The notes under the pieces: model-generated
The model's input: the letters and a program-made list of their open reading frames with translations, nothing else
What the model was told of the DNA's origin: nothing
Databases searched by the model: none
Origin: Bacteroidota bacterium
GTDB taxonomy: Bacteria; Bacteroidota; Ignavibacteria; Kapaibacteriales; UBA961
DNA: 64,000 nucleotides
Direction of reading: 5' to 3'
NCBI GenBank assembly: GCA_020852855.1
Contig: JADZAA010000049.1
Location: 67,449 to 131,448 of the forward strand
Program-made: the position numbers and the translations under genes
Shown: positions 1 through 64,000 of the stretch, piece by piece
Layout: each line of letters starts with the position of its first letter
Numbering within the stretch: the stretch's first letter is position 1

Positions 1-491
1 AGCGGCTTGCCGCCTACATCGAGCCTCTGAAAATCGGCCGAACCGATATTGGACGTAAGAGCGAGTGCAAATGTAAGTTTATCGGGATATTGTAAAAATG
101 TTTCAATGGAATCGAAGCCGAGATAAGGGGATACCGTTGCCGAATCAAAATCCAAAGTTTGGTAGAAGGTGCGTGCATATGCGTTGTTTGTATTTCCTAT
201 GTCGCCGCGCTTGGCATCAGCGATTGAAATTGCATCGTCGGGCAGCAATGTCCGCGTCGCTTCGAGCGCAGCCCATCCGCGACTGCCGTATTGCTCGTAA
301 AACGCAGTATTGATTTTGTAGGCCGCGGCAACGTGTCGCGTAGCATTGATTATTTCTCGATTGAACGCAACAACATCTCCAGGTGTATGCCCGAAGCCCT
401 CTGGCAATAAAGCGGCATCTGCATCTAACCCTACGCACAAAACGGTCTGTTTCAGACCTGTAATACGGGACAGCTTTTCGCGGATACTCAT
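1..491 (-). CDS. pyrF: Orotidine 5'-phosphate decarboxylase. The N-terminal part lies in the window; the 3' end runs off the window start.
   Basis: The reverse complement from 491 downwards translates MSIREKLSRITGLKQTVLCVGLDADAALLPEGF...REIINATRHVAAAYKINTAFYEQYG...DAKRGDIGNT. This carries the VGLD and DAKRGDIGNT signatures of PyrF. The frame is missing from the ORF track because no stop codon falls inside the window. Confidence 0.8.
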   Translation of the reverse strand, partial: MSIREKLSRITGLKQTVLCVGLDADAALLPEGFGHTPGDVVAFNREIINATRHVAAAYKINTAFYEQYGSRGWAALEATRTLLPDDAISIADAKRGDIGNTNNAYARTFYQTLDFDSATVSPYLGFDSIETFLQYPDKLTFALALTSNIGSADFQRLDVGGKP

Positions 492-556
492 GCACATAAT
501 ATAATAGTTCGGCAAAATTTTGAGGCAAAAATACGGAAAACATCGCGCCTGAAACT

Positions 557-1801
557 TTACTCCACGTAGTCGAGTTCTTTGTGGAAAGTTTCGGGCAAAT
601 AAGCCCAAGCTACGAATGATATTGCTATACACGCCGCACCTGCAATAAAGGCCGCCGAAACTATGTCGGTTTGCGATTTCAGCCATTCGAACGACAAGGC
701 TATAGGTACAAGCGCACCCCGTGCGAAATTGGGCGCGGTAGTGGCCACGGTAGCGCGATAATTAGTGCCGAATTGTTCGGCGGCCACCGTTACGAATATT
801 GCCCAAAATCCGGCAGAAAATCCCAAAAAGCCACATACTGCATAAAGTATTGGTAATGTCGAATTATTTAAGCAAAACAAGTAAGTCGCGGTAGATATGG
901 CAGAAAGAATGAAGAATAAAAGCATGGATTTCTTTCTGCTATGCCAAAATTGCGATAAAGTGCCACTTGCAAAATCGCCTGCCGTCAGGCCTATGTAGCA
1001 GAACATAACAGCATTTCCGCCTATTAATTTTTCTTGACCGTGTTCTATCGGAATACCGAATGTTTTGGCAAATTCCGGTGAAAACGTAACTAAAATTCCC
1101 ACAATGTACCATGGTATAAATCCTAAAAAAATGCTTTGCATATATCGTAGGAAGCGCGAGCGATTAGTGAAAAGGCGCAAGAAATCTCCGCGTAAAGCAT
1201 TTGTTTTCTTTGCTTTTTCAAATAAGCAGGACTCGAAGATTTTAATACGAAGCAACAGTAGAAGCAGTCCCAATGCACCGCCGGCGTAGTATGCCGTGCG
1301 CCAATCATGCGAAACCTGCATTACGATATTTGCCAAAACTGCACCGGAAACTCCTATACCGGCCACTACCATTGTTCCGTAGCCGCGCAATTCTTTGGGC
1401 AGGCTTTCGGCTACGAGCGTAATTCCTATGCCGAGTTCGCCGGCAAGACCGAAGCCGGCAATTAAGCGCAACGCAGCGTATTGCTCGATAGTTTGCACCA
1501 TTCCATTAAGAAAATTTGCCAAAGAATACATGAGAATCGAGCCGAACAGCACGCTGATGCGCCCTTTCTTATCGCCCAAAATTCCCCAAAATATTCCGCC
1601 CAGCAACATTCCGGTCATTTGCAGATTGATGAGCATCAAGCCCTTGTCGGTCAGCTCGTTTGACGCGAAGCCCAAGTCGGATAAGCTCGGTACCCGCGCA
1701 ATGCTGAACAGCGTTAAATCGTAAATATCAACAAAATATCCAAGAGCCGCAATGACTACGGGCAAAGTAACGAACGTGCGTAAAGCGGGTATTTTGCTCA
1801 T
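557..1801 (-). CDS. MFS (major facilitator superfamily) transporter
   Basis: 414 aa with about 12 predicted TM segments. It has the MFS loop motif GILGDKKGRISVL. Confidence 0.8.
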   Translation of the reverse strand: MSKIPALRTFVTLPVVIAALGYFVDIYDLTLFSIARVPSLSDLGFASNELTDKGLMLINLQMTGMLLGGIFWGILGDKKGRISVLFGSILMYSLANFLNGMVQTIEQYAALRLIAGFGLAGELGIGITLVAESLPKELRGYGTMVVAGIGVSGAVLANIVMQVSHDWRTAYYAGGALGLLLLLLRIKIFESCLFEKAKKTNALRGDFLRLFTNRSRFLRYMQSIFLGFIPWYIVGILVTFSPEFAKTFGIPIEHGQEKLIGGNAVMFCYIGLTAGDFASGTLSQFWHSRKKSMLLFFILSAISTATYLFCLNNSTLPILYAVCGFLGFSAGFWAIFVTVAAEQFGTNYRATVATTAPNFARGALVPIALSFEWLKSQTDIVSAAFIAGAACIAISFVAWAYLPETFHKELDYVE

Positions 1802-1909
1802 ACGGGCTAATCGGGCATTAAGGAATAGTTAAAGAACGTAAGCAAAGAAACTTCGGAGCAAATCGTCATTACTGGATATCGATTTTAAAAATTACACAAC
1901 TTACTACGA

Positions 1910-4129
1910 ATGACCATAAACTTTTTTACGCTTTTTGCTTTATTCGCCGTATTTACCGCCATAGATGCCGTTGCCCAACACGATATTATCCGTCTGCCTC
2001 ATATACCGAAATCGCGCCGTGCCGCAGATACGCTAAGAGCAGATTCCGCAAGAACATATAAGGCCGGCACCGTAGTTGTAACGGGAACGCGCAATGCCGT
2101 TTTGCTGAAAGATTCGCCTATGCGGGTGGAACTTATCGAAAGTAAGCAATTGCAAACAACAGCCATGACAACCATTGCCGACGTATTGCGTGAGCAAACC
2201 GGCCTTTTGCTTACGACGAATGTGCGTACCGGCGTTCAAATGATGGGGCTTGGCAGCGATTATACGCAAATATTGATAGACGGACAGCCTATGACCGGAC
2301 GAGTAGCCGGAGTTATTGACTTGAATCGTGTTTCTACGGGAAATATAGAGCGCGTTGAGATAGTAAAAGGGCCGATGTCGTCGCTTTACGGCAGCGACGC
2401 GCTTGCCGGTGTGATAAACATAATCACTCAAAAACCGGCATCCGGTTGGTCGGGAAAATTTTACGGGCAAATGTTGCAAAGAGGTGCGTCCGAATTACAA
2501 ACCGAAATCGGCTATGGAGGTGAAAATATAAATGCGTCGGGCTATTGCAATTACAGAAATGCAGCCGCATTTGTGGCATCTGACGGCACAAAAAGCGTTC
2601 CGTATTCCGGCTTTGAAGATTATACCGCACATATAAAAGCAAAATGGTACGCTTTGCCTACGTTGAATTTTTCCGGCACGGGGCGGTTATTTCATGCCGA
2701 AAGCAGCGGAAAATTTATCGAATCGTTTTTTGGACAAATTGCCGAGAATCAAGGCTCGGTAATACAAAGCGAAAAGTCGGGAACAATAACCGGAAGCTGG
2801 ACGCATGGCGCGGCACGATTGAGCTCGGAGGCTTACCTGACTCACTATTCGGAGATTTATAATTTTGACACTGTGCAGGGAACGGCCGGGCGCGTAGATA
2901 ACCTTGACCGTATGACGGCGCGAGGTTTTTTGCAGTACGACGTTCTCTGGAGTGAGCGCGACCGATTTACATTCGGCACCGAGTTTCTTTACGATGATAT
3001 ATCCGGCTCGCGCTACCCGGACAGGCCGTCGTTTAATACTTTCGCACTTTTCGGCCAGTGGGAGGGCAATCCTACTTCATGGGCTTCGTATTCCCTCAGC
3101 AGTCGTTATACACACAATAGCGCTTATCCGAATGCGGGATTTGGCGGCGGTTTCGACAGCTCGGTAAAAGTATTGGCTTGGTTGCTGAACCCGAAATTTG
3201 CTCTGAATATCAAGGTAAATGATAATTGGCAAGTGCGTGGTTCCGTCGGAACAGGTTTTAAAGTTCCCGATTTTCGGCAATTATACGTGGAGTTTTCAAA
3301 TAGGCTGGCGGGTGCAGGCTACGACTTGATAGGTGCGCGTAGATTAGGTCTGGATTTGCAGCCCGAACGTTCTACAGCGTTTGATTTGGGCGTACAATGG
3401 CACCCCTCGGCTTTCGAGCCGTTTTTCGGTATATCCGCCGAAATATTCACAGAGGCTCGATGCTTCCGCAATAATTTGTCGAACTTAATAGAATATTACT
3501 ATGTGGGGCAAGATCCGTCGGGAACCCGCGCAATTTATTCATACAGGAATTTATCGCGAGTCTATACCCAAGGTATCGAGGCAAATTTTCGTTGCTCGGC
3601 ACATCTGTCGGAAAAAAAGTCTGTTACTGTTTCGGCAGGCTACCAATATCTCGATGCCAACGATGTGGAAGTATTGGAAGCAATAGAAAACGGAACTGCG
3701 GGAACGGTTAATCCGTCATCGGGCGTTTTCACAAGGCTTACGCGGGAAATGTACGGCGGATTATGGTTTCGTTCGCGCAACAGCGGTGCGGCGAGCGTGC
3801 GGTACGACGACGAAGGGTCGGGTTGGTCAGCAAATATACGTGCGCAATTTATCGGACGATTCGGCAATGAAGCATTAGACAAAAACGGAGTATCGGTAAG
3901 TAACCCGCAACGCATTACGCTTGACCGCGACGACGAGTATGCAACCGGTTATATTATGCTGAATTGTGCCGTGGGTAAGACTTTTCGATTGGGTGGCGGA
4001 ACGCATACGGCCATTACCGTGAATACAGGCATCAATAATCTGACTAATGCCATGAACTTAGTTTCAATTCCAAGTCTTGTGGGGCGGCAGTTGTTTATCA
4101 ATGCGGCTTATCTGTGGCAAAAAGATTGA
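1910..4129 (+). CDS. TonB-dependent outer-membrane receptor
   Basis: 739 aa with a signal peptide and a plug domain (VVVTGTRNA...IERVEIVKGPMSSLYGSDALAGVINIITQKP). A long C-terminal beta-barrel region follows. Confidence 0.85.
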   Translation: MTINFFTLFALFAVFTAIDAVAQHDIIRLPHIPKSRRAADTLRADSARTYKAGTVVVTGTRNAVLLKDSPMRVELIESKQLQTTAMTTIADVLREQTGLLLTTNVRTGVQMMGLGSDYTQILIDGQPMTGRVAGVIDLNRVSTGNIERVEIVKGPMSSLYGSDALAGVINIITQKPASGWSGKFYGQMLQRGASELQTEIGYGGENINASGYCNYRNAAAFVASDGTKSVPYSGFEDYTAHIKAKWYALPTLNFSGTGRLFHAESSGKFIESFFGQIAENQGSVIQSEKSGTITGSWTHGAARLSSEAYLTHYSEIYNFDTVQGTAGRVDNLDRMTARGFLQYDVLWSERDRFTFGTEFLYDDISGSRYPDRPSFNTFALFGQWEGNPTSWASYSLSSRYTHNSAYPNAGFGGGFDSSVKVLAWLLNPKFALNIKVNDNWQVRGSVGTGFKVPDFRQLYVEFSNRLAGAGYDLIGARRLGLDLQPERSTAFDLGVQWHPSAFEPFFGISAEIFTEARCFRNNLSNLIEYYYVGQDPSGTRAIYSYRNLSRVYTQGIEANFRCSAHLSEKKSVTVSAGYQYLDANDVEVLEAIENGTAGTVNPSSGVFTRLTREMYGGLWFRSRNSGAASVRYDDEGSGWSANIRAQFIGRFGNEALDKNGVSVSNPQRITLDRDDEYATGYIMLNCAVGKTFRLGGGTHTAITVNTGINNLTNAMNLVSIPSLVGRQLFINAAYLWQKD

Positions 4130-4389
4130 TAGAAATTATACGGGAAATTAAATGGAAAAGACAAGATTCCCGGCTAATTTCAATTAGCGGCACCGTTCCG
4201 TAAGAGTCGGTTACTGCTTCTGAATTTGTATTCGTAAATATGAAAAAACTATTCGGAAAGACCTTCCTAACAGTTGTGCAGCTATCGGTTATTATCTGCT
4301 TATATTAAGCATTCTCCTAAAAAAAAAAGACTGAACTCTTGCTTTGAGACAGTCTCTTTTTTATGCAATATTCTAAAATTTATCGTTTG

Positions 4390-4463
4390 TCGGCGTGACT
4401 GGATTCGAACCAGCGACCCCTACTACCCCAAAGTAGTGCGCTACCGGGCTGCGCCACACGCCG
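4390..4463 (-). tRNA. tRNA-Pro (anticodon GGG)
   Basis: The reverse complement folds as a cloverleaf. The acceptor stem is CGGCGTG/CACGCCG, the anticodon stem is CTACT/AGTAG with loop TTGGGGT (anticodon GGG, G37), and the T-loop is TTCGAAT. Confidence 0.8.
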
Positions 4464-4571
4464 TAACAAGGAGCACAAAAATACGATTTTTTCGTTGTAT
4501 AGCGTTGTCTTTTTCTCGATATACGTCTTTTTGATTGATTGCGCCATTGTATTTTATGGTAGTACGCATCA

Positions 4572-7500
4572 TTAGAAATTGCCGCCGAGCGAGAATAACC
4601 AATTCGGTTGCGACCATGCATAGAATTCATTCCGCCATGCCACATCAACACGCAACGGCAGCCCCAAAACAAATGTTCTCATGCCTATTCCCGCGCTCAT
4701 AAGTAAATCTTGCGATATTTTATTTCCTGAAAGGTCTACTGTTGTTGGAGTAAATGTATCTTTCCAAGCGGCACCTATATCAGTAAAAAATGCACCTTGT
4801 ACGCCTTGCAGCAAAATCGGCACAGGCCCTGCGATGAGTGCCTGAAACAAAGGAAAGCGCATTTCGGCATTGAGTAAAAAATGATTGTTGCCCCTGCGTT
4901 CAGCCACGTCAAAACCGCGTAACGGCAATCCGTATTGCATAAAAGCGAAATCGGACGGCGAATCCCAAGGCAATGTTCCGTTGCTGAAAGTTCTGTTTAT
5001 CCAGTTGTCAACGCCGCCAATAACAGCCTTTTGCGGATTTGCGCCGAAACTTGCGCTACCCGAACCGCGAAGCGCGATATTGATATAATTTCCGAACATA
5101 GAGAAATACTGTCGCAAATCGGTATTGAAAGTAATAAATTCCGGTGTTGAATTCGATATTTTCGGTGAAGCCGATATGCTTGCGAAATAACGAGCTCCGC
5201 GATTGGGGCCGAACCAGCCCCAATCCGTGTTGTCGAATGTATATTTTATATGCGGCGAAACTGCAAATACAGAAGCCGAAGGCTCTTCTACGTAATCGAG
5301 ATTTTCGCGCGTTACAAGCTGCATACCCAAGCCGAATTCCAAACGCCTGAAACGGTCGAAAGGATAAGAAGCATTTGTTTCCAAACCGTAATTGCGAAAA
5401 CGATATAACATTCCATTGCCGCGAATTACATAAGCGGCTTTGTGAAAGGCGCCGAACTCATAGTCAATTCTATTGGGAAGATAATAATATGCAGCGTAAA
5501 AATTACTGTTTTTCAGGTCGACGAAAAGATTTATCAGCAAATACAATTGGTGGTCGCCGAGCATATCGCTGAACAGCATTTGCGTAGCACCTTGTAAACC
5601 GTAGAAAGTACTGAATCCGGCATTATTATATATCAGGTCGGTAGATAGCGACACTTTATAGTCTTGCGGTGCGGAAAGTGCGGTGTCGGCTGTACCATCG
5701 GCAATAACCGGCCGCACGGGCGATTGCGTTACGCTCGAGTTTGGGGGTGCGGATTGTTGCCGCGAAAATTCTACGTCAAAATTTCCGTACCCTATAGGTT
5801 TGCTCGGTTTGGGCACTATCGGTTCAGAAGCGGTTATTGCGGCTACGGTTTTTAATTTTTCGGCTTCCCATTGCCGGAACTTTGTAAGCGGTAAAACGCC
5901 GTAATCCTTACGTTGCAACGGGAAGCGCATTGAGAACAAGTCGAAGCCGCCTTTATTTTGCGAAGAAAACAGCAAACGGCTGCCGTCATTTGCCAATGAG
6001 AGTTGCGTAATTCCGCTTATGGAATTGCTGCGTGCAGTAATTTCTCCTGTGGCAAGATTAAGAAAATATAAATTACCTATGCCGTTTTTATCCGATACAA
6101 ACAGCAAAGTATTGCCGTCGGGGGCAACTGCCAAAGATGTTTTTTCGTTTTTGGGGTCATGCGTTATTCGGCTAATTGTACCGGAAGCAATATCAAGCGA
6201 ATAAATGTCTTGTGTTTCGTGAGCGTAATCCCACATCTTGAAACTTGCCGCCTTGAAATCGCCGGACGTATAATCGGCACGGTCCGATACGAAATAAATG
6301 GTTTTGCTGTCGGGCGACCATGTCGGATGCTGGTCGCTGAATACGTCATCGGTCAGTTTCTTGACGTAAGACTTTGCAACATCGTATAAATATAAGTCGG
6401 ATTGTTCGTTTTTCGAGGCTACAAAAGCAATATTTTTGCCGTCCGGCGACCAAATGGCCGATGTAATTGTTTTAAGTCCGAAAGTCTTGCGCCGATATGC
6501 TCCCGAAACTGCATCAACTATAAACAGCGCGTCCTCGCCGCCGGCTTTCGCCGATATTGCAAGTTGTTTACCGGTAGGATCCCAAGATATTCCGGGTGTC
6601 AGAAAGTTCAGGTCTTCAAAGTCGAGAGCGCGGTCGCTTGAGAGCAGCTTTACAGTTTTACCGTTATTCGCCAAGTATTTAATATAAATTCCGAATACGC
6701 CGTCCTCGTCGGCAATATAGGCTGTTTTATCGCCGTCGGGCGAAACGGCCGGCGAAGAATTGTAGAAATTGTGAAGTTTTTCGTGATTGGTGAGTCTTTC
6801 CGCAAAATCGTCGAGAGCCTCAAATTTTTCTATGTCGGGCAGGTATATTTTCTTCATTTCGCGGGCCCAAAGGTCAGAAAAATCCTCGTAGCTCATTCCG
6901 AAAGTCAGATTGAACGATTGCTTATAGTCGGGCAAATTGCGGATGCGATTGATGAGTTCGCTTATCTTCTGTTCGCCGTATCGCTCGCGAATAAACCAAT
7001 AAAACGCTTGTCCGCCGCGATATGCGTAATATCCCTGTAAATTATCAAGGCCTTTCAGGTATTCGCTTAGTGCCACGTCGCGCATAAACATATCGGTTTT
7101 TACGTCATAGCCGTCGGCGGCGGCATATTCGGCAAAGCCTTCGTTCATCCATAATGGCAATTCGGCGCGCTGAGCATTGGATATGGCATTTTGGATTGAG
7201 CCACCATAGAACATATCGTTAAGAACGGCATGAGCAAGCTCGTGGCAAATAACGTGTTTGAATTGGTCGTAGCACCCCTCGAACGGAATTGTAACGCGAT
7301 TTTTGAACAATTCGGTTACGCCGCCTATACCTTCGCCGATTTCCCCGCCGATAACGTTGCTCTGCTGAAATTCATTGTGAGAATTATACGTTACAATAGG
7401 TATTCGCCGCCCTACCGAATAATTTAATCTACGCTCGATGGAACCAAGGTCGCGCTCTGCATTTATCGCCACATAACGCGCCAAATATTCTCCGCCTTGA

Positions 7501-7646
7501 TGAAAATACACGTCAAAATGCTTGGAACGTATGAATTTCCACGAAAAAGAATCATATTGTACCTTATTTTTGCCAAATTGAGCCTGCATTTCCAAAGTAA
7601 CGGACAAGGCTGACAGCGTTAAAATAAAAATTGTGCGTAAGAGCAT
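4572..7646 (-). CDS. Outer-membrane protein with three parts. The N-terminus has a zincin-like HExxH...E domain, the middle has TolB/PD40-type beta-propeller repeats, and the C-terminus is an Omp85/BamA-like beta-barrel.
   Basis: The signal peptide MLLRTIFILTLSALSVTLEMQAQ starts at the ATG at 7646; the ORF-track start at 7733 is probably upstream of the true start. Zincin-like motifs are HELAHAVLND and MNEGFAEY. Repeated SPDGK/SPDSK...DLY(L)YD blades follow. The C-terminus is EMRFPLF...GAFFTDIGAAW...SAGIGMRT...PLRVDVAW...FSLGGNF, ending in Phe. Confidence 0.65.
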   Translation of the reverse strand: MLLRTIFILTLSALSVTLEMQAQFGKNKVQYDSFSWKFIRSKHFDVYFHQGGEYLARYVAINAERDLGSIERRLNYSVGRRIPIVTYNSHNEFQQSNVIGGEIGEGIGGVTELFKNRVTIPFEGCYDQFKHVICHELAHAVLNDMFYGGSIQNAISNAQRAELPLWMNEGFAEYAAADGYDVKTDMFMRDVALSEYLKGLDNLQGYYAYRGGQAFYWFIRERYGEQKISELINRIRNLPDYKQSFNLTFGMSYEDFSDLWAREMKKIYLPDIEKFEALDDFAERLTNHEKLHNFYNSSPAVSPDGDKTAYIADEDGVFGIYIKYLANNGKTVKLLSSDRALDFEDLNFLTPGISWDPTGKQLAISAKAGGEDALFIVDAVSGAYRRKTFGLKTITSAIWSPDGKNIAFVASKNEQSDLYLYDVAKSYVKKLTDDVFSDQHPTWSPDSKTIYFVSDRADYTSGDFKAASFKMWDYAHETQDIYSLDIASGTISRITHDPKNEKTSLAVAPDGNTLLFVSDKNGIGNLYFLNLATGEITARSNSISGITQLSLANDGSRLLFSSQNKGGFDLFSMRFPLQRKDYGVLPLTKFRQWEAEKLKTVAAITASEPIVPKPSKPIGYGNFDVEFSRQQSAPPNSSVTQSPVRPVIADGTADTALSAPQDYKVSLSTDLIYNNAGFSTFYGLQGATQMLFSDMLGDHQLYLLINLFVDLKNSNFYAAYYYLPNRIDYEFGAFHKAAYVIRGNGMLYRFRNYGLETNASYPFDRFRRLEFGLGMQLVTRENLDYVEEPSASVFAVSPHIKYTFDNTDWGWFGPNRGARYFASISASPKISNSTPEFITFNTDLRQYFSMFGNYINIALRGSGSASFGANPQKAVIGGVDNWINRTFSNGTLPWDSPSDFAFMQYGLPLRGFDVAERRGNNHFLLNAEMRFPLFQALIAGPVPILLQGVQGAFFTDIGAAWKDTFTPTTVDLSGNKISQDLLMSAGIGMRTFVLGLPLRVDVAWRNEFYAWSQPNWLFSLGGNF

Positions 7647-7887
7647 GGACAGACGTGTGTGATTATTCGGAAATATATGGCGAATCGAAGTATATTCGAC
7701 GATTGACTTCATCATAAAATTTACAATAAACAAGATGTTTGCTTCTTGATGGCAGATATTTGAGCAATTTATGCATAGTTATGGCCGCTTCAATTTTGCG
7801 ACGGTCGGGCTCAAACGATATTCCTATACAAACCGTCTACGAAAATTGCGTAGCCTAAGTGCAATTTACCTCTATTTTGGATACATT

Positions 7888-8817
7888 ATGCAGGTCGTAA
7901 TAGATAAATTTTCGGGATTCTGCTGGGGAGTTGTCCGTACTATTCAAATTGCGGAGGAAACTTTGGCCGAGAATAACGGGAATGTTTATGTATTGGGAAA
8001 TATTATTCATAATCCGAAAGAAATTGCACGCCTTGAAGCAAAAGGCCTGCAAACTATTTCTCGCGACGATTTGGATAATCTTTTTCCCGATGCAAAGGTG
8101 CTCGTGCGCGCACATGGAGAGCCGCCCGAAACCTATCGTCGTGCTTTTGCCCGCGGCATTGAAATTATTGATGCTACTTGCCCTATAGTCAGCAAATTGC
8201 AGGAGCGCGTTCGTAAATTTTACGATTCCGGCTTCCAAGTTGTCATTTTCGGAAAAAAAGAACACGCCGAAGTAGTTGGTGTACGCGGAGTTTGCAATGA
8301 TGAATGTATTATAGTCAAGAATGTGGGCGACGCTTTGAAAAACGTTGATTTTTCGCGCCCTACCGTACTGTTTTCTCAAACTACGATGGATAGAGCAGGC
8401 TTTTTTATGATACGTCAGGCATTGCATGAGCGTATTAACGACTTGATTGTAGAGCCTGCGGAATTCGGCTCGGAAAAATTTCAGGCAAAAGATACGATTT
8501 GCGGACAAGTATCGGGGCGCGAGGAACATCTGGCGCGTTTTGCCGCCGACAACGATGTTGTTATTTTTGCGGCCGGCAAGGCCTCGTCGAACGGAAAAGT
8601 GCTGTATGAAGTGTGCAGAGCCGCGAATCCGCGAACGTATTTTATCGAGGACGTGGAAGAACTTCGCAAAGAATGGTTCGACGGCGCGGAAACCGTTGGA
8701 GTTTCGGGTGCTACAAGTACGCCGCAATGGTATATGGAAATCGTAAAATCGGCAGTTGAGAGCGGTAAATTCGGAGAATGCCGGACTTCTGCGCAAACGT
8801 TAAACCAATCACTTTAA
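7888..8817 (+). CDS. ispH: 4-hydroxy-3-methylbut-2-enyl diphosphate reductase (IspH/LytB)
   Basis: MQVVIDKFSGFCWGVVRTI carries the GFCxGV signature. The length is about 310 aa from the internal ATG at 7888; the ORF-track start at 7771 is probably too far upstream. Confidence 0.85.
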   Translation: MQVVIDKFSGFCWGVVRTIQIAEETLAENNGNVYVLGNIIHNPKEIARLEAKGLQTISRDDLDNLFPDAKVLVRAHGEPPETYRRAFARGIEIIDATCPIVSKLQERVRKFYDSGFQVVIFGKKEHAEVVGVRGVCNDECIIVKNVGDALKNVDFSRPTVLFSQTTMDRAGFFMIRQALHERINDLIVEPAEFGSEKFQAKDTICGQVSGREEHLARFAADNDVVIFAAGKASSNGKVLYEVCRAANPRTYFIEDVEELRKEWFDGAETVGVSGATSTPQWYMEIVKSAVESGKFGECRTSAQTLNQSL

Positions 8818-8829
8818 TCCGAAAAAATT

Positions 8830-9000
8830 ATGGCGACTTTGTATTTGCTCGGAATTACCGCAGCAGTTTTCTTTATAGTCATTACCTTGATTGTAATAGG
8901 GCAGGAAATACCCTACGGAATAGTTTTGTCTGCGGCATTGTTCGCCGTGATTGTCTACGGCGGCTGGCGTATTTTCAAAGCAACCGTAATGCGACTATAA
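8830..9000 (+). CDS. Small hydrophobic protein (56 aa, 2 TM), unannotated short ORF
   Basis: ATG at 8830 gives MATLYLLGITAAVFFIVITLIVIGQEIPYGIVLSAALFAVIVYGGWRIFKATVMRL*. It falls below the ORF-track size cut-off and lies between ispH and the SDR gene. Confidence 0.35.
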   Translation: MATLYLLGITAAVFFIVITLIVIGQEIPYGIVLSAALFAVIVYGGWRIFKATVMRL

Positions 9001-9153
9001 AGTCCGAAATTTATTTGAGAAAGAGTATGCGAATTTGTGTGTGGTAATTTGCATGCTTGGCGGGTATTCGCAAAATCCGCCGGAACTCTCCTTATTACTC
9101 ACCTTTTTCTTGTAGGTAAATTAGTCTGATTTGCCTCGGACCAAGCAAATGCA

Positions 9154-9918
9154 ATGAACGGAAAAATCGCTTTAATTACCGGTGCGTCAAGCGGTATAGG
9201 ACTTGGTTGTGCCGAAGTTTTTGCCGAAGCCGGCGCACGTTTGATTATAGTTGCCCGCCGAAAAGAACGACTTGATGCGCTTGCCGATAAGTTGCGACAG
9301 AATTATAACTCCGATGTTTTGGTTCGCGTATGCGATATACGGGAACGCAACGACGTGTTCGCTCTGGCCGAAACATTGCCCGATGAATGGAAAAACATAG
9401 ATATTCTGATAAATAACGCGGGGCTTTCACGCGGTTTGGATAAACTTCAAGCAGGTTCGGTCGACGATTGGGAAGAAATGATAGACGTTAACATAAAGGG
9501 ATTGCTTTATATGACAAGGGCTGTTTTGCCCGGTATGATAGAACGTGCCGCCGGAATGATTATCAATATAGCCTCCGTTGCGGGGCGTATGGCATATCCG
9601 TCGGGAAATGTGTATTGTGCTACAAAATCAGCCGTTCGGACTATTTCCGAATCGTTACAACTCGACGTAAACGGTACGGGAGTTAGAGTTTGCAATATAG
9701 ACCCGGGGCTTGTGGAAACCGAGTTTTCGCTTGTGCGTTTTCGCGGCAATGCGGCACGTGCCGAAATGACCTATCGCGGTTTTTTGCCGCTATCCGGATG
9801 CGATGTGGCTGAAGCCGCTTTATTTTGCGCTACACGCCCGCCGTATGTGAGTATTCAAGACCTGCTGATTATGCCTACAGCGCAGGCTTCACCTTATGTA
9901 ATTACGAAAAATAATTAA
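9154..9918 (+). CDS. Short-chain dehydrogenase/reductase (SDR), YdfG-like NADP-dependent
   Basis: The N-terminus reads TGASSGIGLG (Rossmann motif), ARRKERLDALADKL follows, NNAG is present, and catalytic Y...K lies in YCATKSAV. Confidence 0.8.
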   Translation: MNGKIALITGASSGIGLGCAEVFAEAGARLIIVARRKERLDALADKLRQNYNSDVLVRVCDIRERNDVFALAETLPDEWKNIDILINNAGLSRGLDKLQAGSVDDWEEMIDVNIKGLLYMTRAVLPGMIERAAGMIINIASVAGRMAYPSGNVYCATKSAVRTISESLQLDVNGTGVRVCNIDPGLVETEFSLVRFRGNAARAEMTYRGFLPLSGCDVAEAALFCATRPPYVSIQDLLIMPTAQASPYVITKNN

Positions 9919-10012
9919 GCAGAAATTAAGCAGAAAAATGCAATAAAGAAGCGTGTGCGCAGTGCAGATTCGGGCCATATTTGGCGTTGAGCCGTGTTTT
10001 ATGTCGTAATTT

Positions 10013-10933
10013 ATGGAGCAACCAAGTATTATCGTAATTGCCGGGCCGACTGCCGCCGGCAAAACCGCTACCGCATTAGCCGTAGCCGAACGGTTAGGAG
10101 ATTGTGCCGTAATTTCGGCCGATTCGCGCCAAATATACCGTTGCCTCGATATTGGAACAGCAAAGCCGACACCTGAAGAACGCACAACGTGTCCGCATTT
10201 TTTTATTGATATTCTTAATCCCGACGAATATTACAGTGCGGGGCGATTTGCGGACGAAGCCTCTGCCGTTATTCGTAATATGCAGGCGGCAGGCAAGCGA
10301 CCGATTGTAGTCGGCGGTACGGGATTGTACATTGCATCTGTTTTCGAGGGGATTTTTAACGAGCCGCAAGGCGATTATACCGCTGTGCGCGAGGAGCTGA
10401 ACAAGCGAATGGAAAACGAAGGACGTGAGGCTCTTTATGCCGAACTCGACGTAATTGACCCGGCGGCTGCCTTGCGCTATTCGGATAAAAATCCGCGCCG
10501 CATATTACGCGCCTTAGAATTTTATTATGCTACCGGCAGTAAATTCTCCGAATTTTCGGCTAGTAGACCGGCAACCGAATTTCAGGCAAAATACTACGGA
10601 ATTACGCCTGCCTTACGTGGCGAACTTTATGCAAGAATAAATCGCCGCAGCGAAGAAATGTGGAATGGCGGTCTGCCCGAAGAAACCGAACGTATACTTG
10701 CAATGGGCTATTCGCCGGAACTGAACGCACTGAACACTGTGGGCTACAAAGAAACAATCGCATATTTGCGGAATGAAATATCTGCCGAGCAAGCTTTGGA
10801 ATCTATTCAACGGCATACGCGAAATTACGCGAAAAGGCAAATTACTTGGCTCCGTCGCAATGCTTCGATTAAGTGGTTGTGCGGCACTGCCAACGAAAAC
10901 GCTGCGGCAATAGCGGCAGAACTCGAACAGTAA
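10013..10933 (+). CDS. miaA: tRNA dimethylallyltransferase
   Basis: IIVIAGPTAAGKTATALAVAERLG (P-loop) and ISADSRQIYRCLDIGTAKPT are present. The length is 306 aa. Confidence 0.9.
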   Translation: MEQPSIIVIAGPTAAGKTATALAVAERLGDCAVISADSRQIYRCLDIGTAKPTPEERTTCPHFFIDILNPDEYYSAGRFADEASAVIRNMQAAGKRPIVVGGTGLYIASVFEGIFNEPQGDYTAVREELNKRMENEGREALYAELDVIDPAAALRYSDKNPRRILRALEFYYATGSKFSEFSASRPATEFQAKYYGITPALRGELYARINRRSEEMWNGGLPEETERILAMGYSPELNALNTVGYKETIAYLRNEISAEQALESIQRHTRNYAKRQITWLRRNASIKWLCGTANENAAAIAAELEQ

Positions 10934-11045
10934 TTTGACGGTAAGCCGGGCACCAAACAAAAAATGGCTTTTCGTATCCCAAAACGATTGTTTTACAAAC
11001 TTTTCCGATATGAATATAATTATTGTAAATCATGCTGACGAAACA

Positions 11046-13313
11046 ATGTCCGATTTTTTGCAAGAGCTCAACCCGTCGCAACTTAAAGCTGTAAGACATA
11101 CGGAAGGCCCGCTTTTGATAATTGCCGGCGCCGGCAGCGGAAAAACTCGCGTATTAACGTATCGAATTGCTTATTTACTGCGGGAAGGCGTTGCACCGCA
11201 TCAGATACTCGCATTAACATTCACCAATAAAGCGGCCGGTGAAATGAAAGAGCGTATTGCCCATGTTACCGGCGAGCGTGCGGCTTCGCAAGTATGGGCC
11301 GGAACATTTCACTCGATATTTGCGCGCCTATTGCGCTACGAAGCAGAACATCTCGATTATACGTCGTCGTATTCTATCTACGATGCGGAGGATTCGCTTT
11401 CCGTAGTGAAAAATATTATGAACTCTATGGGATATTCGCAACAGCAATTTCCGCCGCAGGCTGTTCGCGGGCGCATTTCTTCGGCAAAAAATCAAATGAT
11501 AGGCCCGCGTGAATATGCTGCGCAAGCGTCTAATCTTGCGGAGCGGCAAACTGCCGAAATATACATTCGATACGAAGAGCGTTTGCGGGCGAACAATGCG
11601 ATGGATTTTGACGATATTTTGTTGAATATGATACGCTTGTTGCAACGCTATCCCGAAATTCTGCAAAAATATCGTGAGCGTTTTCGCTACATAATGGTAG
11701 ATGAGTATCAGGATACCAACAGAGCGCAATACACGGCAATTCGTATGCTTGCCGGCGGGCATAACAATATAGCGGTTGTGGGTGATGATGCGCAGAGCAT
11801 TTACAAGTGGCGCGGTGCCGACATACGCAATATACTCGATTTTCAGAAAGATTATCCTAATGCCGAAACAGTAAAATTAGAGCGTAATTATCGCTCTACA
11901 AAGGCTATACTTGCAGCAGCCGATTCCGTTATCAAGCGCAATAAACGGCAGCTGGATAAAACACTTTGGACGGAGAACTCCGACGGCGAGCCTGTGCGCG
12001 TTATTCAGGCATGGGACGACCGCCAAGAAGCGGCTCAAATAGCCGAGATTATTCGCTGCGAAATAAGCGAAAATTTTCGGAACATGCGTGATTTTGCCGT
12101 ACTTTACCGTACAAATGCACAGTCGCAGGCACTTGAAGATGCTTTGCGTCGTGCGTCGTTGCGATACACGATAGTGGGCGGAATGTCGTTCTACAAGCGC
12201 AAAGAAATAAAGGACGTTTTATCTTATTTAAGGCTTTTGGTTAATCAATCCGACAGCGAAAGTTTGCTTAGAATTATCAATGAGCCGTCGCGTGGTTTAG
12301 GCTCGGTTTCGCTCGGATATTTGCAGGATTTCGCAACGCGAGAGAATATACCGCTGTTCGAGGCATTTATGCGGGTAGCCGATGTACCGGCACTTATGCC
12401 GCGCGCTCGTAAATCGGCAGCCGATTTTGCGGCTTTTATCAGGCGTTTTGCAGAGAGGGTGCAACGCGGCGAATCCATTGTAGAAATAGCTGTTGAATAC
12501 ATAGAAGCAACCGGTATGCCGAATGTATTGCGCGAAGAGCGCACCGACGAAGCAGAAGACAGACTGCGAAATATAGAGCGCGTACTGTCGAATATCGGTG
12601 AATATGCCGCGCATGAAGATAACCCTACACTCGAGGGCTTTCTGCAACAAATATCGCTTGCGGCCGATATAGACGATACGGACGCTTCGGCCAACGCAGT
12701 AACCTTGATGACACTTCATTCCGCAAAAGGCTTGGAATTTCCGACTGTGTTTGTTGCCGGCTTGGAACAAGGGCTGTTTCCGCTTGCAAGAACCGAGAAC
12801 GACCCCGACGAAAAAGAAGAGGAAAGACGCTTGTTCTATGTGGGAATAACTCGCGCCTGCAAACAACTGTTTCTCAGCTATGCCGAGCGCCGTTTTCGTT
12901 TCGGCGAATTGGCTTTCAACGAACCGTCTTGTTTTTTGGACGAAATTCCAAGTGATACTTTGGAATGGAAGCGCGGCGATTCATTGCGCCGAACGCCGAA
13001 ATCGGCCGATGCGTCGCGTCCCGCACCGTTTATTACACGGCATAACAGTCAATTTACAAAGCCGGCACGCACCGAAAAGCCGTTCTACGATGATATTCCG
13101 CGCAACGAGTCGTATTCGCAACTGCCGCCCCCCGCAAATTCGCGCCCGAATATTCGTGCCGGACAAAGGGTGCGCCATGCGCAATTCGGTATAGGAACAG
13201 TAAATTCCGTAGTAGAGCGAACCAGCGGCGAATGGCAGGCGGTTGTGCAGTTCCAAAACGTTGGACGCAAGCAATTATTGCTACGATACGCCAAGTTGGA
13301 AATAATCGGCTGA
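11046..13313 (+). CDS. ATP-dependent DNA helicase, UvrD/PcrA/Rep family
   Basis: [38 protein letters not shown] (Walker A) and the helicase motifs DEYQDTN and VGDDAQSIY are present. The start was chosen at the internal ATG (M38) to avoid overlap with miaA, so the start is uncertain. Confidence 0.85.
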
Positions 13314-13386
13314 GAACGTAAAAGTCATCTTAATTTTGCGCTTTGAAAAAAACTTTATTTTGAAAAATCGAACAAATCAAACAGCT

Positions 13387-14523
13387 ATGCAATACCCGCG
13401 CCGGCCTGCAGTTCTTGCTCTCGAAAACGGAATGACTTTTCACGGTTTCGCTTTTGGCGACCTCGATGCCGAAGCAAAGGGCGAAATAGTATTCAATACC
13501 GCCATGAGCGGCTATCAGGAAATTTTGACCGACCCAAGCTACAAAGGTCAGGTTATGACTTTTACTTATCCGCATATCGGTAATTACGGAATAAATCCCG
13601 ACGATGACGAATCGGAAGCTTTTCAGACCGAAGGAGTTATTGTAAGGGAAATTGCAAAAAACCATTCTAATTGGCGTGCCGTAAAATCTTTGCCCGAATG
13701 GATGGTCGAAAACAATAAAATCGGTATTGAAGAAGTGGATACTCGCGCTCTCGTTCGAATATTGCGAAGCGCGGGCGTGATGCGCGGCATTATTTCGGCC
13801 GGCGACCTTGATGCCGCACGGCTAACGGAAAGAGCACGTGCCATTCCTTCTATGGAAGGTTGCGATTTAACGGGTAGCGTTACAGTAAATAAGCCGTATC
13901 GTTGGGAGCCCGCCAACGTTCCTCTTGGCTACCCGGCCGTTCGTACAGAACAGCGCAGGTTTCGCGTTGCCGCATTCGATTTCGGCATTAAACGTAATAT
14001 ACTAAGGCGTTTATCCGCTTGGGGTTGCGATGTTACTGTATATCCGGCTGCTACTTCCGCCGAGACGGTTTTGGCTGAAAATCCCGATGGAATTTTTCTC
14101 TCGAACGGCCCCGGCGATCCCGCGGCTGTAGTCTATGCCGTAGAAACAGTAAAAAAACTAATCGGTATTAAGCCGATATTCGGAATATGTTTAGGTCATC
14201 AACTTTTGGGGCTTGCTTTCGGGGCCAAAACCTATAAACTGAAATTCGGGCACCGCGGCGCTAATCATCCGGTTCGTTACGAGCCTTCCGGTGCAGTAGA
14301 AATAAGTTCGCAAAATCACGGATTTGCCGTTGATGCAACTACTTTGCCGGCAAACATAATTCCGACTCATTTTAATTTGAACGACAATACATTGGCTGGA
14401 ATGAGGCACGCGGAATTACCTGTATTCTCAGTGCAATATCACCCCGAAGCATCGCCCGGGCCGCATGATTCGGATTATCTTTTCGGCCAATTTATTGAAA
14501 TGATGGCCGAGTATAGCCGATAA
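13387..14523 (+). CDS. carA: Carbamoyl-phosphate synthase small (glutamine amidotransferase) subunit
   Basis: The CPSase small N-terminal domain is followed by a GATase domain with [14 protein letters not shown] and the downstream H...E. The start is at the ATG at 13387; the ORF-track start at 13336 is probably too far upstream. Confidence 0.85.
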
Positions 14524-14563
14524 AAATATGAGTTGCATTTTTACATAGACATAATCCAAGACA

Positions 14564-14845
14564 ATGCCGGAAACTTTCGTTACAATTATCGGTACAGTAG
14601 CCGCTTGTTGCACTTCTTTCGGATTAGCGCCGCAGGCATTTCGTGTGTGGCGTACAAAAGAAACGGAACAACTCTCGCTCGGTGCATTCGGACTTATGCT
14701 GACAGGTACAATCTTATGGCTGTGTTACGGCATCTTTCGATTTGACGCGGTACTAATTGCCGCAAATATTATCCCTCTTTTTTTCGTCAGTTATGTTTTC
14801 ATCGAAAAAGCTCGTGCGCTGAATAAAAGCACAAATGAATTGTAG
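14564..14845 (+). CDS. SemiSWEET / PQ-loop (MtN3-like) small sugar transporter
   Basis: 93 aa with 3 TM segments and the PQ motif LAPQAFRVWRTKETEQLSLG. Confidence 0.7.
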   Translation: MPETFVTIIGTVAACCTSFGLAPQAFRVWRTKETEQLSLGAFGLMLTGTILWLCYGIFRFDAVLIAANIIPLFFVSYVFIEKARALNKSTNEL

Positions 14846-14959
14846 AAATTATACCGACAATAGATCATTTACAAGTATTATACATTTAGTTGTACGGTAT
14901 ACGCGGTTGCTTCGCAAAGCGATCCGAAATTTGTTTGATGTAAATTTCCAATGTAGAAG

Positions 14960-16261
14960 TTAATTTTTGTAATGATATTTTTCCGCAATCTGCACAGCCG
15001 GAGCCAGCCGATATTCGCCGAATCCCATATCATCAATAAAAGTAAATCGCCGGTTGTCGGCCATTGTCCAACGAACTATATTGCGGCCGTTAGCAGGCAC
15101 GGGAGGTGTTCGCTCTATATTGACGGGCGGCCCGAATACCACATAAACCGCGCCCATATCGCTTAACCAGCCTTCGCGGAATGTCCGAAAATTTTGATTT
15201 GCATATTCGACGCGCCCGTAGTATTCTTCAAATGCTTCGTTGCGCTCGGTGCCGGGGGTCGGGTCAAGTTTTTGCCAAAATTCGTCAAATAAACGACGCT
15301 TTTCGTCGGGCAGTTCCGCGTCTTCTATATTATCAATTTCAGATTGAGAAGCTACATACATCATTTGCCGTATGAGTTTATCCAAATCCTTGCCGGCAGC
15401 GTCGGCGGCAGATCGCTCAATCACAATCGGTCGCAACGAAACAGACAATATATCGGCCGTAGAATATGAAGCGGTTTTATCGCCTGTTTTCAACATTATT
15501 ACGCGAAGTGAGTAGTTGCCCGCCGGACGCGATTTTTGCGGCGGAACGGGTAAGTAATGTTGTGTAACGTCGCCTTTGGTATTTTGTTTTGTACGCTCGC
15601 CTCGTTGAACAGATATTCCTTTTGCATCCAATATTTCATAAATAAAATCGGCTTCTTCTACGTCGCTCGTATTGTTGTAGGTTTCAAAGAATATAAAAAA
15701 CGATTCAGTTAATCGGCTAACAATGGTTGATATGTATGGCGTAATTATGTATTTTCCATTGTGTTCCTCGATTGAGCTTACAGTTAAAAGGCCGCTCATC
15801 TCAAATAATTTGGAGCGATATTGCGGAATTAGTACCGTCAAAGATATGCCGATATTCCGCTTGGCTACGGCATCGGTCGCTATAATTTCCGCATTTACTT
15901 TTCCGGAGGATAAATAAAATACCGTTTGCGAGTAATCGGCCGCACCGTTTATTCCGCGAGAGGCCTCGTAGTCGGGTGCAATGCAACGTCGAGTAAGATT
16001 TTGCTGCCGTATTTTACGCCCCGTTGAATCGCGCAGAGTGATAACCGCCTCGTATTCGGCAATATAATTATCTGCAGATTTGACAAACTGCAATGAAGAA
16101 TATGGTACGGCCAGATAAACGTCAAGACGATTCGCACTGTCGGCTGTACCGCGAAACCATACCGCGTCTGCTATCAGCGTTTGCGCGTTTCGAACCTGTG
16201 CGGCAACAGAACTTGCCGCCGCAAGAAAGATGAAACAAAAATATAATAAGCGAAAAGCCAT
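14960..16261 (-). CDS. GWxTD domain-containing secreted protein
   Basis: A signal peptide is followed, at the C-terminus, by EGWLSDMGAVYVVFGPP...RWTMADNRRFTFIDDMGFGEYRL. This is the GWxTD motif typical of Bacteroidota/Chlorobi. Confidence 0.75.
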   Translation of the reverse strand: MAFRLLYFCFIFLAAASSVAAQVRNAQTLIADAVWFRGTADSANRLDVYLAVPYSSLQFVKSADNYIAEYEAVITLRDSTGRKIRQQNLTRRCIAPDYEASRGINGAADYSQTVFYLSSGKVNAEIIATDAVAKRNIGISLTVLIPQYRSKLFEMSGLLTVSSIEEHNGKYIITPYISTIVSRLTESFFIFFETYNNTSDVEEADFIYEILDAKGISVQRGERTKQNTKGDVTQHYLPVPPQKSRPAGNYSLRVIMLKTGDKTASYSTADILSVSLRPIVIERSAADAAGKDLDKLIRQMMYVASQSEIDNIEDAELPDEKRRLFDEFWQKLDPTPGTERNEAFEEYYGRVEYANQNFRTFREGWLSDMGAVYVVFGPPVNIERTPPVPANGRNIVRWTMADNRRFTFIDDMGFGEYRLAPAVQIAEKYHYKN

Positions 16262-16344
16262 GCCGGAGTTCTACAAAGAATAACGAATATTTTAGTGCAA
16301 AACTACGAAACTATGACGCGGAAAAGCATCGGCTGACAAGGAAA

Positions 16345-18258
16345 TTACTGCATACGCTGTTGTACCACGCAAAGTGGTGCGGCTATGACGCTTTGTTGCG
16401 TAATGACTTTCACGGAGTATATTCCCGCTTGTAAATTTGATGTGGGGATAGTAATACTGCCACTCGTTATCTTTGCAGAGAATACTGCGTTGCCGAGTAA
16501 ATCGCAAACATACACCTGCGCCGTAGCCTCATTGTCGGAAAACCGCAAAATCACTTCATCGTCGGCTGGATTGGGAAATAACTCGAAAAATGGAACATTC
16601 GCCTCGCTTTGTTTTATGCCGGACGGAATTCCGGTTGTTTTGAAATTCCAAGCGGACGGAGCTTCGCGTGTCAGCGAAATATGCGTTTCTGCCGTGAGAG
16701 TATCGCTCGGAGCATATAAATCGCCGCCGGAGTTCGGATTTACGTCGAACATCGGGTAATTGCTTCCTGTGATTATCAGCCCTATGCGATGCCCGACGGG
16801 AAAAGTTATGGCCAAATCCGTAAGGCGAATTGTGGCCGAATCCGGCGCATCGGGCGTAATAAGTTGTTCTTTTTCAAGAGAATTTCTCAGGCGCAAACGT
16901 TGTATGCCCTGCGTCAGAATTATCCGGCGACCATCGGGATATACATTGCATAGACGTGCCGAAATATCGGCATCGCGGCGATTGCAGTCAAAATATATCT
17001 TAACCTCCGAAGAGCCGGCGAGAGTAACCGGCGCGGAAAGCGGCTCGGTGGAATAACTCAATACGTCGTTGCGCGGCAATAGCGCCGAAATATCTTGCGG
17101 CCCCAGAGCAATTGAGCGGTCGAAAGGATTGAAACGCGAGCCGCCTATAGTCGGAACGGGCTGTCGCGGATTGGCACGCAACGTATCAGGCGGAATTGGC
17201 CGAAAAGTAATCGGCGGCAGCTCAAAACTCAGCCTTCTGCCTTCGTGAAAATATAATGTGGCACTTTCTTTTGTTGCATTGTCCCATGATTCGGTTTCAC
17301 GCCAAATATTATCACCCATTTGATAATATCGAACCGGAGCAACGGATTCCCAGCCGTTCTGCTCGTCGCGCAAATAATAATCAAAAAATCTCATGCCGTC
17401 TTCAACGGGAATACCTGCGGCATTCGGGAAATTAAGAATACCTTGTTCCGACACCCCGATTGATGTATGCAACCAAGGTCCAAATAATAATTTATGCTTA
17501 CTGCGGACTCCAGAGGCACTGTTATTCCGAATATCGTCGAATGCACGCAAAACGCCGCCGGGATAATGGTCGAACCAGCCGCTGCACATAAACATCGGTA
17601 CGGCTATTTTTTTTGATAAATCCGTTAAATTATCCGCAAACTTCCAATATGAGTCGAGTGTGGGATGGGACAGAACAAGTTTTTCGGAGATAAACCCCAA
17701 TCCGGCAAGGCTTTGAACGTGTTCCTTGCGATAATTGCCGCCATAATAATAATCATTGTATTTGGTCTTGAAATCCTTGATAAAAGGTGCGGCGCATATT
17801 AAATGCGGCGGCTGTTGAGCGGCAGTCTGAAATTGAATTAGCCCCAATGCAGAACCGCCCCAAGTTCCTACTTTGCCGTTGCACCAAGTTTGACGGGCAA
17901 TCCATTCCACAATATCAAAACCATCAAGCCCGCGATTATACAGAGCCGAGTCGGATTTTTTATTGGCATAGAACCCGCGCCAATCCGCAATTACATAATT
18001 ATATTTTGCGGAATCGTATGGAACGCTCGCGCCGCTTTCAGAGCCGACTTTTCCTAACGAAAGGCGATACAAGGCCTTATTATAGGGGGTTTGTATTAAA
18101 ATTGTCGGGCGGCGAACGGAAGAGTCGGAAATATAGAGATCGGCAAGCAAATATTTCTTTTCGGAATTGGCAACTCTCGTTGGAATTAAAACTTCGCGGA
18201 ACTGCTGTGCGGTTGCCGTGCATATAGAAAATGCAAATGTAATGAAGAGAAGTTTCAT
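16345..18258 (-). CDS. CocE/NonD (S15, X-Pro dipeptidyl-peptidase-like) family hydrolase with a T9SS C-terminal sorting domain
   Basis: The signal peptide MKLLFITFAFSICTATAQQ starts at the ATG at 18258; the ORF-track start at 18309 is probably too far upstream. DLYISDSSVRRPTILIQTPYNK is the alpha/beta-hydrolase N-terminus. The C-terminal ~80 aa read FELFPNPADDEVILRFS...AGIYSVKVITQQ, which matches a T9SS sorting domain. Confidence 0.75.
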   Translation of the reverse strand: MKLLFITFAFSICTATAQQFREVLIPTRVANSEKKYLLADLYISDSSVRRPTILIQTPYNKALYRLSLGKVGSESGASVPYDSAKYNYVIADWRGFYANKKSDSALYNRGLDGFDIVEWIARQTWCNGKVGTWGGSALGLIQFQTAAQQPPHLICAAPFIKDFKTKYNDYYYGGNYRKEHVQSLAGLGFISEKLVLSHPTLDSYWKFADNLTDLSKKIAVPMFMCSGWFDHYPGGVLRAFDDIRNNSASGVRSKHKLLFGPWLHTSIGVSEQGILNFPNAAGIPVEDGMRFFDYYLRDEQNGWESVAPVRYYQMGDNIWRETESWDNATKESATLYFHEGRRLSFELPPITFRPIPPDTLRANPRQPVPTIGGSRFNPFDRSIALGPQDISALLPRNDVLSYSTEPLSAPVTLAGSSEVKIYFDCNRRDADISARLCNVYPDGRRIILTQGIQRLRLRNSLEKEQLITPDAPDSATIRLTDLAITFPVGHRIGLIITGSNYPMFDVNPNSGGDLYAPSDTLTAETHISLTREAPSAWNFKTTGIPSGIKQSEANVPFFELFPNPADDEVILRFSDNEATAQVYVCDLLGNAVFSAKITSGSITIPTSNLQAGIYSVKVITQQSVIAAPLCVVQQRMQ

Positions 18259-18489
18259 GGAAAAGATAAAAACGGTTGAAAAAACGCCGTTTAGAAACAG
18301 ATCTTGCAACTATAGGTTTAACTGCACGGTAAATTTATTCGGTGCAGAAAATTATATCGGAAAACAGTAGTCGTACATTCCTTAGTTTCATTTTTCGCAC
18401 CGTCCCGAAATTTCGTAATTTTGCGGCATCATCATAAAAATAACTTGTAAAACGTATTGCAGAGTTTTTTTCATTTTCACGTGTTTTTC

Positions 18490-20661
18490 ATGAAAAATAT
18501 TTCTTTTCCACTGCTTGTATCAAGTGCAGTTGCAACTATGTTGCTATCGTCTGTATGTGTATCGGCGCAGCATAATTTCCCGTCGCCCGATAATCCGCGA
18601 GGCATAAAACATACACCTGTCATCGAGTTGGTTGACAAATCCGAACATTCTAAAGCACCTACACTTTACAGTCACGGAGACCCGACTAACGACGAGCAAT
18701 ATACGCTTGAGCTTATCAACCGCGCTCGTGCCAACCCCAAAGAAGAGGGAAGTCGCCTGATGGATACGCCCGATCCCGAGGTACAATCTGCATATTCTTA
18801 TTTCAAAATAAATAAAGCGGCCACAAAGGCGGCGTTTGCGGGCTATCCGGAGCGTCCGCCATTGGCATTTAATGCCAAACTGATTGCGGCGGCACGCACA
18901 CACTCGGCCGATATGCGCGATAAAAATTATCAAGGTCATGACGGCACGGACGGCTCTACTTTTATGCAACGTATCAATAAAGCCGGTTACGTTTCCTCCG
19001 GTTACAGCGGCGAGAATGTTTCGGCTTATTCAAAAACATTATGGTACGGCCACTGCGGTTTTAATGTGGATTGGGGAGAGCAAAATCAAATAGAACTCGG
19101 ACATCGCTCTAATATCATGAATTTTGAAAATTATGTGTACAAAGAAATCGGCGTGGGAATTTATTACCGAACTCCAAGCGGTAACCAAACAGGGCCGTAT
19201 ATTATTACGCATGATTTCGGAACGCGCATGGATAATTTCCTTGTAGGCGTAGTCTACAAGGATAATAACAACAATAATTTCTACGACCCGGGCGAAGGTC
19301 TGGCAAATATTAAAATCACGGCCTCAAAAGGCGAGTACTATGCTATGACTTCGTCGTCGGGCGGCTATGCCATCCCCATAACCGGACTTTCGGGTTCTGT
19401 AACAGTAACGGCCGAAGGCGTAGGATTAGGCCAAACGCTGACCAAAAACGTTATGCTTGACGGCGGTAATAACGTAAAAGCCGATTTTACTTCGGCTTTG
19501 CCCGGTCAGGTAGCTCTAAAATATCCGTCGGACGGCGTACAGATAGAAACGCGCGATTTAACGCTTACATGGTACAAAACGCCAAAGGCTGTTGCATATT
19601 CTTTTGACCTTGCAACCGATGCAAAATTTACTGAAATCGTGAAAACAATCGCGAGTGTAAAAGATACATTTGTAGTACAAAACGGGCTTAAAAACGGTAC
19701 GCAATACTATTGGCGCGTTAAAGCGCAAACACCTACGGGCTGGGGCGATTATTCGCCCGTAAATACCTTCGAAGTATATATTTACCCTGAAACGCCCGGG
19801 CAAATTTATCCCGAAGAAGGTGCTGTTGTTACAACCAAATCCATTACTCTCAGCTGGAGCAATATCTTGCCGAAAGGTGAAGGTTTTTGGTTGGAAGTTG
19901 CCAAAGATTATACCTTTCTCTCAAAAGATATAATAGTAAGCGATTCTAATCTGAAAGACACGACTTTTACGCTGAGCAACCTCGAATATGACCAAGAATA
20001 TTATTGGCATGTAAAAGCGAAAAACGACGCTTTTTGGGGTGATTTTTCGGACGACCGACAATTTATCGTTCTGCAACTGCCCGCAAAACCCGGACTTCTT
20101 GCGCCTGCCGATAAGTATTCAACCTCGAACGGTACCGTAAAATGTACGTGGAAAATAGGTGAAGTTGCGGCTGATAATTTCCGGTTTGAACTTTCGAAAA
20201 CTGCCGATATGAAGCAGATAATGGAATCTGATTCTACCCTGATAGACACGTTCTACGTATGCGGTGCCGCGAACAAACTTGTTGCCGGAACATATTATTG
20301 GCGCGTTCAGTCCCAAAATTTTGCAGGCTGGAGTGAATTCAGCGAAATACGTCAATTTACAATAACGCCGTCGGGCGTTTCGGAAAACGAAAATTTCATT
20401 CGTAGTCTTAGCGCGTCCGTTTCTCCGCTTCCGGTGTCGGGTGCTGCCGCCATAAACTTTACGCTTCCTGCCGCCGGAGATATATCGGTAACTTTACTTG
20501 ATGTACGCGGACGTGAAATAGCGGAATTGGCGCACGGATTCCGTGCGGACGGCAAGAATATCGTTTCTTTCGACGTTTCGAATCTTGAAAACGGTACGTA
20601 TTTCTGCCGTATAGTTACCTCGCATGGAACCGGCACTTTGCAAATTGTCGTGGAACGATGA
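18490..20661 (+). CDS. CAP/SCP/PR1-like domain protein with FN3-like repeats and a T9SS sorting domain
   Basis: The signal peptide starts with MKNISFPLL at 18490. The CAP domain shows ELINRARANP...GHRSNIMNFENYVYKEIGVGIY. At least three repeats end YYWRVKAQ...GWGDYS, YYWHVKAK...FWGDFS and YYWRVQSQ...GWSEFS. The C-terminus is VSPLPVSGAAAINFTLPAAGDISVTLLDVRGREIA...GTYFCRIVTSHG. Confidence 0.75.
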   Translation: MKNISFPLLVSSAVATMLLSSVCVSAQHNFPSPDNPRGIKHTPVIELVDKSEHSKAPTLYSHGDPTNDEQYTLELINRARANPKEEGSRLMDTPDPEVQSAYSYFKINKAATKAAFAGYPERPPLAFNAKLIAAARTHSADMRDKNYQGHDGTDGSTFMQRINKAGYVSSGYSGENVSAYSKTLWYGHCGFNVDWGEQNQIELGHRSNIMNFENYVYKEIGVGIYYRTPSGNQTGPYIITHDFGTRMDNFLVGVVYKDNNNNNFYDPGEGLANIKITASKGEYYAMTSSSGGYAIPITGLSGSVTVTAEGVGLGQTLTKNVMLDGGNNVKADFTSALPGQVALKYPSDGVQIETRDLTLTWYKTPKAVAYSFDLATDAKFTEIVKTIASVKDTFVVQNGLKNGTQYYWRVKAQTPTGWGDYSPVNTFEVYIYPETPGQIYPEEGAVVTTKSITLSWSNILPKGEGFWLEVAKDYTFLSKDIIVSDSNLKDTTFTLSNLEYDQEYYWHVKAKNDAFWGDFSDDRQFIVLQLPAKPGLLAPADKYSTSNGTVKCTWKIGEVAADNFRFELSKTADMKQIMESDSTLIDTFYVCGAANKLVAGTYYWRVQSQNFAGWSEFSEIRQFTITPSGVSENENFIRSLSASVSPLPVSGAAAINFTLPAAGDISVTLLDVRGREIAELAHGFRADGKNIVSFDVSNLENGTYFCRIVTSHGTGTLQIVVER

Positions 20662-20701
20662 TGCGCATTTAGTTTGTCGTGCAATTTGCTTGTAGAAAAA
20701 T

Positions 20702-20740
20702 AGGCGGCTTAATAATAAAGCCGCCTGCTTTCTTTACTTT
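20702..20740 (+). terminator. Rho-independent terminator after the CAP-domain gene
   Basis: The hairpin AGGCGGCTT-aataataa-AAGCCGCCT is followed by a GCTTTCTTTACTTTT T-rich tract. Confidence 0.6.
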
Positions 20741-21182
20741 TGCACGAAATTAAATTTGAAGTTGTTCAAGATGATTTTTACAGTCGTAATTTGAATGGAT
20801 ATATTTGCCTCTGCAAGCTTTTCGTCTTTGCGTGAAAACTCCTGAATAATTTGGGCATTTTATTCTTGCCGATATACCGTAACGGCGGCACATCTGTCTT
20901 TCTATAACTCCCGTAGGGATTGTATATTGGTAGGAAGATGAAACCGGAGAAATATATCGTGTCCCGTACCGAACACTACATAAAAAAATATTCCTTTTGC
21001 TACTGCCGATATGTCGTGCCTGACGGCATAAGCTATACGTTTATCCGGCAGATATATCCTTAAAATGCAGGTTATATAAGCTAAAATAATTTAATCCAAA
21101 TATTTATTTTCTATATTTTTTAACGGCGAGCAAATTCTAAGTAGGTTCGCTGTTTTTTGATTTACTATATCTGTTCTTAAAA

Positions 21183-21437
21183 ATGAAAATAACCGCAAAC
21201 GACGTATTGTTCACGCTTGCAATTTTGTTCGCTGTTTGGTTCACCGTCTTGGGAATTGTATGGGTATACTGGTTCGCACTTATTTTTGCTTATCCTTTCG
21301 GCATTGCCTCGCTCGTTATATGGAGTTATATCAAAAAAGACGGCAAAAAAAGAAATAAAATTATACCTGTAATTCTCATTGTTGGGCTGCTGTGCTCTTT
21401 TTCTTCTTTGGGCTACATATTGATAAGTCAAAATTAA
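21183..21437 (+). CDS. Small 3-TM membrane protein (84 aa) in AT-rich islet 1
   Basis: MKITANDVLFTLAILFAVWFTVLGIVWVYWFALIFAYPFGIASLVIWSYIKKDGKKRNKIIPVILIVGLLCSFSSLGYILISQN. It is hydrophobic, low-GC, and lies directly upstream of the MmeI-like gene. Confidence 0.45.
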   Translation: MKITANDVLFTLAILFAVWFTVLGIVWVYWFALIFAYPFGIASLVIWSYIKKDGKKRNKIIPVILIVGLLCSFSSLGYILISQN

Positions 21438-21566
21438 AATATACGGCAACGATAAAATGTAAAAATCCGCATAATCCGTAATTTTACGTCAATTCTACAA
21501 TAAATTGTCCGCCATTATTACGGCATAAAAAATAATCCCAAACAACTTCTGCAAACAAAACGAATT

Positions 21567-23978
21567 ATGAAGTACCAATACATACGGGAAGAAGAACTCA
21601 AAAACAAGGTATCCCAAGAATACTTCTGGATATATGATTGCAGTAAAATAATTGGTAATGTGGACTTTTGTGTTTGTATGTATCAAAGTCCGATAGAGCA
21701 GTCCGACCACGAATCTTTACTTTGGGCAGAAGCCAAAAAGGGTTCATCGGATATTTATAAATCAATTGTTCAACTAATATTGACAATCGGCAAAGCAAGA
21801 ACTTTCGATAAATTCCTGCCGCCTGCAATGTTGGGTGCATTCGACGGTGAAAAAATCGCCTTCATTGCTTACAATGATATTCACGAAGTTTTTTATATAA
21901 ACGACTTTAATTGGAACGTAACTCCTTCAAATCATAATACAAAAGAGTTCAAATTAATTCATGAAAAAGTTAAAATAATTATTGATAACAATGCCCTTCT
22001 TTTTAACTATATAAAAGATGACCGAGAGCTGAAGAATTTTATTAAAATGAATTTCGCGGTTGGTAAATTCGGCTTGACAAAAACCAAGATTGACAAAAAT
22101 AATTTTATGATTATTTACAATAAGTGGTTGCGGTCGGTTAAACCGACCATTTCCGTAAATTGGGAGGCGGCAAAAAAGAACGGGATTATTGACGGCGATT
22201 TTTATATTGCAGACTTGTTGTCGCAGGAAAATAACACACTTAAAGAAAAACTCTTTGTATTGCTCCGGCACGACCACTATGAACTTGACCGTAAAATTGA
22301 TGAAGCTGGAATGTTCAGCAGCAAAAAAACAGTCTTTACCGATAACCAAATTGCACATACGCAATTCTGGAATAAATACGACCGTCCGCCACAAGAAGAA
22401 TATTGGGATTATATCGTGGAACGACGCGATTTGCTTGTTCCGCAAGACGTAAGAGAACGCAAGGGGAGTTTCTTTACGCCTCAAATATGGGTGGAACTTT
22501 CGCAAAAATATCTGACCGATGTCCTGGGCGAAGAATGGCAAGACGAATATTACGTCTGGGACTGCGCCGCAGGCACAGGAAATCTACTCGCCGGACTTAC
22601 CAATAAATATAATATTTGGGCTTCAACTTTGGATAAACAAGACGTGGAAGTAATGCGCGACCGTATTAAAAACGGCGCGAACTTATTAGATGACCACGTT
22701 TTTCAGTTTGATTTTTTGAATGATGATTTCAGTAAATTGCCAAAGCCGTTGCAAGACATTATCAATAACCCAAAGAAGAGAAAAAAATTAGTGATTTATA
22801 TCAATCCGCCCTATGCGGAAGGTGATAATGTTAGGGGAATTGGAAGAAAAAACGTTCACATCAGCAAAATACGCAGTAAGTATCAATTTCTAATGGGTAA
22901 AGCAAGTAGTGAAATATTTGCCCAATTTTTCACAAGGATATATCAAGAAATTCCTAACAGTGTGCTTGCAGAGTTTTCAAAGTTGAAAATTCTGCAAGCA
23001 CCAAATTACTCGGATTTCCGAAATTTCTTTCGAGCCAAGCTCGAAAAATCTTTTGTTGTTCCTGCGGACACCTTCGATAATGTAAAAGGAGATTTTCCAA
23101 TTGGTTTTTTTATTTGGAATTTGGACGAAAATGAAGTGTTTGAACAATCAATTATAGACGTTTACGATGCAAAAGGAAAATTTATTAATTCAAAAACTAT
23201 TACATCATATGACAATTCAAAATACATCAGCGACTGGCTTGAAAATTATTCAAGAAAGATTTCTATCAACTATATTGGTCATATGGCTTCCGTTGGTAAC
23301 GACTTCCAGAACCAACGAATGATTTTTATAGATAATAAAGAGAAAGGTAATTGGAAGAAAGGCGGTAGGCACACAAGAATTACAGCAGAAAATTTAATGT
23401 ACGTTTCAATTTATTTTTCAATTCGCAAAGTAGTCGAAGCGACTTGGCTGAACGACCGAGACCAATTTTTATTTCCGAACAATAAATGGGAAACAGACAA
23501 AGAATTTCAAAATGACTGTTTGACATTTACGATTTTCAGTAATAATATTCAGAGCAAATACGGTGTAAATCATTGGATACCGTTTGCAGAGCAAGAGATA
23601 AACGCAAGGGAAAAATTTGACAGTAATTTTATGAGTAATTTCATCGGCGGCAAGCTAAAATCGGCAGGCAACTGCGATTTATTCGACAATCAAACTCGGA
23701 GAACCGCGCCTCTGGTATTTTCGCCGGAAGCAACCGCCGTTTTTGATGCCGGGCGTGAGTTTTGGAAATATTATCACAAGCAACCGAACTGCAATGTAAA
23801 TGCGTCGCTTTACGACATAAGAGAACATTTTCAAGGCAGGAATGAAGCGGGAAAAATGAATAATAAAAGTTTGGACGAAGCATATACGGATTTAATCGGT
23901 AACCTGAGAGAAAAACTGCGGCAACTTGCCGAAAAGATTGAACCGAAAGTGTACGAATACGAATTTTTGAGACAATGA
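21567..23978 (+). CDS. Single-chain Type IIL/IIG (MmeI-like) restriction-modification enzyme candidate. The N-terminus has a PD-ExK nuclease-like motif, followed by a gamma-class N6-adenine DNA methyltransferase and a C-terminal TRD-like region.
   Basis: 803 aa. The N-terminal ...SDHESLLWAEAKKG... gives D47-x7-E55-x-K57. This parallels the MmeI endonuclease motif recalled from memory as VDLFWPGILLIEMKSRG. The MTase motifs are GSFFTPQIW, WDCAAGTGNLLAG (motif I) and VIYINPPYAEG (motif IV). About 280 aa lie after the MTase core. The gene is about 36-38% GC against about 50% for its neighbours. Confidence 0.65.
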   Translation: MKYQYIREEELKNKVSQEYFWIYDCSKIIGNVDFCVCMYQSPIEQSDHESLLWAEAKKGSSDIYKSIVQLILTIGKARTFDKFLPPAMLGAFDGEKIAFIAYNDIHEVFYINDFNWNVTPSNHNTKEFKLIHEKVKIIIDNNALLFNYIKDDRELKNFIKMNFAVGKFGLTKTKIDKNNFMIIYNKWLRSVKPTISVNWEAAKKNGIIDGDFYIADLLSQENNTLKEKLFVLLRHDHYELDRKIDEAGMFSSKKTVFTDNQIAHTQFWNKYDRPPQEEYWDYIVERRDLLVPQDVRERKGSFFTPQIWVELSQKYLTDVLGEEWQDEYYVWDCAAGTGNLLAGLTNKYNIWASTLDKQDVEVMRDRIKNGANLLDDHVFQFDFLNDDFSKLPKPLQDIINNPKKRKKLVIYINPPYAEGDNVRGIGRKNVHISKIRSKYQFLMGKASSEIFAQFFTRIYQEIPNSVLAEFSKLKILQAPNYSDFRNFFRAKLEKSFVVPADTFDNVKGDFPIGFFIWNLDENEVFEQSIIDVYDAKGKFINSKTITSYDNSKYISDWLENYSRKISINYIGHMASVGNDFQNQRMIFIDNKEKGNWKKGGRHTRITAENLMYVSIYFSIRKVVEATWLNDRDQFLFPNNKWETDKEFQNDCLTFTIFSNNIQSKYGVNHWIPFAEQEINAREKFDSNFMSNFIGGKLKSAGNCDLFDNQTRRTAPLVFSPEATAVFDAGREFWKYYHKQPNCNVNASLYDIREHFQGRNEAGKMNNKSLDEAYTDLIGNLREKLRQLAEKIEPKVYEYEFLRQ

Positions 23979-24328
23979 ACATGTTCGGTATTATATCTTT
24001 AGTAAATAATTCAAATAAAAGTACAGATTAGAGCATCTGAATCTGTATAATCTACATTTTAAGTGTAGATATGCCGGACAAATGTATAACCTATGCAGTC
24101 AGACACAATTTATCGGCAGCAAAAGAAATAGTTTATTTATTTGTATTATCTGTCGTTATTGCCGTAAAAATGTGCTATATTTGAGGAAACCGTCTTTTTA
24201 AAAACCGTTTGCGCGGCGGAATTAACGAAGCGGCAACGGCAAATTATACGAGTATCCGGTCGTAGAATCACTTTCAAGCTCGGAATTTATTTTTATCAAG
24301 CGTAAAGTGAAATTTCAATAGAGATATT

Positions 24329-25078
24329 ATGCCTTCTGTTGATAATAATACGATACGCACGGCTATTGTTAATCTGACGATAATGGGGAAGCGAGTTAAG
24401 GTCGAGATTCCCGTACCGGAGGGTTTCGTGCGTCCGACGGCATTATTGCCTATATTTTATAATCTTGCGGACATTGCAGCTGACATTGCCGTGGACGCGG
24501 CGCAAAAGCAGGGGCGCAATCTGTCTTGCAAAAAGGGGTGTGGCGCGTGTTGCAGGCAATTAGTTCCTATTTCCGAAGCAGAGAAGCATAGATTGCGCGA
24601 TGTTGTTTCGTCAATGCCCGAGCCGGTGCAAACGAAAATCCGCAACCGATTTACCGCAATCGAGCGGCGGTTAGAGTCGGAGAAAATGCTTGAATCACTT
24701 TTAGATATAACGAACTTAGACGTTGAAACGCGCCATTCTCTCGGGCGTGATTATTTCCGGCTGGGTATGCCCTGTCCGTTTTTGGAGGACGAATCTTGTT
24801 CCATTCATTCGGAGCGTCCTGCTTCTTGTCGTGAATACGTGGTCAGTTCGCCGGCCGAGAATTGTGCGCAACCCACGGCTGAAAACATCGAAAAAATTTC
24901 CGTTCCGGCGGCGGCCTCCGGCGCTGCTTACGGAATAGGCCTGAAAATAGGAGAGAAGCCGCGAATACTGCCGCTTTCTTTGGCAATGTTCAAAGCCGAA
25001 GCGGATACGGAAATGTTGCCTATAAATACCGCCGATACGCTTGAAAAGGCGTTCCGCTCTTTGGGGGCGAGTCGTTAG
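24329..25078 (+). CDS. YkgJ-family zinc/iron-chelating (CxxCxxCC) domain protein
   Basis: CKKGCGACCRQLVPIS is followed by downstream CPFL...C..H...C, typical of UPF0153/YkgJ. Confidence 0.65.
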   Translation: MPSVDNNTIRTAIVNLTIMGKRVKVEIPVPEGFVRPTALLPIFYNLADIAADIAVDAAQKQGRNLSCKKGCGACCRQLVPISEAEKHRLRDVVSSMPEPVQTKIRNRFTAIERRLESEKMLESLLDITNLDVETRHSLGRDYFRLGMPCPFLEDESCSIHSERPASCREYVVSSPAENCAQPTAENIEKISVPAAASGAAYGIGLKIGEKPRILPLSLAMFKAEADTEMLPINTADTLEKAFRSLGASR

Positions 25079-25266
25079 GCGAATAATTATCGGTGAAGCG
25101 GCAAAAATACGGAGGCGGCAGAAATAAAATACCGCATAATCAAGTAAAATTCAGCACAAGCATTCCGCCCGTGTGCAATATTTTCAATTTAACTTATCAA
25201 GCCTGTTAAAGGCTGCTATCTATAATTCCGCAACTGTTTTTACAACACTTATATCTGATTATTTCC

Positions 25267-26766
25267 ATGCAGAACAGCCGTCCGGAAGAAGAACCGTTCG
25301 ATAGAAATAAACGTCGCATAAATACACCTCCGATTGAACCCCAGGAAGAAACAAACGAATTTGACGATAATTTCGGCAACCGTGTACAAAACTATAACGA
25401 GAACGGCGAGTATCGTTTCGGCAATCGAAACCGTTCGCACGGAAACGGTCGCGAGCGTCGTTTTTCGCAACAACCGCCTTATTACAAGCCTTATAATGGG
25501 GGGCGGCAAGACAGTATAAGCAGAAATAAAGATTCATACAGCGGATATAAAAATGCCAAAAGCGGTTACGGCAATCAAGCGGGCGCAGAACATTCGCGGT
25601 ATAACGGTACGGTAAATCGCAACCAATCGCCTCAACGTTTCGATAGGCAGAGAAATGATAGTCAGGCGAGCGGTAATCGCCCGAATCCCAATTCAAGCAA
25701 TCCGTATCGCACCGCAAATTCACCGGAGAGGCGCGATCTGCATGTGCAACGCATTTATAGGCATAGGCGGAATTCCGAGTCACCGAACGCTGCGGATCGC
25801 ACGGGCTTTCGCACGCAATACGCTAAAGATACAAACAGGCCGTATAAAAGCAGATTAGACAATAATCGTTTCGATAAAGCCCAATCTCCTAAAATCGGTA
25901 TTAAAAGAAGAAGCGATAAAAAGAAAACTCCGCGCCCGACAAATTTAATGAAAACATTGCGTCGTTTGGACTTTGCTTCGCCCAAAATATTGGAACAAGC
26001 ATTGCGCTCAGGCGTTATTGCAATCAACGGGCAAACTATTGACAACCGAAATATATCGATAGACAAGAAAAAAGACGTTATATCGGTGTATGGCCGCGAG
26101 TTGCGCGCAAAGCAGGAAAATATTTACGTAATTATGAACAAAGCGCGTTGCGTTGCGGGCTCGGACGAGAAATCGCGTGCAACCATATATCAAAACTTCT
26201 ACTGTAATCATCGGTGGTTCTTCCCGGTAGGTTGCCTTGATAAAACCGCATCCGGCATTATTATACTAACTACCGACAAACGGCATCACTCGCACGATAC
26301 TTCGCCTATTGCTTCGTTAGAAAAAGAATACTATTGCAAAATTCACAAGGTACTTTCTGTAGAGGAAATTGCCGGCTTGCAAAAATTCCTTGACGAAATA
26401 TTAAGTGAAGATGTAGAAATGTTTGCTGTTCGGCGGAATGCCCGCAACATGATTATTTCTGTTACCGTAACCCGTACACCGCCGACGGCACTACGCGTTG
26501 CACTGAAGCGATTCGGTATAGAAATATTGTCGTTCTATCGTCACCGTGTAGGTACGTTTACAACAGACGATATTCCCGCCGGTGCTTGGCGCAGGCTTGT
26601 GCAGGAGGAGGTCGACACTTTGAATGAGTTGGCAGAATTTTCGGCACAGCGAAAGCGCGGCGTATCGAGCGGCGAAGATAATGGCGCAGACTTGCGGCAA
26701 TATCAAACGTCGGTATCGTTAAAGGAAAAAATGCAGTCGCTTTATCGGCATATTTTCAAAAGCTGA
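25267..26766 (+). CDS. RluB/RsuA-family pseudouridine synthase with a ~230-aa low-complexity R/N/G/S/Y-rich N-terminal extension
   Basis: The C-terminal half has an S4 domain (LMKTLRRLDFASPKILEQALRSGVIAINGQTI) and a catalytic region (IYVIMNKARC...PVGCLDKTASGIIILTTD). The N-terminal half is repetitive (NRNRSHGNGRERR..., GYKNAKSGYGNQ...). Confidence 0.65.
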   Translation: MQNSRPEEEPFDRNKRRINTPPIEPQEETNEFDDNFGNRVQNYNENGEYRFGNRNRSHGNGRERRFSQQPPYYKPYNGGRQDSISRNKDSYSGYKNAKSGYGNQAGAEHSRYNGTVNRNQSPQRFDRQRNDSQASGNRPNPNSSNPYRTANSPERRDLHVQRIYRHRRNSESPNAADRTGFRTQYAKDTNRPYKSRLDNNRFDKAQSPKIGIKRRSDKKKTPRPTNLMKTLRRLDFASPKILEQALRSGVIAINGQTIDNRNISIDKKKDVISVYGRELRAKQENIYVIMNKARCVAGSDEKSRATIYQNFYCNHRWFFPVGCLDKTASGIIILTTDKRHHSHDTSPIASLEKEYYCKIHKVLSVEEIAGLQKFLDEILSEDVEMFAVRRNARNMIISVTVTRTPPTALRVALKRFGIEILSFYRHRVGTFTTDDIPAGAWRRLVQEEVDTLNELAEFSAQRKRGVSSGEDNGADLRQYQTSVSLKEKMQSLYRHIFKS

Positions 26767-26772
26767 TGCCGC

Positions 26773-27498
26773 ATGACGTATTTTTTTTCCGACGTTCATC
26801 TTGGTTATTATATCCGCAGCGCAGACCGTCGGCGCGAAGATATGTTAATTCAATTTCTTGAGCATATATCGCAAGATGCCGAGAAAATTTATATAGTCGG
26901 CGATTTGTTCGATTATTGGTTCGAATACAACACCGTTATTCCGAAATACTTCTATCGCTCTGTTGCAGCAATGGAACGAATTGTACGTTCCGGAACAAAA
27001 ATAGAATATCTTATGGGAAATCATGATTTCGGGCACCAGCGATTCTTTGCCGAAGAGATTGGAATTACCATAGAGCGTGGCGATATAGAGTGCGAAATAG
27101 GCAATAAGCGCTTTTTTATAGCGCATGGCGACGGTAAAGTAAAAAATGACGGCGGCTATTTAATTTTGAGAGCAATTCTGCGGAATAAACTCTCGATAAA
27201 ACTTTTTCAGTGGTTGCATCCCGATGTCGGAATATGGTTGGCCTCGCGTTCGTCGCGTGCAAGCAGAAGATACACCGATGCCAAAGAATTCGGCACAGAA
27301 GACGGGCTTTCGGAATTTGCCGCAAAAAAAATAACGGAAGGATTCGACTACGTGATTATGGGGCATCGTCATCATGCCGGAAAATACAGGCTTGGCAATG
27401 GCTGGTATTTGAACTTGGGACATTGGCTCGGCAATGCGCCGCCCACTTATGCACGGTTCGACGGGAGCGATGTCGAACTGCTGGATTATACACGGTAA
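26773..27498 (+). CDS. UDP-2,3-diacylglucosamine hydrolase-like calcineurin-type metallophosphoesterase (LpxH family)
   Basis: The motifs are FFSDVHLG, YIVGDLFDYWFEY, GNHDF and HGDG. Confidence 0.7.
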   Translation: MTYFFSDVHLGYYIRSADRRREDMLIQFLEHISQDAEKIYIVGDLFDYWFEYNTVIPKYFYRSVAAMERIVRSGTKIEYLMGNHDFGHQRFFAEEIGITIERGDIECEIGNKRFFIAHGDGKVKNDGGYLILRAILRNKLSIKLFQWLHPDVGIWLASRSSRASRRYTDAKEFGTEDGLSEFAAKKITEGFDYVIMGHRHHAGKYRLGNGWYLNLGHWLGNAPPTYARFDGSDVELLDYTR

Positions 27499-27565
27499 AT
27501 ATGGTTTTTTTGCAAAAAAACAGACGCATCCGAAATTTTTATTTTGTTGTTTTGAAAAAAAGTCG

Positions 27566-27573
27566 TATTTTTG
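27566..27573 (+). promoter_or_regulatory. Candidate Bacteroidota sigma-A -7 element (TAnnTTTG) upstream of tRNA-Val
   Basis: TATTTTTG lies about 18 nt upstream of the tRNA 5' end. A TTTG sits about 19 nt further upstream at 27543-27546. Confidence 0.3.
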
Positions 27574-27591
27574 CTTCTCTTAACGACGTGA

Positions 27592-27666
27592 GGGCGGTTA
27601 GCTCAGCTGGTTCAGAGCGCCTGCCTTACAAGCAGGATGTCGGGGGTTCAAATCCCTCACCGCCCA
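27592..27666 (+). tRNA. tRNA-Val (anticodon TAC)
   Basis: GGGCGGTTAGCTCAGCTGGTTCAGAGCGCCTGCCTTACAAGCAGGATGTCGGGGGTTCAAATCCCTCACCGCCCA. The acceptor stem is GGGCGGT/ACCGCCC and the anticodon loop is CTTACAA. Confidence 0.85.
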
Positions 27667-27957
27667 CGGAGAAAAGCCCTGAATTGTCGAAATTTAGGGC
27701 TTTTTCTTTGTTATAATTTGCAGGTGTTTCCAATATACTTGCAACTTTTTGCTTCTATTCTCATGTTGAATTTTACTGCCGGGAAACAGATACTGCTACA
27801 ATAAGTGCGGTGCAATCTCAAAACTCGGTATGTTCAAGCAATTCTTTCCCTATCCCTATATAATTACGAAAAAAGCGGTGCATTGCAACGATAAATCGCT
27901 TCGGGCGCAAATCCGTATATTTGCAATTGCGGTGCTTAGTTTTCTTGTCTTTTTTAT

Positions 27958-30156
27958 ATGAACCGACCGATACGGCCTGCTTCCGAGATAATCATCTTGT
28001 TTATTTGCTTGGCATTAAGTATTGTGCCGTTGCCTGCGCTTGCGCAAGGTGTGCCGCCGGGACCAGAGCAATACGCCGTTCCGCGTACACCGCTCTGGAT
28101 AGGCTTCGGTGCCGGAGTTAATTTCCTGCAATTTTCAACCGACGGTAATCTTCGTTGTCTTTCCGACCCGACCTGCCCATCTTACAACGGATCCGGAGTC
28201 GTTGCTCCGTCTTTCGGTGCTTCGCTCGATTGGCGGCTGTCGGATGGCTTCGGATTATTGTTGCGCACGAATTACAACCTTGCGAAAGTATCGCTTTCCG
28301 CCGACGACGACCGCGCTCGCGTTTTGGACGCATCGGGAAATATTGTACCGTTGGTACGCCGACATTCTTTGCAAATATCTGCACCGTATATAAGCGTTGA
28401 TTTGTTGGCAAATATTATCGGCGGTAAATTCCGCGTATTCGGCGGTGGCGAAGTCGGATTGTTGCTTTCGCCTATGTGGGAATCGTCGTCTGCAATTCTT
28501 TCGCCGGGTAATGTAACATTTGGTAATAATCGGCGCGACACTATGTTCCTGCCGCAAAGTGCAATATTCGACGTTGCAACATTCCAGCCCAAAATAACAG
28601 TAGGTATCGGATACGATTTTTATCTTTCTTCAAAATTGCTTGTTACGCCGGAATTGCACGGCGCATTGCCGCTTACCGCCATAGTAGAAACGGGCAATCT
28701 TCGCATGGCTACGGTCGGACTTAGCACATCTTTACGATTTGGCTGCGGACTCGTGAAAATTGAAGAAAAACTTTATCACCGTCTGTTCGATACAATTACT
28801 ATAGAAAATCCGGCAATTGCGGGAAATCGCTTTTCGTTCGGAAAAAATATAGTTCAACTCGATGTTGTGGAAACTGATACCAAGCGTATTATTACAGAAA
28901 CGACAATGCGTCGAGATACATTGATTTTGGGAATGAAAAAAAAAGTCGAGCCGCCTAAGCCCATAGACCCGGTTGCATCGTTCGAGGTTCGGGCAATGGG
29001 AACGGTCAGCCCGAAATCGCCGTTAAAAGAATTTGTGGTGCGCGGGCGTTATGCAACCGAGGCTTTTCCGCTGTTGCCTATGATATTTTTCGATAAAAAT
29101 TCTTCGTCGCCGGCCGCCCGTTATCATTTACTTGCATCGTCCGACGGATTTTCGGAAGATAATTTATTGCCAAGCGTACTCGAGCAGCATCGTGATATTT
29201 TGAATATTGTGGGACAACGAATGCGCGATAATCCGAAAACTGCTATCAGATTGCGGGGTACGGCCGACGGGACCACAGAAAATGCGGATTGCCAATTGGC
29301 GGAAGCCCGCGCACGTTCCATACAGGATTATTTAGTTTCAACGTGGGGCGTTTCGGAAGAACGTATAAAAATTACGCGCTCACGCCGTAAATGCGAGCCG
29401 GAAACGCCTACTATGTCGGCAGTAGAAGCCGGTTATGCCGAAAATCGTCGCGTAGAAATCGAATCCGACGACGACGAAACACTTCTTGCGCCTGTTCTGC
29501 GAAAAAAGTATATTGAACTTACGGGAATTGAGCCGCAAAGAATCGAAATAGACCCTTCGGGCAGCACGGCAGGCAAATTTCAATCTTGGAGCGCGACCGT
29601 GCGCTATCGTCAAATGCAAGCAGGCGCGGAAAGCGGAACCGGCCGGCCTACAGCAAAACAATTTACCGTTACGGATGATATTGCACAAGCCATGCACTCT
29701 GGCGCAGAGGCTGTAACCGTTGATGTTTTGCTTTCGATAACCGATGCTGACGGACGAACCGCCAAACAAGAGACGGAAATACCGGTACGACGTGATACGC
29801 TTAGGCAGGAGATAGACAGATTATCGCTTATGCACTTTCAGGTGTTAAAAGACAAACTCAATAGAACGGCAAAGGCGGCCGTTAAGCGTTTTGTAACCGG
29901 TCTGAACGATGAAGCGACGGTAAGCGTTGTGGGCTATACGGATAATCTCGGCGACCCGAGTCTGAACGCCAAATTATCGAGCGGACGTGCCGAAGAAGTA
30001 ACAAATTATATCAAACATTTAAAGCCGTCGGTTAATATAATTCGCAGTGAAGGAGTCGCGGCAACTAAATTTCCGCCCGGGATATTGTCGCATGATTTGC
30101 CGGAATCGCGTATTCTCAGCCGCACGGTACAAATTGAAATTATACGCAATCAATAG
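27958..30156 (+). CDS. OmpA-family protein: N-terminal membrane beta-barrel-like region plus two C-terminal OmpA-like peptidoglycan-binding domains
   Basis: A signal peptide is present. The two OmpA-C-like segments are NPKTAIRLRGTADGT...ARARSIQDYLVS...NRRVEIE and VSVVGYTDNLGDPSLNAKLSSGRAEEVTNYI. Confidence 0.7.
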   Translation: MNRPIRPASEIIILFICLALSIVPLPALAQGVPPGPEQYAVPRTPLWIGFGAGVNFLQFSTDGNLRCLSDPTCPSYNGSGVVAPSFGASLDWRLSDGFGLLLRTNYNLAKVSLSADDDRARVLDASGNIVPLVRRHSLQISAPYISVDLLANIIGGKFRVFGGGEVGLLLSPMWESSSAILSPGNVTFGNNRRDTMFLPQSAIFDVATFQPKITVGIGYDFYLSSKLLVTPELHGALPLTAIVETGNLRMATVGLSTSLRFGCGLVKIEEKLYHRLFDTITIENPAIAGNRFSFGKNIVQLDVVETDTKRIITETTMRRDTLILGMKKKVEPPKPIDPVASFEVRAMGTVSPKSPLKEFVVRGRYATEAFPLLPMIFFDKNSSSPAARYHLLASSDGFSEDNLLPSVLEQHRDILNIVGQRMRDNPKTAIRLRGTADGTTENADCQLAEARARSIQDYLVSTWGVSEERIKITRSRRKCEPETPTMSAVEAGYAENRRVEIESDDDETLLAPVLRKKYIELTGIEPQRIEIDPSGSTAGKFQSWSATVRYRQMQAGAESGTGRPTAKQFTVTDDIAQAMHSGAEAVTVDVLLSITDADGRTAKQETEIPVRRDTLRQEIDRLSLMHFQVLKDKLNRTAKAAVKRFVTGLNDEATVSVVGYTDNLGDPSLNAKLSSGRAEEVTNYIKHLKPSVNIIRSEGVAATKFPPGILSHDLPESRILSRTVQIEIIRNQ

Positions 30157-30256
30157 CGCGTATTTCCGAAGGCACCGCGAAAATCACGGGTACGATACAA
30201 TCTCTGCGATGAAGTGTGCGATTTATACAATAGGATACAAAACCAGATGCACCGCG

Positions 30257-30601
30257 CTAATATTCTAAGTTGCTAAGCGCAAGTTTTGTTCGTTTTTCTT
30301 CGATATGGCGCAATTTTACTCCTACAGCCTCGCCAAGATTGATTCCGCGTGCGTTGGCGTAATTGCAAAGGGCGATAAGAACATCTGCCGCTTCTTCGGC
30401 AAGACGTTCCGAAGAAACATCTTTGCCTTTCCATTGTTTTTTTTCGAGATTGGCAAGCTCGCCCGTTTCGCCGCATAGTTCCAAACAGAAAAACTCGGGA
30501 GAGCGGTTGGGAAAGTAAGAAGTTTGATAACGGTCGAATTCGCGTTGAATAGCCGGAAAAAGTTCCTCGACCGCTTCGATAAGATGTTTGACAGGGCGCA
30601 T
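30257..30601 (-). CDS. MazG-like nucleotide pyrophosphohydrolase domain protein
   Basis: 114 aa, all-alpha. LCGETGELANLEKK...EEAADVLIAL matches the NTP-PPase EExxE/D metal-binding pattern. Confidence 0.6.
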   Translation of the reverse strand: MRPVKHLIEAVEELFPAIQREFDRYQTSYFPNRSPEFFCLELCGETGELANLEKKQWKGKDVSSERLAEEAADVLIALCNYANARGINLGEAVGVKLRHIEEKRTKLALSNLEY

Positions 30602-30982
30602 CGGAGAGTTACGCTGTTTGCTGATAAAATTTATTTATACGCAAGGCTTCCAATCGTATGTAAAGTACAAAATTACGAGATTTTATTACATGATGTTCGT
30701 ATTTGCAAAAATGACAAAAAAATAATTATATGGTATTCGGCATTTATGCAATCTGAGTATTGTAGAATTATATAACAGGTTGTCGGTTGCGTTGAATTGC
30801 TACTATTGGCAATCAAATATATCGGCGGATTGTTTGTTACATCGTCGGCTGTATCGTGCGATTGCTTTATAAACCTTGTCGGTTTTATTGGAAAATCGTG
30901 TTTGCGGCCGGCATTTTTGCTTCAAACGATAAAGATATTTTCAGTTTTCAATATTTTTCATTGATATTTCAGCAAAACAGCG

Positions 30983-30990
30983 TATATTTG
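30983..30990 (+). promoter_or_regulatory. Candidate Bacteroidota -7 promoter element (TAnnTTTG) for the tRNA/secE-nusG-ribosomal protein cluster
   Basis: TATATTTG lies 20 nt upstream of the tRNA-Tyr 5' end. Confidence 0.3.
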
Positions 30991-31010
30991 CAAACTCTAA
31001 ACCAAAGAAC

Positions 31011-31094
31011 GGGCAGGTGGCCGAGTGGTTAATGGCAACAGACTGTAAATCTGTCGTGCGACGCACTACGGAGGTTCGAATCCTTCCCTGCCCA
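31011..31094 (+). tRNA. tRNA-Tyr (anticodon GTA), long variable arm
   Basis: The acceptor stem is GGGCAGG/CCTGCCC, the anticodon loop is CTGTAAA, and the T-loop is TTCGAAT. Confidence 0.85.
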
Positions 31095-31107
31095 CAAGAA
31101 TTGGTTT

Positions 31108-31180
31108 GCGGGAGTAACTCAGTTGGTAGAGTCACAGCCTTCCAAGCTGTTGGTCGCGGGTTCGAGTCCCGTCTCCCGCT
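31108..31180 (+). tRNA. tRNA-Gly (anticodon TCC)
   Basis: The acceptor stem is GCGGGAG/CTCCCGC, the anticodon stem is ACAGC/GCTGT, and the loop is CTTCCAA. Confidence 0.85.
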
Positions 31181-31239
31181 CGTGTCCGCGTGAAATGGCC
31201 GCAAAATGTAATCGGCTGTCAGGAGCGTCCGTAATATGT

Positions 31240-31312
<73 letters not shown>

Positions 31313-31351
31313 CTGCCGATTTGGTTCGTTGACGCTAAGAGTTTTTACGTT

Positions 31352-31424
<73 letters not shown>

Positions 31425-31434
31425 CGCCTTATTT

Positions 31435-31507
31435 ACGGGTGTAGCTCAATTGGTAGAGTAGCGGTCTCCAAAACCGTTGGTTGGGGGTTCGAGTCCCTCC
31501 TCCCGTG
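31435..31507 (+). tRNA. tRNA-Trp (anticodon CCA)
   Basis: The anticodon stem is GCGGT/ACCGT with loop CTCCAAA, and the T-loop is TTCGAGT. The acceptor stem has one T-T mismatch, so the ends are approximate. Confidence 0.7.
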
Positions 31508-31556
31508 CAATTTTCAAAGTTTCGGGTAAGTCGTTAAATTACAGCCGTAGACGAAT

Positions 31557-31739
31557 ATGGTAGCCAAAATCAAAGAATATACCGGCGAAGTTTCTAAGGA
31601 AATGAAGAAAGTGTCGTGGCCGACACGCCAACAACTGCGTGAGTCGACCATTGTTGTGCTGGCCACGTGCGGAATAATCACCACATTCGTATGGGTGATT
31701 GATTTTGTTATGACTGCATTCGTCAAGATGTTGTTTTAG
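31557..31739 (+). CDS. secE: Preprotein translocase subunit SecE
   Basis: 60 aa: MVAKIKEYTGEVSKEMKKVSWPTRQQL followed by one TM segment. It sits immediately upstream of nusG. Confidence 0.85.
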   Translation: MVAKIKEYTGEVSKEMKKVSWPTRQQLRESTIVVLATCGIITTFVWVIDFVMTAFVKMLF

Positions 31740-31785
31740 TATGCCGTTCGCTTGCCGTAAGCGATTATTTGCCTGAAAGATACGA

Positions 31786-32343
31786 ATGGAAGAAACAGCC
31801 GCTAAAATAGAACTGAAATGGTACGCTATCCGCACTTATCCCGGTCATGAGCAGCGCGTTAAAAGTGCTGTCGAGTTGGAAGTGAAGCGATATCATTTGG
31901 AAAGTCGGGTAGGCGATATACTTATACCGCAGGAAACGGTGTACGAAGTGCGCAACGGCAAGCGTCGTACACGGGTAAAGAATTTCCTGCCCGGTTATTT
32001 GCTTATTCAGGTAGCATTGGACAAACAATTAAAAGAGCGCATAGCGTCGTTGCCCTCCATAGTCGGTTTTGTAGGAACGAAGAACGAAGCCGTGGCATTG
32101 CAAGCCGACGAAGTAGCGCGTATCTTAGGGCGAGTTGAAGAGCGGAAAAATATTGCAACTATCGAGATCAGTTTTTCGATAGGCGATCCAATAAAAGTTA
32201 TTGACGGGCCTTTCGCTAATTTCAGCGGTACGGTAAAAGAAGTTAATAACGAAAAGCAAAAGTTGAAAGTCGAGGTTGGAATTTTAGGGCGTAAAACACC
32301 TGTCGAATTGGATTTTGCGCAAGTGGAAATCGAAAACCATTAG
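31786..32343 (+). CDS. nusG: Transcription termination/antitermination factor NusG
   Basis: The NGN domain (WYAIRTYPGHEQRV) is followed by a C-terminal KOW domain (GDPIKVIDGPFANFSGTVKEV). Confidence 0.9.
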   Translation: MEETAAKIELKWYAIRTYPGHEQRVKSAVELEVKRYHLESRVGDILIPQETVYEVRNGKRRTRVKNFLPGYLLIQVALDKQLKERIASLPSIVGFVGTKNEAVALQADEVARILGRVEERKNIATIEISFSIGDPIKVIDGPFANFSGTVKEVNNEKQKLKVEVGILGRKTPVELDFAQVEIENH

Positions 32344-32412
32344 AGTGCTTTTCCGTAAAAACGCCTCTGAAACAGAAGCAACTATTTCTCACATACGATA
32401 AAGATATCGGTC

Positions 32413-32838
32413 ATGGCAAAAAAAGTAATGGGCTCGTTCAAGCTGCAATTAAAAGCCGGTGCGGCCACAATGGCTCCGCCGGTAGGTCCGGCTTTCGGTC
32501 AGCGTGGTTTGAACGGTATGGAATTTGTCAAGCAGTTCAACGCTAAGACAGCCCAAGAAGGCGACACCATCATTCCCGCAGTTATTACGTTCTATTCGGA
32601 TAAATCCTTTACGTTTATTCTGAAGTCGCCGCCTATGGCAGTATTGATTCAGAAAAAACTCGGACTACCGAGAGGTTCTGCCGAGCCGAACAAGGCCAAA
32701 GTAGGCAAATTAACTGTTGCGCAAGCCGAAGAAATCGCCAAGAAAAAAATGGCGGATTTGAATTGTGATTCGCTGGAAAGCGCGATAAGCATGGTAAAGG
32801 GTACGGCGCGCAGCATGGGCGTAACTCTCGAAGATTGA
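32413..32838 (+). CDS. rplK: 50S ribosomal protein L11
   Basis: 141 aa: [34 protein letters not shown]. Confidence 0.9.
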
Positions 32839-32950
32839 TATTCCCGACTACATTTTATCTCGTGAGCGTGAATGATGTGCCTTTCCGCACGCTCGTTTCA
32901 TTATTTGCAACCTTTTGCTCTCTGAATCATAATTAAAAGCGACAGCGGCC

Positions 32951-33658
32951 ATGAAAAAACATAGCAAGCGTTTTAACGCAATCGTCAAATCGTCAAAACT
33001 CGATACGGAGTATTCATATTCAGACGCTATTCGTTTGGTAAAAAAGACTGCAACGGCAAAATTCGACGAATCGTTTGAAGTCGCCATTCGGTTAGGAGTA
33101 GATCCGCGCAAAGCCGACCAGCTTGTTCGCGGTACGGTTTCATTGCCGCACGGCACCGGTAAGTCGGTGCGCGTTTTGGTTGTTGCCAAATCACCCAAAG
33201 ACCAGGAAGCACTGGCCGCAGGCGCGGAATATGCCGGATTTCAAGAATATATCGAAAAACTTCAATCCGGTTGGGCGGATATCGACGTTATTATCGCTAC
33301 GCCCGACGTGATGGGCGAAGTAGGAAAACTTGGGCGCATACTCGGCCCGCGCGGGCTTATGCCCAATCCCAAAAGCGGCACAGTAACGTTCGACGTAGCC
33401 AAAGCCGTAAATGAAGTAAAAGCAGGAAAAATCGAATATCGCGTGGATAAAGCCGGCAACGTTCATGCCGCAGTCGGAAAATGCTCGTTCTCCGAAGAAA
33501 AACTTGCCGAGAACATACAATCGTTTTTCCAAAGCATCATGCGCGCAAAGCCGCAAACTTCTAAGGGAAAATATGTGCGAGGTGTTGCTTTCAGTTCAAC
33601 AATGGGCCTTGGCGTTCGTGTTTCCGAGCAGTCGCTTACGGTTCACGAAACGCATTAA
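32951..33658 (+). CDS. rplA: 50S ribosomal protein L1
   Basis: 235 aa: [35 protein letters not shown]. Confidence 0.9.
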
Positions 33659-33785
33659 ACCTTTACGCCCGAAGGAATATTTAAAATTGACTATTACGCG
33701 CCGGCTCGCGGTCGCTTGCTTCTCGTCGGGAACCTCCTCTCCGATTGAGCGATGTGCGCCAATAAACTATACAACGCAATAAAGC

Positions 33786-34319
33786 ATGGTAACGAAAGAA
33801 CAAAAAAAACGGCAATTGGCTGAACTTACCGATTTGTTGCGCAACGCCAAAGGCGTCTACTTCGCCGATTACAGCGGAATGGACGTAGCAACCGTTGACG
33901 CAATGAGAGCAGCCCTGAAGAAAAAGGGATTTCTCTATCGAGTCGGTAAAAATACGCTCATTCGCCGTGCGCTTGCCGATATTGGCGGCTACGAAGGAAT
34001 ACCGTCGGATAAGTTTGAAGGAATGACAGGGCTTGTCGTAAGCTACGACGATCCCGTTACTCCGGCAAAAATTCTGCGGGATATATCCGAAAAAACGCAA
34101 AAGCCCAAAGTAAAAGTTGCTATAATCGAACGCGAAGTGTTCGATGGCAGCCAACTGAAACAAGTGGCCGAATTGCCTACTCGCGAAGAAATTATCGCGT
34201 CTATTCTTGGTGCGCTTGATGCGCCCGTTTCCGGCATTGTCGGCTCTATCAACGCTGTGATGCGCGATCTTGCGGGCGTTATAGAAGCCGTTGCGAAAAA
34301 GCGCGCCGGTGTCGAGTAA
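33786..34319 (+). CDS. rplJ: 50S ribosomal protein L10
   Basis: 177 aa; positioned between L1 and L7/L12. Confidence 0.85.
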   Translation: MVTKEQKKRQLAELTDLLRNAKGVYFADYSGMDVATVDAMRAALKKKGFLYRVGKNTLIRRALADIGGYEGIPSDKFEGMTGLVVSYDDPVTPAKILRDISEKTQKPKVKVAIIEREVFDGSQLKQVAELPTREEIIASILGALDAPVSGIVGSINAVMRDLAGVIEAVAKKRAGVE

Positions 34320-34395
34320 AACTATTTCCCGATAGGCGACTATCGGCTTATTACGATAAAAAACCAACATTCATTTCATAACGGAGAATATCCAC

Positions 34396-34776
34396 ATGTC
34401 GGCAAACGTAGAAGCCCTCGTTGAACAAATCAGCAATCTTACTCTTGGCGAAGCCGCCGAACTTAAAAAGGCTCTTGAAGACAAATTCGGCGTAACTGCC
34501 GCTGCGCCGATGATGGCAATGGCCGCCGCTCCGGCCGCCGCAGCTGCTCCGGCCGCAGAAGAAAAAACCGAATTTGACGTTGAACTTACCGATGCAGGTG
34601 CGCAAAAACTGAACGTTATCAAAGCCATTCGCGAAATTACCGGACTTGGTTTGAAAGAAGCAAAAGACCTGGTGGAAGCCGCACCAAAAATCGTTAAGGA
34701 GCAGGCAAGCAAAGACGAAGCAAACAATATCAAAAAGAAACTTGAAGAAGCGGGCGCAAAGGTTTCGCTTAAATAA
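34396..34776 (+). CDS. rplL: 50S ribosomal protein L7/L12
   Basis: 126 aa with an Ala/Pro-rich hinge ([22 protein letters not shown]). The C-terminal domain reads [24 protein letters not shown]. Confidence 0.9.
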
Positions 34777-34804
34777 TTTCTTTGCAGAGCATTCTTGTCT
34801 AAAT

Positions 34805-34835
34805 ATACGCGGGGTGCCGAGCGCATTCCGCGTAT
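34805..34835 (+). promoter_or_regulatory. Hairpin in the 340-nt rplL-rpoB intergenic region (possible attenuator or processing structure)
   Basis: The hairpin is ATACGCGG-ggtgccgagcgcatt-CCGCGTAT. No T-tract follows it, so it is probably not a full terminator. Confidence 0.25.
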
Positions 34836-35117
34836 CTCTCGTAAAAACTCTCGTATTGATCATTTTACGGAACAGGCATTTTCGCGTTGCCGCAGCCCAT
34901 TGTAGCAAGCCTGCAACGCGCACTGTGTTATGCCACAAGTATTATCCGTACCTCAGATTGGATTTCTTCTATGCGGCCTTACGCAGGCGGCGGGGGAAAT
35001 CTTTATTTTTTACCACGCAAACGGAGCGGTAAGCAATTCCGGCCGTCGGTTGCGCCAATTATACCCTGCGGCGTTAAACGGCATTTGCGGTTATTCTTTT
35101 CTACGGAGGTCGTTATT

Positions 35118-38100
35118 ATGAATGCAAGTCAGCTCGAATCGGAAAGTAATTTTGCGTTGCTTCGCGACAGAATATCGTTCGCACATAACAAAAACGCCGA
35201 AGCAAAATACCCGGACTTGTTGCGTCTACAGCTGAAGTCTTATGCGGAATTTCTACAGGAAAACATACCGTCCGCCCGTCGCCAGCCAATAGGTTTGCAA
35301 CAGGCTTTCTTGTCTAATTTTCCGATAGACGATAATTCGGAAACATATCAGTTGGAATTTATCGAATATTCTATTGAAAAAGCCAAGTATTCCGAAGAGG
35401 AATGTCGCGAACGAGAATTGACTTATGCCAAGGCATTGAAAGCGCGCCTTCGGCTCTCAAGCAAGGTAGAGCCGGGTAACGAGGACTATATTGACCCGAT
35501 AGAGCAAGATGTGTACCTTGGCAATATTCCCGCCATGACACCGCGCGGCACGTTTATTATCAATGGTGCGGAGCGCGTTATAGTTGCACAGTTGCACCGC
35601 TCGCCCGGAGTCTTCTTTGACGATGCGATACACCCGAACGGAACACGCATTTATACGGCACGGATTATCCCTTTCAAAGGTTCGTGGGTTGAGTTTACAA
35701 CCGATATTCACGACATAATGTACGCATATATTGACCGTAAGAAAAAATTTCCGGTTACTACTTTGCTTCGCGCCTTGGGATTCTCGTCCGATGAGCAAAT
35801 TTTAGATTTGTTCGACCTCGCCGCAGATACTCACAAAGAAAAGTTGACGGAAGAGTATATAGGCCGCCGTATCGCCGCCGACGTAATAGATATTGCTACC
35901 GGCGAAATTATAGCCGTGCGCGATATGCTTATTGACGAAAATCTGCTTGAAGTTTTCAAAAAAGCAGAATTGGAAACGGTACGCTTGTTCAGATATGAAA
36001 ATCCGTCGGAAGAGCCGCTAATCGCCAAAACATTGTCGAAAGACGTTACGCGTAGCCGTGAAGAAGCCTTGGAGGCCATATATCGCCAAATGCGCTCTAC
36101 CGACGCGCCCGACGTAGAAACCGCGGCCGCTTTGCTGGAACGCTTGTTCTTTGACGCTAAACGATACGACCTCGGCGTTGTGGGGCGCTTCAGAATAAAC
36201 GATAAATTGGAATTGACAGATGTACCGCTATCAGTAACAACGCTTAGGATTGATGACCTTGTTCTTATTATCAAGTATCTGATAGACTTGCACGCTCAAA
36301 AACATACGGTAGACGATATAGATCACTTGGGTAATCGCCGCGTTCGTACAGTAGGCGAGCAAATATCGGCACAGTTTAATGTCGGGCTAAATCGCATGGC
36401 GCGCACTATAAAAGAGCGGCTAAGTATGCACGACGGCGAGCGATTAACTCCCAGTGAATTGGTTAATGCGCGTACTATTACAAGCGTAGTAAATCAATTT
36501 TTCGGGACAAATCAGCTGTCGCAGTTTATGGACCAGACCAACCCGCTGTCGGAAATAACCCATAAGCGGCGCACATCGGCTCTCGGCCCCGGCGGTCTTA
36601 CCCGCGAGCGTGCCGGTTTTGAAGTGCGCGACGTTCACTATACGCACTACGGCCGTCTTTGCCCAATCGAAACGCCGGAGGGCCCGAACATCGGTCTGAT
36701 TTCTTCGCTTGCTCTGCTTGCGCAAGTTAACGGATACGGCTTTATAGAAACACCTTACCGCAAAGTGGTGGACGGGCGTGTTACCGACGAAATAGAATAC
36801 CTTGCAGCCGAACGGGAAGAGGGAATGATAATCGCTCCTGCCTCTACGGAAGTAGACGACAACGGTAATTTCGTGGGCGACCGAATAAATGCGCGCCAAT
36901 CGGGTGATTTTGTTGTAGTATCGCCGAAAGACATACACTACATAGATGTATCAACCGACCAAATCACAAGCCCGGCGGCATCGCTGATTCCGTTTCTCGA
37001 ACACGACGATGCCAACCGTGCGCTGATGGGCTCGAATATGCAACGTCAAGGAGTGCCTCTCTTACGTCCTCGCGCACCGTTTGTAGGCACCGGTATGGAA
37101 GCGCGGGTTGCGCATGATGCGCGTTCGCTTGTTGTGGCCGAGGGCGAAGGCTATATCGAGCGTGTTTCGGCCGATGAAATTCAGGTACGTTACGATGACG
37201 ACAGAACGGAAGAGGAAAAGTTAATCTCCTTCGGCGACGACCGTTTGGCTACGTATAAGCTGATGAAATTCTTTCGTACAAATCAAGATACAAGCATCAA
37301 CCAACACCTTCTCGTAAGGGAAAATCAGCGCGTGGAAAAGGGGGAGCCCATTGCCGACGGTGCAGCTACGGAATTGGGCGAACTTGCCCTCGGACAAAAT
37401 GTTTTGGTGGCGTTCATGCCCTGGCGCGGATATAATTTTGAAGATGCAATTATCATATCCGAGCGTTTGGTTGCGGAGGACGTATTCACTTCCATTCATA
37501 TAGAGGAATTTACTCATCAAGTACGCGATACCAAGCGCGGCGAAGAAGAGTTTACGCGCGAAATTCCGAACGTAAGCGAAGAAGCTACCAAAGATTTGGA
37601 CGAGAACGGCATTATTTACGTAGGTTCGAAGGTGCGCGAAGGCGATATTTTAATCGGAAAAATCACGCCGAAAGGTGAAACAGACCCGACACCTGAAGAA
37701 AAATTACTTCGTGCTATATTCGGCGACAAAGCGGGCGATGTGAAAGACGTGTCGCTCAAAGCACCGCCGGGACTTAAAGGCGTAGTGATTGGCGCAAAGC
37801 TGTTCAGCCGCAGAATAATGGCGAGCGATGCCGATATTCGCAATGAAGAGAAAAAACGCCAAGATAAAATCAATCGCGATGAAGCAAAGCGCATCAAAGC
37901 CGTCGAAAAAGATTGTGTTAATCGTTTAGCGAAACTGCTAAACGGCGAAATTTCACTCGGCATAAAGCAAACGGGCGGTGCATCCGCATTCCGTGGCGGC
38001 ATTAAATTAACCGAAAAAGAAGTTGTCAAAAAGTTTGAAGACGGCGAATTAAAGCTTGATGCACTTGATGTAGAAGCCGAATGGCTCGAAAATCAAGGTA

Positions 38101-38942
38101 AAATGGAATATGTTCGCCGATTGATGTATAATTACGCATCGCTTATAGCCGATATACATTCTACCGTGCGCGCCGAAAAAAATAAAATTGCGCAAGGCGA
38201 CGAATTGCAGCCCGGAATCCTGAAAATGTCTAAAGTCTACGTTGCCAAAAAACGTAAGCTTCAGGTAGGCGACAAAATGGCCGGAAGGCACGGGAACAAA
38301 GGTATCGTGTCGAAAATTGTTCCGATTGAAGATATGCCTTTTCTACCCGACGGAACTCCGGTGGACATAGTGCTGAATCCGCTTGGCGTACCGTCGCGTA
38401 TGAATCTTGGCCAATTATATGAAACTGCACTCGGCTGGGCGGCGCAACGGCTTGGTAAGCATTTCGCTACTCCTATTTTCGACGGTGCAAGCTGGGAACA
38501 AGTCGGTGATTTTCTCGAAAAAGCCGGATTGCCGCGCAACGGTAAAACCATATTGTACGACGGTCGCACAGGCGAGCCTTTCCATCAGGAAGTTACGGTC
38601 GGCGTTATTTATATGCTTAAACTTTCTCACTTGGTAGAGGATAAACTTCACGCCCGTTCCATAGGGCCTTATTCGTTGATAACTCAGCAACCGCTTGGCG
38701 GAAAAGCTCAGTTCGGCGGTCAACGCTTGGGCGAAATGGAAGTGTGGGCACTTGAGGCATACGGTGCGGCGTATACTCTTCAGGAAATGCTTACGGTGAA
38801 ATCCGATGATGTGCAGGGACGCGCCAAGATGTACGAGGCTATGGTCAAAGGCGATAATATGCCGAATCCGAACATACCCGAATCGTTCAATGTGCTTGTG
38901 CGCGAGTTGCAGGGCTTATGCCTTGACGTAGTTATCGAATAA
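35118..38942 (+). CDS. rpoB: DNA-directed RNA polymerase subunit beta
   Basis: The start is at MNASQLESE with a GGAGGT RBS at 35105-35110. The long ORF-track start at 34887 is an upstream in-frame extension. Conserved rpoB blocks are present ([48 protein letters not shown]). Confidence 0.95.
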
Positions 38943-39083
38943 CAATCGAAAATCAGTGCCGATTTTCAATAAAATACTTTTGTTTTCAAGATGAGATTTT
39001 TACTTGAAAACAATATCTTGTGCAAAGGCCGGAGTGCCGATTAAGTTTACGAAGAAATTTCTACATATACGGAGAACTACGCT

Positions 39084-42000
39084 ATGCAATCACACTCGAT
39101 TCCGAGAAAGGGATTTTCGCAAATCTCTATTAAAATCTCGTCTCCCGATGAGGTGCTAAACCGCTCGCACGGCGAAGTAACCAAACCTGAAACTATAAAT
39201 TACCGCTCGTTCCGCCCCGAAAAGGACGGCCTTTTCTGCGAGAAGATTTTTGGACCGATACGAGATTGGGAATGTGGTTGCGGAAAATACAAGCGCATAC
39301 GCTATAAGGGAATAGTATGCGACCGATGTGGCGTGGAGGTAACTCAGAAATCTGTTCGGCGCGAACGTATGGGGCATATTATGCTGGCTGTTCCCGTTGT
39401 GCATATTTGGTTCTTACGCTCTTTGCCAAGCAAAATCAGCCATTGCCTCGGAATGCCCACCAAAGACGTAGAGCGAATCGTGTATTACGAGTCCTACGTA
39501 GTGGTGCAGCCCGGACCGACGGGATTGCAGACAAAAGACCTGCTGACCGAAGATCAATACTTGGAGGTTCTACATTCTTTGCCTGTGGAACAACGAGAAA
39601 TGGACGACGACGAGCCGGAAAAATTTATTGCCTTAATAGGCGGCGAGGCAATTAAGGAATTGCTGAAACGCCTTGATGCGCAGTCGGAATACGATGTGCT
39701 TCGTGCGGGACTGCGCGAAGAAACCTCGCAACAGAAAAAAGCCGATGCGTTGAAGCGTTTGCGTATTCTCGAGGCCTTTCTTCCCAATGGTGACGCGGCT
39801 GCGGCACATTCAAACCACCCGGATTGGATGGTATTGGACGTTGTGCCTGTTATTCCGCCGGATTTGCGCCCGCTTGTGCCGCTCGAAGGCGGCCGGTTTG
39901 CCACGTCCGACTTAAACGATTTGTATCGCCGCGTAATTATTCGCAATAATCGTCTGCGCCGCTTAATTGACATTAAAGCACCGGAAGTTATTCTGCGTAA
40001 TGAAAAACGTATGCTTCAGGAGGCCGTCGACGCATTGTTCGACAATAGCCGCCGTGCCGTTCGCAGCGAAAGTCAGCGTGCGCTAAAATCGCTTGCAGAT
40101 ACGCTGAAAGGAAAAACCGGACGCTTCCGCCAAAACCTTCTGGGCAAGCGCGTGGACTATTCCGGGCGTTCGGTTATCGTGGTTGGCCCCGAACTCAAAA
40201 TCCATGAATGCGGTCTGCCGAAAGATATGGCTGTGGAACTGTTCAAACCGTTTATTATTCGCAAACTTATCGAGCGCGGATATGTAAAAACGGTGAAAAG
40301 TGCTAAAAAACTCGTAGAGCGCAAAACTAATGAAGTGTGGGATATTCTCGAAAAGGTGATAGACGGACATCCGGTAATGCTTAACCGTGCGCCTACGCTG
40401 CACCGCTTGGGTATTCAGGCGTTCCAGCCTCGACTCATCGAAGGCAAAGCCATTCAACTTCATCCGCTTGTTTGTACGGCATTCAATGCCGACTTCGACG
40501 GCGACCAAATGGCCGTGCACGTACCGCTCAGTTACGAAGCGCAACTCGAGGCATTGCTGTTGATGCTTGCCTCGCATAATATTATGCACACGCAACACGG
40601 CGAACCCATTGCCGTGCCTTCGCAGGACATGGTGCTCGGTGCATATTATATGACAAAAATGAAGCGCGGCGCCAAGGGTGAGGGCAAGATGTTCTCGTCT
40701 TACGAGGAAGTAGTCATTGCCAATAACTCCGGAATGCTAGACCTTCATGCACGCATAAAGGCGCGTCATAAGGGAACTATGATTGAAACAACGACGGGGC
40801 GTTTGCTGTTCAATCAGATAGTGCCGTCGGAAATGGGCTATGTAAACGAATTGCTGACAAAAGGGCGCTTGCGTCAATTTATCGGACAATGTTTCCGCAA
40901 GGCCGGATTAGCCAAAACTGTGGAGTTTCTTGACAGTCTGAAAGAAACCGGATTTACTTATGCTATGCGCGGCGGACTTTCGGTAAGTATTGCCGATGTG
41001 GTTGTGCCGGCAGAAAAAAAGGACATTATACAAAAAGCGCAGGAAACTGTTGATAATATAGAAAGTTATTATCAAAACGGCGTAATAACGTCCGGCGAAC
41101 GTTACAACAAAATAATAGACACGTGGTCGACTGCCACAAATCGTGTTGCAGATAAGCTTTACACCGATTTGCAGAAAGCAAACGAAGGATTTAATCCGTT
41201 CTGGATGATGCTCGACTCGCAAGCGCGCGGCTCGAAAGAGCAGATACGCCAGCTTGCCGGAATGCGCGGCCTGATGGCCAAACCGCAAAAAACGCAAGCC
41301 GGTTCGAGTGCCGAGCTTATCGAGAATCCGATTATTTCCAATTTCAAGGAAGGCCTGACGATTCTCGAATATTTTATTTCTACGCACGGCGCACGCAAAG
41401 GTCTGGCCGATACCGCGCTTAAAACTGCCGATGCCGGCTATCTGACGCGCCGCTTGCACGACGTTGCGCAAGATATGATTATATCGCAGATTGACTGCAA
41501 TACCGTGCGCTATGCAGAAATGTCGGCACTGAAAGAAGGCGACGATGTAAAAGAGCCGCTTGCCGAGAGAATTCTTGGCCGTGTAGCCGCCGAAGATGTG
41601 AAAGACCCGTTCAAAGATAGCGTTATTATAGTAAAATCGGGCGAAATAATCACAGAAGAAATAGCACAACGTATTGCCGAAACATCGGTTGAAAATGTGC
41701 GCATACGCTCTGTGCTTACTTGCGGTGCGCGACGCGGAGTTTGCGCCAAATGTTACGGGCGCAATATGGCTACCGGACAACTTGTCGATGTTGGAGAAGC
41801 GGTGGGAACTATTGCTTCGCAATCCATCGGCGAGCCGGGAACACAGCTGACATTGCGTACATTCCATACGGGCGGAACGGCCTCGCTTGTGGCATCGCAA
41901 TCTACTGTTTTTGCCAAATCTGACGGCGTTACGCAGTTCGACAATGTACGAACAATTACTGCCGAAATCGATGACGGAGAACCCGTAGTAATAGTTGTAA

Positions 42001-43379
42001 GTCGAAGTGGCGTAATAAATATCATTGACCGCGACAGCAACCGTATTTTAACTAAATACGACGCGGTTTACGGTGCGGAACTTAAAATCAAAGACGAACA
42101 GAATGTTGCCAAAGGCGATATTATCTACGAGTGGGACCCGTACAATGCCGTAATTATTACCGAGAAATCCGGTACAATCAAATATCGCGATCTTATTCCG
42201 AATTTGACTTATCGCGAAGAAAATGACGAGCAGACCGGACATACAACCAAAGTAGTAATTGATTCACGTGACCGCACTAAGGCACCGTCCATAGAAATTG
42301 TGGACGATGACGGGATTACTTTGCAAACATATATTATCCCGGTGCAAGCGCAAATCACGGTTGGAAATAATCAGAAGGTCGGAGTTGGCGATAAACTTGT
42401 GAAAATTCCTCGCGACCTTGGACGTATGCGCGATATTACGGGCGGTTTGCCGCGCGTTACAGAATTGTTTGAAGCGCGTGCACCGCAAAATTCGGCTATT
42501 GTGACCGATATTGACGGCATTATATCGTTTGAAAAAGCAAAGCGCGGACAACGCGGCGTTAAAGTTACAAGCCGCGACGGCCAAACCGCTATGGAATACG
42601 CTTTCGCTTCCAGCAAATATTTGCTTGTGCAAGAAGGCGATTTTGTTCGCGCAGGCGACCGTCTTACCGACGGTTCGATTAACCCGCACGATATTCTTCG
42701 CATTAAAGGCGCAGGCGCGGTGCAGGAATATCTTGTAAATGAAATACAGGAAGTGTACCGTATGCAGGGCGTAAAAATCAACGATAAACATATTGAGGTT
42801 ATCGTTCGCCAAATGCTGCAAAAAGTGCGCATTACCGACCCGGGCGACTCTACTTTCCTTGAAAACGACCAAATTGACCGTATACATTTCCTTGCTCATA
42901 ATGATGCAATGAAAAATCAGGTGCGTGTCGTTTCCGTCGGGGATTCTCGCTTCAAGGAGGGCCAAGTGCTTAGCCGCAAACGCTTCCGCGAAGTTGTTTC
43001 GGAGCTCAAAAAGAAAGAGAAAACAGAGCCGATTGCCGAACCGGCCGAACCGGCAATAGCGGAGCCGATTTTGCTGGGCATAACGCAGGCATCTTTGCAA
43101 ACAGAGAGCTGGCTCTCGGCAGCATCGTTCCAGGAAACAACCCGCGTTCTTGCCGATGCTTCGGTTGTAGCAAAAACCGATAACTTGGCAGGATTGAAAG
43201 AGAATATTATACTTGGACAACTTGTTCCGGCCGGAACAGGACTGCGCAAGTATCAGGAAATGCTTGTAAACAGCGAGATTGGCAATATATTCGGTGATGA
43301 AGCAGCGCGCCCGCAAGGCGAACAAGAAGCACAGCCCGAAGGTTTCCGCCGACTTGGCCGCCGCCGTATCTCGGTGTAA
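39084..43379 (+). CDS. rpoC: DNA-directed RNA polymerase subunit beta'
   Basis: 1431 aa. It has the zinc-binding CxC...CxxC ([25 protein letters not shown]) and the NADFDGD catalytic motif. Confidence 0.95.
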
Positions 43380-43403
43380 GCGTATAGCGTATTCTATTTT
43401 TTC

Positions 43404-43446
43404 AAAAGCCGAAGCGTGAAAATTTACACTTCGGCTTTTGTCGTTT
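43404..43446 (+). terminator. Rho-independent terminator of the rpoBC operon
   Basis: The hairpin AAAAGCCGAAG-...-CTTCGGCTTTT is followed by GTCGTTTTTAC. Confidence 0.65.
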
Positions 43447-43700
43447 TTACTGATAACTTATAATAGGTCTATATAAATTATCTCTTGAATCCAACAGTCA
43501 AGTGCAACGGTATAGATAAAAAAAATAGGATTAGGTGCCATAGGGCAATAACCAAATCGCTAATTATCACAAACCGGAGCACATAATGTCTCGGAGTTGT
43601 AAGCACCTAACTAACCCAAGAGTAAAGATACGAATATCGAGCTATTCCTATGCAAGATAAATCATATTGTAATATAGGGACAATACTTTGAATGTCGCCT

Positions 43701-43794
43701 ATGAGGTAATAAAAAGATTAAACAACAGACCGCGAAAAATGCTGAATGTTAAAACGCCAAGTCAAGTATTCTCAACATTTTTTTACTCTGTTGC
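43701..43794. repeat. Direct repeat copy A (~93 bp), flanking islet 2
   Basis: ATGAGGTAATaaaAAGAttAAACAAcaGACCGCGAAAaaTGCTGAATGTTAAAACGCCAAGTCAAGTATTcTCAACaTTTTTTTAcTCTGTTGC. It is about 88-90% identical to copy B at 46365-46457. Confidence 0.7.
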
Positions 43795-43887
43795 GGTTGA
43801 ATGTTGAAATCGCCTAATCGAAGAACTTCCGTTGAGTTTTGTACGTAACCCAACATTATGCAAAACAGATGTTAGCAGCAGGGGTTG

Positions 43888-46146
43888 TCAGTCAAAAAAT
43901 GTTGCTTGTCCTCCTCGTTTTAGTCGCCAACTGTCCTGTCCAACACGTTCTGCAATATCTTCAAGCACATTTAAAACCGTTTGGCTTTCGGGTGTTGTTC
44001 CATTTTTTAGTAACGGCAAAATTTCTAAAATTATTTGGTCAAAATGTGGCGATTTGTTCTCTCGTTCCATTCTTCGTAAATAACTAATCAAATAGTATTT
44101 TATACGCAGACGAACATCAACATGTGTTCTAAATTTTTTATCTTTTTTTATTGTAAACACCTCTGTCGTTTCATCGTAGTCGAAGTTGTCAAGCAAAATT
44201 GGCGTTAGATCAGTATATTCTTTTTTGAGTAAGTCAAGAAATCCTAGTTCCAAACCTTTTATAATAAGTTCGTCATTGATTTGTTCCAATGTTGCACCGT
44301 CGTTTTTGGCGATAATTCCTTCAATAGTCTGCATCACAATTTCGGCAATGTCCATTCCGAGATTTGCCTTCAAAATAGCCTTCGGATTGCGCACTTTTCG
44401 GAAATTAATAATCAGTTGTCCGCTCAAAACCGTAAACGGATTTTGTCGTTTTTTGAAACTTGTCTGTCCGTTTTTTTGTGGAACTGCACCGATGTATTCA
44501 AAACCGCAACTTTCTGCTGTGTCAATGATTAAATGCCAAAACTCAGGATCTTTGTGTGCAAAAACAAACGATAACCAACGGTCGTATTTTAGTACACGAT
44601 ACATTTCCTTAATACTTTGTGCAATAAGTTCGTTGTATTCGTCTTTGCTCTTTTTTTGTTCGCCTCCTTCAATGGCTTCTTGTTTGTAATCGTCTTCGGT
44701 TACTTCCAAATCAAGCCAAGCGTTCCACATTGCTGACAAATCTAAATACGGAATTTTCTTTCCGTAAGGCGGGTCGGTGTAAATGTAATCTACACTTTCT
44801 TTGGGCAAAAAACTTAAATCGGTAGCCGAACCTTTTATGATTTGTGCGTTTGAAATGGTTTTGTCGTTGATGAAATATTCAATTTCTTTTTTCGCTTCTA
44901 AAACTTTTTTATAGCGAAGTTCAAAACATTGTGTAACGGCAATATCTGTTGGGTCAGGTGCAAGTCTATAACGATAATATCGGAAAGCTGCAGCATCACC
45001 TCCAAAACCTGTGTTTGCTTCAACTGCCTTACTAATGTGATAAGTTAAATTAACTCGTGTAATAACTCCTGAAAAAGCTAACAACAAAGAATTTTTTATA
45101 TTTTCATTTTTCTCTTTCAAAATGATTGATTTTAGTAATGACAGTTCCGCTAATTGTTTATCGCTAAAAAGTTGGTCAACGGTTTCAACATCAGAACCTT
45201 TTGGCAATAGTAATGGTTTTGGTTGAGGATATTTTTTAATTGCTTTTTTTATTTCGGATTCTGTTTTGGGTTCGTGTTTTATGTATTCTTCTTTTACACG
45301 ATTAAACGCATTTTTCAATTCATTTTGGGTAATTGGTGCGATAAGCGACTTAACTAAAAAAACAGCCATTGGGTTGATGTCAATATTTATTCCTTTTCTG
45401 CCACTCATTATTGCTTCAATAACGGTTACACCGCTACCACCAAAAGGGTCAAGCACTAAATCACCCGGTTTACTGAAATTTTTAATGTATTCTTGAACAA
45501 CATTCCACGTTTGTTTAGTGAAATATCCGTGAACTCCAAAATGTCTTTTAGCTGCACGTTTTTTCACTTCAATTTCTTCAAGCAGTGGTCGTGTTGCGTA
45601 GTCAAAACCTGTTGGTTTTGCTGTTGCATTTGTGGTGTCATAAGTTAGTGTTTTACCAACTTGAAAACTGCTTGGCGAAAGGAATAATTTTATATCTTCC
45701 CAATGATGTTCAATTTCGTCAATTTGAAAAAATAAAATAGGTTTTTCAGTATCGTTCGTTCTAAAAACAGAAAATTCTAAACCATTGCAAAGAGCAAAAT
45801 AATTACTTCTGATTTCTGGGTGTGTGGCGTAGCAATACACTTGTTCCACATTGTCGTCATTGATAATTTTTTGGTTAGGTGCTTTTGCATCTAAAACCCA
45901 AGCAAAATTATTTTCAACTTTTAGAGCATAGTCGGGAATAAGGTTTATAGGTCGTTTTTTACTGCCTGTTTTGAGAAAAGGGTGTTGCAGTGTTTTACTA
46001 CGAACAATGTTTTCTTGGGAATAACCAAGTTCTTTAAGAATTGGAAGTATGATTACTTCTCTAACGCTGTCTTCCTTGAAGTCAGGGTTTTGAGTTAGTG
46101 TCCGAAAATCTAAATTTCCGAAAAGTTGTTGTCTTGTTACCGCCAT
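43888..46146 (-). CDS. Fusion of an HsdR-N-like PD-(D/E)xK nuclease domain to an N6/N4 DNA methyltransferase (candidate single-chain restriction-modification/defence enzyme)
   Basis: 752 aa. The N-terminal ~140 aa (ILPILKELGY...PDYALKVENNFAWVLDAKAPNQKI...QVYCYATHPEIRSNYFALCNGLEFSVF) match the HsdR-N/Mrr-like nuclease fold with a PD...LDAK core. The MTase has FxGxG motif I (LVLDPFGGSGVTVIEA) at about aa 229 and motif IV (YIYTDPPYGKK) at about aa 455, with about 200 aa between them (alpha-like order). A ~190-aa C-terminal tail follows. The gene is low-GC. Confidence 0.6.
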   Translation of the reverse strand: MAVTRQQLFGNLDFRTLTQNPDFKEDSVREVIILPILKELGYSQENIVRSKTLQHPFLKTGSKKRPINLIPDYALKVENNFAWVLDAKAPNQKIINDDNVEQVYCYATHPEIRSNYFALCNGLEFSVFRTNDTEKPILFFQIDEIEHHWEDIKLFLSPSSFQVGKTLTYDTTNATAKPTGFDYATRPLLEEIEVKKRAAKRHFGVHGYFTKQTWNVVQEYIKNFSKPGDLVLDPFGGSGVTVIEAIMSGRKGINIDINPMAVFLVKSLIAPITQNELKNAFNRVKEEYIKHEPKTESEIKKAIKKYPQPKPLLLPKGSDVETVDQLFSDKQLAELSLLKSIILKEKNENIKNSLLLAFSGVITRVNLTYHISKAVEANTGFGGDAAAFRYYRYRLAPDPTDIAVTQCFELRYKKVLEAKKEIEYFINDKTISNAQIIKGSATDLSFLPKESVDYIYTDPPYGKKIPYLDLSAMWNAWLDLEVTEDDYKQEAIEGGEQKKSKDEYNELIAQSIKEMYRVLKYDRWLSFVFAHKDPEFWHLIIDTAESCGFEYIGAVPQKNGQTSFKKRQNPFTVLSGQLIINFRKVRNPKAILKANLGMDIAEIVMQTIEGIIAKNDGATLEQINDELIIKGLELGFLDLLKKEYTDLTPILLDNFDYDETTEVFTIKKDKKFRTHVDVRLRIKYYLISYLRRMERENKSPHFDQIILEILPLLKNGTTPESQTVLNVLEDIAERVGQDSWRLKRGGQATFFD

Positions 46147-46364
46147 TTATTTCTCCGTTTAGAGCTACAAAGTTATACAGTTAATAGCGACATTTTTATT
46201 TATTGGTGTGCCGTTGTTCCGTTAACCTTGCCGCCCTACTTACTTATAAGCGAAACTTTACTTAATTTTATATGTTCAATATAGTAAAAAAATAAAAATC
46301 ATCAAACGGATTTTTAATTTTTTTAATTTTTTTAGCGAAGAAAATCTAAAATATGAGGATATAG

Positions 46365-46457
46365 ATGAGGTAATGAGAAGATGAAACAAACGACCGCGAA
46401 ATGTGCTGAATGTTAAAACGCCAAGTCAAGTATTTTCAACCTTTTTTATTCTGTTGC
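46365..46457. repeat. Direct repeat copy B (~93 bp), flanking islet 2
   Basis: ATGAGGTAATgagAAGAtgAAACAAacGACCGCGAAAtgTGCTGAATGTTAAAACGCCAAGTCAAGTATTtTCAACcTTTTTTAtTCTGTTGC. It contains the hairpin AAGTCAAGT...ACTTGACTT. Confidence 0.7.
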
Positions 46458-46478
46458 ACTTGACTTTTGATTTAGATA

Positions 46479-48911
46479 TTAAAAAACTAATACGGGAATA
46501 TTCAAATGTTGCTCTGCCAGACGAATTGTAATAATATATAAACCCTTCGGAATATCTTCACAATTCCATTCTATGTAACCGCCGTTTCTGCTCTGCTGAA
46601 TTATGCGTGTTGTTTGGTCTACATTCGGAACGTCCGAACCGGAAATACTGCGAATATTGATTGTTGCATCGGAAATATTATACTTCGGCTCACAGGAAAC
46701 ATCGCAACGAATAAATCCGTGTGCAGGCATAGGATATGGCTCGCTTTTCCATAGCCATGCGGGATGCTCAACTGCGTTATGCTGCACACCCACAGGCGAT
46801 TGCAATACCGATATTTTTACAATATTTGTTAAATAATCTATTGGTTTCGGTACCGCGTAAACTTGCTTGCTTATAAGCATTATTGCCGTTGTGTCTGCGG
46901 TTGATTGTACGTTGAAAATTGTACTTTGGTCTTCGTTATTCCACTTTGAAAAAATATTCTCGGCTTTTATCGAGTCCCACTTCGTGTCACTATCTTTTAT
47001 ATTTTCTGCCGAATACAATGTATTTTCTTCTGTTATAAAGCATAGCCTATTGTTAAGAATAAACGATGTTTTTATTGGTGCATCAATATATACAGAGTCA
47101 AATTTACGGGTAAGATAATCGTAACGATATAATAAGTGATTATTTGTGGGGATAATAATATTTTGTCCGACTATTTTCAATTCCGGTAAAACAGGATTGT
47201 CATAGTAATATTTATCGGTGGCAATTGCATAACGAAGTGGTTGCGTAATTGGGAGAGTAATGCTATCCCATGTTTTACCGTAATCGGTTGAGCGTAACAA
47301 TGCATAACTATACGAATAATCGGGTGCGTAACCGTCGCTGTCTGCAGTAGGCTTCCCGGCAGTTCGTAGCCCTAAGGTCAAGATTGACTCATCGGGCATT
47401 GTTGTCATGCTAATAGCATTGTCAAAAGGTAAGCGTACAGAATCAAGTAACTGCAAATTTTCATTGTAAAGTAATAGCAGGTTCAGCGGTGTGAATGATG
47501 GCTTACGTGTAAAAATAGCGTAACGTTCTCCTGTTTTTATTCCGTTCTTATATAGAGAGCCGCCGAGCATCAAAGAATCGTAGCCATACGATTTATATGT
47601 GTACCCATTGTCAGATGTCGCAAACACATTGGCATCAGGCACAATATTAGTATCAAATACAATATATCCTTTTTCTTTGTCTGTAAGGAAATAATTGCGC
47701 GGATTCGCTGACTTGTTACCCTTGAAAGTATGTGTATAAGTCTGAGGTAACCATGTTGCGCCGCCGTCTGTTGTTCTGAAAAACGAGAATGTGTTAAATA
47801 GGAACATTGTATTTGCATTACGACATATAAAATTACTTGGCGATGCATTGGAATATTTTATACAAGATAAAAAATTCCACGTTTTACCGGAATCATACGA
47901 CATTGCGATGCACTTATCTTTACCTACTGCAATTATAGTATCGGGAGTTAGTGCAAGTATCTCTTGAAAATAAAATGAATACCTTGACATCGATAATTGC
48001 AGCTTCGCCGAGTCAAGCGGATTAATAACAGTTATATATGAAGTATCGGCAGAATAATGTGATGTATCAGCCTTTATATAATCAATAGCCAACAAATCAT
48101 TTGCTTCATCAGGTATATATTGGCTTTTCGGCCGTATATAGTATCTCTCGTTATTTACAATATGACTGCACGAACCATTGTACACCGCACCGGGGAAAAA
48201 TGTTTCCCAAGTTTCTCCTTTATTAAATGTTTGTAAAATTTTATCGTAGCTGTAGGTTGTGTAGTCGTTACTTACCGTGAATGTTAATGTACCTTCATTA
48301 TTACGTAAGCCGTGTATTATATTCGGATAGGCTTTGTTTGCGGGTGGTATGTGTGCTGCTACATAGACAGTGTCGAAAGATAACTTGCTTGCATTGTATC
48401 GAATTAAAAGTGTGTCATTACAAGTAATCCAGGTACCTGTTTCATCTATATGTATTTCACCGTAGTTCAAGTTGCTGTCGAGCGTCAGAAATTGTTTAAT
48501 CGTTTGGTCATTTTTTACGGAAAGTACATTTGACTTTGTAAGAATATATGTAGAATCTCCGTAAATTGTTATATCTATAATATCAGGTGTTGTAGATACA
48601 TCAACAATGTCCCAAAAAGCACCATTTTTCTGTGAAAATATCAACGAATAATCGGTAACTCCAATAAATTCGTTACCTGTGGCAAATATACGCTTTATCG
48701 AATGTTTATCCCCTAAGGATATTTGACTCCACGTTGCACCGAAATCGGTAGAACGGGTAATTATGCCATAATCTCCGTAGCAAAGTACGGCCGAGCCGTT
48801 GAAAGCAATACCCCGATAGTCGGTTATCAAACGCTCGGTTCTAAACGTTACTTCTTGTGCCCACAGAGGTATAGCAAGCAGGAACACGATTAATATGTAA
48901 ACTGTTTTCAT
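46479..48911 (-). CDS. BNR/Asp-box repeat beta-propeller protein (sortilin/GH74/Ycf48-like) with a probable T9SS C-terminal sorting domain
   Basis: The signal peptide MKTVYILIVFLLAIPLWAQ starts at the ATG at 48911; the ORF-track start at 49022 is probably too far upstream. Five SxDxGxTW-type motifs are present (STDFGATW, TFNKGETW, SYDSGKTW, TTDGGATW, STDYGKTW). The C-terminus is ...PKGLYIITIRLAEQHLNIPVLVF. The gene is low-GC. Confidence 0.6.
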   Translation of the reverse strand: MKTVYILIVFLLAIPLWAQEVTFRTERLITDYRGIAFNGSAVLCYGDYGIITRSTDFGATWSQISLGDKHSIKRIFATGNEFIGVTDYSLIFSQKNGAFWDIVDVSTTPDIIDITIYGDSTYILTKSNVLSVKNDQTIKQFLTLDSNLNYGEIHIDETGTWITCNDTLLIRYNASKLSFDTVYVAAHIPPANKAYPNIIHGLRNNEGTLTFTVSNDYTTYSYDKILQTFNKGETWETFFPGAVYNGSCSHIVNNERYYIRPKSQYIPDEANDLLAIDYIKADTSHYSADTSYITVINPLDSAKLQLSMSRYSFYFQEILALTPDTIIAVGKDKCIAMSYDSGKTWNFLSCIKYSNASPSNFICRNANTMFLFNTFSFFRTTDGGATWLPQTYTHTFKGNKSANPRNYFLTDKEKGYIVFDTNIVPDANVFATSDNGYTYKSYGYDSLMLGGSLYKNGIKTGERYAIFTRKPSFTPLNLLLLYNENLQLLDSVRLPFDNAISMTTMPDESILTLGLRTAGKPTADSDGYAPDYSYSYALLRSTDYGKTWDSITLPITQPLRYAIATDKYYYDNPVLPELKIVGQNIIIPTNNHLLYRYDYLTRKFDSVYIDAPIKTSFILNNRLCFITEENTLYSAENIKDSDTKWDSIKAENIFSKWNNEDQSTIFNVQSTADTTAIMLISKQVYAVPKPIDYLTNIVKISVLQSPVGVQHNAVEHPAWLWKSEPYPMPAHGFIRCDVSCEPKYNISDATINIRSISGSDVPNVDQTTRIIQQSRNGGYIEWNCEDIPKGLYIITIRLAEQHLNIPVLVF

Positions 48912-49012
48912 AAAATTATTTCTGTAAAAGAGTAAAATATGGTGCAGATAATAGATTTGCGATTTACGCCGCCTAACATTTGACTTCACAGATTCGGAAA
49001 GATGTTTTATTA

Positions 49013-49666
49013 TTATGGGCAATCCATTTCTTTATAACACTCGCTATTTTGTAGCCAACCCGTAAAATGAACTGATGGTTCACCAGGTTCCGATGGCCAC
49101 GGGGAATTTCGATTGCAGGTATATTCTATTCTTTGATAATTAGGATCCGGGCTATTGGGGCATTTAATAATGTCCAATGTTTGCTCATCTCGACAAACTT
49201 GCCAAGTTACAATGCAATAATCGCCATTAATGCATGGAGTTTTCCAGTTTTTATAATGATATGATAAATCAGGATTCTGCCAACCGAATGTCGACCATTG
49301 ATAGCATATAGGAAATTCTAAAGTTAGTATCCGGCAACCGGTTGAGCATGGCGGTATGTCACAAAATAACGCATAATGTGGCATGAACTGCGAGCGTAAC
49401 CAAGTTTCGTCGGGTGTCCAATTAGGGCATGGAGAGCGCGGATTTGCGGGTTTTATATCCATAACTTTTACGTTAGCCGGATCTGCACCGCTGATGCCGC
49501 ATTTGTAGCAGAACTCTATTATCCAAGAACAGCCGTTCGGGTCGGGACCAAAAGTTAGTGTCGTAGAATTCCAACCCGGAAGACATTGAGCATTTACTGA
49601 TATTGTTTCGAATATGCAACCCATAAAAATGAGCATTAAAGTAAAGAATGAAAGAAGTAAATTCAT
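49013..49666 (-). CDS. Cysteine-rich secreted protein, paralog A (217 aa, ~16 Cys in the mature part)
   Basis: A signal peptide is followed by AQC...GCSWIIEFCYKCG...CDIPPCSTGC...DYCIVTWQVC.... The Cys spacing is shared with paralog B at 52281-52898. Confidence 0.55.
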   Translation of the reverse strand: MNLLLSFFTLMLIFMGCIFETISVNAQCLPGWNSTTLTFGPDPNGCSWIIEFCYKCGISGADPANVKVMDIKPANPRSPCPNWTPDETWLRSQFMPHYALFCDIPPCSTGCRILTLEFPICYQWSTFGWQNPDLSYHYKNWKTPCINGDYCIVTWQVCRDEQTLDIIKCPNSPDPNYQRIEYTCNRNSPWPSEPGEPSVHFTGWLQNSECYKEMDCP

Positions 49667-49842
49667 TTTGGTACCCTGAAAATGAAAGAATAGATTAAAA
49701 TCCAGCGCAAATTATACATATTTATTGTTATTGTAAAATATATTTTTTGCGTGATAAAGCATAATAACAAAACAAACCGCATTACTACGGCTTATTTGAT
49801 ATTTGCCCCTATTTTACGGGTATTCTTTCTGTATAGTATCTA

Positions 49843-50595
49843 TCAGAAAACTGGTACTATAAAGGATACGACAGACGACGGCTTGCCGATTTGCCTATAT
49901 AATGGCAGGTGCGTTTCGGGATCTTTTACTGTACCTCCGTCGGGAATAGTATTCAGTGGCGAAAGCGGATATGCGATTGCATATAGCCGTTGATATTGCC
50001 GGAAGTCTTGGGCAATGAGCGTCGGGCCGCTGATTATAAGAACAGATCGCAACGAATCAGTGAATATGAGTTTATCGGTAACGTAGAGATATCTGCCCGG
50101 CTCGCACGAAACGGTTGCAGCGGTATCAAGAAACAACAATGCTTGCACTTTTGGAAAAAAAGCCGTGGGAATCGAAGAAATTGTTGCTTCGCATCGCACA
50201 GATCCTTGCGATGTGTCCGAAATAACGATAAATTCCGTCAATTGAGCCGGCTCCTGCACTAAGGTTATCGGCGGAATATGCACAGTGCCGTTACCTGCGA
50301 ATACATAGTCAATAATTTCGGCACTGCAATAGTTGTCTTTCGAGAAAACAATGCGGTGTAGTCCGGGAGGAACATTATTTAATATCCACGAGCCGTCTGC
50401 AGCCGACAGCGTTTCAACTCCCGCCGCTGAAATTTTAACGCCGGCTCTATCCGCCACAAATGGCGCGTCCTCACGGACAAGATAGACGATACCTTTCAAA
50501 ACGCCGGGCGCAGTAGCCGTTGCATTTGGGCCGGGCTCGCCCTCGCAACCCGAAAGAATTGCTGCCAATATTATTAAAATTATAATCACTTTCAT
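49843..50595 (-). CDS. Lipoprotein with carboxypeptidase-regulatory-like (CarbopepD_reg/transthyretin-like) domain, paralog 3
   Basis: The lipobox ILSGCEGEPG has acidic residues after the Cys. The domain reads GVLKGIVYLV...DGSWILNNVPPGLHRIVFSKDNY. Confidence 0.6.
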   Translation of the reverse strand: MKVIIILIILAAILSGCEGEPGPNATATAPGVLKGIVYLVREDAPFVADRAGVKISAAGVETLSAADGSWILNNVPPGLHRIVFSKDNYCSAEIIDYVFAGNGTVHIPPITLVQEPAQLTEFIVISDTSQGSVRCEATISSIPTAFFPKVQALLFLDTAATVSCEPGRYLYVTDKLIFTDSLRSVLIISGPTLIAQDFRQYQRLYAIAYPLSPLNTIPDGGTVKDPETHLPLYRQIGKPSSVVSFIVPVF

Positions 50596-51434
50596 GGCAT
50601 TCTTACTTTAATTCTTCGCACTTGAATTGTATCGGTTACGGTAGAAACAAAATTCCCTGTAGCGGGGTCTCGGTAAAATGTTTTGCCTGTAGTGGGTTGT
50701 ATATCCCATGATGAACTTTCGTTTTCGCGCCAACGCCAATAGGGAAAGCCAGATATATAGATGTACGAACCGGGTGTAACACCTTTGTTCAATAACGGCT
50801 TGAAATAGATGTTATCATTAAGTCCATCATATAGGCCGTTGCTCCCACTGTTATTATTAAGTGTAGCGTATGCATCAAGATATGATTCAGGCCGATAGGG
50901 TGAGGCTGTACTATCTACTGAAAGTAACAATAAAAGTCCCTGCTCATTATTTGGCGCGTATTTATTATAACCGTTACGGTCAGGCGGTCCAAATCTGGCT
51001 GATATTGCCACCGAATAATTGTTAGTATTGCCTACCGGATAGAATTCCGAGAACGGATAAAACCCTGCAAGGCGCGTGATGGCAACCGGAACAGTCGTAA
51101 TTTCACCACCGTTACACTGCATTTCGGGCAGGCGCATTGTGCTAAAACCGGGTCTGGAGAATCGTATAGAATACGAACCCGCCGGAATATCTTTCAGCAT
51201 CCACAGCCCTGCCGCATCGGTTTTCGTGCGGAAGTTCGTTCCTTCGAGTTCGACCGTAGTACCAATTCCATCAGAAAGTAATAGACGATAATAAGTGAAT
51301 GTTGTATCATAGGCCGCACAATAACCGCGTAGCGTTGTCAATATGGGCTTACCCGGCTCGCCGACGGGCGGAGTGCATCCTGCTATAATTATCGCCGCTA
51401 TCCATAATGCAAAAAGGATATGTTTGTTCATCAT
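50592..51434 (-). CDS. Lipoprotein with carboxypeptidase-regulatory-like domain, paralog 2
   Basis: The lipobox is IIAGCTPPVGEPG. The domain reads ...TDAAGLWMLKDIPAGSYSIRFSRPGFS. The start (M10/M11) is uncertain. Confidence 0.6.
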   Translation of the reverse strand: MMNKHILFALWIAAIIIAGCTPPVGEPGKPILTTLRGYCAAYDTTFTYYRLLLSDGIGTTVELEGTNFRTKTDAAGLWMLKDIPAGSYSIRFSRPGFSTMRLPEMQCNGGEITTVPVAITRLAGFYPFSEFYPVGNTNNYSVAISARFGPPDRNGYNKYAPNNEQGLLLLLSVDSTASPYRPESYLDAYATLNNNSGSNGLYDGLNDNIYFKPLLNKGVTPGSYIYISGFPYWRWRENESSSWDIQPTTGKTFYRDPATGNFVSTVTDTIQVRRIKVRMP

Positions 51435-51435
51435 A

Positions 51436-52206
51436 TTATTTTCTATAAGGCGGTAAGACAAATGAAGCGGTGAATCCCTTCAGCCCAACGGCTGTTGAAA
51501 CGACTATTCTGCCAGTTACGGGATGCGGGTATAGAAACTGCTTGCCCGCCAAATGTCCAATTGCCGTAACATAAAACGAATCGCCCGGCTTGATGCCTGC
51601 CTGCCATAATTCTTCTTGGTTAATACCGTGGGAGTGTTGCATCCAATCGTAATCTTCAGGAGTAGGCGGTGCATTTTTTTTGAAATAAAGCGAATAGGTC
51701 ATAGGAATGCTGTCGGGCGGATACGAGGCAATGTCCACCTTAAATTCGGGCACATTCAATGACTTAAATTGTTCGTCTAAATTCATACGAATATCCGTGA
51801 TTTCTAAGGGGATGAGTTTCCCGAGCCATACGGCATCATACTGCGCACCCGGCATATCGTACACAAATACTTTTTTCCCCGCTTCAACGGGTACATTAGA
51901 AACTACCATTTTGCCGTAGCCTGCTTTCTGAAATATCAGAGTTCGTCGTCCAGCCGGCACATCATCAAGGTTCCACATTCCGTTTCTGTCTGTTTGTGTT
52001 GTAAGGAGCGTTCCTGCAACCGCAACGGTAATGCCCGAATTGTCGTATTCGGCTTCTATGTCTTTGCTCAACCGTGCAAGTACCGCTCGCCCGGCCAATA
52101 TTCCCGTTCCAGCCGGGGCATCGGCACCGGCAGGGCCTTGCGAGCAGTTCCATTGTAAAAATACAATTATTAAGCATATACATAGAAGAAGTGCACGGTG
52201 TTTCAT
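51436..52206 (-). CDS. Lipoprotein with carboxypeptidase-regulatory-like domain, paralog 1
   Basis: The signal plus lipobox is LQWNCSQ. The domain reads GILAGRAVLA...TDRNGMWNLDDVPAGRRTLIFQKAGYG. Confidence 0.6.
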   Translation of the reverse strand: MKHRALLLCICLIIVFLQWNCSQGPAGADAPAGTGILAGRAVLARLSKDIEAEYDNSGITVAVAGTLLTTQTDRNGMWNLDDVPAGRRTLIFQKAGYGKMVVSNVPVEAGKKVFVYDMPGAQYDAVWLGKLIPLEITDIRMNLDEQFKSLNVPEFKVDIASYPPDSIPMTYSLYFKKNAPPTPEDYDWMQHSHGINQEELWQAGIKPGDSFYVTAIGHLAGKQFLYPHPVTGRIVVSTAVGLKGFTASFVLPPYRK

Positions 52207-52280
52207 TTAGAGTAATATTTTATTGTTTTATAAAAATTAAATCAATAAAACCAGACTGTCAATTGACCGAATGGTTACTA

Positions 52281-52898
52281 CTATCTTACACAGGACTTAT
52301 AGCGACATTCTTCGTCACCCGACTCGCAACCTTTAGTTTGTGTCAAATCTGTACATATCAAAGTTAGATGGCCGTCTGGAGGGCAAAGGCAGATCTTATA
52401 CACTATTGAACAATCAGTTTCTGATGTACAACATTTGTAACAATTACCTACTTTTTTATAGCATCTTGCAAATAGTAATTCGACGTAACTATAAAAAACC
52501 GAGTTCACACAAGGGGGTGCCGGAGAACAGCCCGGATACCAGAGGCCGAGTTGATTATTGATAATTAAGGCACTTTGTAGCTCTTCGATCAAGTCGTGGA
52601 AATTGATAGACGGCGAGCAGTTACCGTAACAAATTTCATTTATTTTTATTCTTTTGTCAAGTTGTGCTACAAATACTCCGCATACACTATCATTGTATGT
52701 AACATTCGTGGAATCAAAACAATATTTGATAACAATAGTACACGGAACATTACCATTCATAATATTCAAGGTTGCCGTTTGTTCGGTTCCGCCATCGGAA
52801 CATGGACAATTGGATTGCGCTTTCAAGTTTGTCGCAACGCTGATGATAATGCTTGCGAGAATTGCCAAAGTAGAAAAGAATGATTGAAGCGATTTCAT
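52281..52898 (-). CDS. Cysteine-rich secreted protein, paralog B (205 aa, ~20 Cys)
   Basis: A signal peptide is followed by NCPCSDGG...PCTIVIKYCFDST...GCSPAPPCVNS...DCSIVYKICLCPP...CRYKSC. The Cys pattern is homologous to paralog A. Confidence 0.55.
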   Translation of the reverse strand: MKSLQSFFSTLAILASIIISVATNLKAQSNCPCSDGGTEQTATLNIMNGNVPCTIVIKYCFDSTNVTYNDSVCGVFVAQLDKRIKINEICYGNCSPSINFHDLIEELQSALIINNQLGLWYPGCSPAPPCVNSVFYSYVELLFARCYKKVGNCYKCCTSETDCSIVYKICLCPPDGHLTLICTDLTQTKGCESGDEECRYKSCVR

Positions 52899-53213
52899 GA
52901 TAATCTCCTAAAAAAAGAAAAAACGGTTGTATATTGAGATTCTTCGGTGAGAGCGAGGCGTTTTTTCTCTTAGGAGGCGAACGATTGACAATGCGATAAA
53001 AATTGAGAATTTCTATTGCAGGTTGCAGGTTGCATAACGATATTTTGCAATAGATTAGCAATTGTTCTGTTTGTATAAAGCCAAGTTACATATATTTTCC
53101 ATAATTACAAAATATATTTATTGTATGAAAAAAAACAGTCGTATTTCTACGACTATTTATGAAATTTTGCTGTTTTCGAGCAGATTTTTTCGCTTCTGTT
53201 CGAAGTTCGATAT

Positions 53214-54353
53214 ATGAAACAGGAGATTATTTTCCCTTTTGTTTCGGCTTTGATGGTTATTTTTGTTTTTTATGCTTTACGATTTGAGGTTTTCTTAAAA
53301 AATATAATGGCAACAATAAACGATTTGATAAATGCCGGATATCAACATTGGAACGAGCCGGCGCGTTTGGTTGAAATAGCCGAAGAGCTTGAATCGCGCT
53401 CTCGACTTTCGCAATCCCGATTATTTTTAGATCGCGCACTTGCTCTCGATGCAAATGTATCGCCTTATGCCTATTATACGTTGGCTTTCACATATTTTCG
53501 TGATGCGGGCAATCGTGCCGAAGATGGCGAAAATGCTTTGATGGACGGAATAGAAGCAACCGATTCCGATATAGTCAAGGCTTGGTATGCAGCAATGCTC
53601 GAAGATGAATCGCTTGCAGAAACATTGCTGAACGATGTCAGAATTAACGATGATATTTCTGTGCGGTTCGCGCTTGGCGGCGCATTGCATTGGCGCGGGC
53701 GAGTAGAGGATGCCCTCGATGTATTTCGCGGCGCCACAGCGCAAGTTGAGCCCGGCAAAACTCCCGACGGATTGAAAACCTATTGCAGTTCGCTTATTTG
53801 GATGTATGCACAAGGCTTTGATATCGACCTCGATACGGAAGTAAAACCTCGCATTATGGATTTGCTCCGCGAATATCCCGAGCGTTATTCGGTCATTTCG
53901 TTAACTGTTCAGTATTATCAGGTGTTGCAAGATTGGGAGCAAACTGCGACGATGGCACGTCGACTTCTTGAAATTATTCCCGACGAAGAAACCACTATGC
54001 TTGCACTTGCCATAGCCTTGCGAAATCTTAATGAAGAAGACCGTGCAATTATGTGGCTTAATCGTGCAATAGGCTCAAAGCCTTCATTTGCAAGAGCAAG
54101 AGTTGTATTGGCGGGAATTTATGAAAAACAAGGGAAATTTGACCTTGCCGAAGAAATGGCAAGAGAAATTCCTATTATGAATCCGGGTTATATTATGGGG
54201 AAGGCATTTGCCGCCGATATACTAAGGCGTATAGGCAAAACGGACGAAGCCGTTGCAATGTTTCAAGAAGGATACGCGGCAATGAAACCTTACGAAAAAG
54301 GCGAAATTGCTCAACGTCTTGCAGATATGACCAAACTTGCAGGCTTAGCGTAA
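53214..54353 (+). CDS. TPR-repeat protein
   Basis: Several TPR-like helical repeats are present (LALDANVSPYAYYTLAFTYF..., AIALRNLNEEDRAIMWLNRAIG...). There is a possible N-terminal TM segment, and M32 at 53307 is an alternative start. Confidence 0.6.
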   Translation: MKQEIIFPFVSALMVIFVFYALRFEVFLKNIMATINDLINAGYQHWNEPARLVEIAEELESRSRLSQSRLFLDRALALDANVSPYAYYTLAFTYFRDAGNRAEDGENALMDGIEATDSDIVKAWYAAMLEDESLAETLLNDVRINDDISVRFALGGALHWRGRVEDALDVFRGATAQVEPGKTPDGLKTYCSSLIWMYAQGFDIDLDTEVKPRIMDLLREYPERYSVISLTVQYYQVLQDWEQTATMARRLLEIIPDEETTMLALAIALRNLNEEDRAIMWLNRAIGSKPSFARARVVLAGIYEKQGKFDLAEEMAREIPIMNPGYIMGKAFAADILRRIGKTDEAVAMFQEGYAAMKPYEKGEIAQRLADMTKLAGLA

Positions 54354-54450
54354 TAAACTCCGTAAATCTCCTGAAAAATTATAGCGGATAATTCGAAACG
54401 ACTGACTGAAAAAATAATAAAATAAACAATAAAAACAAACCGTTGAAATT

Positions 54451-57000
54451 ATGAAACCTGTTGCTACATATATCGTTACCGCTTCGTTGCCTGATGTTCT
54501 CGCGCCGCTTAAAGAGTTGGCCTATAATTATTGGTGGTGTTGGAATCCGGAAGCCGTTGCTCTCTTTGTCGAAATGGATAGTGAACTTTGGGAGAGGGTT
54601 CGCCATAATCCGGTTCAATTGCTTAATAATATAGAGCCGGTGCGATTAGAGGCACTTGCAGGGCGACGCGACTTTTTAGACAGATTGCAAGCGGTGATGG
54701 AGAACTTCCGTGCATATCTTAAGGCTGATACCTGGTTTTCGCGTCAGAATCATCACACTACGGGTAAAACAATAGCCTATTTCAGTTTGGAATACGGGAT
54801 TAACGAAAGTTTTCCGAATTATTCCGGCGGGCTTGGTATATTGGCAGGCGATCATTTGAAATCTGCAAGCGATGCCGGCATACCAATAACTGCGGTAGGT
54901 TTGCTGTATCAAATGGGGTATTTTCAGCAATATTTAACGCAAAGCGGCTGGCAAAAAGAGAGCTATCCTGCCAATGATTTTTATTCTTTACCGATTTCAC
55001 CGGTACTCGATGACGAAGAAAAACGCTTACTTGTAAGCGTGGAATTGCCCGGCGGCACATTGTACGCCGCAATTTGGGAAATGCTTATAGGGCATGCGCG
55101 GTTGCTTTTGCTTGATACGAATATACCGCAAAACGAGGCTATTCCCGAATATTGCGATATTGCCGACCAGCTTTACGGCGGCACGGTAGAAACCCGTATT
55201 CAGCAGGAAATATTGCTCGGAATCGGCGGCATACGCGCTTTGCGGGCTATGAGTATAAACCCTACATTGATTCACATCAACGAAGGTCATGCCGCATTTG
55301 CTTCTTTGGAGCGCACACGAATGATTATGAAAGATTATTCGTTGGATTTTGCAACCGCCTACGAACTGACCCATGCCGGAATGATATTTACTACACATAC
55401 TCCCGTTCCGGCCGGAAACGAGGTTTTTTCGGTTGAATTGATAGAGAAATATTTCGCAGATTATTGGAGGGCGTTAGGGCTCTCTCGCGACGAATTTATC
55501 TCGCTGGGCAATATAAATATACCGTCAAACTCTTTTTCTATGACGGTGCTTGCGCTCAAAATGTCGTCTATGCGCAACGGAGTAAGCCAACTTCACGGTA
55601 AAGTGGCACGCTCGATGTGGCGCGATTTATGGAAGGATTTTCCGGCCGACGAAGTGCCTATAGAAGCAATTACCAATGGCGTTCACGCACAAACGTGGGT
55701 GGCCGGCGGCTTGGCTGAACTATATGATAAATATCTGACTCCGCGCTGGCGCACCGAAACAGACGACAATGAACTTTGGAGCAAAGCGTTGCTGATACCG
55801 AACGATGAATTATGGAGTATTCACTGCAAATGGCGCGAACGTATGATTCTATTTGCACGTGCATACATGCAACGTCATCAACAAGACCGCTTGACTGCGC
55901 AGGATATAGCGGCAATTAACGAATATCTTGACCCCAATGCATTTACCATCGGTTTTGCACGCAGATTTGCCACGTATAAACGGGCAGGATTACTGTTCGG
56001 CGATATGCAACGCCTGAAAGAATTATTGCTTAATCCGGAACGTCCGGCACAAATAATACTTGCCGGCAAAGCGCATCCGCATGACAATGCGGGCAAAGAA
56101 ATTATTCAGTCCATTATTCACAATGTGCGCGAATACGGATTAGACCGCCGCGTAATTTTCCTTGAAGATTACAGTATGGCAGTTTCTCGTGCTTTGGTAA
56201 GAGGTTGCGATATTTGGCTGAACACGCCGCGCCGTCCGCAGGAAGCCAGTGGTACAAGCGGAATGAAAGCCGGGCTTAACGGTTGCTTGCACGTCAGCAT
56301 ACTCGACGGCTGGTGGGACGAAGCCTATAACGGAGAGAATGGCTTTGCAATAGGTTACGGCGAAGATTTCCGCTCTGCCACGGACCAGGATATAGTGGAG
56401 GGATCCGCGCTTTACGAATTGCTTGAACAGACCATTATACCGATGTTTTATCGCCGGAAAGACGACGGGTTGCCGCATCAATGGATAGACCGAATGAAAG
56501 CTTCCATTGCTTCCGTTTCCGGTCAATTTTCTTCGATGCGAATGGTCAAAGATTATGCACGGAGGTTTTATATTCCGGCAATGCGACGCTATGAGGCTCT
56601 TGCGGACGATTCTGCCGCCGATGCAGCCGAGTTGCGCGATTGGCGCGAGAGAATTAAATCCGGCTGGCGCGGTGTAAGCGTAGAAAGCGTAGGTATCGAC
56701 GGAATTGAGCACGCACGTGTGGGCAAAACCATAAATGTATCGGCTCGTGTTCGCACCGGCGCACTTGCGCCGGGTGATTTACTTGTGCAGGCGTTCCACG
56801 GTGCGCTCGATGCGTCTGAAAATATTATCTCCGGCGTAGCGGTCGAGATGAAGTTCGCTTATGACGAAAACGGTTCTGCAGTCTATCGCGGCAGCTATGT
56901 ATGCACTCGCGGCGGGCGGCAGGGTTGCACAGTTCGCATTTTGCCTTTTAATGAGCTGTTGGTTTCGCCTGCCGATATAGGTTTATGCGTTTGGGCATAA
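54451..57000 (+). CDS. glgP: Alpha-glucan phosphorylase (GT35, 'alpha-glucan family phosphorylase')
   Basis: LAYNYWWCWNPEA..., FSLEYGINESFPNYSGGLGILAGDHLKSASDAGIPITAVGLLYQMGYFQQ, and the pyridoxal-phosphate region TNGVHAQTW. Confidence 0.85.
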   Translation: MKPVATYIVTASLPDVLAPLKELAYNYWWCWNPEAVALFVEMDSELWERVRHNPVQLLNNIEPVRLEALAGRRDFLDRLQAVMENFRAYLKADTWFSRQNHHTTGKTIAYFSLEYGINESFPNYSGGLGILAGDHLKSASDAGIPITAVGLLYQMGYFQQYLTQSGWQKESYPANDFYSLPISPVLDDEEKRLLVSVELPGGTLYAAIWEMLIGHARLLLLDTNIPQNEAIPEYCDIADQLYGGTVETRIQQEILLGIGGIRALRAMSINPTLIHINEGHAAFASLERTRMIMKDYSLDFATAYELTHAGMIFTTHTPVPAGNEVFSVELIEKYFADYWRALGLSRDEFISLGNINIPSNSFSMTVLALKMSSMRNGVSQLHGKVARSMWRDLWKDFPADEVPIEAITNGVHAQTWVAGGLAELYDKYLTPRWRTETDDNELWSKALLIPNDELWSIHCKWRERMILFARAYMQRHQQDRLTAQDIAAINEYLDPNAFTIGFARRFATYKRAGLLFGDMQRLKELLLNPERPAQIILAGKAHPHDNAGKEIIQSIIHNVREYGLDRRVIFLEDYSMAVSRALVRGCDIWLNTPRRPQEASGTSGMKAGLNGCLHVSILDGWWDEAYNGENGFAIGYGEDFRSATDQDIVEGSALYELLEQTIIPMFYRRKDDGLPHQWIDRMKASIASVSGQFSSMRMVKDYARRFYIPAMRRYEALADDSAADAAELRDWRERIKSGWRGVSVESVGIDGIEHARVGKTINVSARVRTGALAPGDLLVQAFHGALDASENIISGVAVEMKFAYDENGSAVYRGSYVCTRGGRQGCTVRILPFNELLVSPADIGLCVWA

Positions 57001-57015
57001 TTTCAGCCGAATTTT

Positions 57016-59550
57016 ATGACGAAAACGGAAATTTTACCGCGTGATTCGATTTCGGTGTGCATTATTGCTCGCAACGAAGAACAAATGTTGCCCGATTGTT
57101 TGGCATCGGTGGCCGGTATTGCCGCCGAAATAATTGTGGTTGACGGCGGTTCTACGGATAAAACTCGGCAAATTGCTCTGGATTCTGGCGCACAAGTAAT
57201 AGATTTTACTTGGTGCAACGATTTTTCGGCTTCGAGAAATGCAGCACTCGAAGCCGCAAATTTTCCGTGGATATTAAGCATTGATGCGGACGAGAGATTA
57301 GAAAATCCTGACTTTCTTTTGTCGGCTGTTCGCACCGCATCCGAGCAAATAGGAGGTTTCCTGCTTGAAGTTGTTTCACCTTCACGCAGAACCGACGGCG
57401 GTGCCGATGTTTTTACGATTCAACTGCTGCGATTATTCCGGCGCGACCCGCGAATACGTTTCGAAGGTATTATACATGAGCAAACTCTCGAATCAATTCT
57501 CGGAAGCGGTTGGAAAATACAGGCTTCCGGTGCAAAATTGTTGCATCTCGGCTATGATTTGCCAGCCGCCGAAATGCGCAAAAAACAACTGCGCAACCTG
57601 AAGTTGCTCGATAAAACGATAGAGAACAGGCCGAAAGACGCTTATATGCTGTTCCAACGCGCCAAAACTTATCTTGCGCTTGGCGACGCTGATAATGCCG
57701 AGTGTGATATTGCCGCGGCCATCAAAAATGCCGGACTACAATCAATCACACTGCCTCAAGCGTTGAATTACGGCGGGGTTATTGCATTTCAGCGAGGAGA
57801 TGCGGCACTTGCTGCGGAGCGTGCCTTGAAGTCTCTGGAACTCGTTCCGAAACAATCGTTTGCAAATTATGTGCTCGGTGAGTCATACACCGTGATGAAG
57901 AGGTTCGACGCGGCTCTTTCTGCCTATGAAGCAATGAAAGAAGCCGAAAGAGCACGAGAGCCTGTAGCGCAAATCGCCGGTGAATACAGCCTGCCGCCGG
58001 AACAATATTATTTCAGAGTCGGCCGAAGCCTTGTAGGCCTGGGGCAATGGAAAAAAGCGGAAATCGAGTTCGAAAAAGGATTGGAAATTCAGCCGAACGA
58101 TATCGGCTGCCGCGTCGGGCTTGCAAATGTACGCGCACGATTAGGCGATTATTCTGCCGCAAAGCAAATTCTTCGCGAAACAATAAAAACCGCACCCGAA
58201 CGCACCGATATTCCGCAAATTCTTTTACAAACGGAAAAAGCCGAAAAAAAACATTTATTTACGGAAAACGCAATGGCTGACAACGCAAAAAATAAAAATG
58301 AAAAAATAACGGTCGAAAAAAATCATTGTTTATCGAACATACATTCGCCGAAAAATAACGAAATATTACCCGAAAACAAGAAACGTATATTGCAAAATCC
58401 TAATATGAGTATTGATTTTTCTCGGCTGTCGGGTATCGGCAATGCAACCGAAACGGCAGCGAAAAACTCTCGAAAAAATACCGATAAAACAGAGAAGAAA
58501 AATATAGAGCTAAAATCTGAAGTAAATCCGGCCGCGCCTTTGCTTTCATTGTGTATGATAGTAAAAAACGAGGGAAAGTTCCTGCGCGAATGCTTGGAGA
58601 GCGTGGCCGGAATAGCAGACGAAATAATTGTGGTCGACACGGGGTCGAGCGACGGTACAAAAGAAATTGCGCGTTCCGCAGGTGCAAAAGTCGTTGATTT
58701 TGCTTGGATAAATGATTTCGCGGCCGCGAGAAACGAATCGTTGCGTCACGCACACGGCCGGTGGATTTTATATTTAGATGCAGATGAAAGACTGCATGAA
58801 GATGCGAAACTGCATTTACGCAATCTTTTGGTTACTCTTCCCGACGAAATAGGTGCTTTAATATGCACCATAATCAGCCCTCATCGCCAAGCCGACGATT
58901 CTTCGGAAGAGCATCGCGGCGGCTACCCGCGAATTTTCAGGCGTTTGCCGGGCATTGCTTTTCATGGGCGCGTTCACGAACAAATAACGCCCGCATTATT
59001 GGGTTCGGGCAAGCAAATCGCACTTTCCGATGTGGTTATTTTACATTTGGGCTATAATCAGTCGCGAGAAATTTTAGAGCAAAAAACAAAAAGAAATTAC
59101 GAATTATTATTGCGGCATGTACGCGAAGAGCCTGAAAATGCTTATGCTTGGTTTCAACTCGGGCAAACGCTTTCGCGAATGGGATTAACGAAACAAGCCG
59201 AAGATGCATTGCGGTTCGCCATAGAACTCGGTTCTTTAACGCCGACTATATCGGCCGTTGCAACTGCGGCTTTGGCACAAATCGCCGGTAATTCGCGTAG
59301 ATTTGCCGAGGCATTGCAATGGGCAGAGCAATCTCTGCAATTTGCGCCGGAACAGTTGTATGCACGTCATCTACGGGCATATTCGTTGCATCATTTAGGT
59401 AGAAATAAAGAAGCGGAGAGGGAATTTCTTGAATTATTGGAACGACGTAAAAACTATAATTCCAAAATACATTCCGGATTCGATGTTTTTATTCCGGAAG
59501 ATGCTGTTTTACAAGGGCTTGCAGATTCGCGTAAAAATATCGGGAAATAA
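57016..59550 (+). CDS. Tandem family-2 glycosyltransferase with TPR repeats (GT2-TPR-GT2-TPR)
   Basis: Two GT2 N-terminal signatures are present: SVCIIARNEEQMLPDCLASVAGIAAEIIVVDGGSTD and LSLCMIVKNEGKFLRECLESVAGIADEIIVVDTGSSDGT. Each is followed by DADE/DADER and TPR-like helices. Confidence 0.75.
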   Translation: MTKTEILPRDSISVCIIARNEEQMLPDCLASVAGIAAEIIVVDGGSTDKTRQIALDSGAQVIDFTWCNDFSASRNAALEAANFPWILSIDADERLENPDFLLSAVRTASEQIGGFLLEVVSPSRRTDGGADVFTIQLLRLFRRDPRIRFEGIIHEQTLESILGSGWKIQASGAKLLHLGYDLPAAEMRKKQLRNLKLLDKTIENRPKDAYMLFQRAKTYLALGDADNAECDIAAAIKNAGLQSITLPQALNYGGVIAFQRGDAALAAERALKSLELVPKQSFANYVLGESYTVMKRFDAALSAYEAMKEAERAREPVAQIAGEYSLPPEQYYFRVGRSLVGLGQWKKAEIEFEKGLEIQPNDIGCRVGLANVRARLGDYSAAKQILRETIKTAPERTDIPQILLQTEKAEKKHLFTENAMADNAKNKNEKITVEKNHCLSNIHSPKNNEILPENKKRILQNPNMSIDFSRLSGIGNATETAAKNSRKNTDKTEKKNIELKSEVNPAAPLLSLCMIVKNEGKFLRECLESVAGIADEIIVVDTGSSDGTKEIARSAGAKVVDFAWINDFAAARNESLRHAHGRWILYLDADERLHEDAKLHLRNLLVTLPDEIGALICTIISPHRQADDSSEEHRGGYPRIFRRLPGIAFHGRVHEQITPALLGSGKQIALSDVVILHLGYNQSREILEQKTKRNYELLLRHVREEPENAYAWFQLGQTLSRMGLTKQAEDALRFAIELGSLTPTISAVATAALAQIAGNSRRFAEALQWAEQSLQFAPEQLYARHLRAYSLHHLGRNKEAEREFLELLERRKNYNSKIHSGFDVFIPEDAVLQGLADSRKNIGK

Positions 59551-59630
59551 CTGTTCAATGTTTGTGAAGCCCATCTGATTTTTAGCGGTATTTTTTGAAC
59601 GGATGTTTTTGATTGGAAAATAAAAATGCG

Positions 59631-60164
59631 TTATAGTATTGTTCTTACCGAAACGTAATATTGTTGTTTTTGGGAATCGTAGGACACGGCTAACGTTATT
59701 TGAATTTCGATTTTCCTGCAGGAGGCGAATATCTTGTATTGCGTACCTGACGAGCTGTGTTGGACGGTGCCGTTTTTTCCGATTTCTTTGCGATATTGTT
59801 CGGCTAGCTTATAGATAAGATTTTTTGCATCGCCCATAGTTTCGGTTGGAATTATATTTTCCATGCCAGAAATTTTACCGGTTGCAGAAAATTCCAGATA
59901 TGCTGCGGGTAATTTAGCGGTTGCCGCCGGTTCGTTTACTGCAAATGTACCCTTGTATGTTTGGTCGAGCGTTACGCGCAAGCCTGCCTTTTGAAGTCGG
60001 TTGAATACTTTGGTTTTATTTTCAGCAAACGGAATAATCAATGTTCGGGACGAAGTTTGCAGTAAAATTCCCGAACAAAAAGACCTGCCGGCTTCGGTCG
60101 GTAAAAATAAAGCCGAAAAAAATAAAAAGAATACGGATAATCGAAAAAAAACAGTACGTTGCAT
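59631..60164 (-). CDS. Hypothetical secreted protein (177 aa)
   Basis: The signal peptide is MQRTVFFRLSVFFLFFSALFLPTEA. No recognisable motif was found. Confidence 0.4.
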   Translation of the reverse strand: MQRTVFFRLSVFFLFFSALFLPTEAGRSFCSGILLQTSSRTLIIPFAENKTKVFNRLQKAGLRVTLDQTYKGTFAVNEPAATAKLPAAYLEFSATGKISGMENIIPTETMGDAKNLIYKLAEQYRKEIGKNGTVQHSSSGTQYKIFASCRKIEIQITLAVSYDSQKQQYYVSVRTIL

Positions 60165-61555
60165 TAAGCGTTTTTTAGTTCGTTCACAAGCTCTTGCATC
60201 ATTTTTTTTGCATCGCCGAAAAGCATTCTTGTCTTTGGATTAAAGAACAACTCGTTTTCGATTCCGGCATAGCCGGCACGCATACTGCGCTTCATAACAA
60301 TAACGTTGGCGGCATCTTCCACGTCAAGAATTGGCATTCCGTAGATAGGTGAGGCCGGGTCGTTCTTTGCGGCCGGATTCACCACGTCGTTCGCGCCAAC
60401 AACCAGAACTACATCGGTAGTTTTAAACTCAGGATTTATATCGTCCATTTCAAGCAGTTTATCGTAATCCACATTGCTTTCGGCCAATAATACGTTCATG
60501 TGCCCGGGCATCCTTCCTGCCACGGGGTGAATAGCGTATTTCACTTGCGCACCTTCGGCTTCGAGCGACAATTCGAGCTCGTGGCAAACGTGTTGCGCTT
60601 GTGCTACGGCAAGTCCGTATCCCGGAACTATTACAACGTTTTTCGAATATTTCATCAGCGCGGCGGTGTCGGCTGCACTTATTTCTTTGATTGTTCCGGT
60701 AACGGCACGTCCGCTTGACGCGGCGGCCTTACCGCCGAAATTTCCTATAAGCACATTGGCAAGCGAGCGATTCATTGCGCGGCACATAACCACGGTTAAA
60801 AGAGTTCCAGCGCTGCCCACGAGTATTCCGCCGAAAAGCATTACCTTGTTATCGTAAAGAAAACCTCCGAAAGCGGTAGCCACGCCCGTAAAAGAATTCA
60901 GCAGTGAAATTACTACGGGCATATCCGCGCCGCCTATAGGAAACACGAAAAGCAATCCGTAGGCAGCCGCAAGTCCGAGAATAATATAGATAGTAAGAGG
61001 ATTTACAACTATTCCGGCCGAGAATGCGTAAATCAGCCCGAAAATGACCAATAAAACGAGTATATTTACAACCTGCTGTGCGGGCAGGCGGAAATCCTTG
61101 ATTTTTTCCTCTAATTTACCGTAGGCTATCATCGAGCCCGAAAAACTGACCGCGCCTATTATCATTCCGAGCAGAAGAATAACAAGATGAGCAACTGAAC
61201 CTGTTCCCGGATGATGAATATAATGGTCGAATTCTACTATGGAAATCAATGCCGCGCAAGCTCCGCCCATACCGTTGAAGAAAGAAACCATTTGCGGCAT
61301 TTGCGTCATTTGCACTTTTTTTGCCATTACATAGCCCACAGCCGAGCCGAGTATCAGCGCACCGAAAATCCAGACATAATTTGTCGGCATTACCGATTCG
61401 TTCAGGAAAATCGTACCGAAAATGGCGGCTGTCATTCCGGCGGCGGCAAGTAAATTGCCTCGCTTTGCCGAAACGGGTTTGCCAAGCATTTTTATTCCGA
61501 CGATAAAGGCAAACGCCGATACAATGTAGATAAGGTCGAGTATAAAAGTTTTCAC
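60164..61555 (-). CDS. pntB: NAD(P) transhydrogenase subunit beta
   Basis: 463 aa. An N-terminal multi-TM region is followed by the C-terminal NADP(H)-binding domain (VVIVPGYGLAVAQAQH...HPVAGRMPGHMNVLLAE). Confidence 0.9.
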   Translation of the reverse strand: MKTFILDLIYIVSAFAFIVGIKMLGKPVSAKRGNLLAAAGMTAAIFGTIFLNESVMPTNYVWIFGALILGSAVGYVMAKKVQMTQMPQMVSFFNGMGGACAALISIVEFDHYIHHPGTGSVAHLVILLLGMIIGAVSFSGSMIAYGKLEEKIKDFRLPAQQVVNILVLLVIFGLIYAFSAGIVVNPLTIYIILGLAAAYGLLFVFPIGGADMPVVISLLNSFTGVATAFGGFLYDNKVMLFGGILVGSAGTLLTVVMCRAMNRSLANVLIGNFGGKAAASSGRAVTGTIKEISAADTAALMKYSKNVVIVPGYGLAVAQAQHVCHELELSLEAEGAQVKYAIHPVAGRMPGHMNVLLAESNVDYDKLLEMDDINPEFKTTDVVLVVGANDVVNPAAKNDPASPIYGMPILDVEDAANVIVMKRSMRAGYAGIENELFFNPKTRMLFGDAKKMMQELVNELKNA

Positions 61556-61561
61556 GGGAAA

Positions 61562-61864
61562 TTATTTTTTCTTTTTGAACATATCTAACATTCTGTCGGT
61601 AACAACAAATCCGCCCACTACGTTGAGCGTGCCAAGCACTACGGCTAAAAAGCCGAAAATCGTGGCAAAAGTATTGTCGGCCTGCCCCATTATGATAATC
61701 GAGCCTATAATAATAACGCCGTGAATGGCGTTCGCACCGCTCATCAGCGGTGTGTGCAGAACCGAAGGGACTTTTTCGATAAGTTCTACGCCGAGAAAAA
61801 TCATTAAGATGACAAGGTATATCATCAGTTGATTTTCGGATATAAATTGAAAAAGAGATTCCAT
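61562..61864 (-). CDS. pntA: NAD(P) transhydrogenase subunit alpha part 2 (membrane domain)
   Basis: 100 aa with 3-4 TM segments. It lies between pntA part 1 and pntB. Confidence 0.8.
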   Translation of the reverse strand: MESLFQFISENQLMIYLVILMIFLGVELIEKVPSVLHTPLMSGANAIHGVIIIGSIIIMGQADNTFATIFGFLAVVLGTLNVVGGFVVTDRMLDMFKKKK

Positions 61865-61876
61865 GCTGTCGAATTA

Positions 61877-62980
61877 TTATTTGAGTAAATTTCCGTCGCG
61901 GCAAATCAATGTTCCGGCGGTTATTTCATCGTTCATATCCCATTTGAAGCCGTCCTTTGTTGCCAAATGAGTTAGGAAAGCGTATATGTTTTTTGCATAG
62001 CTTTCGCTTGCGTTTGAAGCAAGTTGCGACGGCAAATTAGTCTGCCCGACTATTTTTACGCCATTGCGTACAATCGTCCTGCCGGCCTCGCTGAAACAGC
62101 AATTTCCTCCTTGTTCGACGGCCATATCCACGATTACGCTGCCGGGCTTCATGATGGCAACCATTTCTTCGTTGATTAGTTGCGGTGCTTTTTTGCCGGG
62201 AACGAGAGCCGTAGTAATAACAACATCGGCTGCGGCGAGATGTTTTTTCAGGATTTCGCGTTGTCTTGCAAGCACGTCGTCGCCCGCTTCTTTAACGTAA
62301 CCGCCTTCGATTTTCACGCTGCCGCCCGTATCAAACGAAATAAATTTGCCGCCGAGCGATTCCACTTCTTCTTTGGTTTCGGGGCGAATATCGGTTACTT
62401 CCACAACGGCACCCAAACGTTTTGCCGTGCCGATTGCCTGCAAGCCGGCCACGCCCGCGCCGAAAATCAGCACTTTGGCCGGAGTAATAGTTCCGGCTGC
62501 CGTCATAAGCATCGGAAAAATTTTACCGGACTCGTTCGCGCCTATGATAACCGCTTTGTAACCGGCAAGGTTTGCTTGCGAGCTGAGAGCGTCCATCGTT
62601 TGAGCGCGTGAAATACGCGGCATGGCATCCATGCTGAAAAGCGCGATTTTACGGGCATTTACAGATTCGACAAGTGGCCGGTTGGTCAAATGATATGCGA
62701 ATGAAATAAGTGCCGAACCGCTGCGAAAAAGCGGAACTTCGTCAAGCGACGGAGGATTTACTTTGCATATAACGTCAGATTTGGCATATACTTCCGAGAC
62801 GGAGCCGGCAATGCTTGCACCCGCTTCAAGATAAGCCGCATCGGAGAAAAAAGCCGCTGCGCCGGCACCGGATTCAATTACGCATTGAAAGCCGGATTTA
62901 ATGAATTGTTTGCAAACGGCAGGAGAGAGGGCAACGCGATTTTCGCTTTCGCGTGTTTCTTTTACGGAGCCGATAATCAT
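61877..62980 (-). CDS. pntA: NAD(P) transhydrogenase subunit alpha part 1 (AlaDH/PNT domain)
   Basis: MIIGSVKETRESENRVALSPAVCKQFIKSGF... and the NAD-binding motif VLIFGAGVAGLQAIGTAKRLGA. Confidence 0.9.
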   Translation of the reverse strand: MIIGSVKETRESENRVALSPAVCKQFIKSGFQCVIESGAGAAAFFSDAAYLEAGASIAGSVSEVYAKSDVICKVNPPSLDEVPLFRSGSALISFAYHLTNRPLVESVNARKIALFSMDAMPRISRAQTMDALSSQANLAGYKAVIIGANESGKIFPMLMTAAGTITPAKVLIFGAGVAGLQAIGTAKRLGAVVEVTDIRPETKEEVESLGGKFISFDTGGSVKIEGGYVKEAGDDVLARQREILKKHLAAADVVITTALVPGKKAPQLINEEMVAIMKPGSVIVDMAVEQGGNCCFSEAGRTIVRNGVKIVGQTNLPSQLASNASESYAKNIYAFLTHLATKDGFKWDMNDEITAGTLICRDGNLLK

Positions 62981-63238
62981 GGAAAAAATAGGTCGGATTG
63001 CGAAATGACTTGGTTAATCTTACGCAAAATACGCAACTTCACCGTTTTGTTAAACGACATTTTACCTAAATCTCAAAATTAGTGCCCGGCGAAGCAATTC
63101 CACGACAACTTATTCTCGTCGGCTTTATTCGAAAAGCAACTACGTTTTATTGAATTCGGAACGTGCCGCCGTACTTTATACGATACACTGAAATTTATTA
63201 TGTTTGCAAGAAAAGCATCGTCATATTTCCGCTTTATT

Positions 63239-63505
63239 ATGCACGAAACGACCGATATTTTTCTGTGCCGCGGGTTCTCGGGGCAAATATTCCGACTAAG
63301 CGTCAATCCGCATCAAACAGTAGAGCAACTTACAGCCGTTCTTGCGCCTGCCGTAGGGCTGTATGCCGTGGAATACGAGCGTCTCGGATTGTATAATCTT
63401 ACGCGCGATATTGAGTATAAAACCGACGAAATAATAGCAGAACGCGGTCTGTCAAACGGCGACCTGCTTATTTTGGCCGACGGCGGATCCTGCCATAAAA
63501 AATAA
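63239..63505 (+). CDS. Small beta-grasp (ubiquitin-like) protein resembling YukD/EsaB
   Basis: MHETTDIFLCRGFSGQIFRLSVNPHQTVEQLTAVLA...IAERGLSNGDLLILADGG. This parallels the B. subtilis YukD pattern (...NGSVFDLRLSDYHPVKKVIDIA...CGITNGDRLEIL), recalled from memory. Confidence 0.4.
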   Translation: MHETTDIFLCRGFSGQIFRLSVNPHQTVEQLTAVLAPAVGLYAVEYERLGLYNLTRDIEYKTDEIIAERGLSNGDLLILADGGSCHKK

Positions 63506-63518
63506 CAAAAGAAAGATT

Positions 63519-64000
63519 CTATGCTTCTACTATTCGCCCGACAATTACCGGATTTTCGTCGGCCAATCGCATCGTAATTTCTTGTACGTTCTTCTCTTTT
63601 GCAACTATAATAATGCCTATACCCAGATTAAATGCTTCACGCATATCTTGTTCGGGTATTTCGCCTGCTTGTTGAATAAATTGAAAAATCTGCGGAATTT
63701 CCCAGGCGTTCCAAAAAATTTCCAATGATTTTCCTGCTTGCAACACACGCTTGGTATTGCCGACAATGCCGCCGCCCGTAATATGCGATAAAGCTGCCAC
63801 TAAATTATCGCGCAACAAGGGACGAAACAGCGATAAATAGGAGCGATGCACGGCAAGCAAAGCTTCGCCAAGTGTCTTGCCGCTGTTTTCCAAGTAAAAA
63901 TCGGGCGAATAACGCGGAAACAAAGCGGCGCGGGCAAGAGAATAGCCGTTGGTGTGCAAGCCCGACGACGGCAAACCGATAAGAATATCGCCGACCTCTA
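63519..64000 (-). CDS. purM: Phosphoribosylformylglycinamidine cyclo-ligase (AIR synthetase). Only the C-terminal part is in the window.
   Basis: ...EVGDILIGLPSSGLHTNGYSLARAA... is the PurM signature SSGLHSNGYSL. The ORF continues past the window end. Confidence 0.75.
   Translation of the reverse strand, partial: EVGDILIGLPSSGLHTNGYSLARAALFPRYSPDFYLENSGKTLGEALLAVHRSYLSLFRPLLRDNLVAALSHITGGGIVGNTKRVLQAGKSLEIFWNAWEIPQIFQFIQQAGEIPEQDMREAFNLGIGIIIVAKEKNVQEITMRLADENPVIVGRIVEA

Follow-up and report, generated by a model that had tools for sequence, protein, structure and literature searches.

The window, the whole stretch of 64,000 nucleotides analyzed here, carries a gene that fuses a restriction-type nuclease to a DNA methyltransferase. 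It is flanked by rpoB and rpoC and, on the opposite side, by genes for a BNR/T9SS protein and CarboxypepD_reg proteins. A preliminary description of this DNA had reported a 752-aa open reading frame on the minus strand; it is present at 43888..46146, and the nuclease and methylase motifs quoted at the time are legible in its translation. Two NCBI records, GAB1430477.1 and MCC6845587.1, contain exactly the same protein, under a name that derives from its HsdR-type nuclease domain. No methylase, specificity, helicase or ATPase gene was found near the fusion gene among the open reading frames of the window and the neighbours checked, as the preliminary description had also claimed.

43403..43449, plus strand: rpoC intrinsic terminator, a hairpin with 18-nt arms followed by a T-run, 24 nt past the rpoC stop
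43492..43808, plus strand: putative miniature, internally deleted IS30-family element, recognized from inverted and direct repeats, alignment and frame translations
43888..46146, minus strand: nuclease-methyltransferase fusion gene, 752 aa, ATG start, a candidate for Type IIG-like restriction-modification
46147..46324, minus strand: upstream non-coding part of the transferred cassette, from matches to contigs L027 and L028
46365..46471, plus strand: second, partial IS30-like right end: 3' end of a transposase with disrupted frame, plus the right inverted repeat

Flanking repeats and arrival of the gene

The rpoC terminator, detected as an inverted repeat, forms the left edge of the core region and folds as RNA at -21.9 kcal/mol (z = -6.2, with none of 200 shuffles as good). 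In the left IS30-like element, which follows, a left inverted repeat (43492-43519) and a right one stand on either side of the last ~35 codons of a transposase; the inverted repeats are 28 nt long with 82% complementarity. The remnant transposase ends in ..YEVIKRLNNRPRKMLNVKTPSQVFSTFFYSVAVEC, with the stop at 43805-43807, and the peptide resembles, at weak E-values of 0.01-0.5, the C-terminal ends of plasmid-borne proteins annotated as IS30-family transposases. Neither an intact transposase nor a Pfam match was found in the flanking repeats. Both IS30-like copies have the same orientation and share a direct repeat of 83 nt at 89% identity, or of 107 nt when extended with one indel. A 30-nt core of this repeat occurs exactly twice in the window vs zero expected occurrences, and short-read contigs of the same species end within the repeats. 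The limits first given for this islet (43447-46478) coincide with the two remnants, which had gone unmentioned.

The two decayed IS30-like ends bracket a cassette of about 43870-46324, between the rpoC terminator and the BNR/T9SS gene. A contig with 96.4% identity (L027) matches 43972-46324 of the window and another with 82% identity (L028) matches 43870-46234. Promoters of the Bacteroidetes type have a -7 box TAnnTTTG. The sequence TAACTTTG at 46168-46175 on the minus strand, 21 nt upstream of the ATG, fits this box and is presumably part of a putative promoter.

The GC content of the fusion gene is 0.354 vs 0.448 for the window. The low GC described earlier thus stands for the gene itself but is not limited to the islet, and runs on through the following genes to about 50000. 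Every relative fetched that retains sequence downstream of rpoC lacks the fusion gene there. The nearest available relatives, with rpoC about 80% identical, have a wholly different block after rpoC, and the data searched therefore contain no exact empty site; the expectation that the insertion could easily be dated by synteny was not borne out. The fusion gene is horizontally acquired, as seen from its low GC, the IS remnants on both flanks and its absence after rpoC in relatives. It probably arrived through IS-mediated capture or insertion.

Domains of the fusion protein

The protein is ordered as PD-(D/E)xK nuclease, flexible linker, DNA methyltransferase and helical tail. All parts are encoded on the minus strand:

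45667..46089, minus strand: PD-(D/E)xK nuclease domain of the HsdR-N / BpuSI / MmeI-N kind, residues 20-160
45511..45666, minus strand: variable, low-confidence linker between nuclease and methylase, residues 161-212
45337..45510, minus strand: methylase N-lobe, residues 213-270, with strand 1 and motif I (VLDPFGGSGVT) and strand 2 (INIDINP)
44857..45336, minus strand: mostly helical insert between Rossmann strands 2 and 3, presumed target-recognition domain, residues 271-430
44881..45051, minus strand: fast-evolving segment, presumed specificity determinants, residues 366-422
44347..44856, minus strand: methylase C-lobe with motif IV (TDPPYG), residues 431-600, the most conserved part of the protein
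43891..44346, minus strand: helical tail, apparently two helix bundles that each end in a beta-hairpin, residues 601-752

Residues 20-160 are a PD-(D/E)xK endonuclease domain that shares ancestry with the heads of type I HsdR, BpuSI and MmeI. The motifs are readable in the translation (LIPDYALKV...WVLDAKAP...EQVYCYA...CNGLEF, residues 69-125), and the signature residues are E25, P71-D72, D86-A-K88 and Q102xxxY106. Across 27 N-domains with identity down to 28%, E25, R29, D72, Y73, A87, K88, Q102, Y106 and N121 are invariant, and position 86 is D or E in 17 aligned relatives. In a Pfam search with the whole protein, HSDR_N_2 scored no more than 18.3 bits, under the cut-off of 25; the isolated N-domain reached 22.1 bits (E 1.7e-4). 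N-domains of diverse relatives match HSDR_N (20/27), HSDR_N_2 (14/27) and, weakly, MmeI_N (2/27, best E 0.0033). An N-domain profile searched against PDB found the nuclease domain of RM.BpuSI (3s1s) first, at E=1e-4, then McrC at E=1e-3, with both alignments spanning D...(D/E)xK...Q..Y. The HsdR-N-type domain originally read from the motifs is upheld by this conserved signature and these matches.

The nuclease has an alpha-beta-beta-beta-alpha-beta core at pLDDT ~80 in the AF2 full-length model. A model of the nuclease on its own is poor (pLDDT 48.7), and the fold therefore rests on the full-length model and the profile matches. The dN/dS ratio is lowest in the methylase (0.03), 0.04-0.05 in the tail and 0.06 in the nuclease, whose catalytic signature is not only intact but under strong purifying selection. 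The linker is the least conserved stretch of the protein, with AF2 pLDDT below 50 at residues 162-179 and 197-212.

Residues 213-600 carry FGG and DPPY motifs and make up an amino-methyltransferase, with a helical domain lodged between its Rossmann strands 2 and 3. Motif I (LDPFGGSGVT, residues 232-241) comes first and motif IV (TDPPYG, residues 457-462) about 225 aa later, in the order described initially with a spacing of about 200 aa. The N-lobe (AF2 pLDDT 85-92) includes a Pfam PF01555 stretch at 200-261 and aligns with the CcrM, RsrI and PvuII methylases; the DPPY region aligns with CcrM. The PF01555 check proposed earlier returned N6_N4_Mtase at E=1.3e-16 over two stretches, above the family cut-off. 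Since the motif I region falls on the C-terminal end of the beta-class profile, the motif order is permuted relative to it. In 75 species motifs I and IV do not vary, and blocks 451-475 and 526-575 share 94-95% of their residues with the window protein. PglXI is the best match of the methylase core in the defence database PADLOC (E=4e-41, residues 323-584), and Type II methylase models match the protein at 1e-37. The NCBIfam model NF042963 for anti-phage-associated DUF1156 methylases scored 29.7 bits, below its curated equivalog cut-off of 1000.

JGI annotations as '16S rRNA G966 N2-methylase RsmD' and some structural neighbours suggest another substrate, namely that the protein is an RNA (tRNA/rRNA) N2-guanine methyltransferase with an accessory nuclease-fold domain. 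The matches to Pfam UPF0020 and Cons_hypoth95 that would fit this are weak, while those to DNA methylases (PF01555 at 1e-16 as well as PglXI and the Type II models) are far stronger. The protein has no THUMP or other RNA-binding domain, its methylase is fused to a restriction-type nuclease, and its distribution is patchy and horizontally transferred; we regard an RNA substrate as extremely unlikely.

The position of the insert was read from the AF2 secondary structure, and the PglXI match starts inside it, at residue 323. Sequence comparison maps the fast-evolving part of the protein to a pair of loops in this nested domain, at about 371-382 and 397-410, flanking a conserved YYRYR core. In 418 pairs with near-identical backbones, mismatch density is 0.45-0.56 in residues 366-422 vs 0.00-0.05 in the methylase core, and dN is 0.25 in this segment vs 0.02-0.04 elsewhere. 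One pair from Microcystis (L072/L073) is 92% identical overall and 52% identical at residues 351-400. The presumed specificity modules of 188 sequences fall into 26 clusters (r=0.33 against the backbone), and some single MAGs carry two diverged copies that differ mainly at residues 251-450. Variation at residues ~366-422 between close homologues is as expected for specificity loops. The TRD-like insert proposed between motifs I and IV is present and is the part of the protein that evolves fast.

Past the methylase core, the tail is about 150 aa long (residues 601-752) and not about 190 aa as first estimated. In the AF2 model (pLDDT 55-80) it looks winged-helix-like and presumably contributes extra DNA-binding domains, a reading that leans on the C-terminal HTH array of BrxXI (PMC12839542).

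Spread of the family and proposed function

The protein belongs to a large, uncharacterised family across many bacterial phyla, with relatives encoded in 233 of 185,579 species representatives. The best 80 of these 233 are 66-95% identical and match nearly all 752 aa except where a contig end truncates them. This level of conservation across phyla exceeds what is usual for restriction enzymes of differing specificity and counts against a restriction-modification reading. The 80 loci come from Bacteroidota, Ignavibacteria, Chlorobi, Cyanobacteria, Nitrospirae, Acidobacteria, Planctomycetes, Spirochaetes, Endomicrobia, Dehalococcoidia and Proteobacteria, and no conserved neighbour was found within 4 kb of the gene in any of them. 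Since the full-length architecture of about 750 aa recurs in 233 species representatives, the protein is not an HsdR fragment; the full length of the best 80 loci and their lack of a shared neighbour contradict the idea of a piece of a disrupted type I/III system. In four named genomes the gene is placed among housekeeping genes, and the GC of the gene in its hosts is 0.34-0.38 vs 0.35-0.43 in the flanks. A sister group without the N-terminal head has an uncharacterised C-terminal domain of ~190 aa with invariant D, E and E. No family member with demonstrated activity (recognition sequence, cleavage data or methylome link) was found in the literature searched. On sequence grounds, members of this family are most likely one-protein restriction-modification enzymes.

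One alternative is an orphan regulatory or protective DNA methyltransferase whose non-cutting nuclease-fold head would serve for DNA binding, tethering or sensing. The gene is solitary, has housekeeping surroundings in several genomes and shows the high conservation typical of conserved orphan methylases; BREX helicases use inactive REase-fold domains as sensors (PMC12839542). Inactive REase domains, however, lose their catalytic residues, whereas here E25, D72, K88, Q102 and Y106 are invariant, position 86 stays D/E in aligned relatives and nuclease dN/dS is low. These features also disfavour the option, raised in the preliminary description, that the head is used only for DNA recognition. 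The patchy rather than clade-wide spread and the fast-evolving specificity segment, which would be unexpected for a regulatory methylase with a fixed target, likewise make an orphan methylase unlikely.

The gene could also be primarily a selfish, homing-like cassette. Its site-specific nuclease would cleave empty alleles that lack the modification, or competing DNA; recombinational repair and post-segregational killing would spread the cassette, with defence as a by-product. A lone gene with ~90-180 bp of its own upstream DNA has moved between hosts, with up to 96% nucleotide identity across contigs binned to different lineages, although binning of 2-kb contigs is unreliable. The family is found in many phyla without linked mobility genes and is nearly missing from viral contigs (3 loci in 2.9 million). 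The insertion site, however, differs in each genome examined and the flanks have no common sequence, so nothing points to a homing site. The selfish reading overlaps the restriction-modification mechanism rather than replacing it, and as an explanation of its own we consider it quite improbable.

The product of the fusion gene is probably a restriction-modification enzyme of the Type IIG kind that is complete in a single polypeptide and combines its modules in an unusual way. The nested domain, probably aided by the winged-helix-like tail, would read a short DNA sequence, and the methylase would add an N6-methyl group to an adenine in that sequence on host DNA with AdoMet as donor. The tethered nuclease would cut unmethylated incoming DNA some distance from the site, and for a double-strand break the enzyme would probably have to act as a pair of molecules or at a pair of sites, as BpuSI, MmeI and DrdV do. 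A single chain would both protect and attack, so that one gene could operate wherever it landed, and such self-sufficiency fits the presence of a lone cassette in many phyla.

A more tentative idea, possible though doubtful, is that the protein is the first example of a separate and very widespread class of one-gene restriction-modification systems. This class would combine an HsdR-type nuclease with a BrxXI-like methylase, have two-loop specificity and nuclease swapping in the sister group, and spread between phyla as a bare gene and promoter without mobility genes. If true, such a one-gene class could be rationally re-targetable, as MmeI was.

Comparison with known systems

Type IIG enzymes have an N-terminal nuclease followed by a methylase and then DNA-recognition parts in a single chain. 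They cleave sequence-specifically at or near their site, usually with stimulation by AdoMet, and their own methylation protects the host. The window protein has both an endonuclease (20-160) and a methylase (213-600) with intact motifs, an agreement at the domain level only, and no conserved partner gene across the 80 loci. Like BpuSI, DrdV and the MmeI family, it has one chain with an N-terminal nuclease of the HsdR-N kind, an amino-methyltransferase and recognition parts. A Foldseek search with the full model found BpuSI (3s1s) first over 652 columns and also DrdV (7lo5) over 722-739 columns, both collinear; the low TM-scores of 0.12-0.16 suggest that these matches reflect a common domain order and not a common rigid shape. 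The plan had been described as outside the textbook types; its order is that of Type IIG, and what is unusual is the methylase module.

MmeI itself is laid out as an MmeI_N nuclease, a helical spacer, a gamma-class MmeI_Mtase, then MmeI_TRD and MmeI_C. Unlike in Type IIG and MmeI, the methylase here is not a gamma-class N6_Mtase/Eco57I/MmeI_Mtase module with a C-terminal TRD: Pfam N6_Mtase, Eco57I, MmeI_Mtase, MmeI_TRD and MmeI_C had no match to the window protein at E<=1. Its motifs are instead of the PF01555 type; strands 2 and 3 enclose the presumed recognition domain, and the tail looks winged-helix-like. The joint to the nuclease is a disordered linker of ~50 aa, in contrast to the helical connector of Type IIG. 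Membership of the MmeI family (Type IIL) was rejected, as MmeI_N was also without a match to the protein at that threshold.

The nuclease is homologous to that of HsdR, with the same D...(D/E)xK...QxxxY signature (HSDR_N / HSDR_N_2). The protein was rejected as a Type I HsdR: it has no helicase/ATPase or SF2 translocase domain, and neither the window nor the 80 loci contain hsdM or hsdS. In common with the beta-class methylases M.RsrI, M.PvuII, M.MboIIA and CcrM (PF01555), the motif I and motif IV regions align; the order is I then IV here and IV then I in the beta class, a circular permutation that places the two matching stretches at opposite ends of the PF01555 profile. Unlike these methylases, the window protein has an added nuclease and tail.

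Homology of the methylase core to PglXI/BrxXI is clear. Like BrxXI, the protein has a big insert between Rossmann strands 2 and 3, taken as a nested TRD, and helical DNA-binding-like domains after the methylase core (PMC12839542). The BrxXI insert is ~250 aa with a 4-Cys zinc finger and is accompanied by three C-terminal HTH domains (PMC12839542); here the insert is ~160 aa with a single Cys in 271-430, the tail is ~150 aa and a nuclease is fused. BrxXI is without a nuclease domain and operates in a six-gene BREX locus.

These likenesses, with the best PADLOC match and the weak DUF1156 match, raise the possibility that the protein is a component of a BREX type 3 or DUF499-associated multi-gene defence whose ATPase, helicase and PglZ partners are elsewhere or lost. 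BREX, DUF499 and other conserved genes are, however, absent within 4 kb in the 80 loci and from the window, a nuclease effector is already built into the family, the DUF1156 match scores far below its cut-off and the zinc finger reported to mark the BrxXI insert is missing. A multi-gene system is thus very unlikely. Two memberships were rejected: that of a BREX type 3 locus (brxC, pglZ, brxHII), with rpoC and BNR/T9SS as neighbours and no recurrent neighbour in the 80 loci, and that of the DUF1156 (COG1743) anti-phage methylases, on the NF042963 score.

All gold-standard Type IIG methylases of REBASE are class A in a 2025 classification (bioRxiv 10.1101/2023.12.13.571470). The methylase module of the window protein is closer to that of BREX type 3 PglXI/BrxXI than to the gamma-class modules found in characterised Type IIG enzymes, and its class is one not yet seen in nuclease-methylase fusion enzymes.

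The gene behind rpoC and its flanks

The gene is a single low-GC open reading frame placed between the rpoC stop with its terminator and a BNR-repeat gene, in the stretch described earlier as "Islet 2" (43447-46478).

Features of the region behind rpoC
43379: rpoC stop, with a terminator hairpin downstream
43403-43440: rpoC terminator hairpin, -21.9 kcal/mol, z = -6.2 by RNA folding
43492-43519: inverted repeat of 28 nt, pairing with ends of the flanking repeat
43701-43808 and 46365-46471: direct repeat of 107 nt, an extended alignment with one indel
43888-46146, minus strand: nuclease-methyltransferase ORF, 752 aa
46479-49022: BNR-repeat gene, 847 aa, with a weak, sub-threshold match to a T9SS C-terminal sorting domain

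All motifs quoted in the preliminary description were found in the 752-aa translation, while the tail, estimated there at ~190 aa, is nearer 150 aa beyond the methylase core. The exact protein has been deposited as 'hypothetical protein [Ignavibacteria bacterium]' and again as 'type I restriction enzyme HsdR N-terminal domain-containing protein [Bacteroidota...]'.

GC content of the gene is 0.354 versus 0.448 for the window. Since the low-GC zone extends past the islet to about 50000, the islet is not delimited by composition alone. GC is 0.35-0.41 over 46479-50000, which spans the BNR gene and a Cys- and Trp-rich 217-aa ORF (49013-49666) without a Pfam match; variability behind rpoC may therefore reach beyond "Islet 2". 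Scanning the islet for Rfam families and tRNAs gave no matches. A cluster of five tRNA genes (Tyr, Gly, Gly, Thr, Trp; 31011-31508) lies upstream of the rpoBC operon and of a 185-aa ORF (31786-32343) that is nusG by position in the L013 annotation. No tuf-sized ORF (>150 aa) was found between tRNA-Thr and tRNA-Trp in this cluster.

The islet limits match a flanking direct repeat that the preliminary description did not mention. Its ungapped 83-nt core is 89% identical between the copies, and a 30-nt core occurs exactly twice in the window versus 0 expected. Translation of the left copy ends in YEVIKRLNNRPRKMLNVKTPSQVFSTFFYSVAVEC followed by a stop, and this peptide matches the C-termini of annotated IS30-family transposases, with weak E-values. 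Because of this peptide and the inverted-repeat pairing, we interpret the left element as an internally deleted IS of ~317 bp and the right element as a solo right end in the same orientation. Contigs assembled from short reads of this species (L016-L020, L024-L026) end ~390 bp past rpoC and to either side of the methylase gene, within the IS30-like repeats, which suggests further copies elsewhere in the genome or community.

The DNA in common with close homologues from other bins starts at 43870/43972 and ends at 46234/46324; it comprises the ORF and 90-180 bp upstream of it and is closely enclosed by the IS remnants. This upstream DNA includes TAACTTTG, 21 nt before the ATG, which we take to be a candidate Bacteroidetes-type -7 box. 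Conserved cassette ends or a homing site were considered and rejected: the flanks in five genomes compared have nothing in common beyond the ORF ends, and the 90-180 bp are common to very close homologues only. A 2387-bp contig binned as Chitinophagales (L027, JAIXLB010000087.1) shares 96.4% DNA identity with window positions 43972-46324, whereas the window protein is labelled Ignavibacteria or Bacteroidota; either the transfer is very recent or a short contig was binned wrongly.

All same-species assemblies carry the cassette, and exact-protein look-ups of rpoC led only to this species, with the gene order unchanged. When the rpoC C-terminus was used to scan metagenomes, 19 relatives (L107-L125) were obtained at about 80% identity, in which the 5-7 kb downstream of rpoC are conserved among themselves. 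No part of the 64-kb window matches this block by tblastx, suggesting that the window lineage underwent a rearrangement at the 3' boundary of rpoC. Acquisition of the cassette is supported by these sequence comparisons, since the rpoC relatives have a different downstream block. No exact empty site was found in the same-species assemblies or among the metagenome rpoC relatives. The insertion, expected to be easy to date from relatives, cannot be dated in this way, as the nearest ones carry the different block.

Nuclease head, methylase and variable segment

The whole-protein Pfam score for HSDR_N_2 is 18.3 bits, below the 25-bit cut-off, and the nuclease domain was therefore tested through relatives. 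A search of 1.84 billion representative sequences gave 7405 relatives, including 444 with E<1e-30. Nine residues (E25, R29, D72, Y73, A87, K88, Q102, Y106 and N121) are invariant in 27 N-domains with identities down to 28%, and residue 86 is D or E in 17 aligned relatives. The resulting signature, E...PD...(D/E)xK...QxxxY, is that of HsdR-type nucleases. Pfam matches among these N-domains were to HSDR_N (20/27, best 3.4e-8), HSDR_N_2 (14/27) and MmeI_N (2/27). The best solved proteins for the N-domain profile were the RM.BpuSI nuclease domain (3s1s, E=1e-4) and McrC (E=1e-3), both alignments passing through the catalytic motif. A separate AlphaFold model of residues 1-200, built with 18 close fragments, reached a pLDDT of 48.7, too poor for a fold search, which was replaced by the profile searches. 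The full-length model (pLDDT 75 overall, about 80 in the nuclease domain) shows the expected alpha-beta-beta-beta-alpha-beta core, and dN/dS in the nuclease domain is 0.06, similar to 0.03 in the methylase. Based on the signature, profile matches, modelled core and dN/dS, the head is very probably a working nuclease and not a relic.

Three shorter proteins (P0217, 517 aa; P0240, 438 aa; P0261, 264 aa) have the same nuclease N-domain, about 60% identical, joined to unrelated C-terminal regions without Pfam matches. Judging from these combinations, the head behaves as a mobile module.

Methylase motifs, in residues of the 752-aa protein
232-241: motif I, ahead of motif IV
457-462: motif IV, after motif I

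Two PF01555 stretches match opposite ends of the beta-class profile, so that the motifs stand in a permuted order compared with RsrI, PvuII and CcrM. In the AlphaFold model, an insert (about 271-430) lies between Rossmann strands 2 and 3 and is mostly helical. Among defence-database entries, the one matching the methylase best is PglXI, from BREX type 3 (E=4e-41). According to a 2026 analysis (PMC12839542), PglXI/BrxXI has a nested TRD between strands 2 and 3 and C-terminal HTH domains; the BrxXI insert carries a 4-Cys zinc finger, unlike the window protein. The tail (601-752) is predicted to form two helix bundles, each with a hairpin at its end, from which we infer winged-helix-like DNA binding.

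No hypervariable region is seen when averaging over 75 species. In pairs with near-identical backbones, mismatch density is 0.56 at residues 371-380 and 0.30-0.45 at 401-420, versus 0.00-0.05 in the core. A pair of Microcystis homologues is 52% identical at residues 351-400 versus 92% overall, and two copies in one Prevotellaceae MAG are 44-58% identical at 251-400 versus 98-100% at 500-700. Such localised variation would be expected of specificity determinants. The variable segment forms 26 clusters among 188 sequences, and its correlation with the backbone is poor (r=0.33). Both dN (0.25) and dS (1.3) are raised in it, which suggests segment exchange.

Two diverged copies per MAG were observed in Prevotellaceae Gx485_bin89 (L055/L074) and Marinilabiliaceae Th196P3bin71 (L070/L079). 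The former, the sole pair compared, differs mainly in the nested insert, a pattern consistent with two specificities in one host.

Spread of the family

Scanning one genome per species identified 233 relatives, the best 80 of which are 66-95% identical and essentially full length where the contig allows. Hosts of these 80 include Bacteroidota, Ignavibacteria, Chlorobi, several cyanobacterial genera, Nitrospirae, Acidobacteria, Planctomycetes, Spirochaetes, Endomicrobia, Dehalococcoidia and proteobacterial lineages. Clustering of all ORFs within 4 kb of the 80 loci revealed no recurrent neighbour, the largest cluster being generic ABC ATPases at 6 loci. In four named genomes the gene sits amid housekeeping genes, in a different place each time. 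Cultured carriers include Anabaenopsis elenkinii CCIBt3563, Microcystis sp. BLCC-F210, Algoriphagus boseongensis CECT 8446 and Flavobacterium yafengii (accessions WP_282715688.1 and WP_190371868.1 among them). Of 2.9 million viral contigs scanned, just 3 encode the protein. Full-length homologues, 53-69% identical, are present on the viral-classified IMG/VR contigs L126-L128.

A headless sister group of about 760-790 aa (P0138, P0140, P0144, P0146, P0150, P0155 and others) lacks the N-terminal nuclease and has the same methylase and tail followed by an extra ~190-aa C-terminal domain. This domain has invariant H, E, D, E-x-E and R residues (motif ...QIDxIW...YAFEVExST...ERF) and may be an alternative nuclease module; it is not recognisable as a nuclease, having no Pfam or PDB sequence match.

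Significance and comparison with known systems

The gene is genuine and intact, forms a unit by itself and was acquired horizontally, and its family is large and already in databases under uninformative names. Most likely it encodes a Type IIG-like RM enzyme in which a BrxXI-like methylase is combined with a nested recognition domain based on loops. If active, the family would extend Type IIG beyond the gamma-class methylase scaffold and would connect the BREX type 3 methylase, which is poorly understood, with a simple system of one protein open to study on its own. The family would also offer a large natural set of near-identical backbones differing mainly in two loops, attractive for reading and re-engineering DNA specificity, and could yield new tools for restriction and methylation. 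Always a lone gene, with 66-95% identity in hosts as far apart as Bacteroidota, Cyanobacteria, Spirochaetes and Dehalococcoidia, it offers a clean case for studying RM gene movement that does not rely on dedicated mobility functions. Names such as 'type I restriction enzyme HsdR N-terminal domain-containing protein', 'DNA methyltransferase' and 'RsmD' mask a probable transformation barrier in many environmental and bloom-forming bacteria.

We found no characterised family member in the literature searched. The fusion protein does not belong to the MmeI family, HsdR, BREX type 3 or the DUF1156 equivalog. Nor is it a fragment of a larger type I/III system, an alternative raised in the preliminary description, as the architecture recurs at full length and without hsdM/S, mod/res or helicase genes. 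That description placed the architecture outside the textbook RM types. Foldseek aligned the whole model to PDB entries of two Type IIG enzymes, BpuSI first (652 columns) and also DrdV (7lo5, 722-739 columns), and the predicted plan is therefore, contrary to that placement, the one of Type IIG; TM-scores are low because the domains are differently arranged in space. Gamma-class, Eco57I and MmeI models do not match the window protein, and it is in the methylase that it differs from Type IIG enzymes, whose gold-standard methylases in REBASE are all reported by a recent classification to be of one class, with a gamma-class scaffold (bioRxiv 10.1101/2023.12.13.571470).

Follow-up and report, generated by a model that had tools for sequence, protein, structure and literature searches.

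Genes and features of the locus

The window, i.e., the whole stretch of DNA that was analysed, comprises 64,000 nt from a Bacteroidota bacterium (GTDB Ignavibacteria; Kapaibacteriales; UBA961) and corresponds to positions 67,449 to 131,448 on the forward strand of contig JADZAA010000049.1 (assembly GCA_020852855.1). As the original prediction described, the ORF list contains five co-oriented ORFs on the minus strand, in which two secreted Cys-rich orphans, C2 (52281-52898; 205 aa) and C1 (49013-49666; 217 aa), flank three lipoproteins, L1 (51436-52206; 256 aa), L2 (50592-51434; 280 aa), and L3 (49843-50595; 250 aa). The tiny intergenic gaps that had been claimed were found among the lipoprotein genes, where L2 starts 1 nt past the stop codon of L1 and the ATG of L3 overlaps the stop codon of L2 by 4 nt (ATGA), but not on either side of them, as C2 and L1 are 74 nt apart and L3 and C1 are separated by an AT-rich spacer of 176 nt. 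Judged from the 1-nt gap and the 4-nt overlap, L1-L3 are predicted to be translationally coupled. A Shine-Dalgarno-like motif (GGAG) is present 6 nt 5' of the C2 ATG. When a codon model trained on the other genes of the window was applied, the annotated frame was the best of six for both C1 and C2, and the absolute scores of the two genes were atypical for this genome. Between L3 and C1, a terminator scan flagged a hairpin (49770-49797, minus strand) that resembles a terminator and ends in a U-rich tail; the fold of 146 nt around this hairpin gave z=-3.2, and a promoter-like site (49757-49730) lies just downstream of it on the minus strand. In the window, no terminator-like hairpin was flagged between C2 and L1.

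C1 is followed, 101 nt downstream, by a gene for a BNR/Ycf48-like beta-propeller protein of 810 aa (BNR810; 46479-48911, minus strand; Pfam PSII_BNR, 4e-8; GC 37.7%, GC3 0.34) and then by a gene for a DNA methyltransferase of 752 aa (43888-46146, minus strand; Pfam N6_N4_Mtase, 1e-16; GC 35.4%, GC3 0.27), which closes a low-GC block beside rpoC. The GC mosaic noted in the original prediction was confirmed, with values of 38.8% for C2, 41.1% for C1, 44.8-47.7% for L1-L3, and 44.8% for the whole window. At third codon positions, GC3 was 0.27-0.36 for C1, BNR810, and the methylase (C1, 0.36) compared to 0.40-0.45 for L1-L3; C1, BNR810, and the methylase form an adjacent low-GC block that is separate from C2-L1-L2-L3. 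The methylase matched the PglX/Type II MTase model of PADLOC (4e-41), whereas none of the five proteins matched a PADLOC or PHROGs model. In BNR810, the T9SS C-terminal signal Por_Secre_tail was weakly matched (0.012) and missed the cut-off, and the Pfam search for Por_Secre_tail in C1, C2, and L1-L3 returned nothing at E<=1, so by this signal the five proteins do not qualify as T9SS cargo.

The lipoproteins and the Cys-rich proteins

The analysis supported the description of L1-L3 as tandemly arranged paralogues, all three of them CarboxypepD_reg lipoproteins whose C-terminal domains diverge. Homology among the three proteins is confined to the N-terminal ~110 aa, which comprise the lipoprotein signal and the CarboxypepD_reg/transthyretin-like domain (BLASTP: L2 vs L1, 1e-10; L3 vs L1, 2e-7; L3 vs L2, 2e-6), and the three genes arose by tandem duplication. 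Each protein carries the lipoprotein signal, a Gly/Pro-rich tether, and one transthyretin-like/CarboxypepD_reg beta-sandwich that spans only about 85 of the 250-280 residues, with no peptidase or transporter domain attached. The Pfam gathering threshold for PF13620 (CarboxypepD_reg) is 32.3 bits, a score that L1 exactly equals and L2 exceeds with 33.9 bits, while L3 (19.7 bits) failed by itself and was assigned the domain through its BLASTP homology to the other two. In L1, this domain covers about aa 33-117, and the ~140 aa that follow it form an orphan C-terminal domain; the AF2 model had a pLDDT of 62-88 for the former and <50 for the latter. Foldseek analysis of this model showed that the L1 N-domain has a transthyretin-like beta-sandwich fold, with matches (E=3e-6 to 7e-4) that included X-modules, the CPD transthyretin-like domain, and the SusC NTE. 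The C-terminal 140-165 residues of the L proteins gave no sequence match in Pfam, PDB, or CBM families and were modelled with pLDDT <50; the C-terminal domain of L2 was weakly similar to that of L1 (hhalign E=0.004), and no similarity of the L3 domain to either was detected. For distant relatives of the L proteins, 8000 candidates were scored in a word-index search, and two peptide patterns each were used in genome and metagenome scans.

Lipoboxes were judged by inspection against the pattern [LVI][ASTVI][GAS]C. Canonical lipoboxes were found in L2 (IAGC) and L3 (LSGC), as had been predicted for all three proteins, but L1 has the non-canonical QWNC, though its ortholog in a second species has VTAC; the lipobox Cys column was invariant in all six sequences (L1-L3 and their orthologs). 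Acidic residues directly after the Cys, previously attributed to two of the proteins, are present only in L3 (C-E-G-E, with acidic residues at +1 and then +3), the first acidic residue being at +6 in L2 and at +8 in L1; this export signal is that of Bacteroidota and is undefined for Ignavibacteria.

The identification of C1 and C2 as secreted, uncharacterised Cys-rich proteins without a known motif was also upheld. C2 has a Sec-type signal peptide that ends between NLKA and QS, leaving 20 Cys in the mature protein, whereas C1 has 17 Cys, of which 16 remain after predicted cleavage between VNA and Q; both mature counts are even and compatible with all-disulfide proteins. Neither protein contains a CxxCH haem motif, as checked by eye. 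The C-terminal half of C2, as read from the sequence, is very rich in Cys, with 13 within about 58 aa, and C2 would be exported and adopt a rigid fold with multiple disulfides. C2 had no match in Pfam, NCBIfam, or PDB, its word-index search returned only itself, and so did an exhaustive phmmer search against 1.84 billion cluster representatives, which yielded no relative below 50% identity; its structure prediction was of low confidence (pLDDT 50). C1 likewise had no match in Pfam or NCBIfam and no meaningful match in PDB, its word-index search also returned only itself, and collections of metagenome, viral, phage, and plasmid sequences yielded no relatives. The PDB search with C1 did return the designed repeat protein Tako8, which was rejected as spurious, and one other marginal match (E=1.2). 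As far as testable, C1 is not conserved outside this genome, whereas C2 has an ortholog in the second species.

The original prediction regarded the two Cys-rich proteins as clearly homologous paralogs, and no statistical support for this relationship was obtained. BLASTP of C1 against C2 gave E=0.12, and the local alignment score of 35 was indistinguishable from that of composition-preserving shuffles (mean 34.5, z=0.09), with 868 of 2000 shuffles scoring at least as well. The hhalign probability was 1.4%, the chains of shared Cys spacing were no longer than with randomly placed Cys, and colinearity was within the random range. The two proteins share short C-x6-C beta-strand-like motifs in the same order (CSWIIEFC/CTIVIKYC and CIVTWQVC/CSIVYKIC).

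A conserved four-gene block and its interpretation

In the second species, C2' is located directly upstream of L1'-L2'-L3', in the same order as in the window, while the downstream neighbour of the L block differs between the two species and C1 was not found downstream of L3'. The C2 ortholog is 60% identical, with 17 of 17 overlapping Cys kept, and the identities of the lipoprotein orthologs are 68% for L1 (P0004), about 70% for L2, and 72-73% for L3 (P0005). Since C1 is missing after L3', is preceded by the hairpin, and belongs to the low-GC block, the conserved unit is C2-L1-L2-L3 and not the bracketed five-gene module first proposed; C1 appears to be an unrelated secreted Cys-rich neighbour that lies outside the conserved block and has its own promoter region. 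The block was seen in two species only, so its conserved adjacency rests on one comparison. C2, L1, L2, and L3 are under purifying selection and not the diversifying selection that had been suggested, as dN/dS of L1-L3 against the second-species orthologs was about 0.08-0.11, pN of C2 was 0.26 vs a saturated pS, and ten copies found in metagenomes, all from the species of the window, were 99.98-100% identical.

We tentatively favour, at somewhat less than even probability, the explanation that the region combines a conserved, lineage-restricted envelope block, C2-L1-L2-L3, whose products work together, with the adjacent low-GC block C1-BNR810-methylase. L1-L3 would be lipid-anchored in the outer membrane, where the Ig-like domain may serve as a stalk presenting three divergent C-terminal domains, and together with C2 they could form a binding or scaffold assembly of the cell envelope, in which the lipoproteins possibly hold C2 as their partner or ligand. 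Because the models of C2 (pLDDT 50) and of the L C-terminal domains (pLDDT <50) are of low confidence, this binding role is without fold support. C2 would probably be produced in excess of L1-L3 because, in the second species, a strong terminator separates C2' from L1' and lies only about 36 nt short of the L1' start codon; however, this terminator is equally consistent with independent transcription of C2' and L1'-L3'.

Indeed, this terminator is among the observations that fit an unlikely but still credible alternative, in which the genes lie side by side by chance in a variable chromosomal region and C2, L1-L3, and C1, as envelope or secreted proteins specific to the lineage, are independent of each other and differ in their roles. 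In both genomes, the composition of C2 differs from that of L1-L3, which could reflect separate origins, and no homologues were detected around glgP in 80 related genomes, indicating that the whole region is variable. Against incidental adjacency, the order C2-L1-L2-L3 is kept in two genomes whose GC contents lie 11 points apart, with saturated synonymous sites and different downstream neighbours, and the distance of only about 36 nt between the terminator and the L1' start leaves little room for an independent promoter. It is more doubtful that C2 is the founder of an unseen disulfide-rich fold locked to the Ig-stalk lipoprotein trio as a new envelope receptor or scaffold, with C1 perhaps a structural relative unrecognisable by sequence. 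Under such a scenario, C2 stays AT-rich in hosts of very different GC, which could reflect codon selection or repeated horizontal replacement.

Less probable again is that L1-L3 are SusE/SusF-like surface glycan-binding lipoproteins for nutrient capture, with C2 as an accessory. In its favour, the architecture of L1-L3 (N-terminal lipid anchor, Ig-like first domain, beta-rich C-terminal domains, tandem paralogues) would resemble that of SusE/F-type proteins, and the L1 N-domain model matches the NTE of a SusC transporter among other transthyretin-like folds. However, neither a SusC/SusD pair nor a glycoside hydrolase lies beside the cluster, searches with the C-terminal domains gave no match among CBMs, Pfam families, or PDB entries, and, in agreement with the original prediction, Pfam searches revealed no SusD-like gene among the main ORFs of the window, whose sole TonB-dependent receptor (1910-4129) is 45 kb from the cluster. 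We give slightly lower credence to the idea that C2, and perhaps C1, is a horizontally acquired disulfide-rich antimicrobial or toxin-like protein with the lipoproteins conferring immunity or assisting export. Lipoproteins are common among immunity proteins, and the GC3 of C2, which is atypical in both hosts (0.36 vs 0.45-0.49 here; 0.40 vs 0.71-0.78 in the second species), its orphan status, and its Cys-dense C-terminal half would suit this role, but searches for toxin, bacteriocin, defence, or secretion-system domains were negative, as were those for phage, plasmid, or viral relatives, selection is strongly purifying with no allelic diversity in ten samples, and three conserved immunity genes per toxin would be unusual. 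The toxin/immunity, metal-capture, and nutrient-capture functions that had been raised gained no positive evidence in domain, family, or defence-model searches. Least likely is a single five-gene module, e.g., a ligand/toxin and receptor/immunity set, since the shared orientation, the export of all five products, and the low GC, orphan status, and same-order C-x6-C motifs of the outer genes are opposed by the unsupported C1-C2 homology, the absence of C1 after L3' in the second species, the hairpin and AT-rich spacer before C1, and a C1 composition that matches the downstream BNR and methylase genes.

Overall, the main outcome is a corrected first reading, in that the unit worth following has four genes, not five. 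If the link within C2-L1-L2-L3 is functional, the block adds a small lineage-specific envelope system to the surface biology of uncultured Ignavibacteria/Kapabacteria-like bacteria, which is poorly known, and provides structural biology with a new family of disulfide-rich proteins; the locus alone makes no long-standing question testable.

Comparison with known systems

The locus points to no known or striking system. C1 and C2 resemble known Cys-rich secreted families, e.g., CAP/SCP, in having a signal peptide and a high Cys content, but differ from them in matching no Pfam, NCBIfam, or meaningful PDB entry. A CAP/SCP protein (PF00188) is encoded elsewhere in the window (18457-20661). The likeness of L1-L3 to SusE/SusF is one of architecture only, namely tandem lipoprotein paralogues with an N-terminal Ig-like domain followed by beta-rich domains, and the L cluster differs in lacking adjacent SusC/SusD and in having C-terminal domains for which no match to carbohydrate-binding modules was obtained, either by sequence or by fold with models of low confidence (pLDDT <50). 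With CarboxypepD_reg proteins (PF13620), the connection is through the gathering scores reached by L1 and L2, of which L3 is a paralogue, and the transthyretin-like domain of carboxypeptidase D (5aq0) superposes on the AF2 model of the L1 N-domain; the difference is in the C-terminal 140-165 residues, which match nothing. The L proteins have no dockerin or cohesin and are lipoproteins of Gram-negative-type Ignavibacteria, not Firmicutes cellulosome parts, but it was the X-module of type II X-dockerins (4u3s, 4wi0, 2b59, 5g5d) that gave both the best sequence match to the L N-domain (profile E=4e-10) and the best fold match (E=3e-6, about 25% identity over about 90-105 columns), and in cellulosomal scaffoldins this X-module is an Ig-like stalk beside a binding module.

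Gene layout and the Cys-rich proteins C1 and C2

All five co-oriented minus-strand open reading frames of the original prediction were recovered: C2 (52281-52898; 205 aa, 20 Cys) and C1 (49013-49666; 217 aa, 17 Cys), which encode the secreted Cys-rich proteins, and between them the CarboxypepD_reg lipoprotein genes L1 (51436-52206; 256 aa), L2 (50592-51434; 280 aa) and L3 (49843-50595; 250 aa). The tiny gaps described for this set hold among the lipoprotein genes, where 1 nt separates the L1 stop from the L2 start and L2 and L3 overlap in ATGA, but not at the flanks, where C2-L1 and L3-C1 are 74 nt and 176 nt apart. The sequence comes from the MAG of an uncultured 'Ignavibacteria bacterium' (locus tags MASR2M18_13060 and MASR2M18_13080), and the window is core chromosome, containing nusG, rplA, rpoB and rpoC as well as T9SS cargo proteins away from the locus. 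Host glycogen phosphorylase was no more than 62% identical to its counterpart in any GTDB representative genome, the nearest being mostly Kapaibacterium and Ignavibacteria MAGs, and the regions around glgP in 80 such genomes (best 62% identity, the top ones again mostly from these two groups) contained no homologue of C1, C2, L1-L3, the TPR gene or BNR810, an 810-aa BNR/Ycf48-like protein gene (46479-48911, minus strand) downstream of C1.

Inspected by eye, the Sec-type signal peptide of C2 (...NLKA/QS) is good, and that of C1 (...SVNA/QC) is plausible only from the 217-aa start, an internal start (203 aa) being common among gene callers. The mature proteins have even numbers of Cys (20 in C2, 16 in C1). 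With a codon model trained on the other window genes, the annotated frame of both was the best of six, though the absolute scores were atypical for the genome.

C1 and C2 had been taken for paralogues, and this failed in all four tests: BLASTP gave E=0.12; composition-preserving shuffles averaged a local alignment score of 34.5, next to 35 for the real pair (z=0.09), and 868 of 2000 did as well; hhalign of the C2 profile with C1 returned a probability of 1.4%; and Cys at matching spacing formed no longer colinear chain than Cys placed at random. The shared C-x6-C strand-like motifs exist as described, but at a level expected by chance between two Cys-rich sequences. Remote structural kinship is still conceivable. 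Pfam, NCBIfam, PADLOC and PHROGs had no match to either protein, which bears out the view that they carry no known motif, and no meaningful PDB entry was retrieved; the only PDB sequence match, of C1 residues 51-74 to the designed propeller/repeat protein Tako8 (phmmer, E=1.7e-6, no individually significant stretch), is read as an artefact because the target is repetitive. Mature C2 modelled without an alignment (pLDDT 50) gave nothing below E=0.85 in Foldseek. A cytochrome or haem protein was rejected since no CxxCH motif is present, and T9SS cargo since a C-terminal sorting domain is absent. Each protein retrieved itself only in a word-index search of 5.8 billion proteins, as did C2 in an exhaustive phmmer search of 1.84 billion cluster representatives. 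No relative of either was found by tblastn among phages and plasmids or in IMG/VR scans, and a metagenome scan with C1 gave no match.

The locus in a second species

The four genes C2, L1, L2 and L3 and their order are kept in one other species, found via the L homologues P0004 (ortholog of L1) and P0005 (ortholog of L3). Its contigs, represented by JGI 3300056789 Ga0558720_04657 and by ENA ERZ27258520 and related samples, carry L1'-L2'-L3' in unchanged order, L2' and L3' likewise overlapping by 4 nt, and the 3' part of C2' lies directly upstream of L1', with 60% identity to C2 over 146 aa and 17 of 17 overlapping Cys invariant. Synonymous sites between both species are saturated: where residues are conserved, C2 and C2' share the third base in 8 of the 19 four-fold sites and in 25 of the 47 two-fold ones. 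With dN/dS at 0.08-0.11 for L1-L3, and pN of 0.26 against pS of 0.94 for C2, these data indicate that all four genes are real and under purifying selection, contradicting the diversifying selection proposed earlier. Ten metagenomic contigs of the host species were 99.98-100% identical over the region and are therefore uninformative on selection; DGR-type hypervariation was rejected because the metagenomic copies are identical.

C1 is absent from this ortholog locus. Downstream of L3' there is no Cys-rich ORF in a 286-nt spacer, past which lies a convergent gene for a 1053-aa BNR/sortilin protein (BNR1053), so that the conserved order is only C2-L1-L2-L3 and the bracketed five-gene module is not supported. 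Separately, contig JAANMU010001698.1 (L099) of the same-species MAG GCA_013328915.1 matches window 59603-49199 and ends inside C1, where 89 nt of unrelated ~60% GC sequence (L099:10429-10517) yield a 159-aa C1 variant (P0007); this end is probably chimeric rather than a real allele.

Base composition and transcription signals

Third-position GC (GC3) in the window is 0.48-0.50 for rpoB, rpoC and glgP, 0.40-0.45 for L1-L3, 0.36 for C2, 0.36 for C1, 0.34 for BNR810 and 0.27 for a 752-aa DNA methyltransferase gene (methylase; 43888-46146, minus strand). C1 thus falls within a block of low GC (43888-49666) spanning the methylase, which adjoins rpoC, BNR810 and C1 itself; the block looks like a horizontally acquired island. 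The best PADLOC match of the methylase was PglX/Type II MTase (E=4e-41), and no partner genes were seen. Elsewhere in the window, an 803-aa ORF (21567-23978, plus strand; 36.9% GC) has no Pfam match at E<=1e-5; BNR810 was rejected as its paralogue, no similarity being found. In the second species (56% GC overall), GC3 is 0.71-0.78 for the contig neighbours ClpX, ClpP, BNR1053 and a TP_0789-like gene, 0.56-0.63 for L1'-L3' and 0.40 for C2'. C2 is therefore AT-rich in both hosts despite their deep divergence, with L1'-L3' intermediate.

The L3-C1 gap contains a hairpin that resembles a terminator and has a U-rich tail (49797-49770, minus strand; z=-3.2); 3' to it lies an AT-rich stretch that includes a promoter-like site. 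The window's own spacer between C2 and L1 has no significant fold (z=-1.3); in the second species, the 86-nt C2'-L1' spacer (-41 kcal/mol, z=-4.5) contains a strong GC-rich intrinsic terminator (L011:172-203; 14-bp stem with 12 GC pairs, then a T-run) ending only ~36 nt before the L1' ATG, a structure without equivalent at this place in the window. It fits either attenuated read-through, with C2 made in excess of the L proteins, or separate transcription units. Upstream of C2, the divergent intergenic region holds an 11-bp hairpin followed by nine U (53133-53158, minus strand) with no upstream minus-strand gene to terminate, and z is -4.2 for the fold of the 315-nt spacer as a whole. In the C2 5' UTR (52905-52977, minus strand), the A-rich segment CCUCCUAAGAGAAAAAAC can pair with a U-rich segment ending in a Shine-Dalgarno-like GGAG motif 6 nt before the ATG, and this predicted pairing would sequester the motif; it is modestly supported, with z=-1.97 and an equally good fold in 10 of 200 shuffles. 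An Rfam search gave nothing relevant.

The lipoproteins and a possible envelope assembly

Gene structure, N-terminal paralogy of the L proteins and the fold of that domain are established. The Pfam threshold for CarboxypepD_reg, 32.3 bits, is just attained by L1 (32.3) and passed by L2 (33.9), and L3 (19.7) falls below it. Tandem paralogy with divergent C-terminal domains was upheld by pairwise BLASTP (L1/L2 1e-10, L1/L3 2e-7, L2/L3 2e-6), the similarity being limited to the N-terminal ~110 residues. The C-terminal 140-165 residues of L1 and L2 are weakly related (hhalign E=0.004), that part of L3 has no detectable similarity to either, and none of these domains matched Pfam or the PDB. With E=4e-10, the family profile matches the X-modules found in type II X-dockerins, and the AF2 model of L1, built from a five-sequence alignment and usable for the N-domain only (pLDDT 49 overall), again matched X-modules, plus transthyretin-like domains. 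The lipobox Cys is invariant in 6 of 6 available L sequences, in keeping with the lipoboxes claimed for all three genes, but that of L1 is non-canonical (QWNC; VTAC in its ortholog). Scanning GTDB representative genomes and JGI metagenomes with a four-sequence L alignment gave no confirmed relative, the window's own species being apparently absent there too. Two divergently oriented T9SS cargo genes with Por_Secre_tail domains lie at 16345-20661, one for an S15 X-Pro dipeptidyl-peptidase, the other for a protein with CAP and fn3 domains plus a sub-threshold CarboxypepD_reg domain; since the latter carries Por_Secre_tail, the window has at least one further exported protein with CarboxypepD_reg.

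Our tentative reading, held at somewhat under even odds, is that C2-L1-L2-L3 form an envelope block of four genes, conserved and of narrow distribution, which adjoins the unrelated low-GC block C1-BNR810-methylase. C2 would be an exported, multiply disulfide-bonded protein; L1-L3 may be anchored in the outer membrane, their Ig-like stalk presenting the divergent C-terminal domains; and together they could act as a binding or scaffold assembly. Incidental adjacency of C2, L1-L3 and C1, against which the gene order kept in two species has to be weighed, seems unlikely. At the locus we found neither SusC/SusD nor a toxin domain, a defence gene or a marker of a secretion system. The lack of SusC/SusD, as originally noted, makes SusE/F-like nutrient capture by L1-L3 improbable, and a toxin-like C2 with lipoprotein immunity is doubtful to a similar degree, a toxin domain being absent. 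The five-gene module including C1 fares worst, given the second-species locus and the failed homology of C1 and C2. As for known systems, literature searches brought up none described that combines these parts. C1 and C2 are orphans of uncharacterised fold, and the L proteins, as lipoproteins with a CarboxypepD_reg domain, are of an already known kind.
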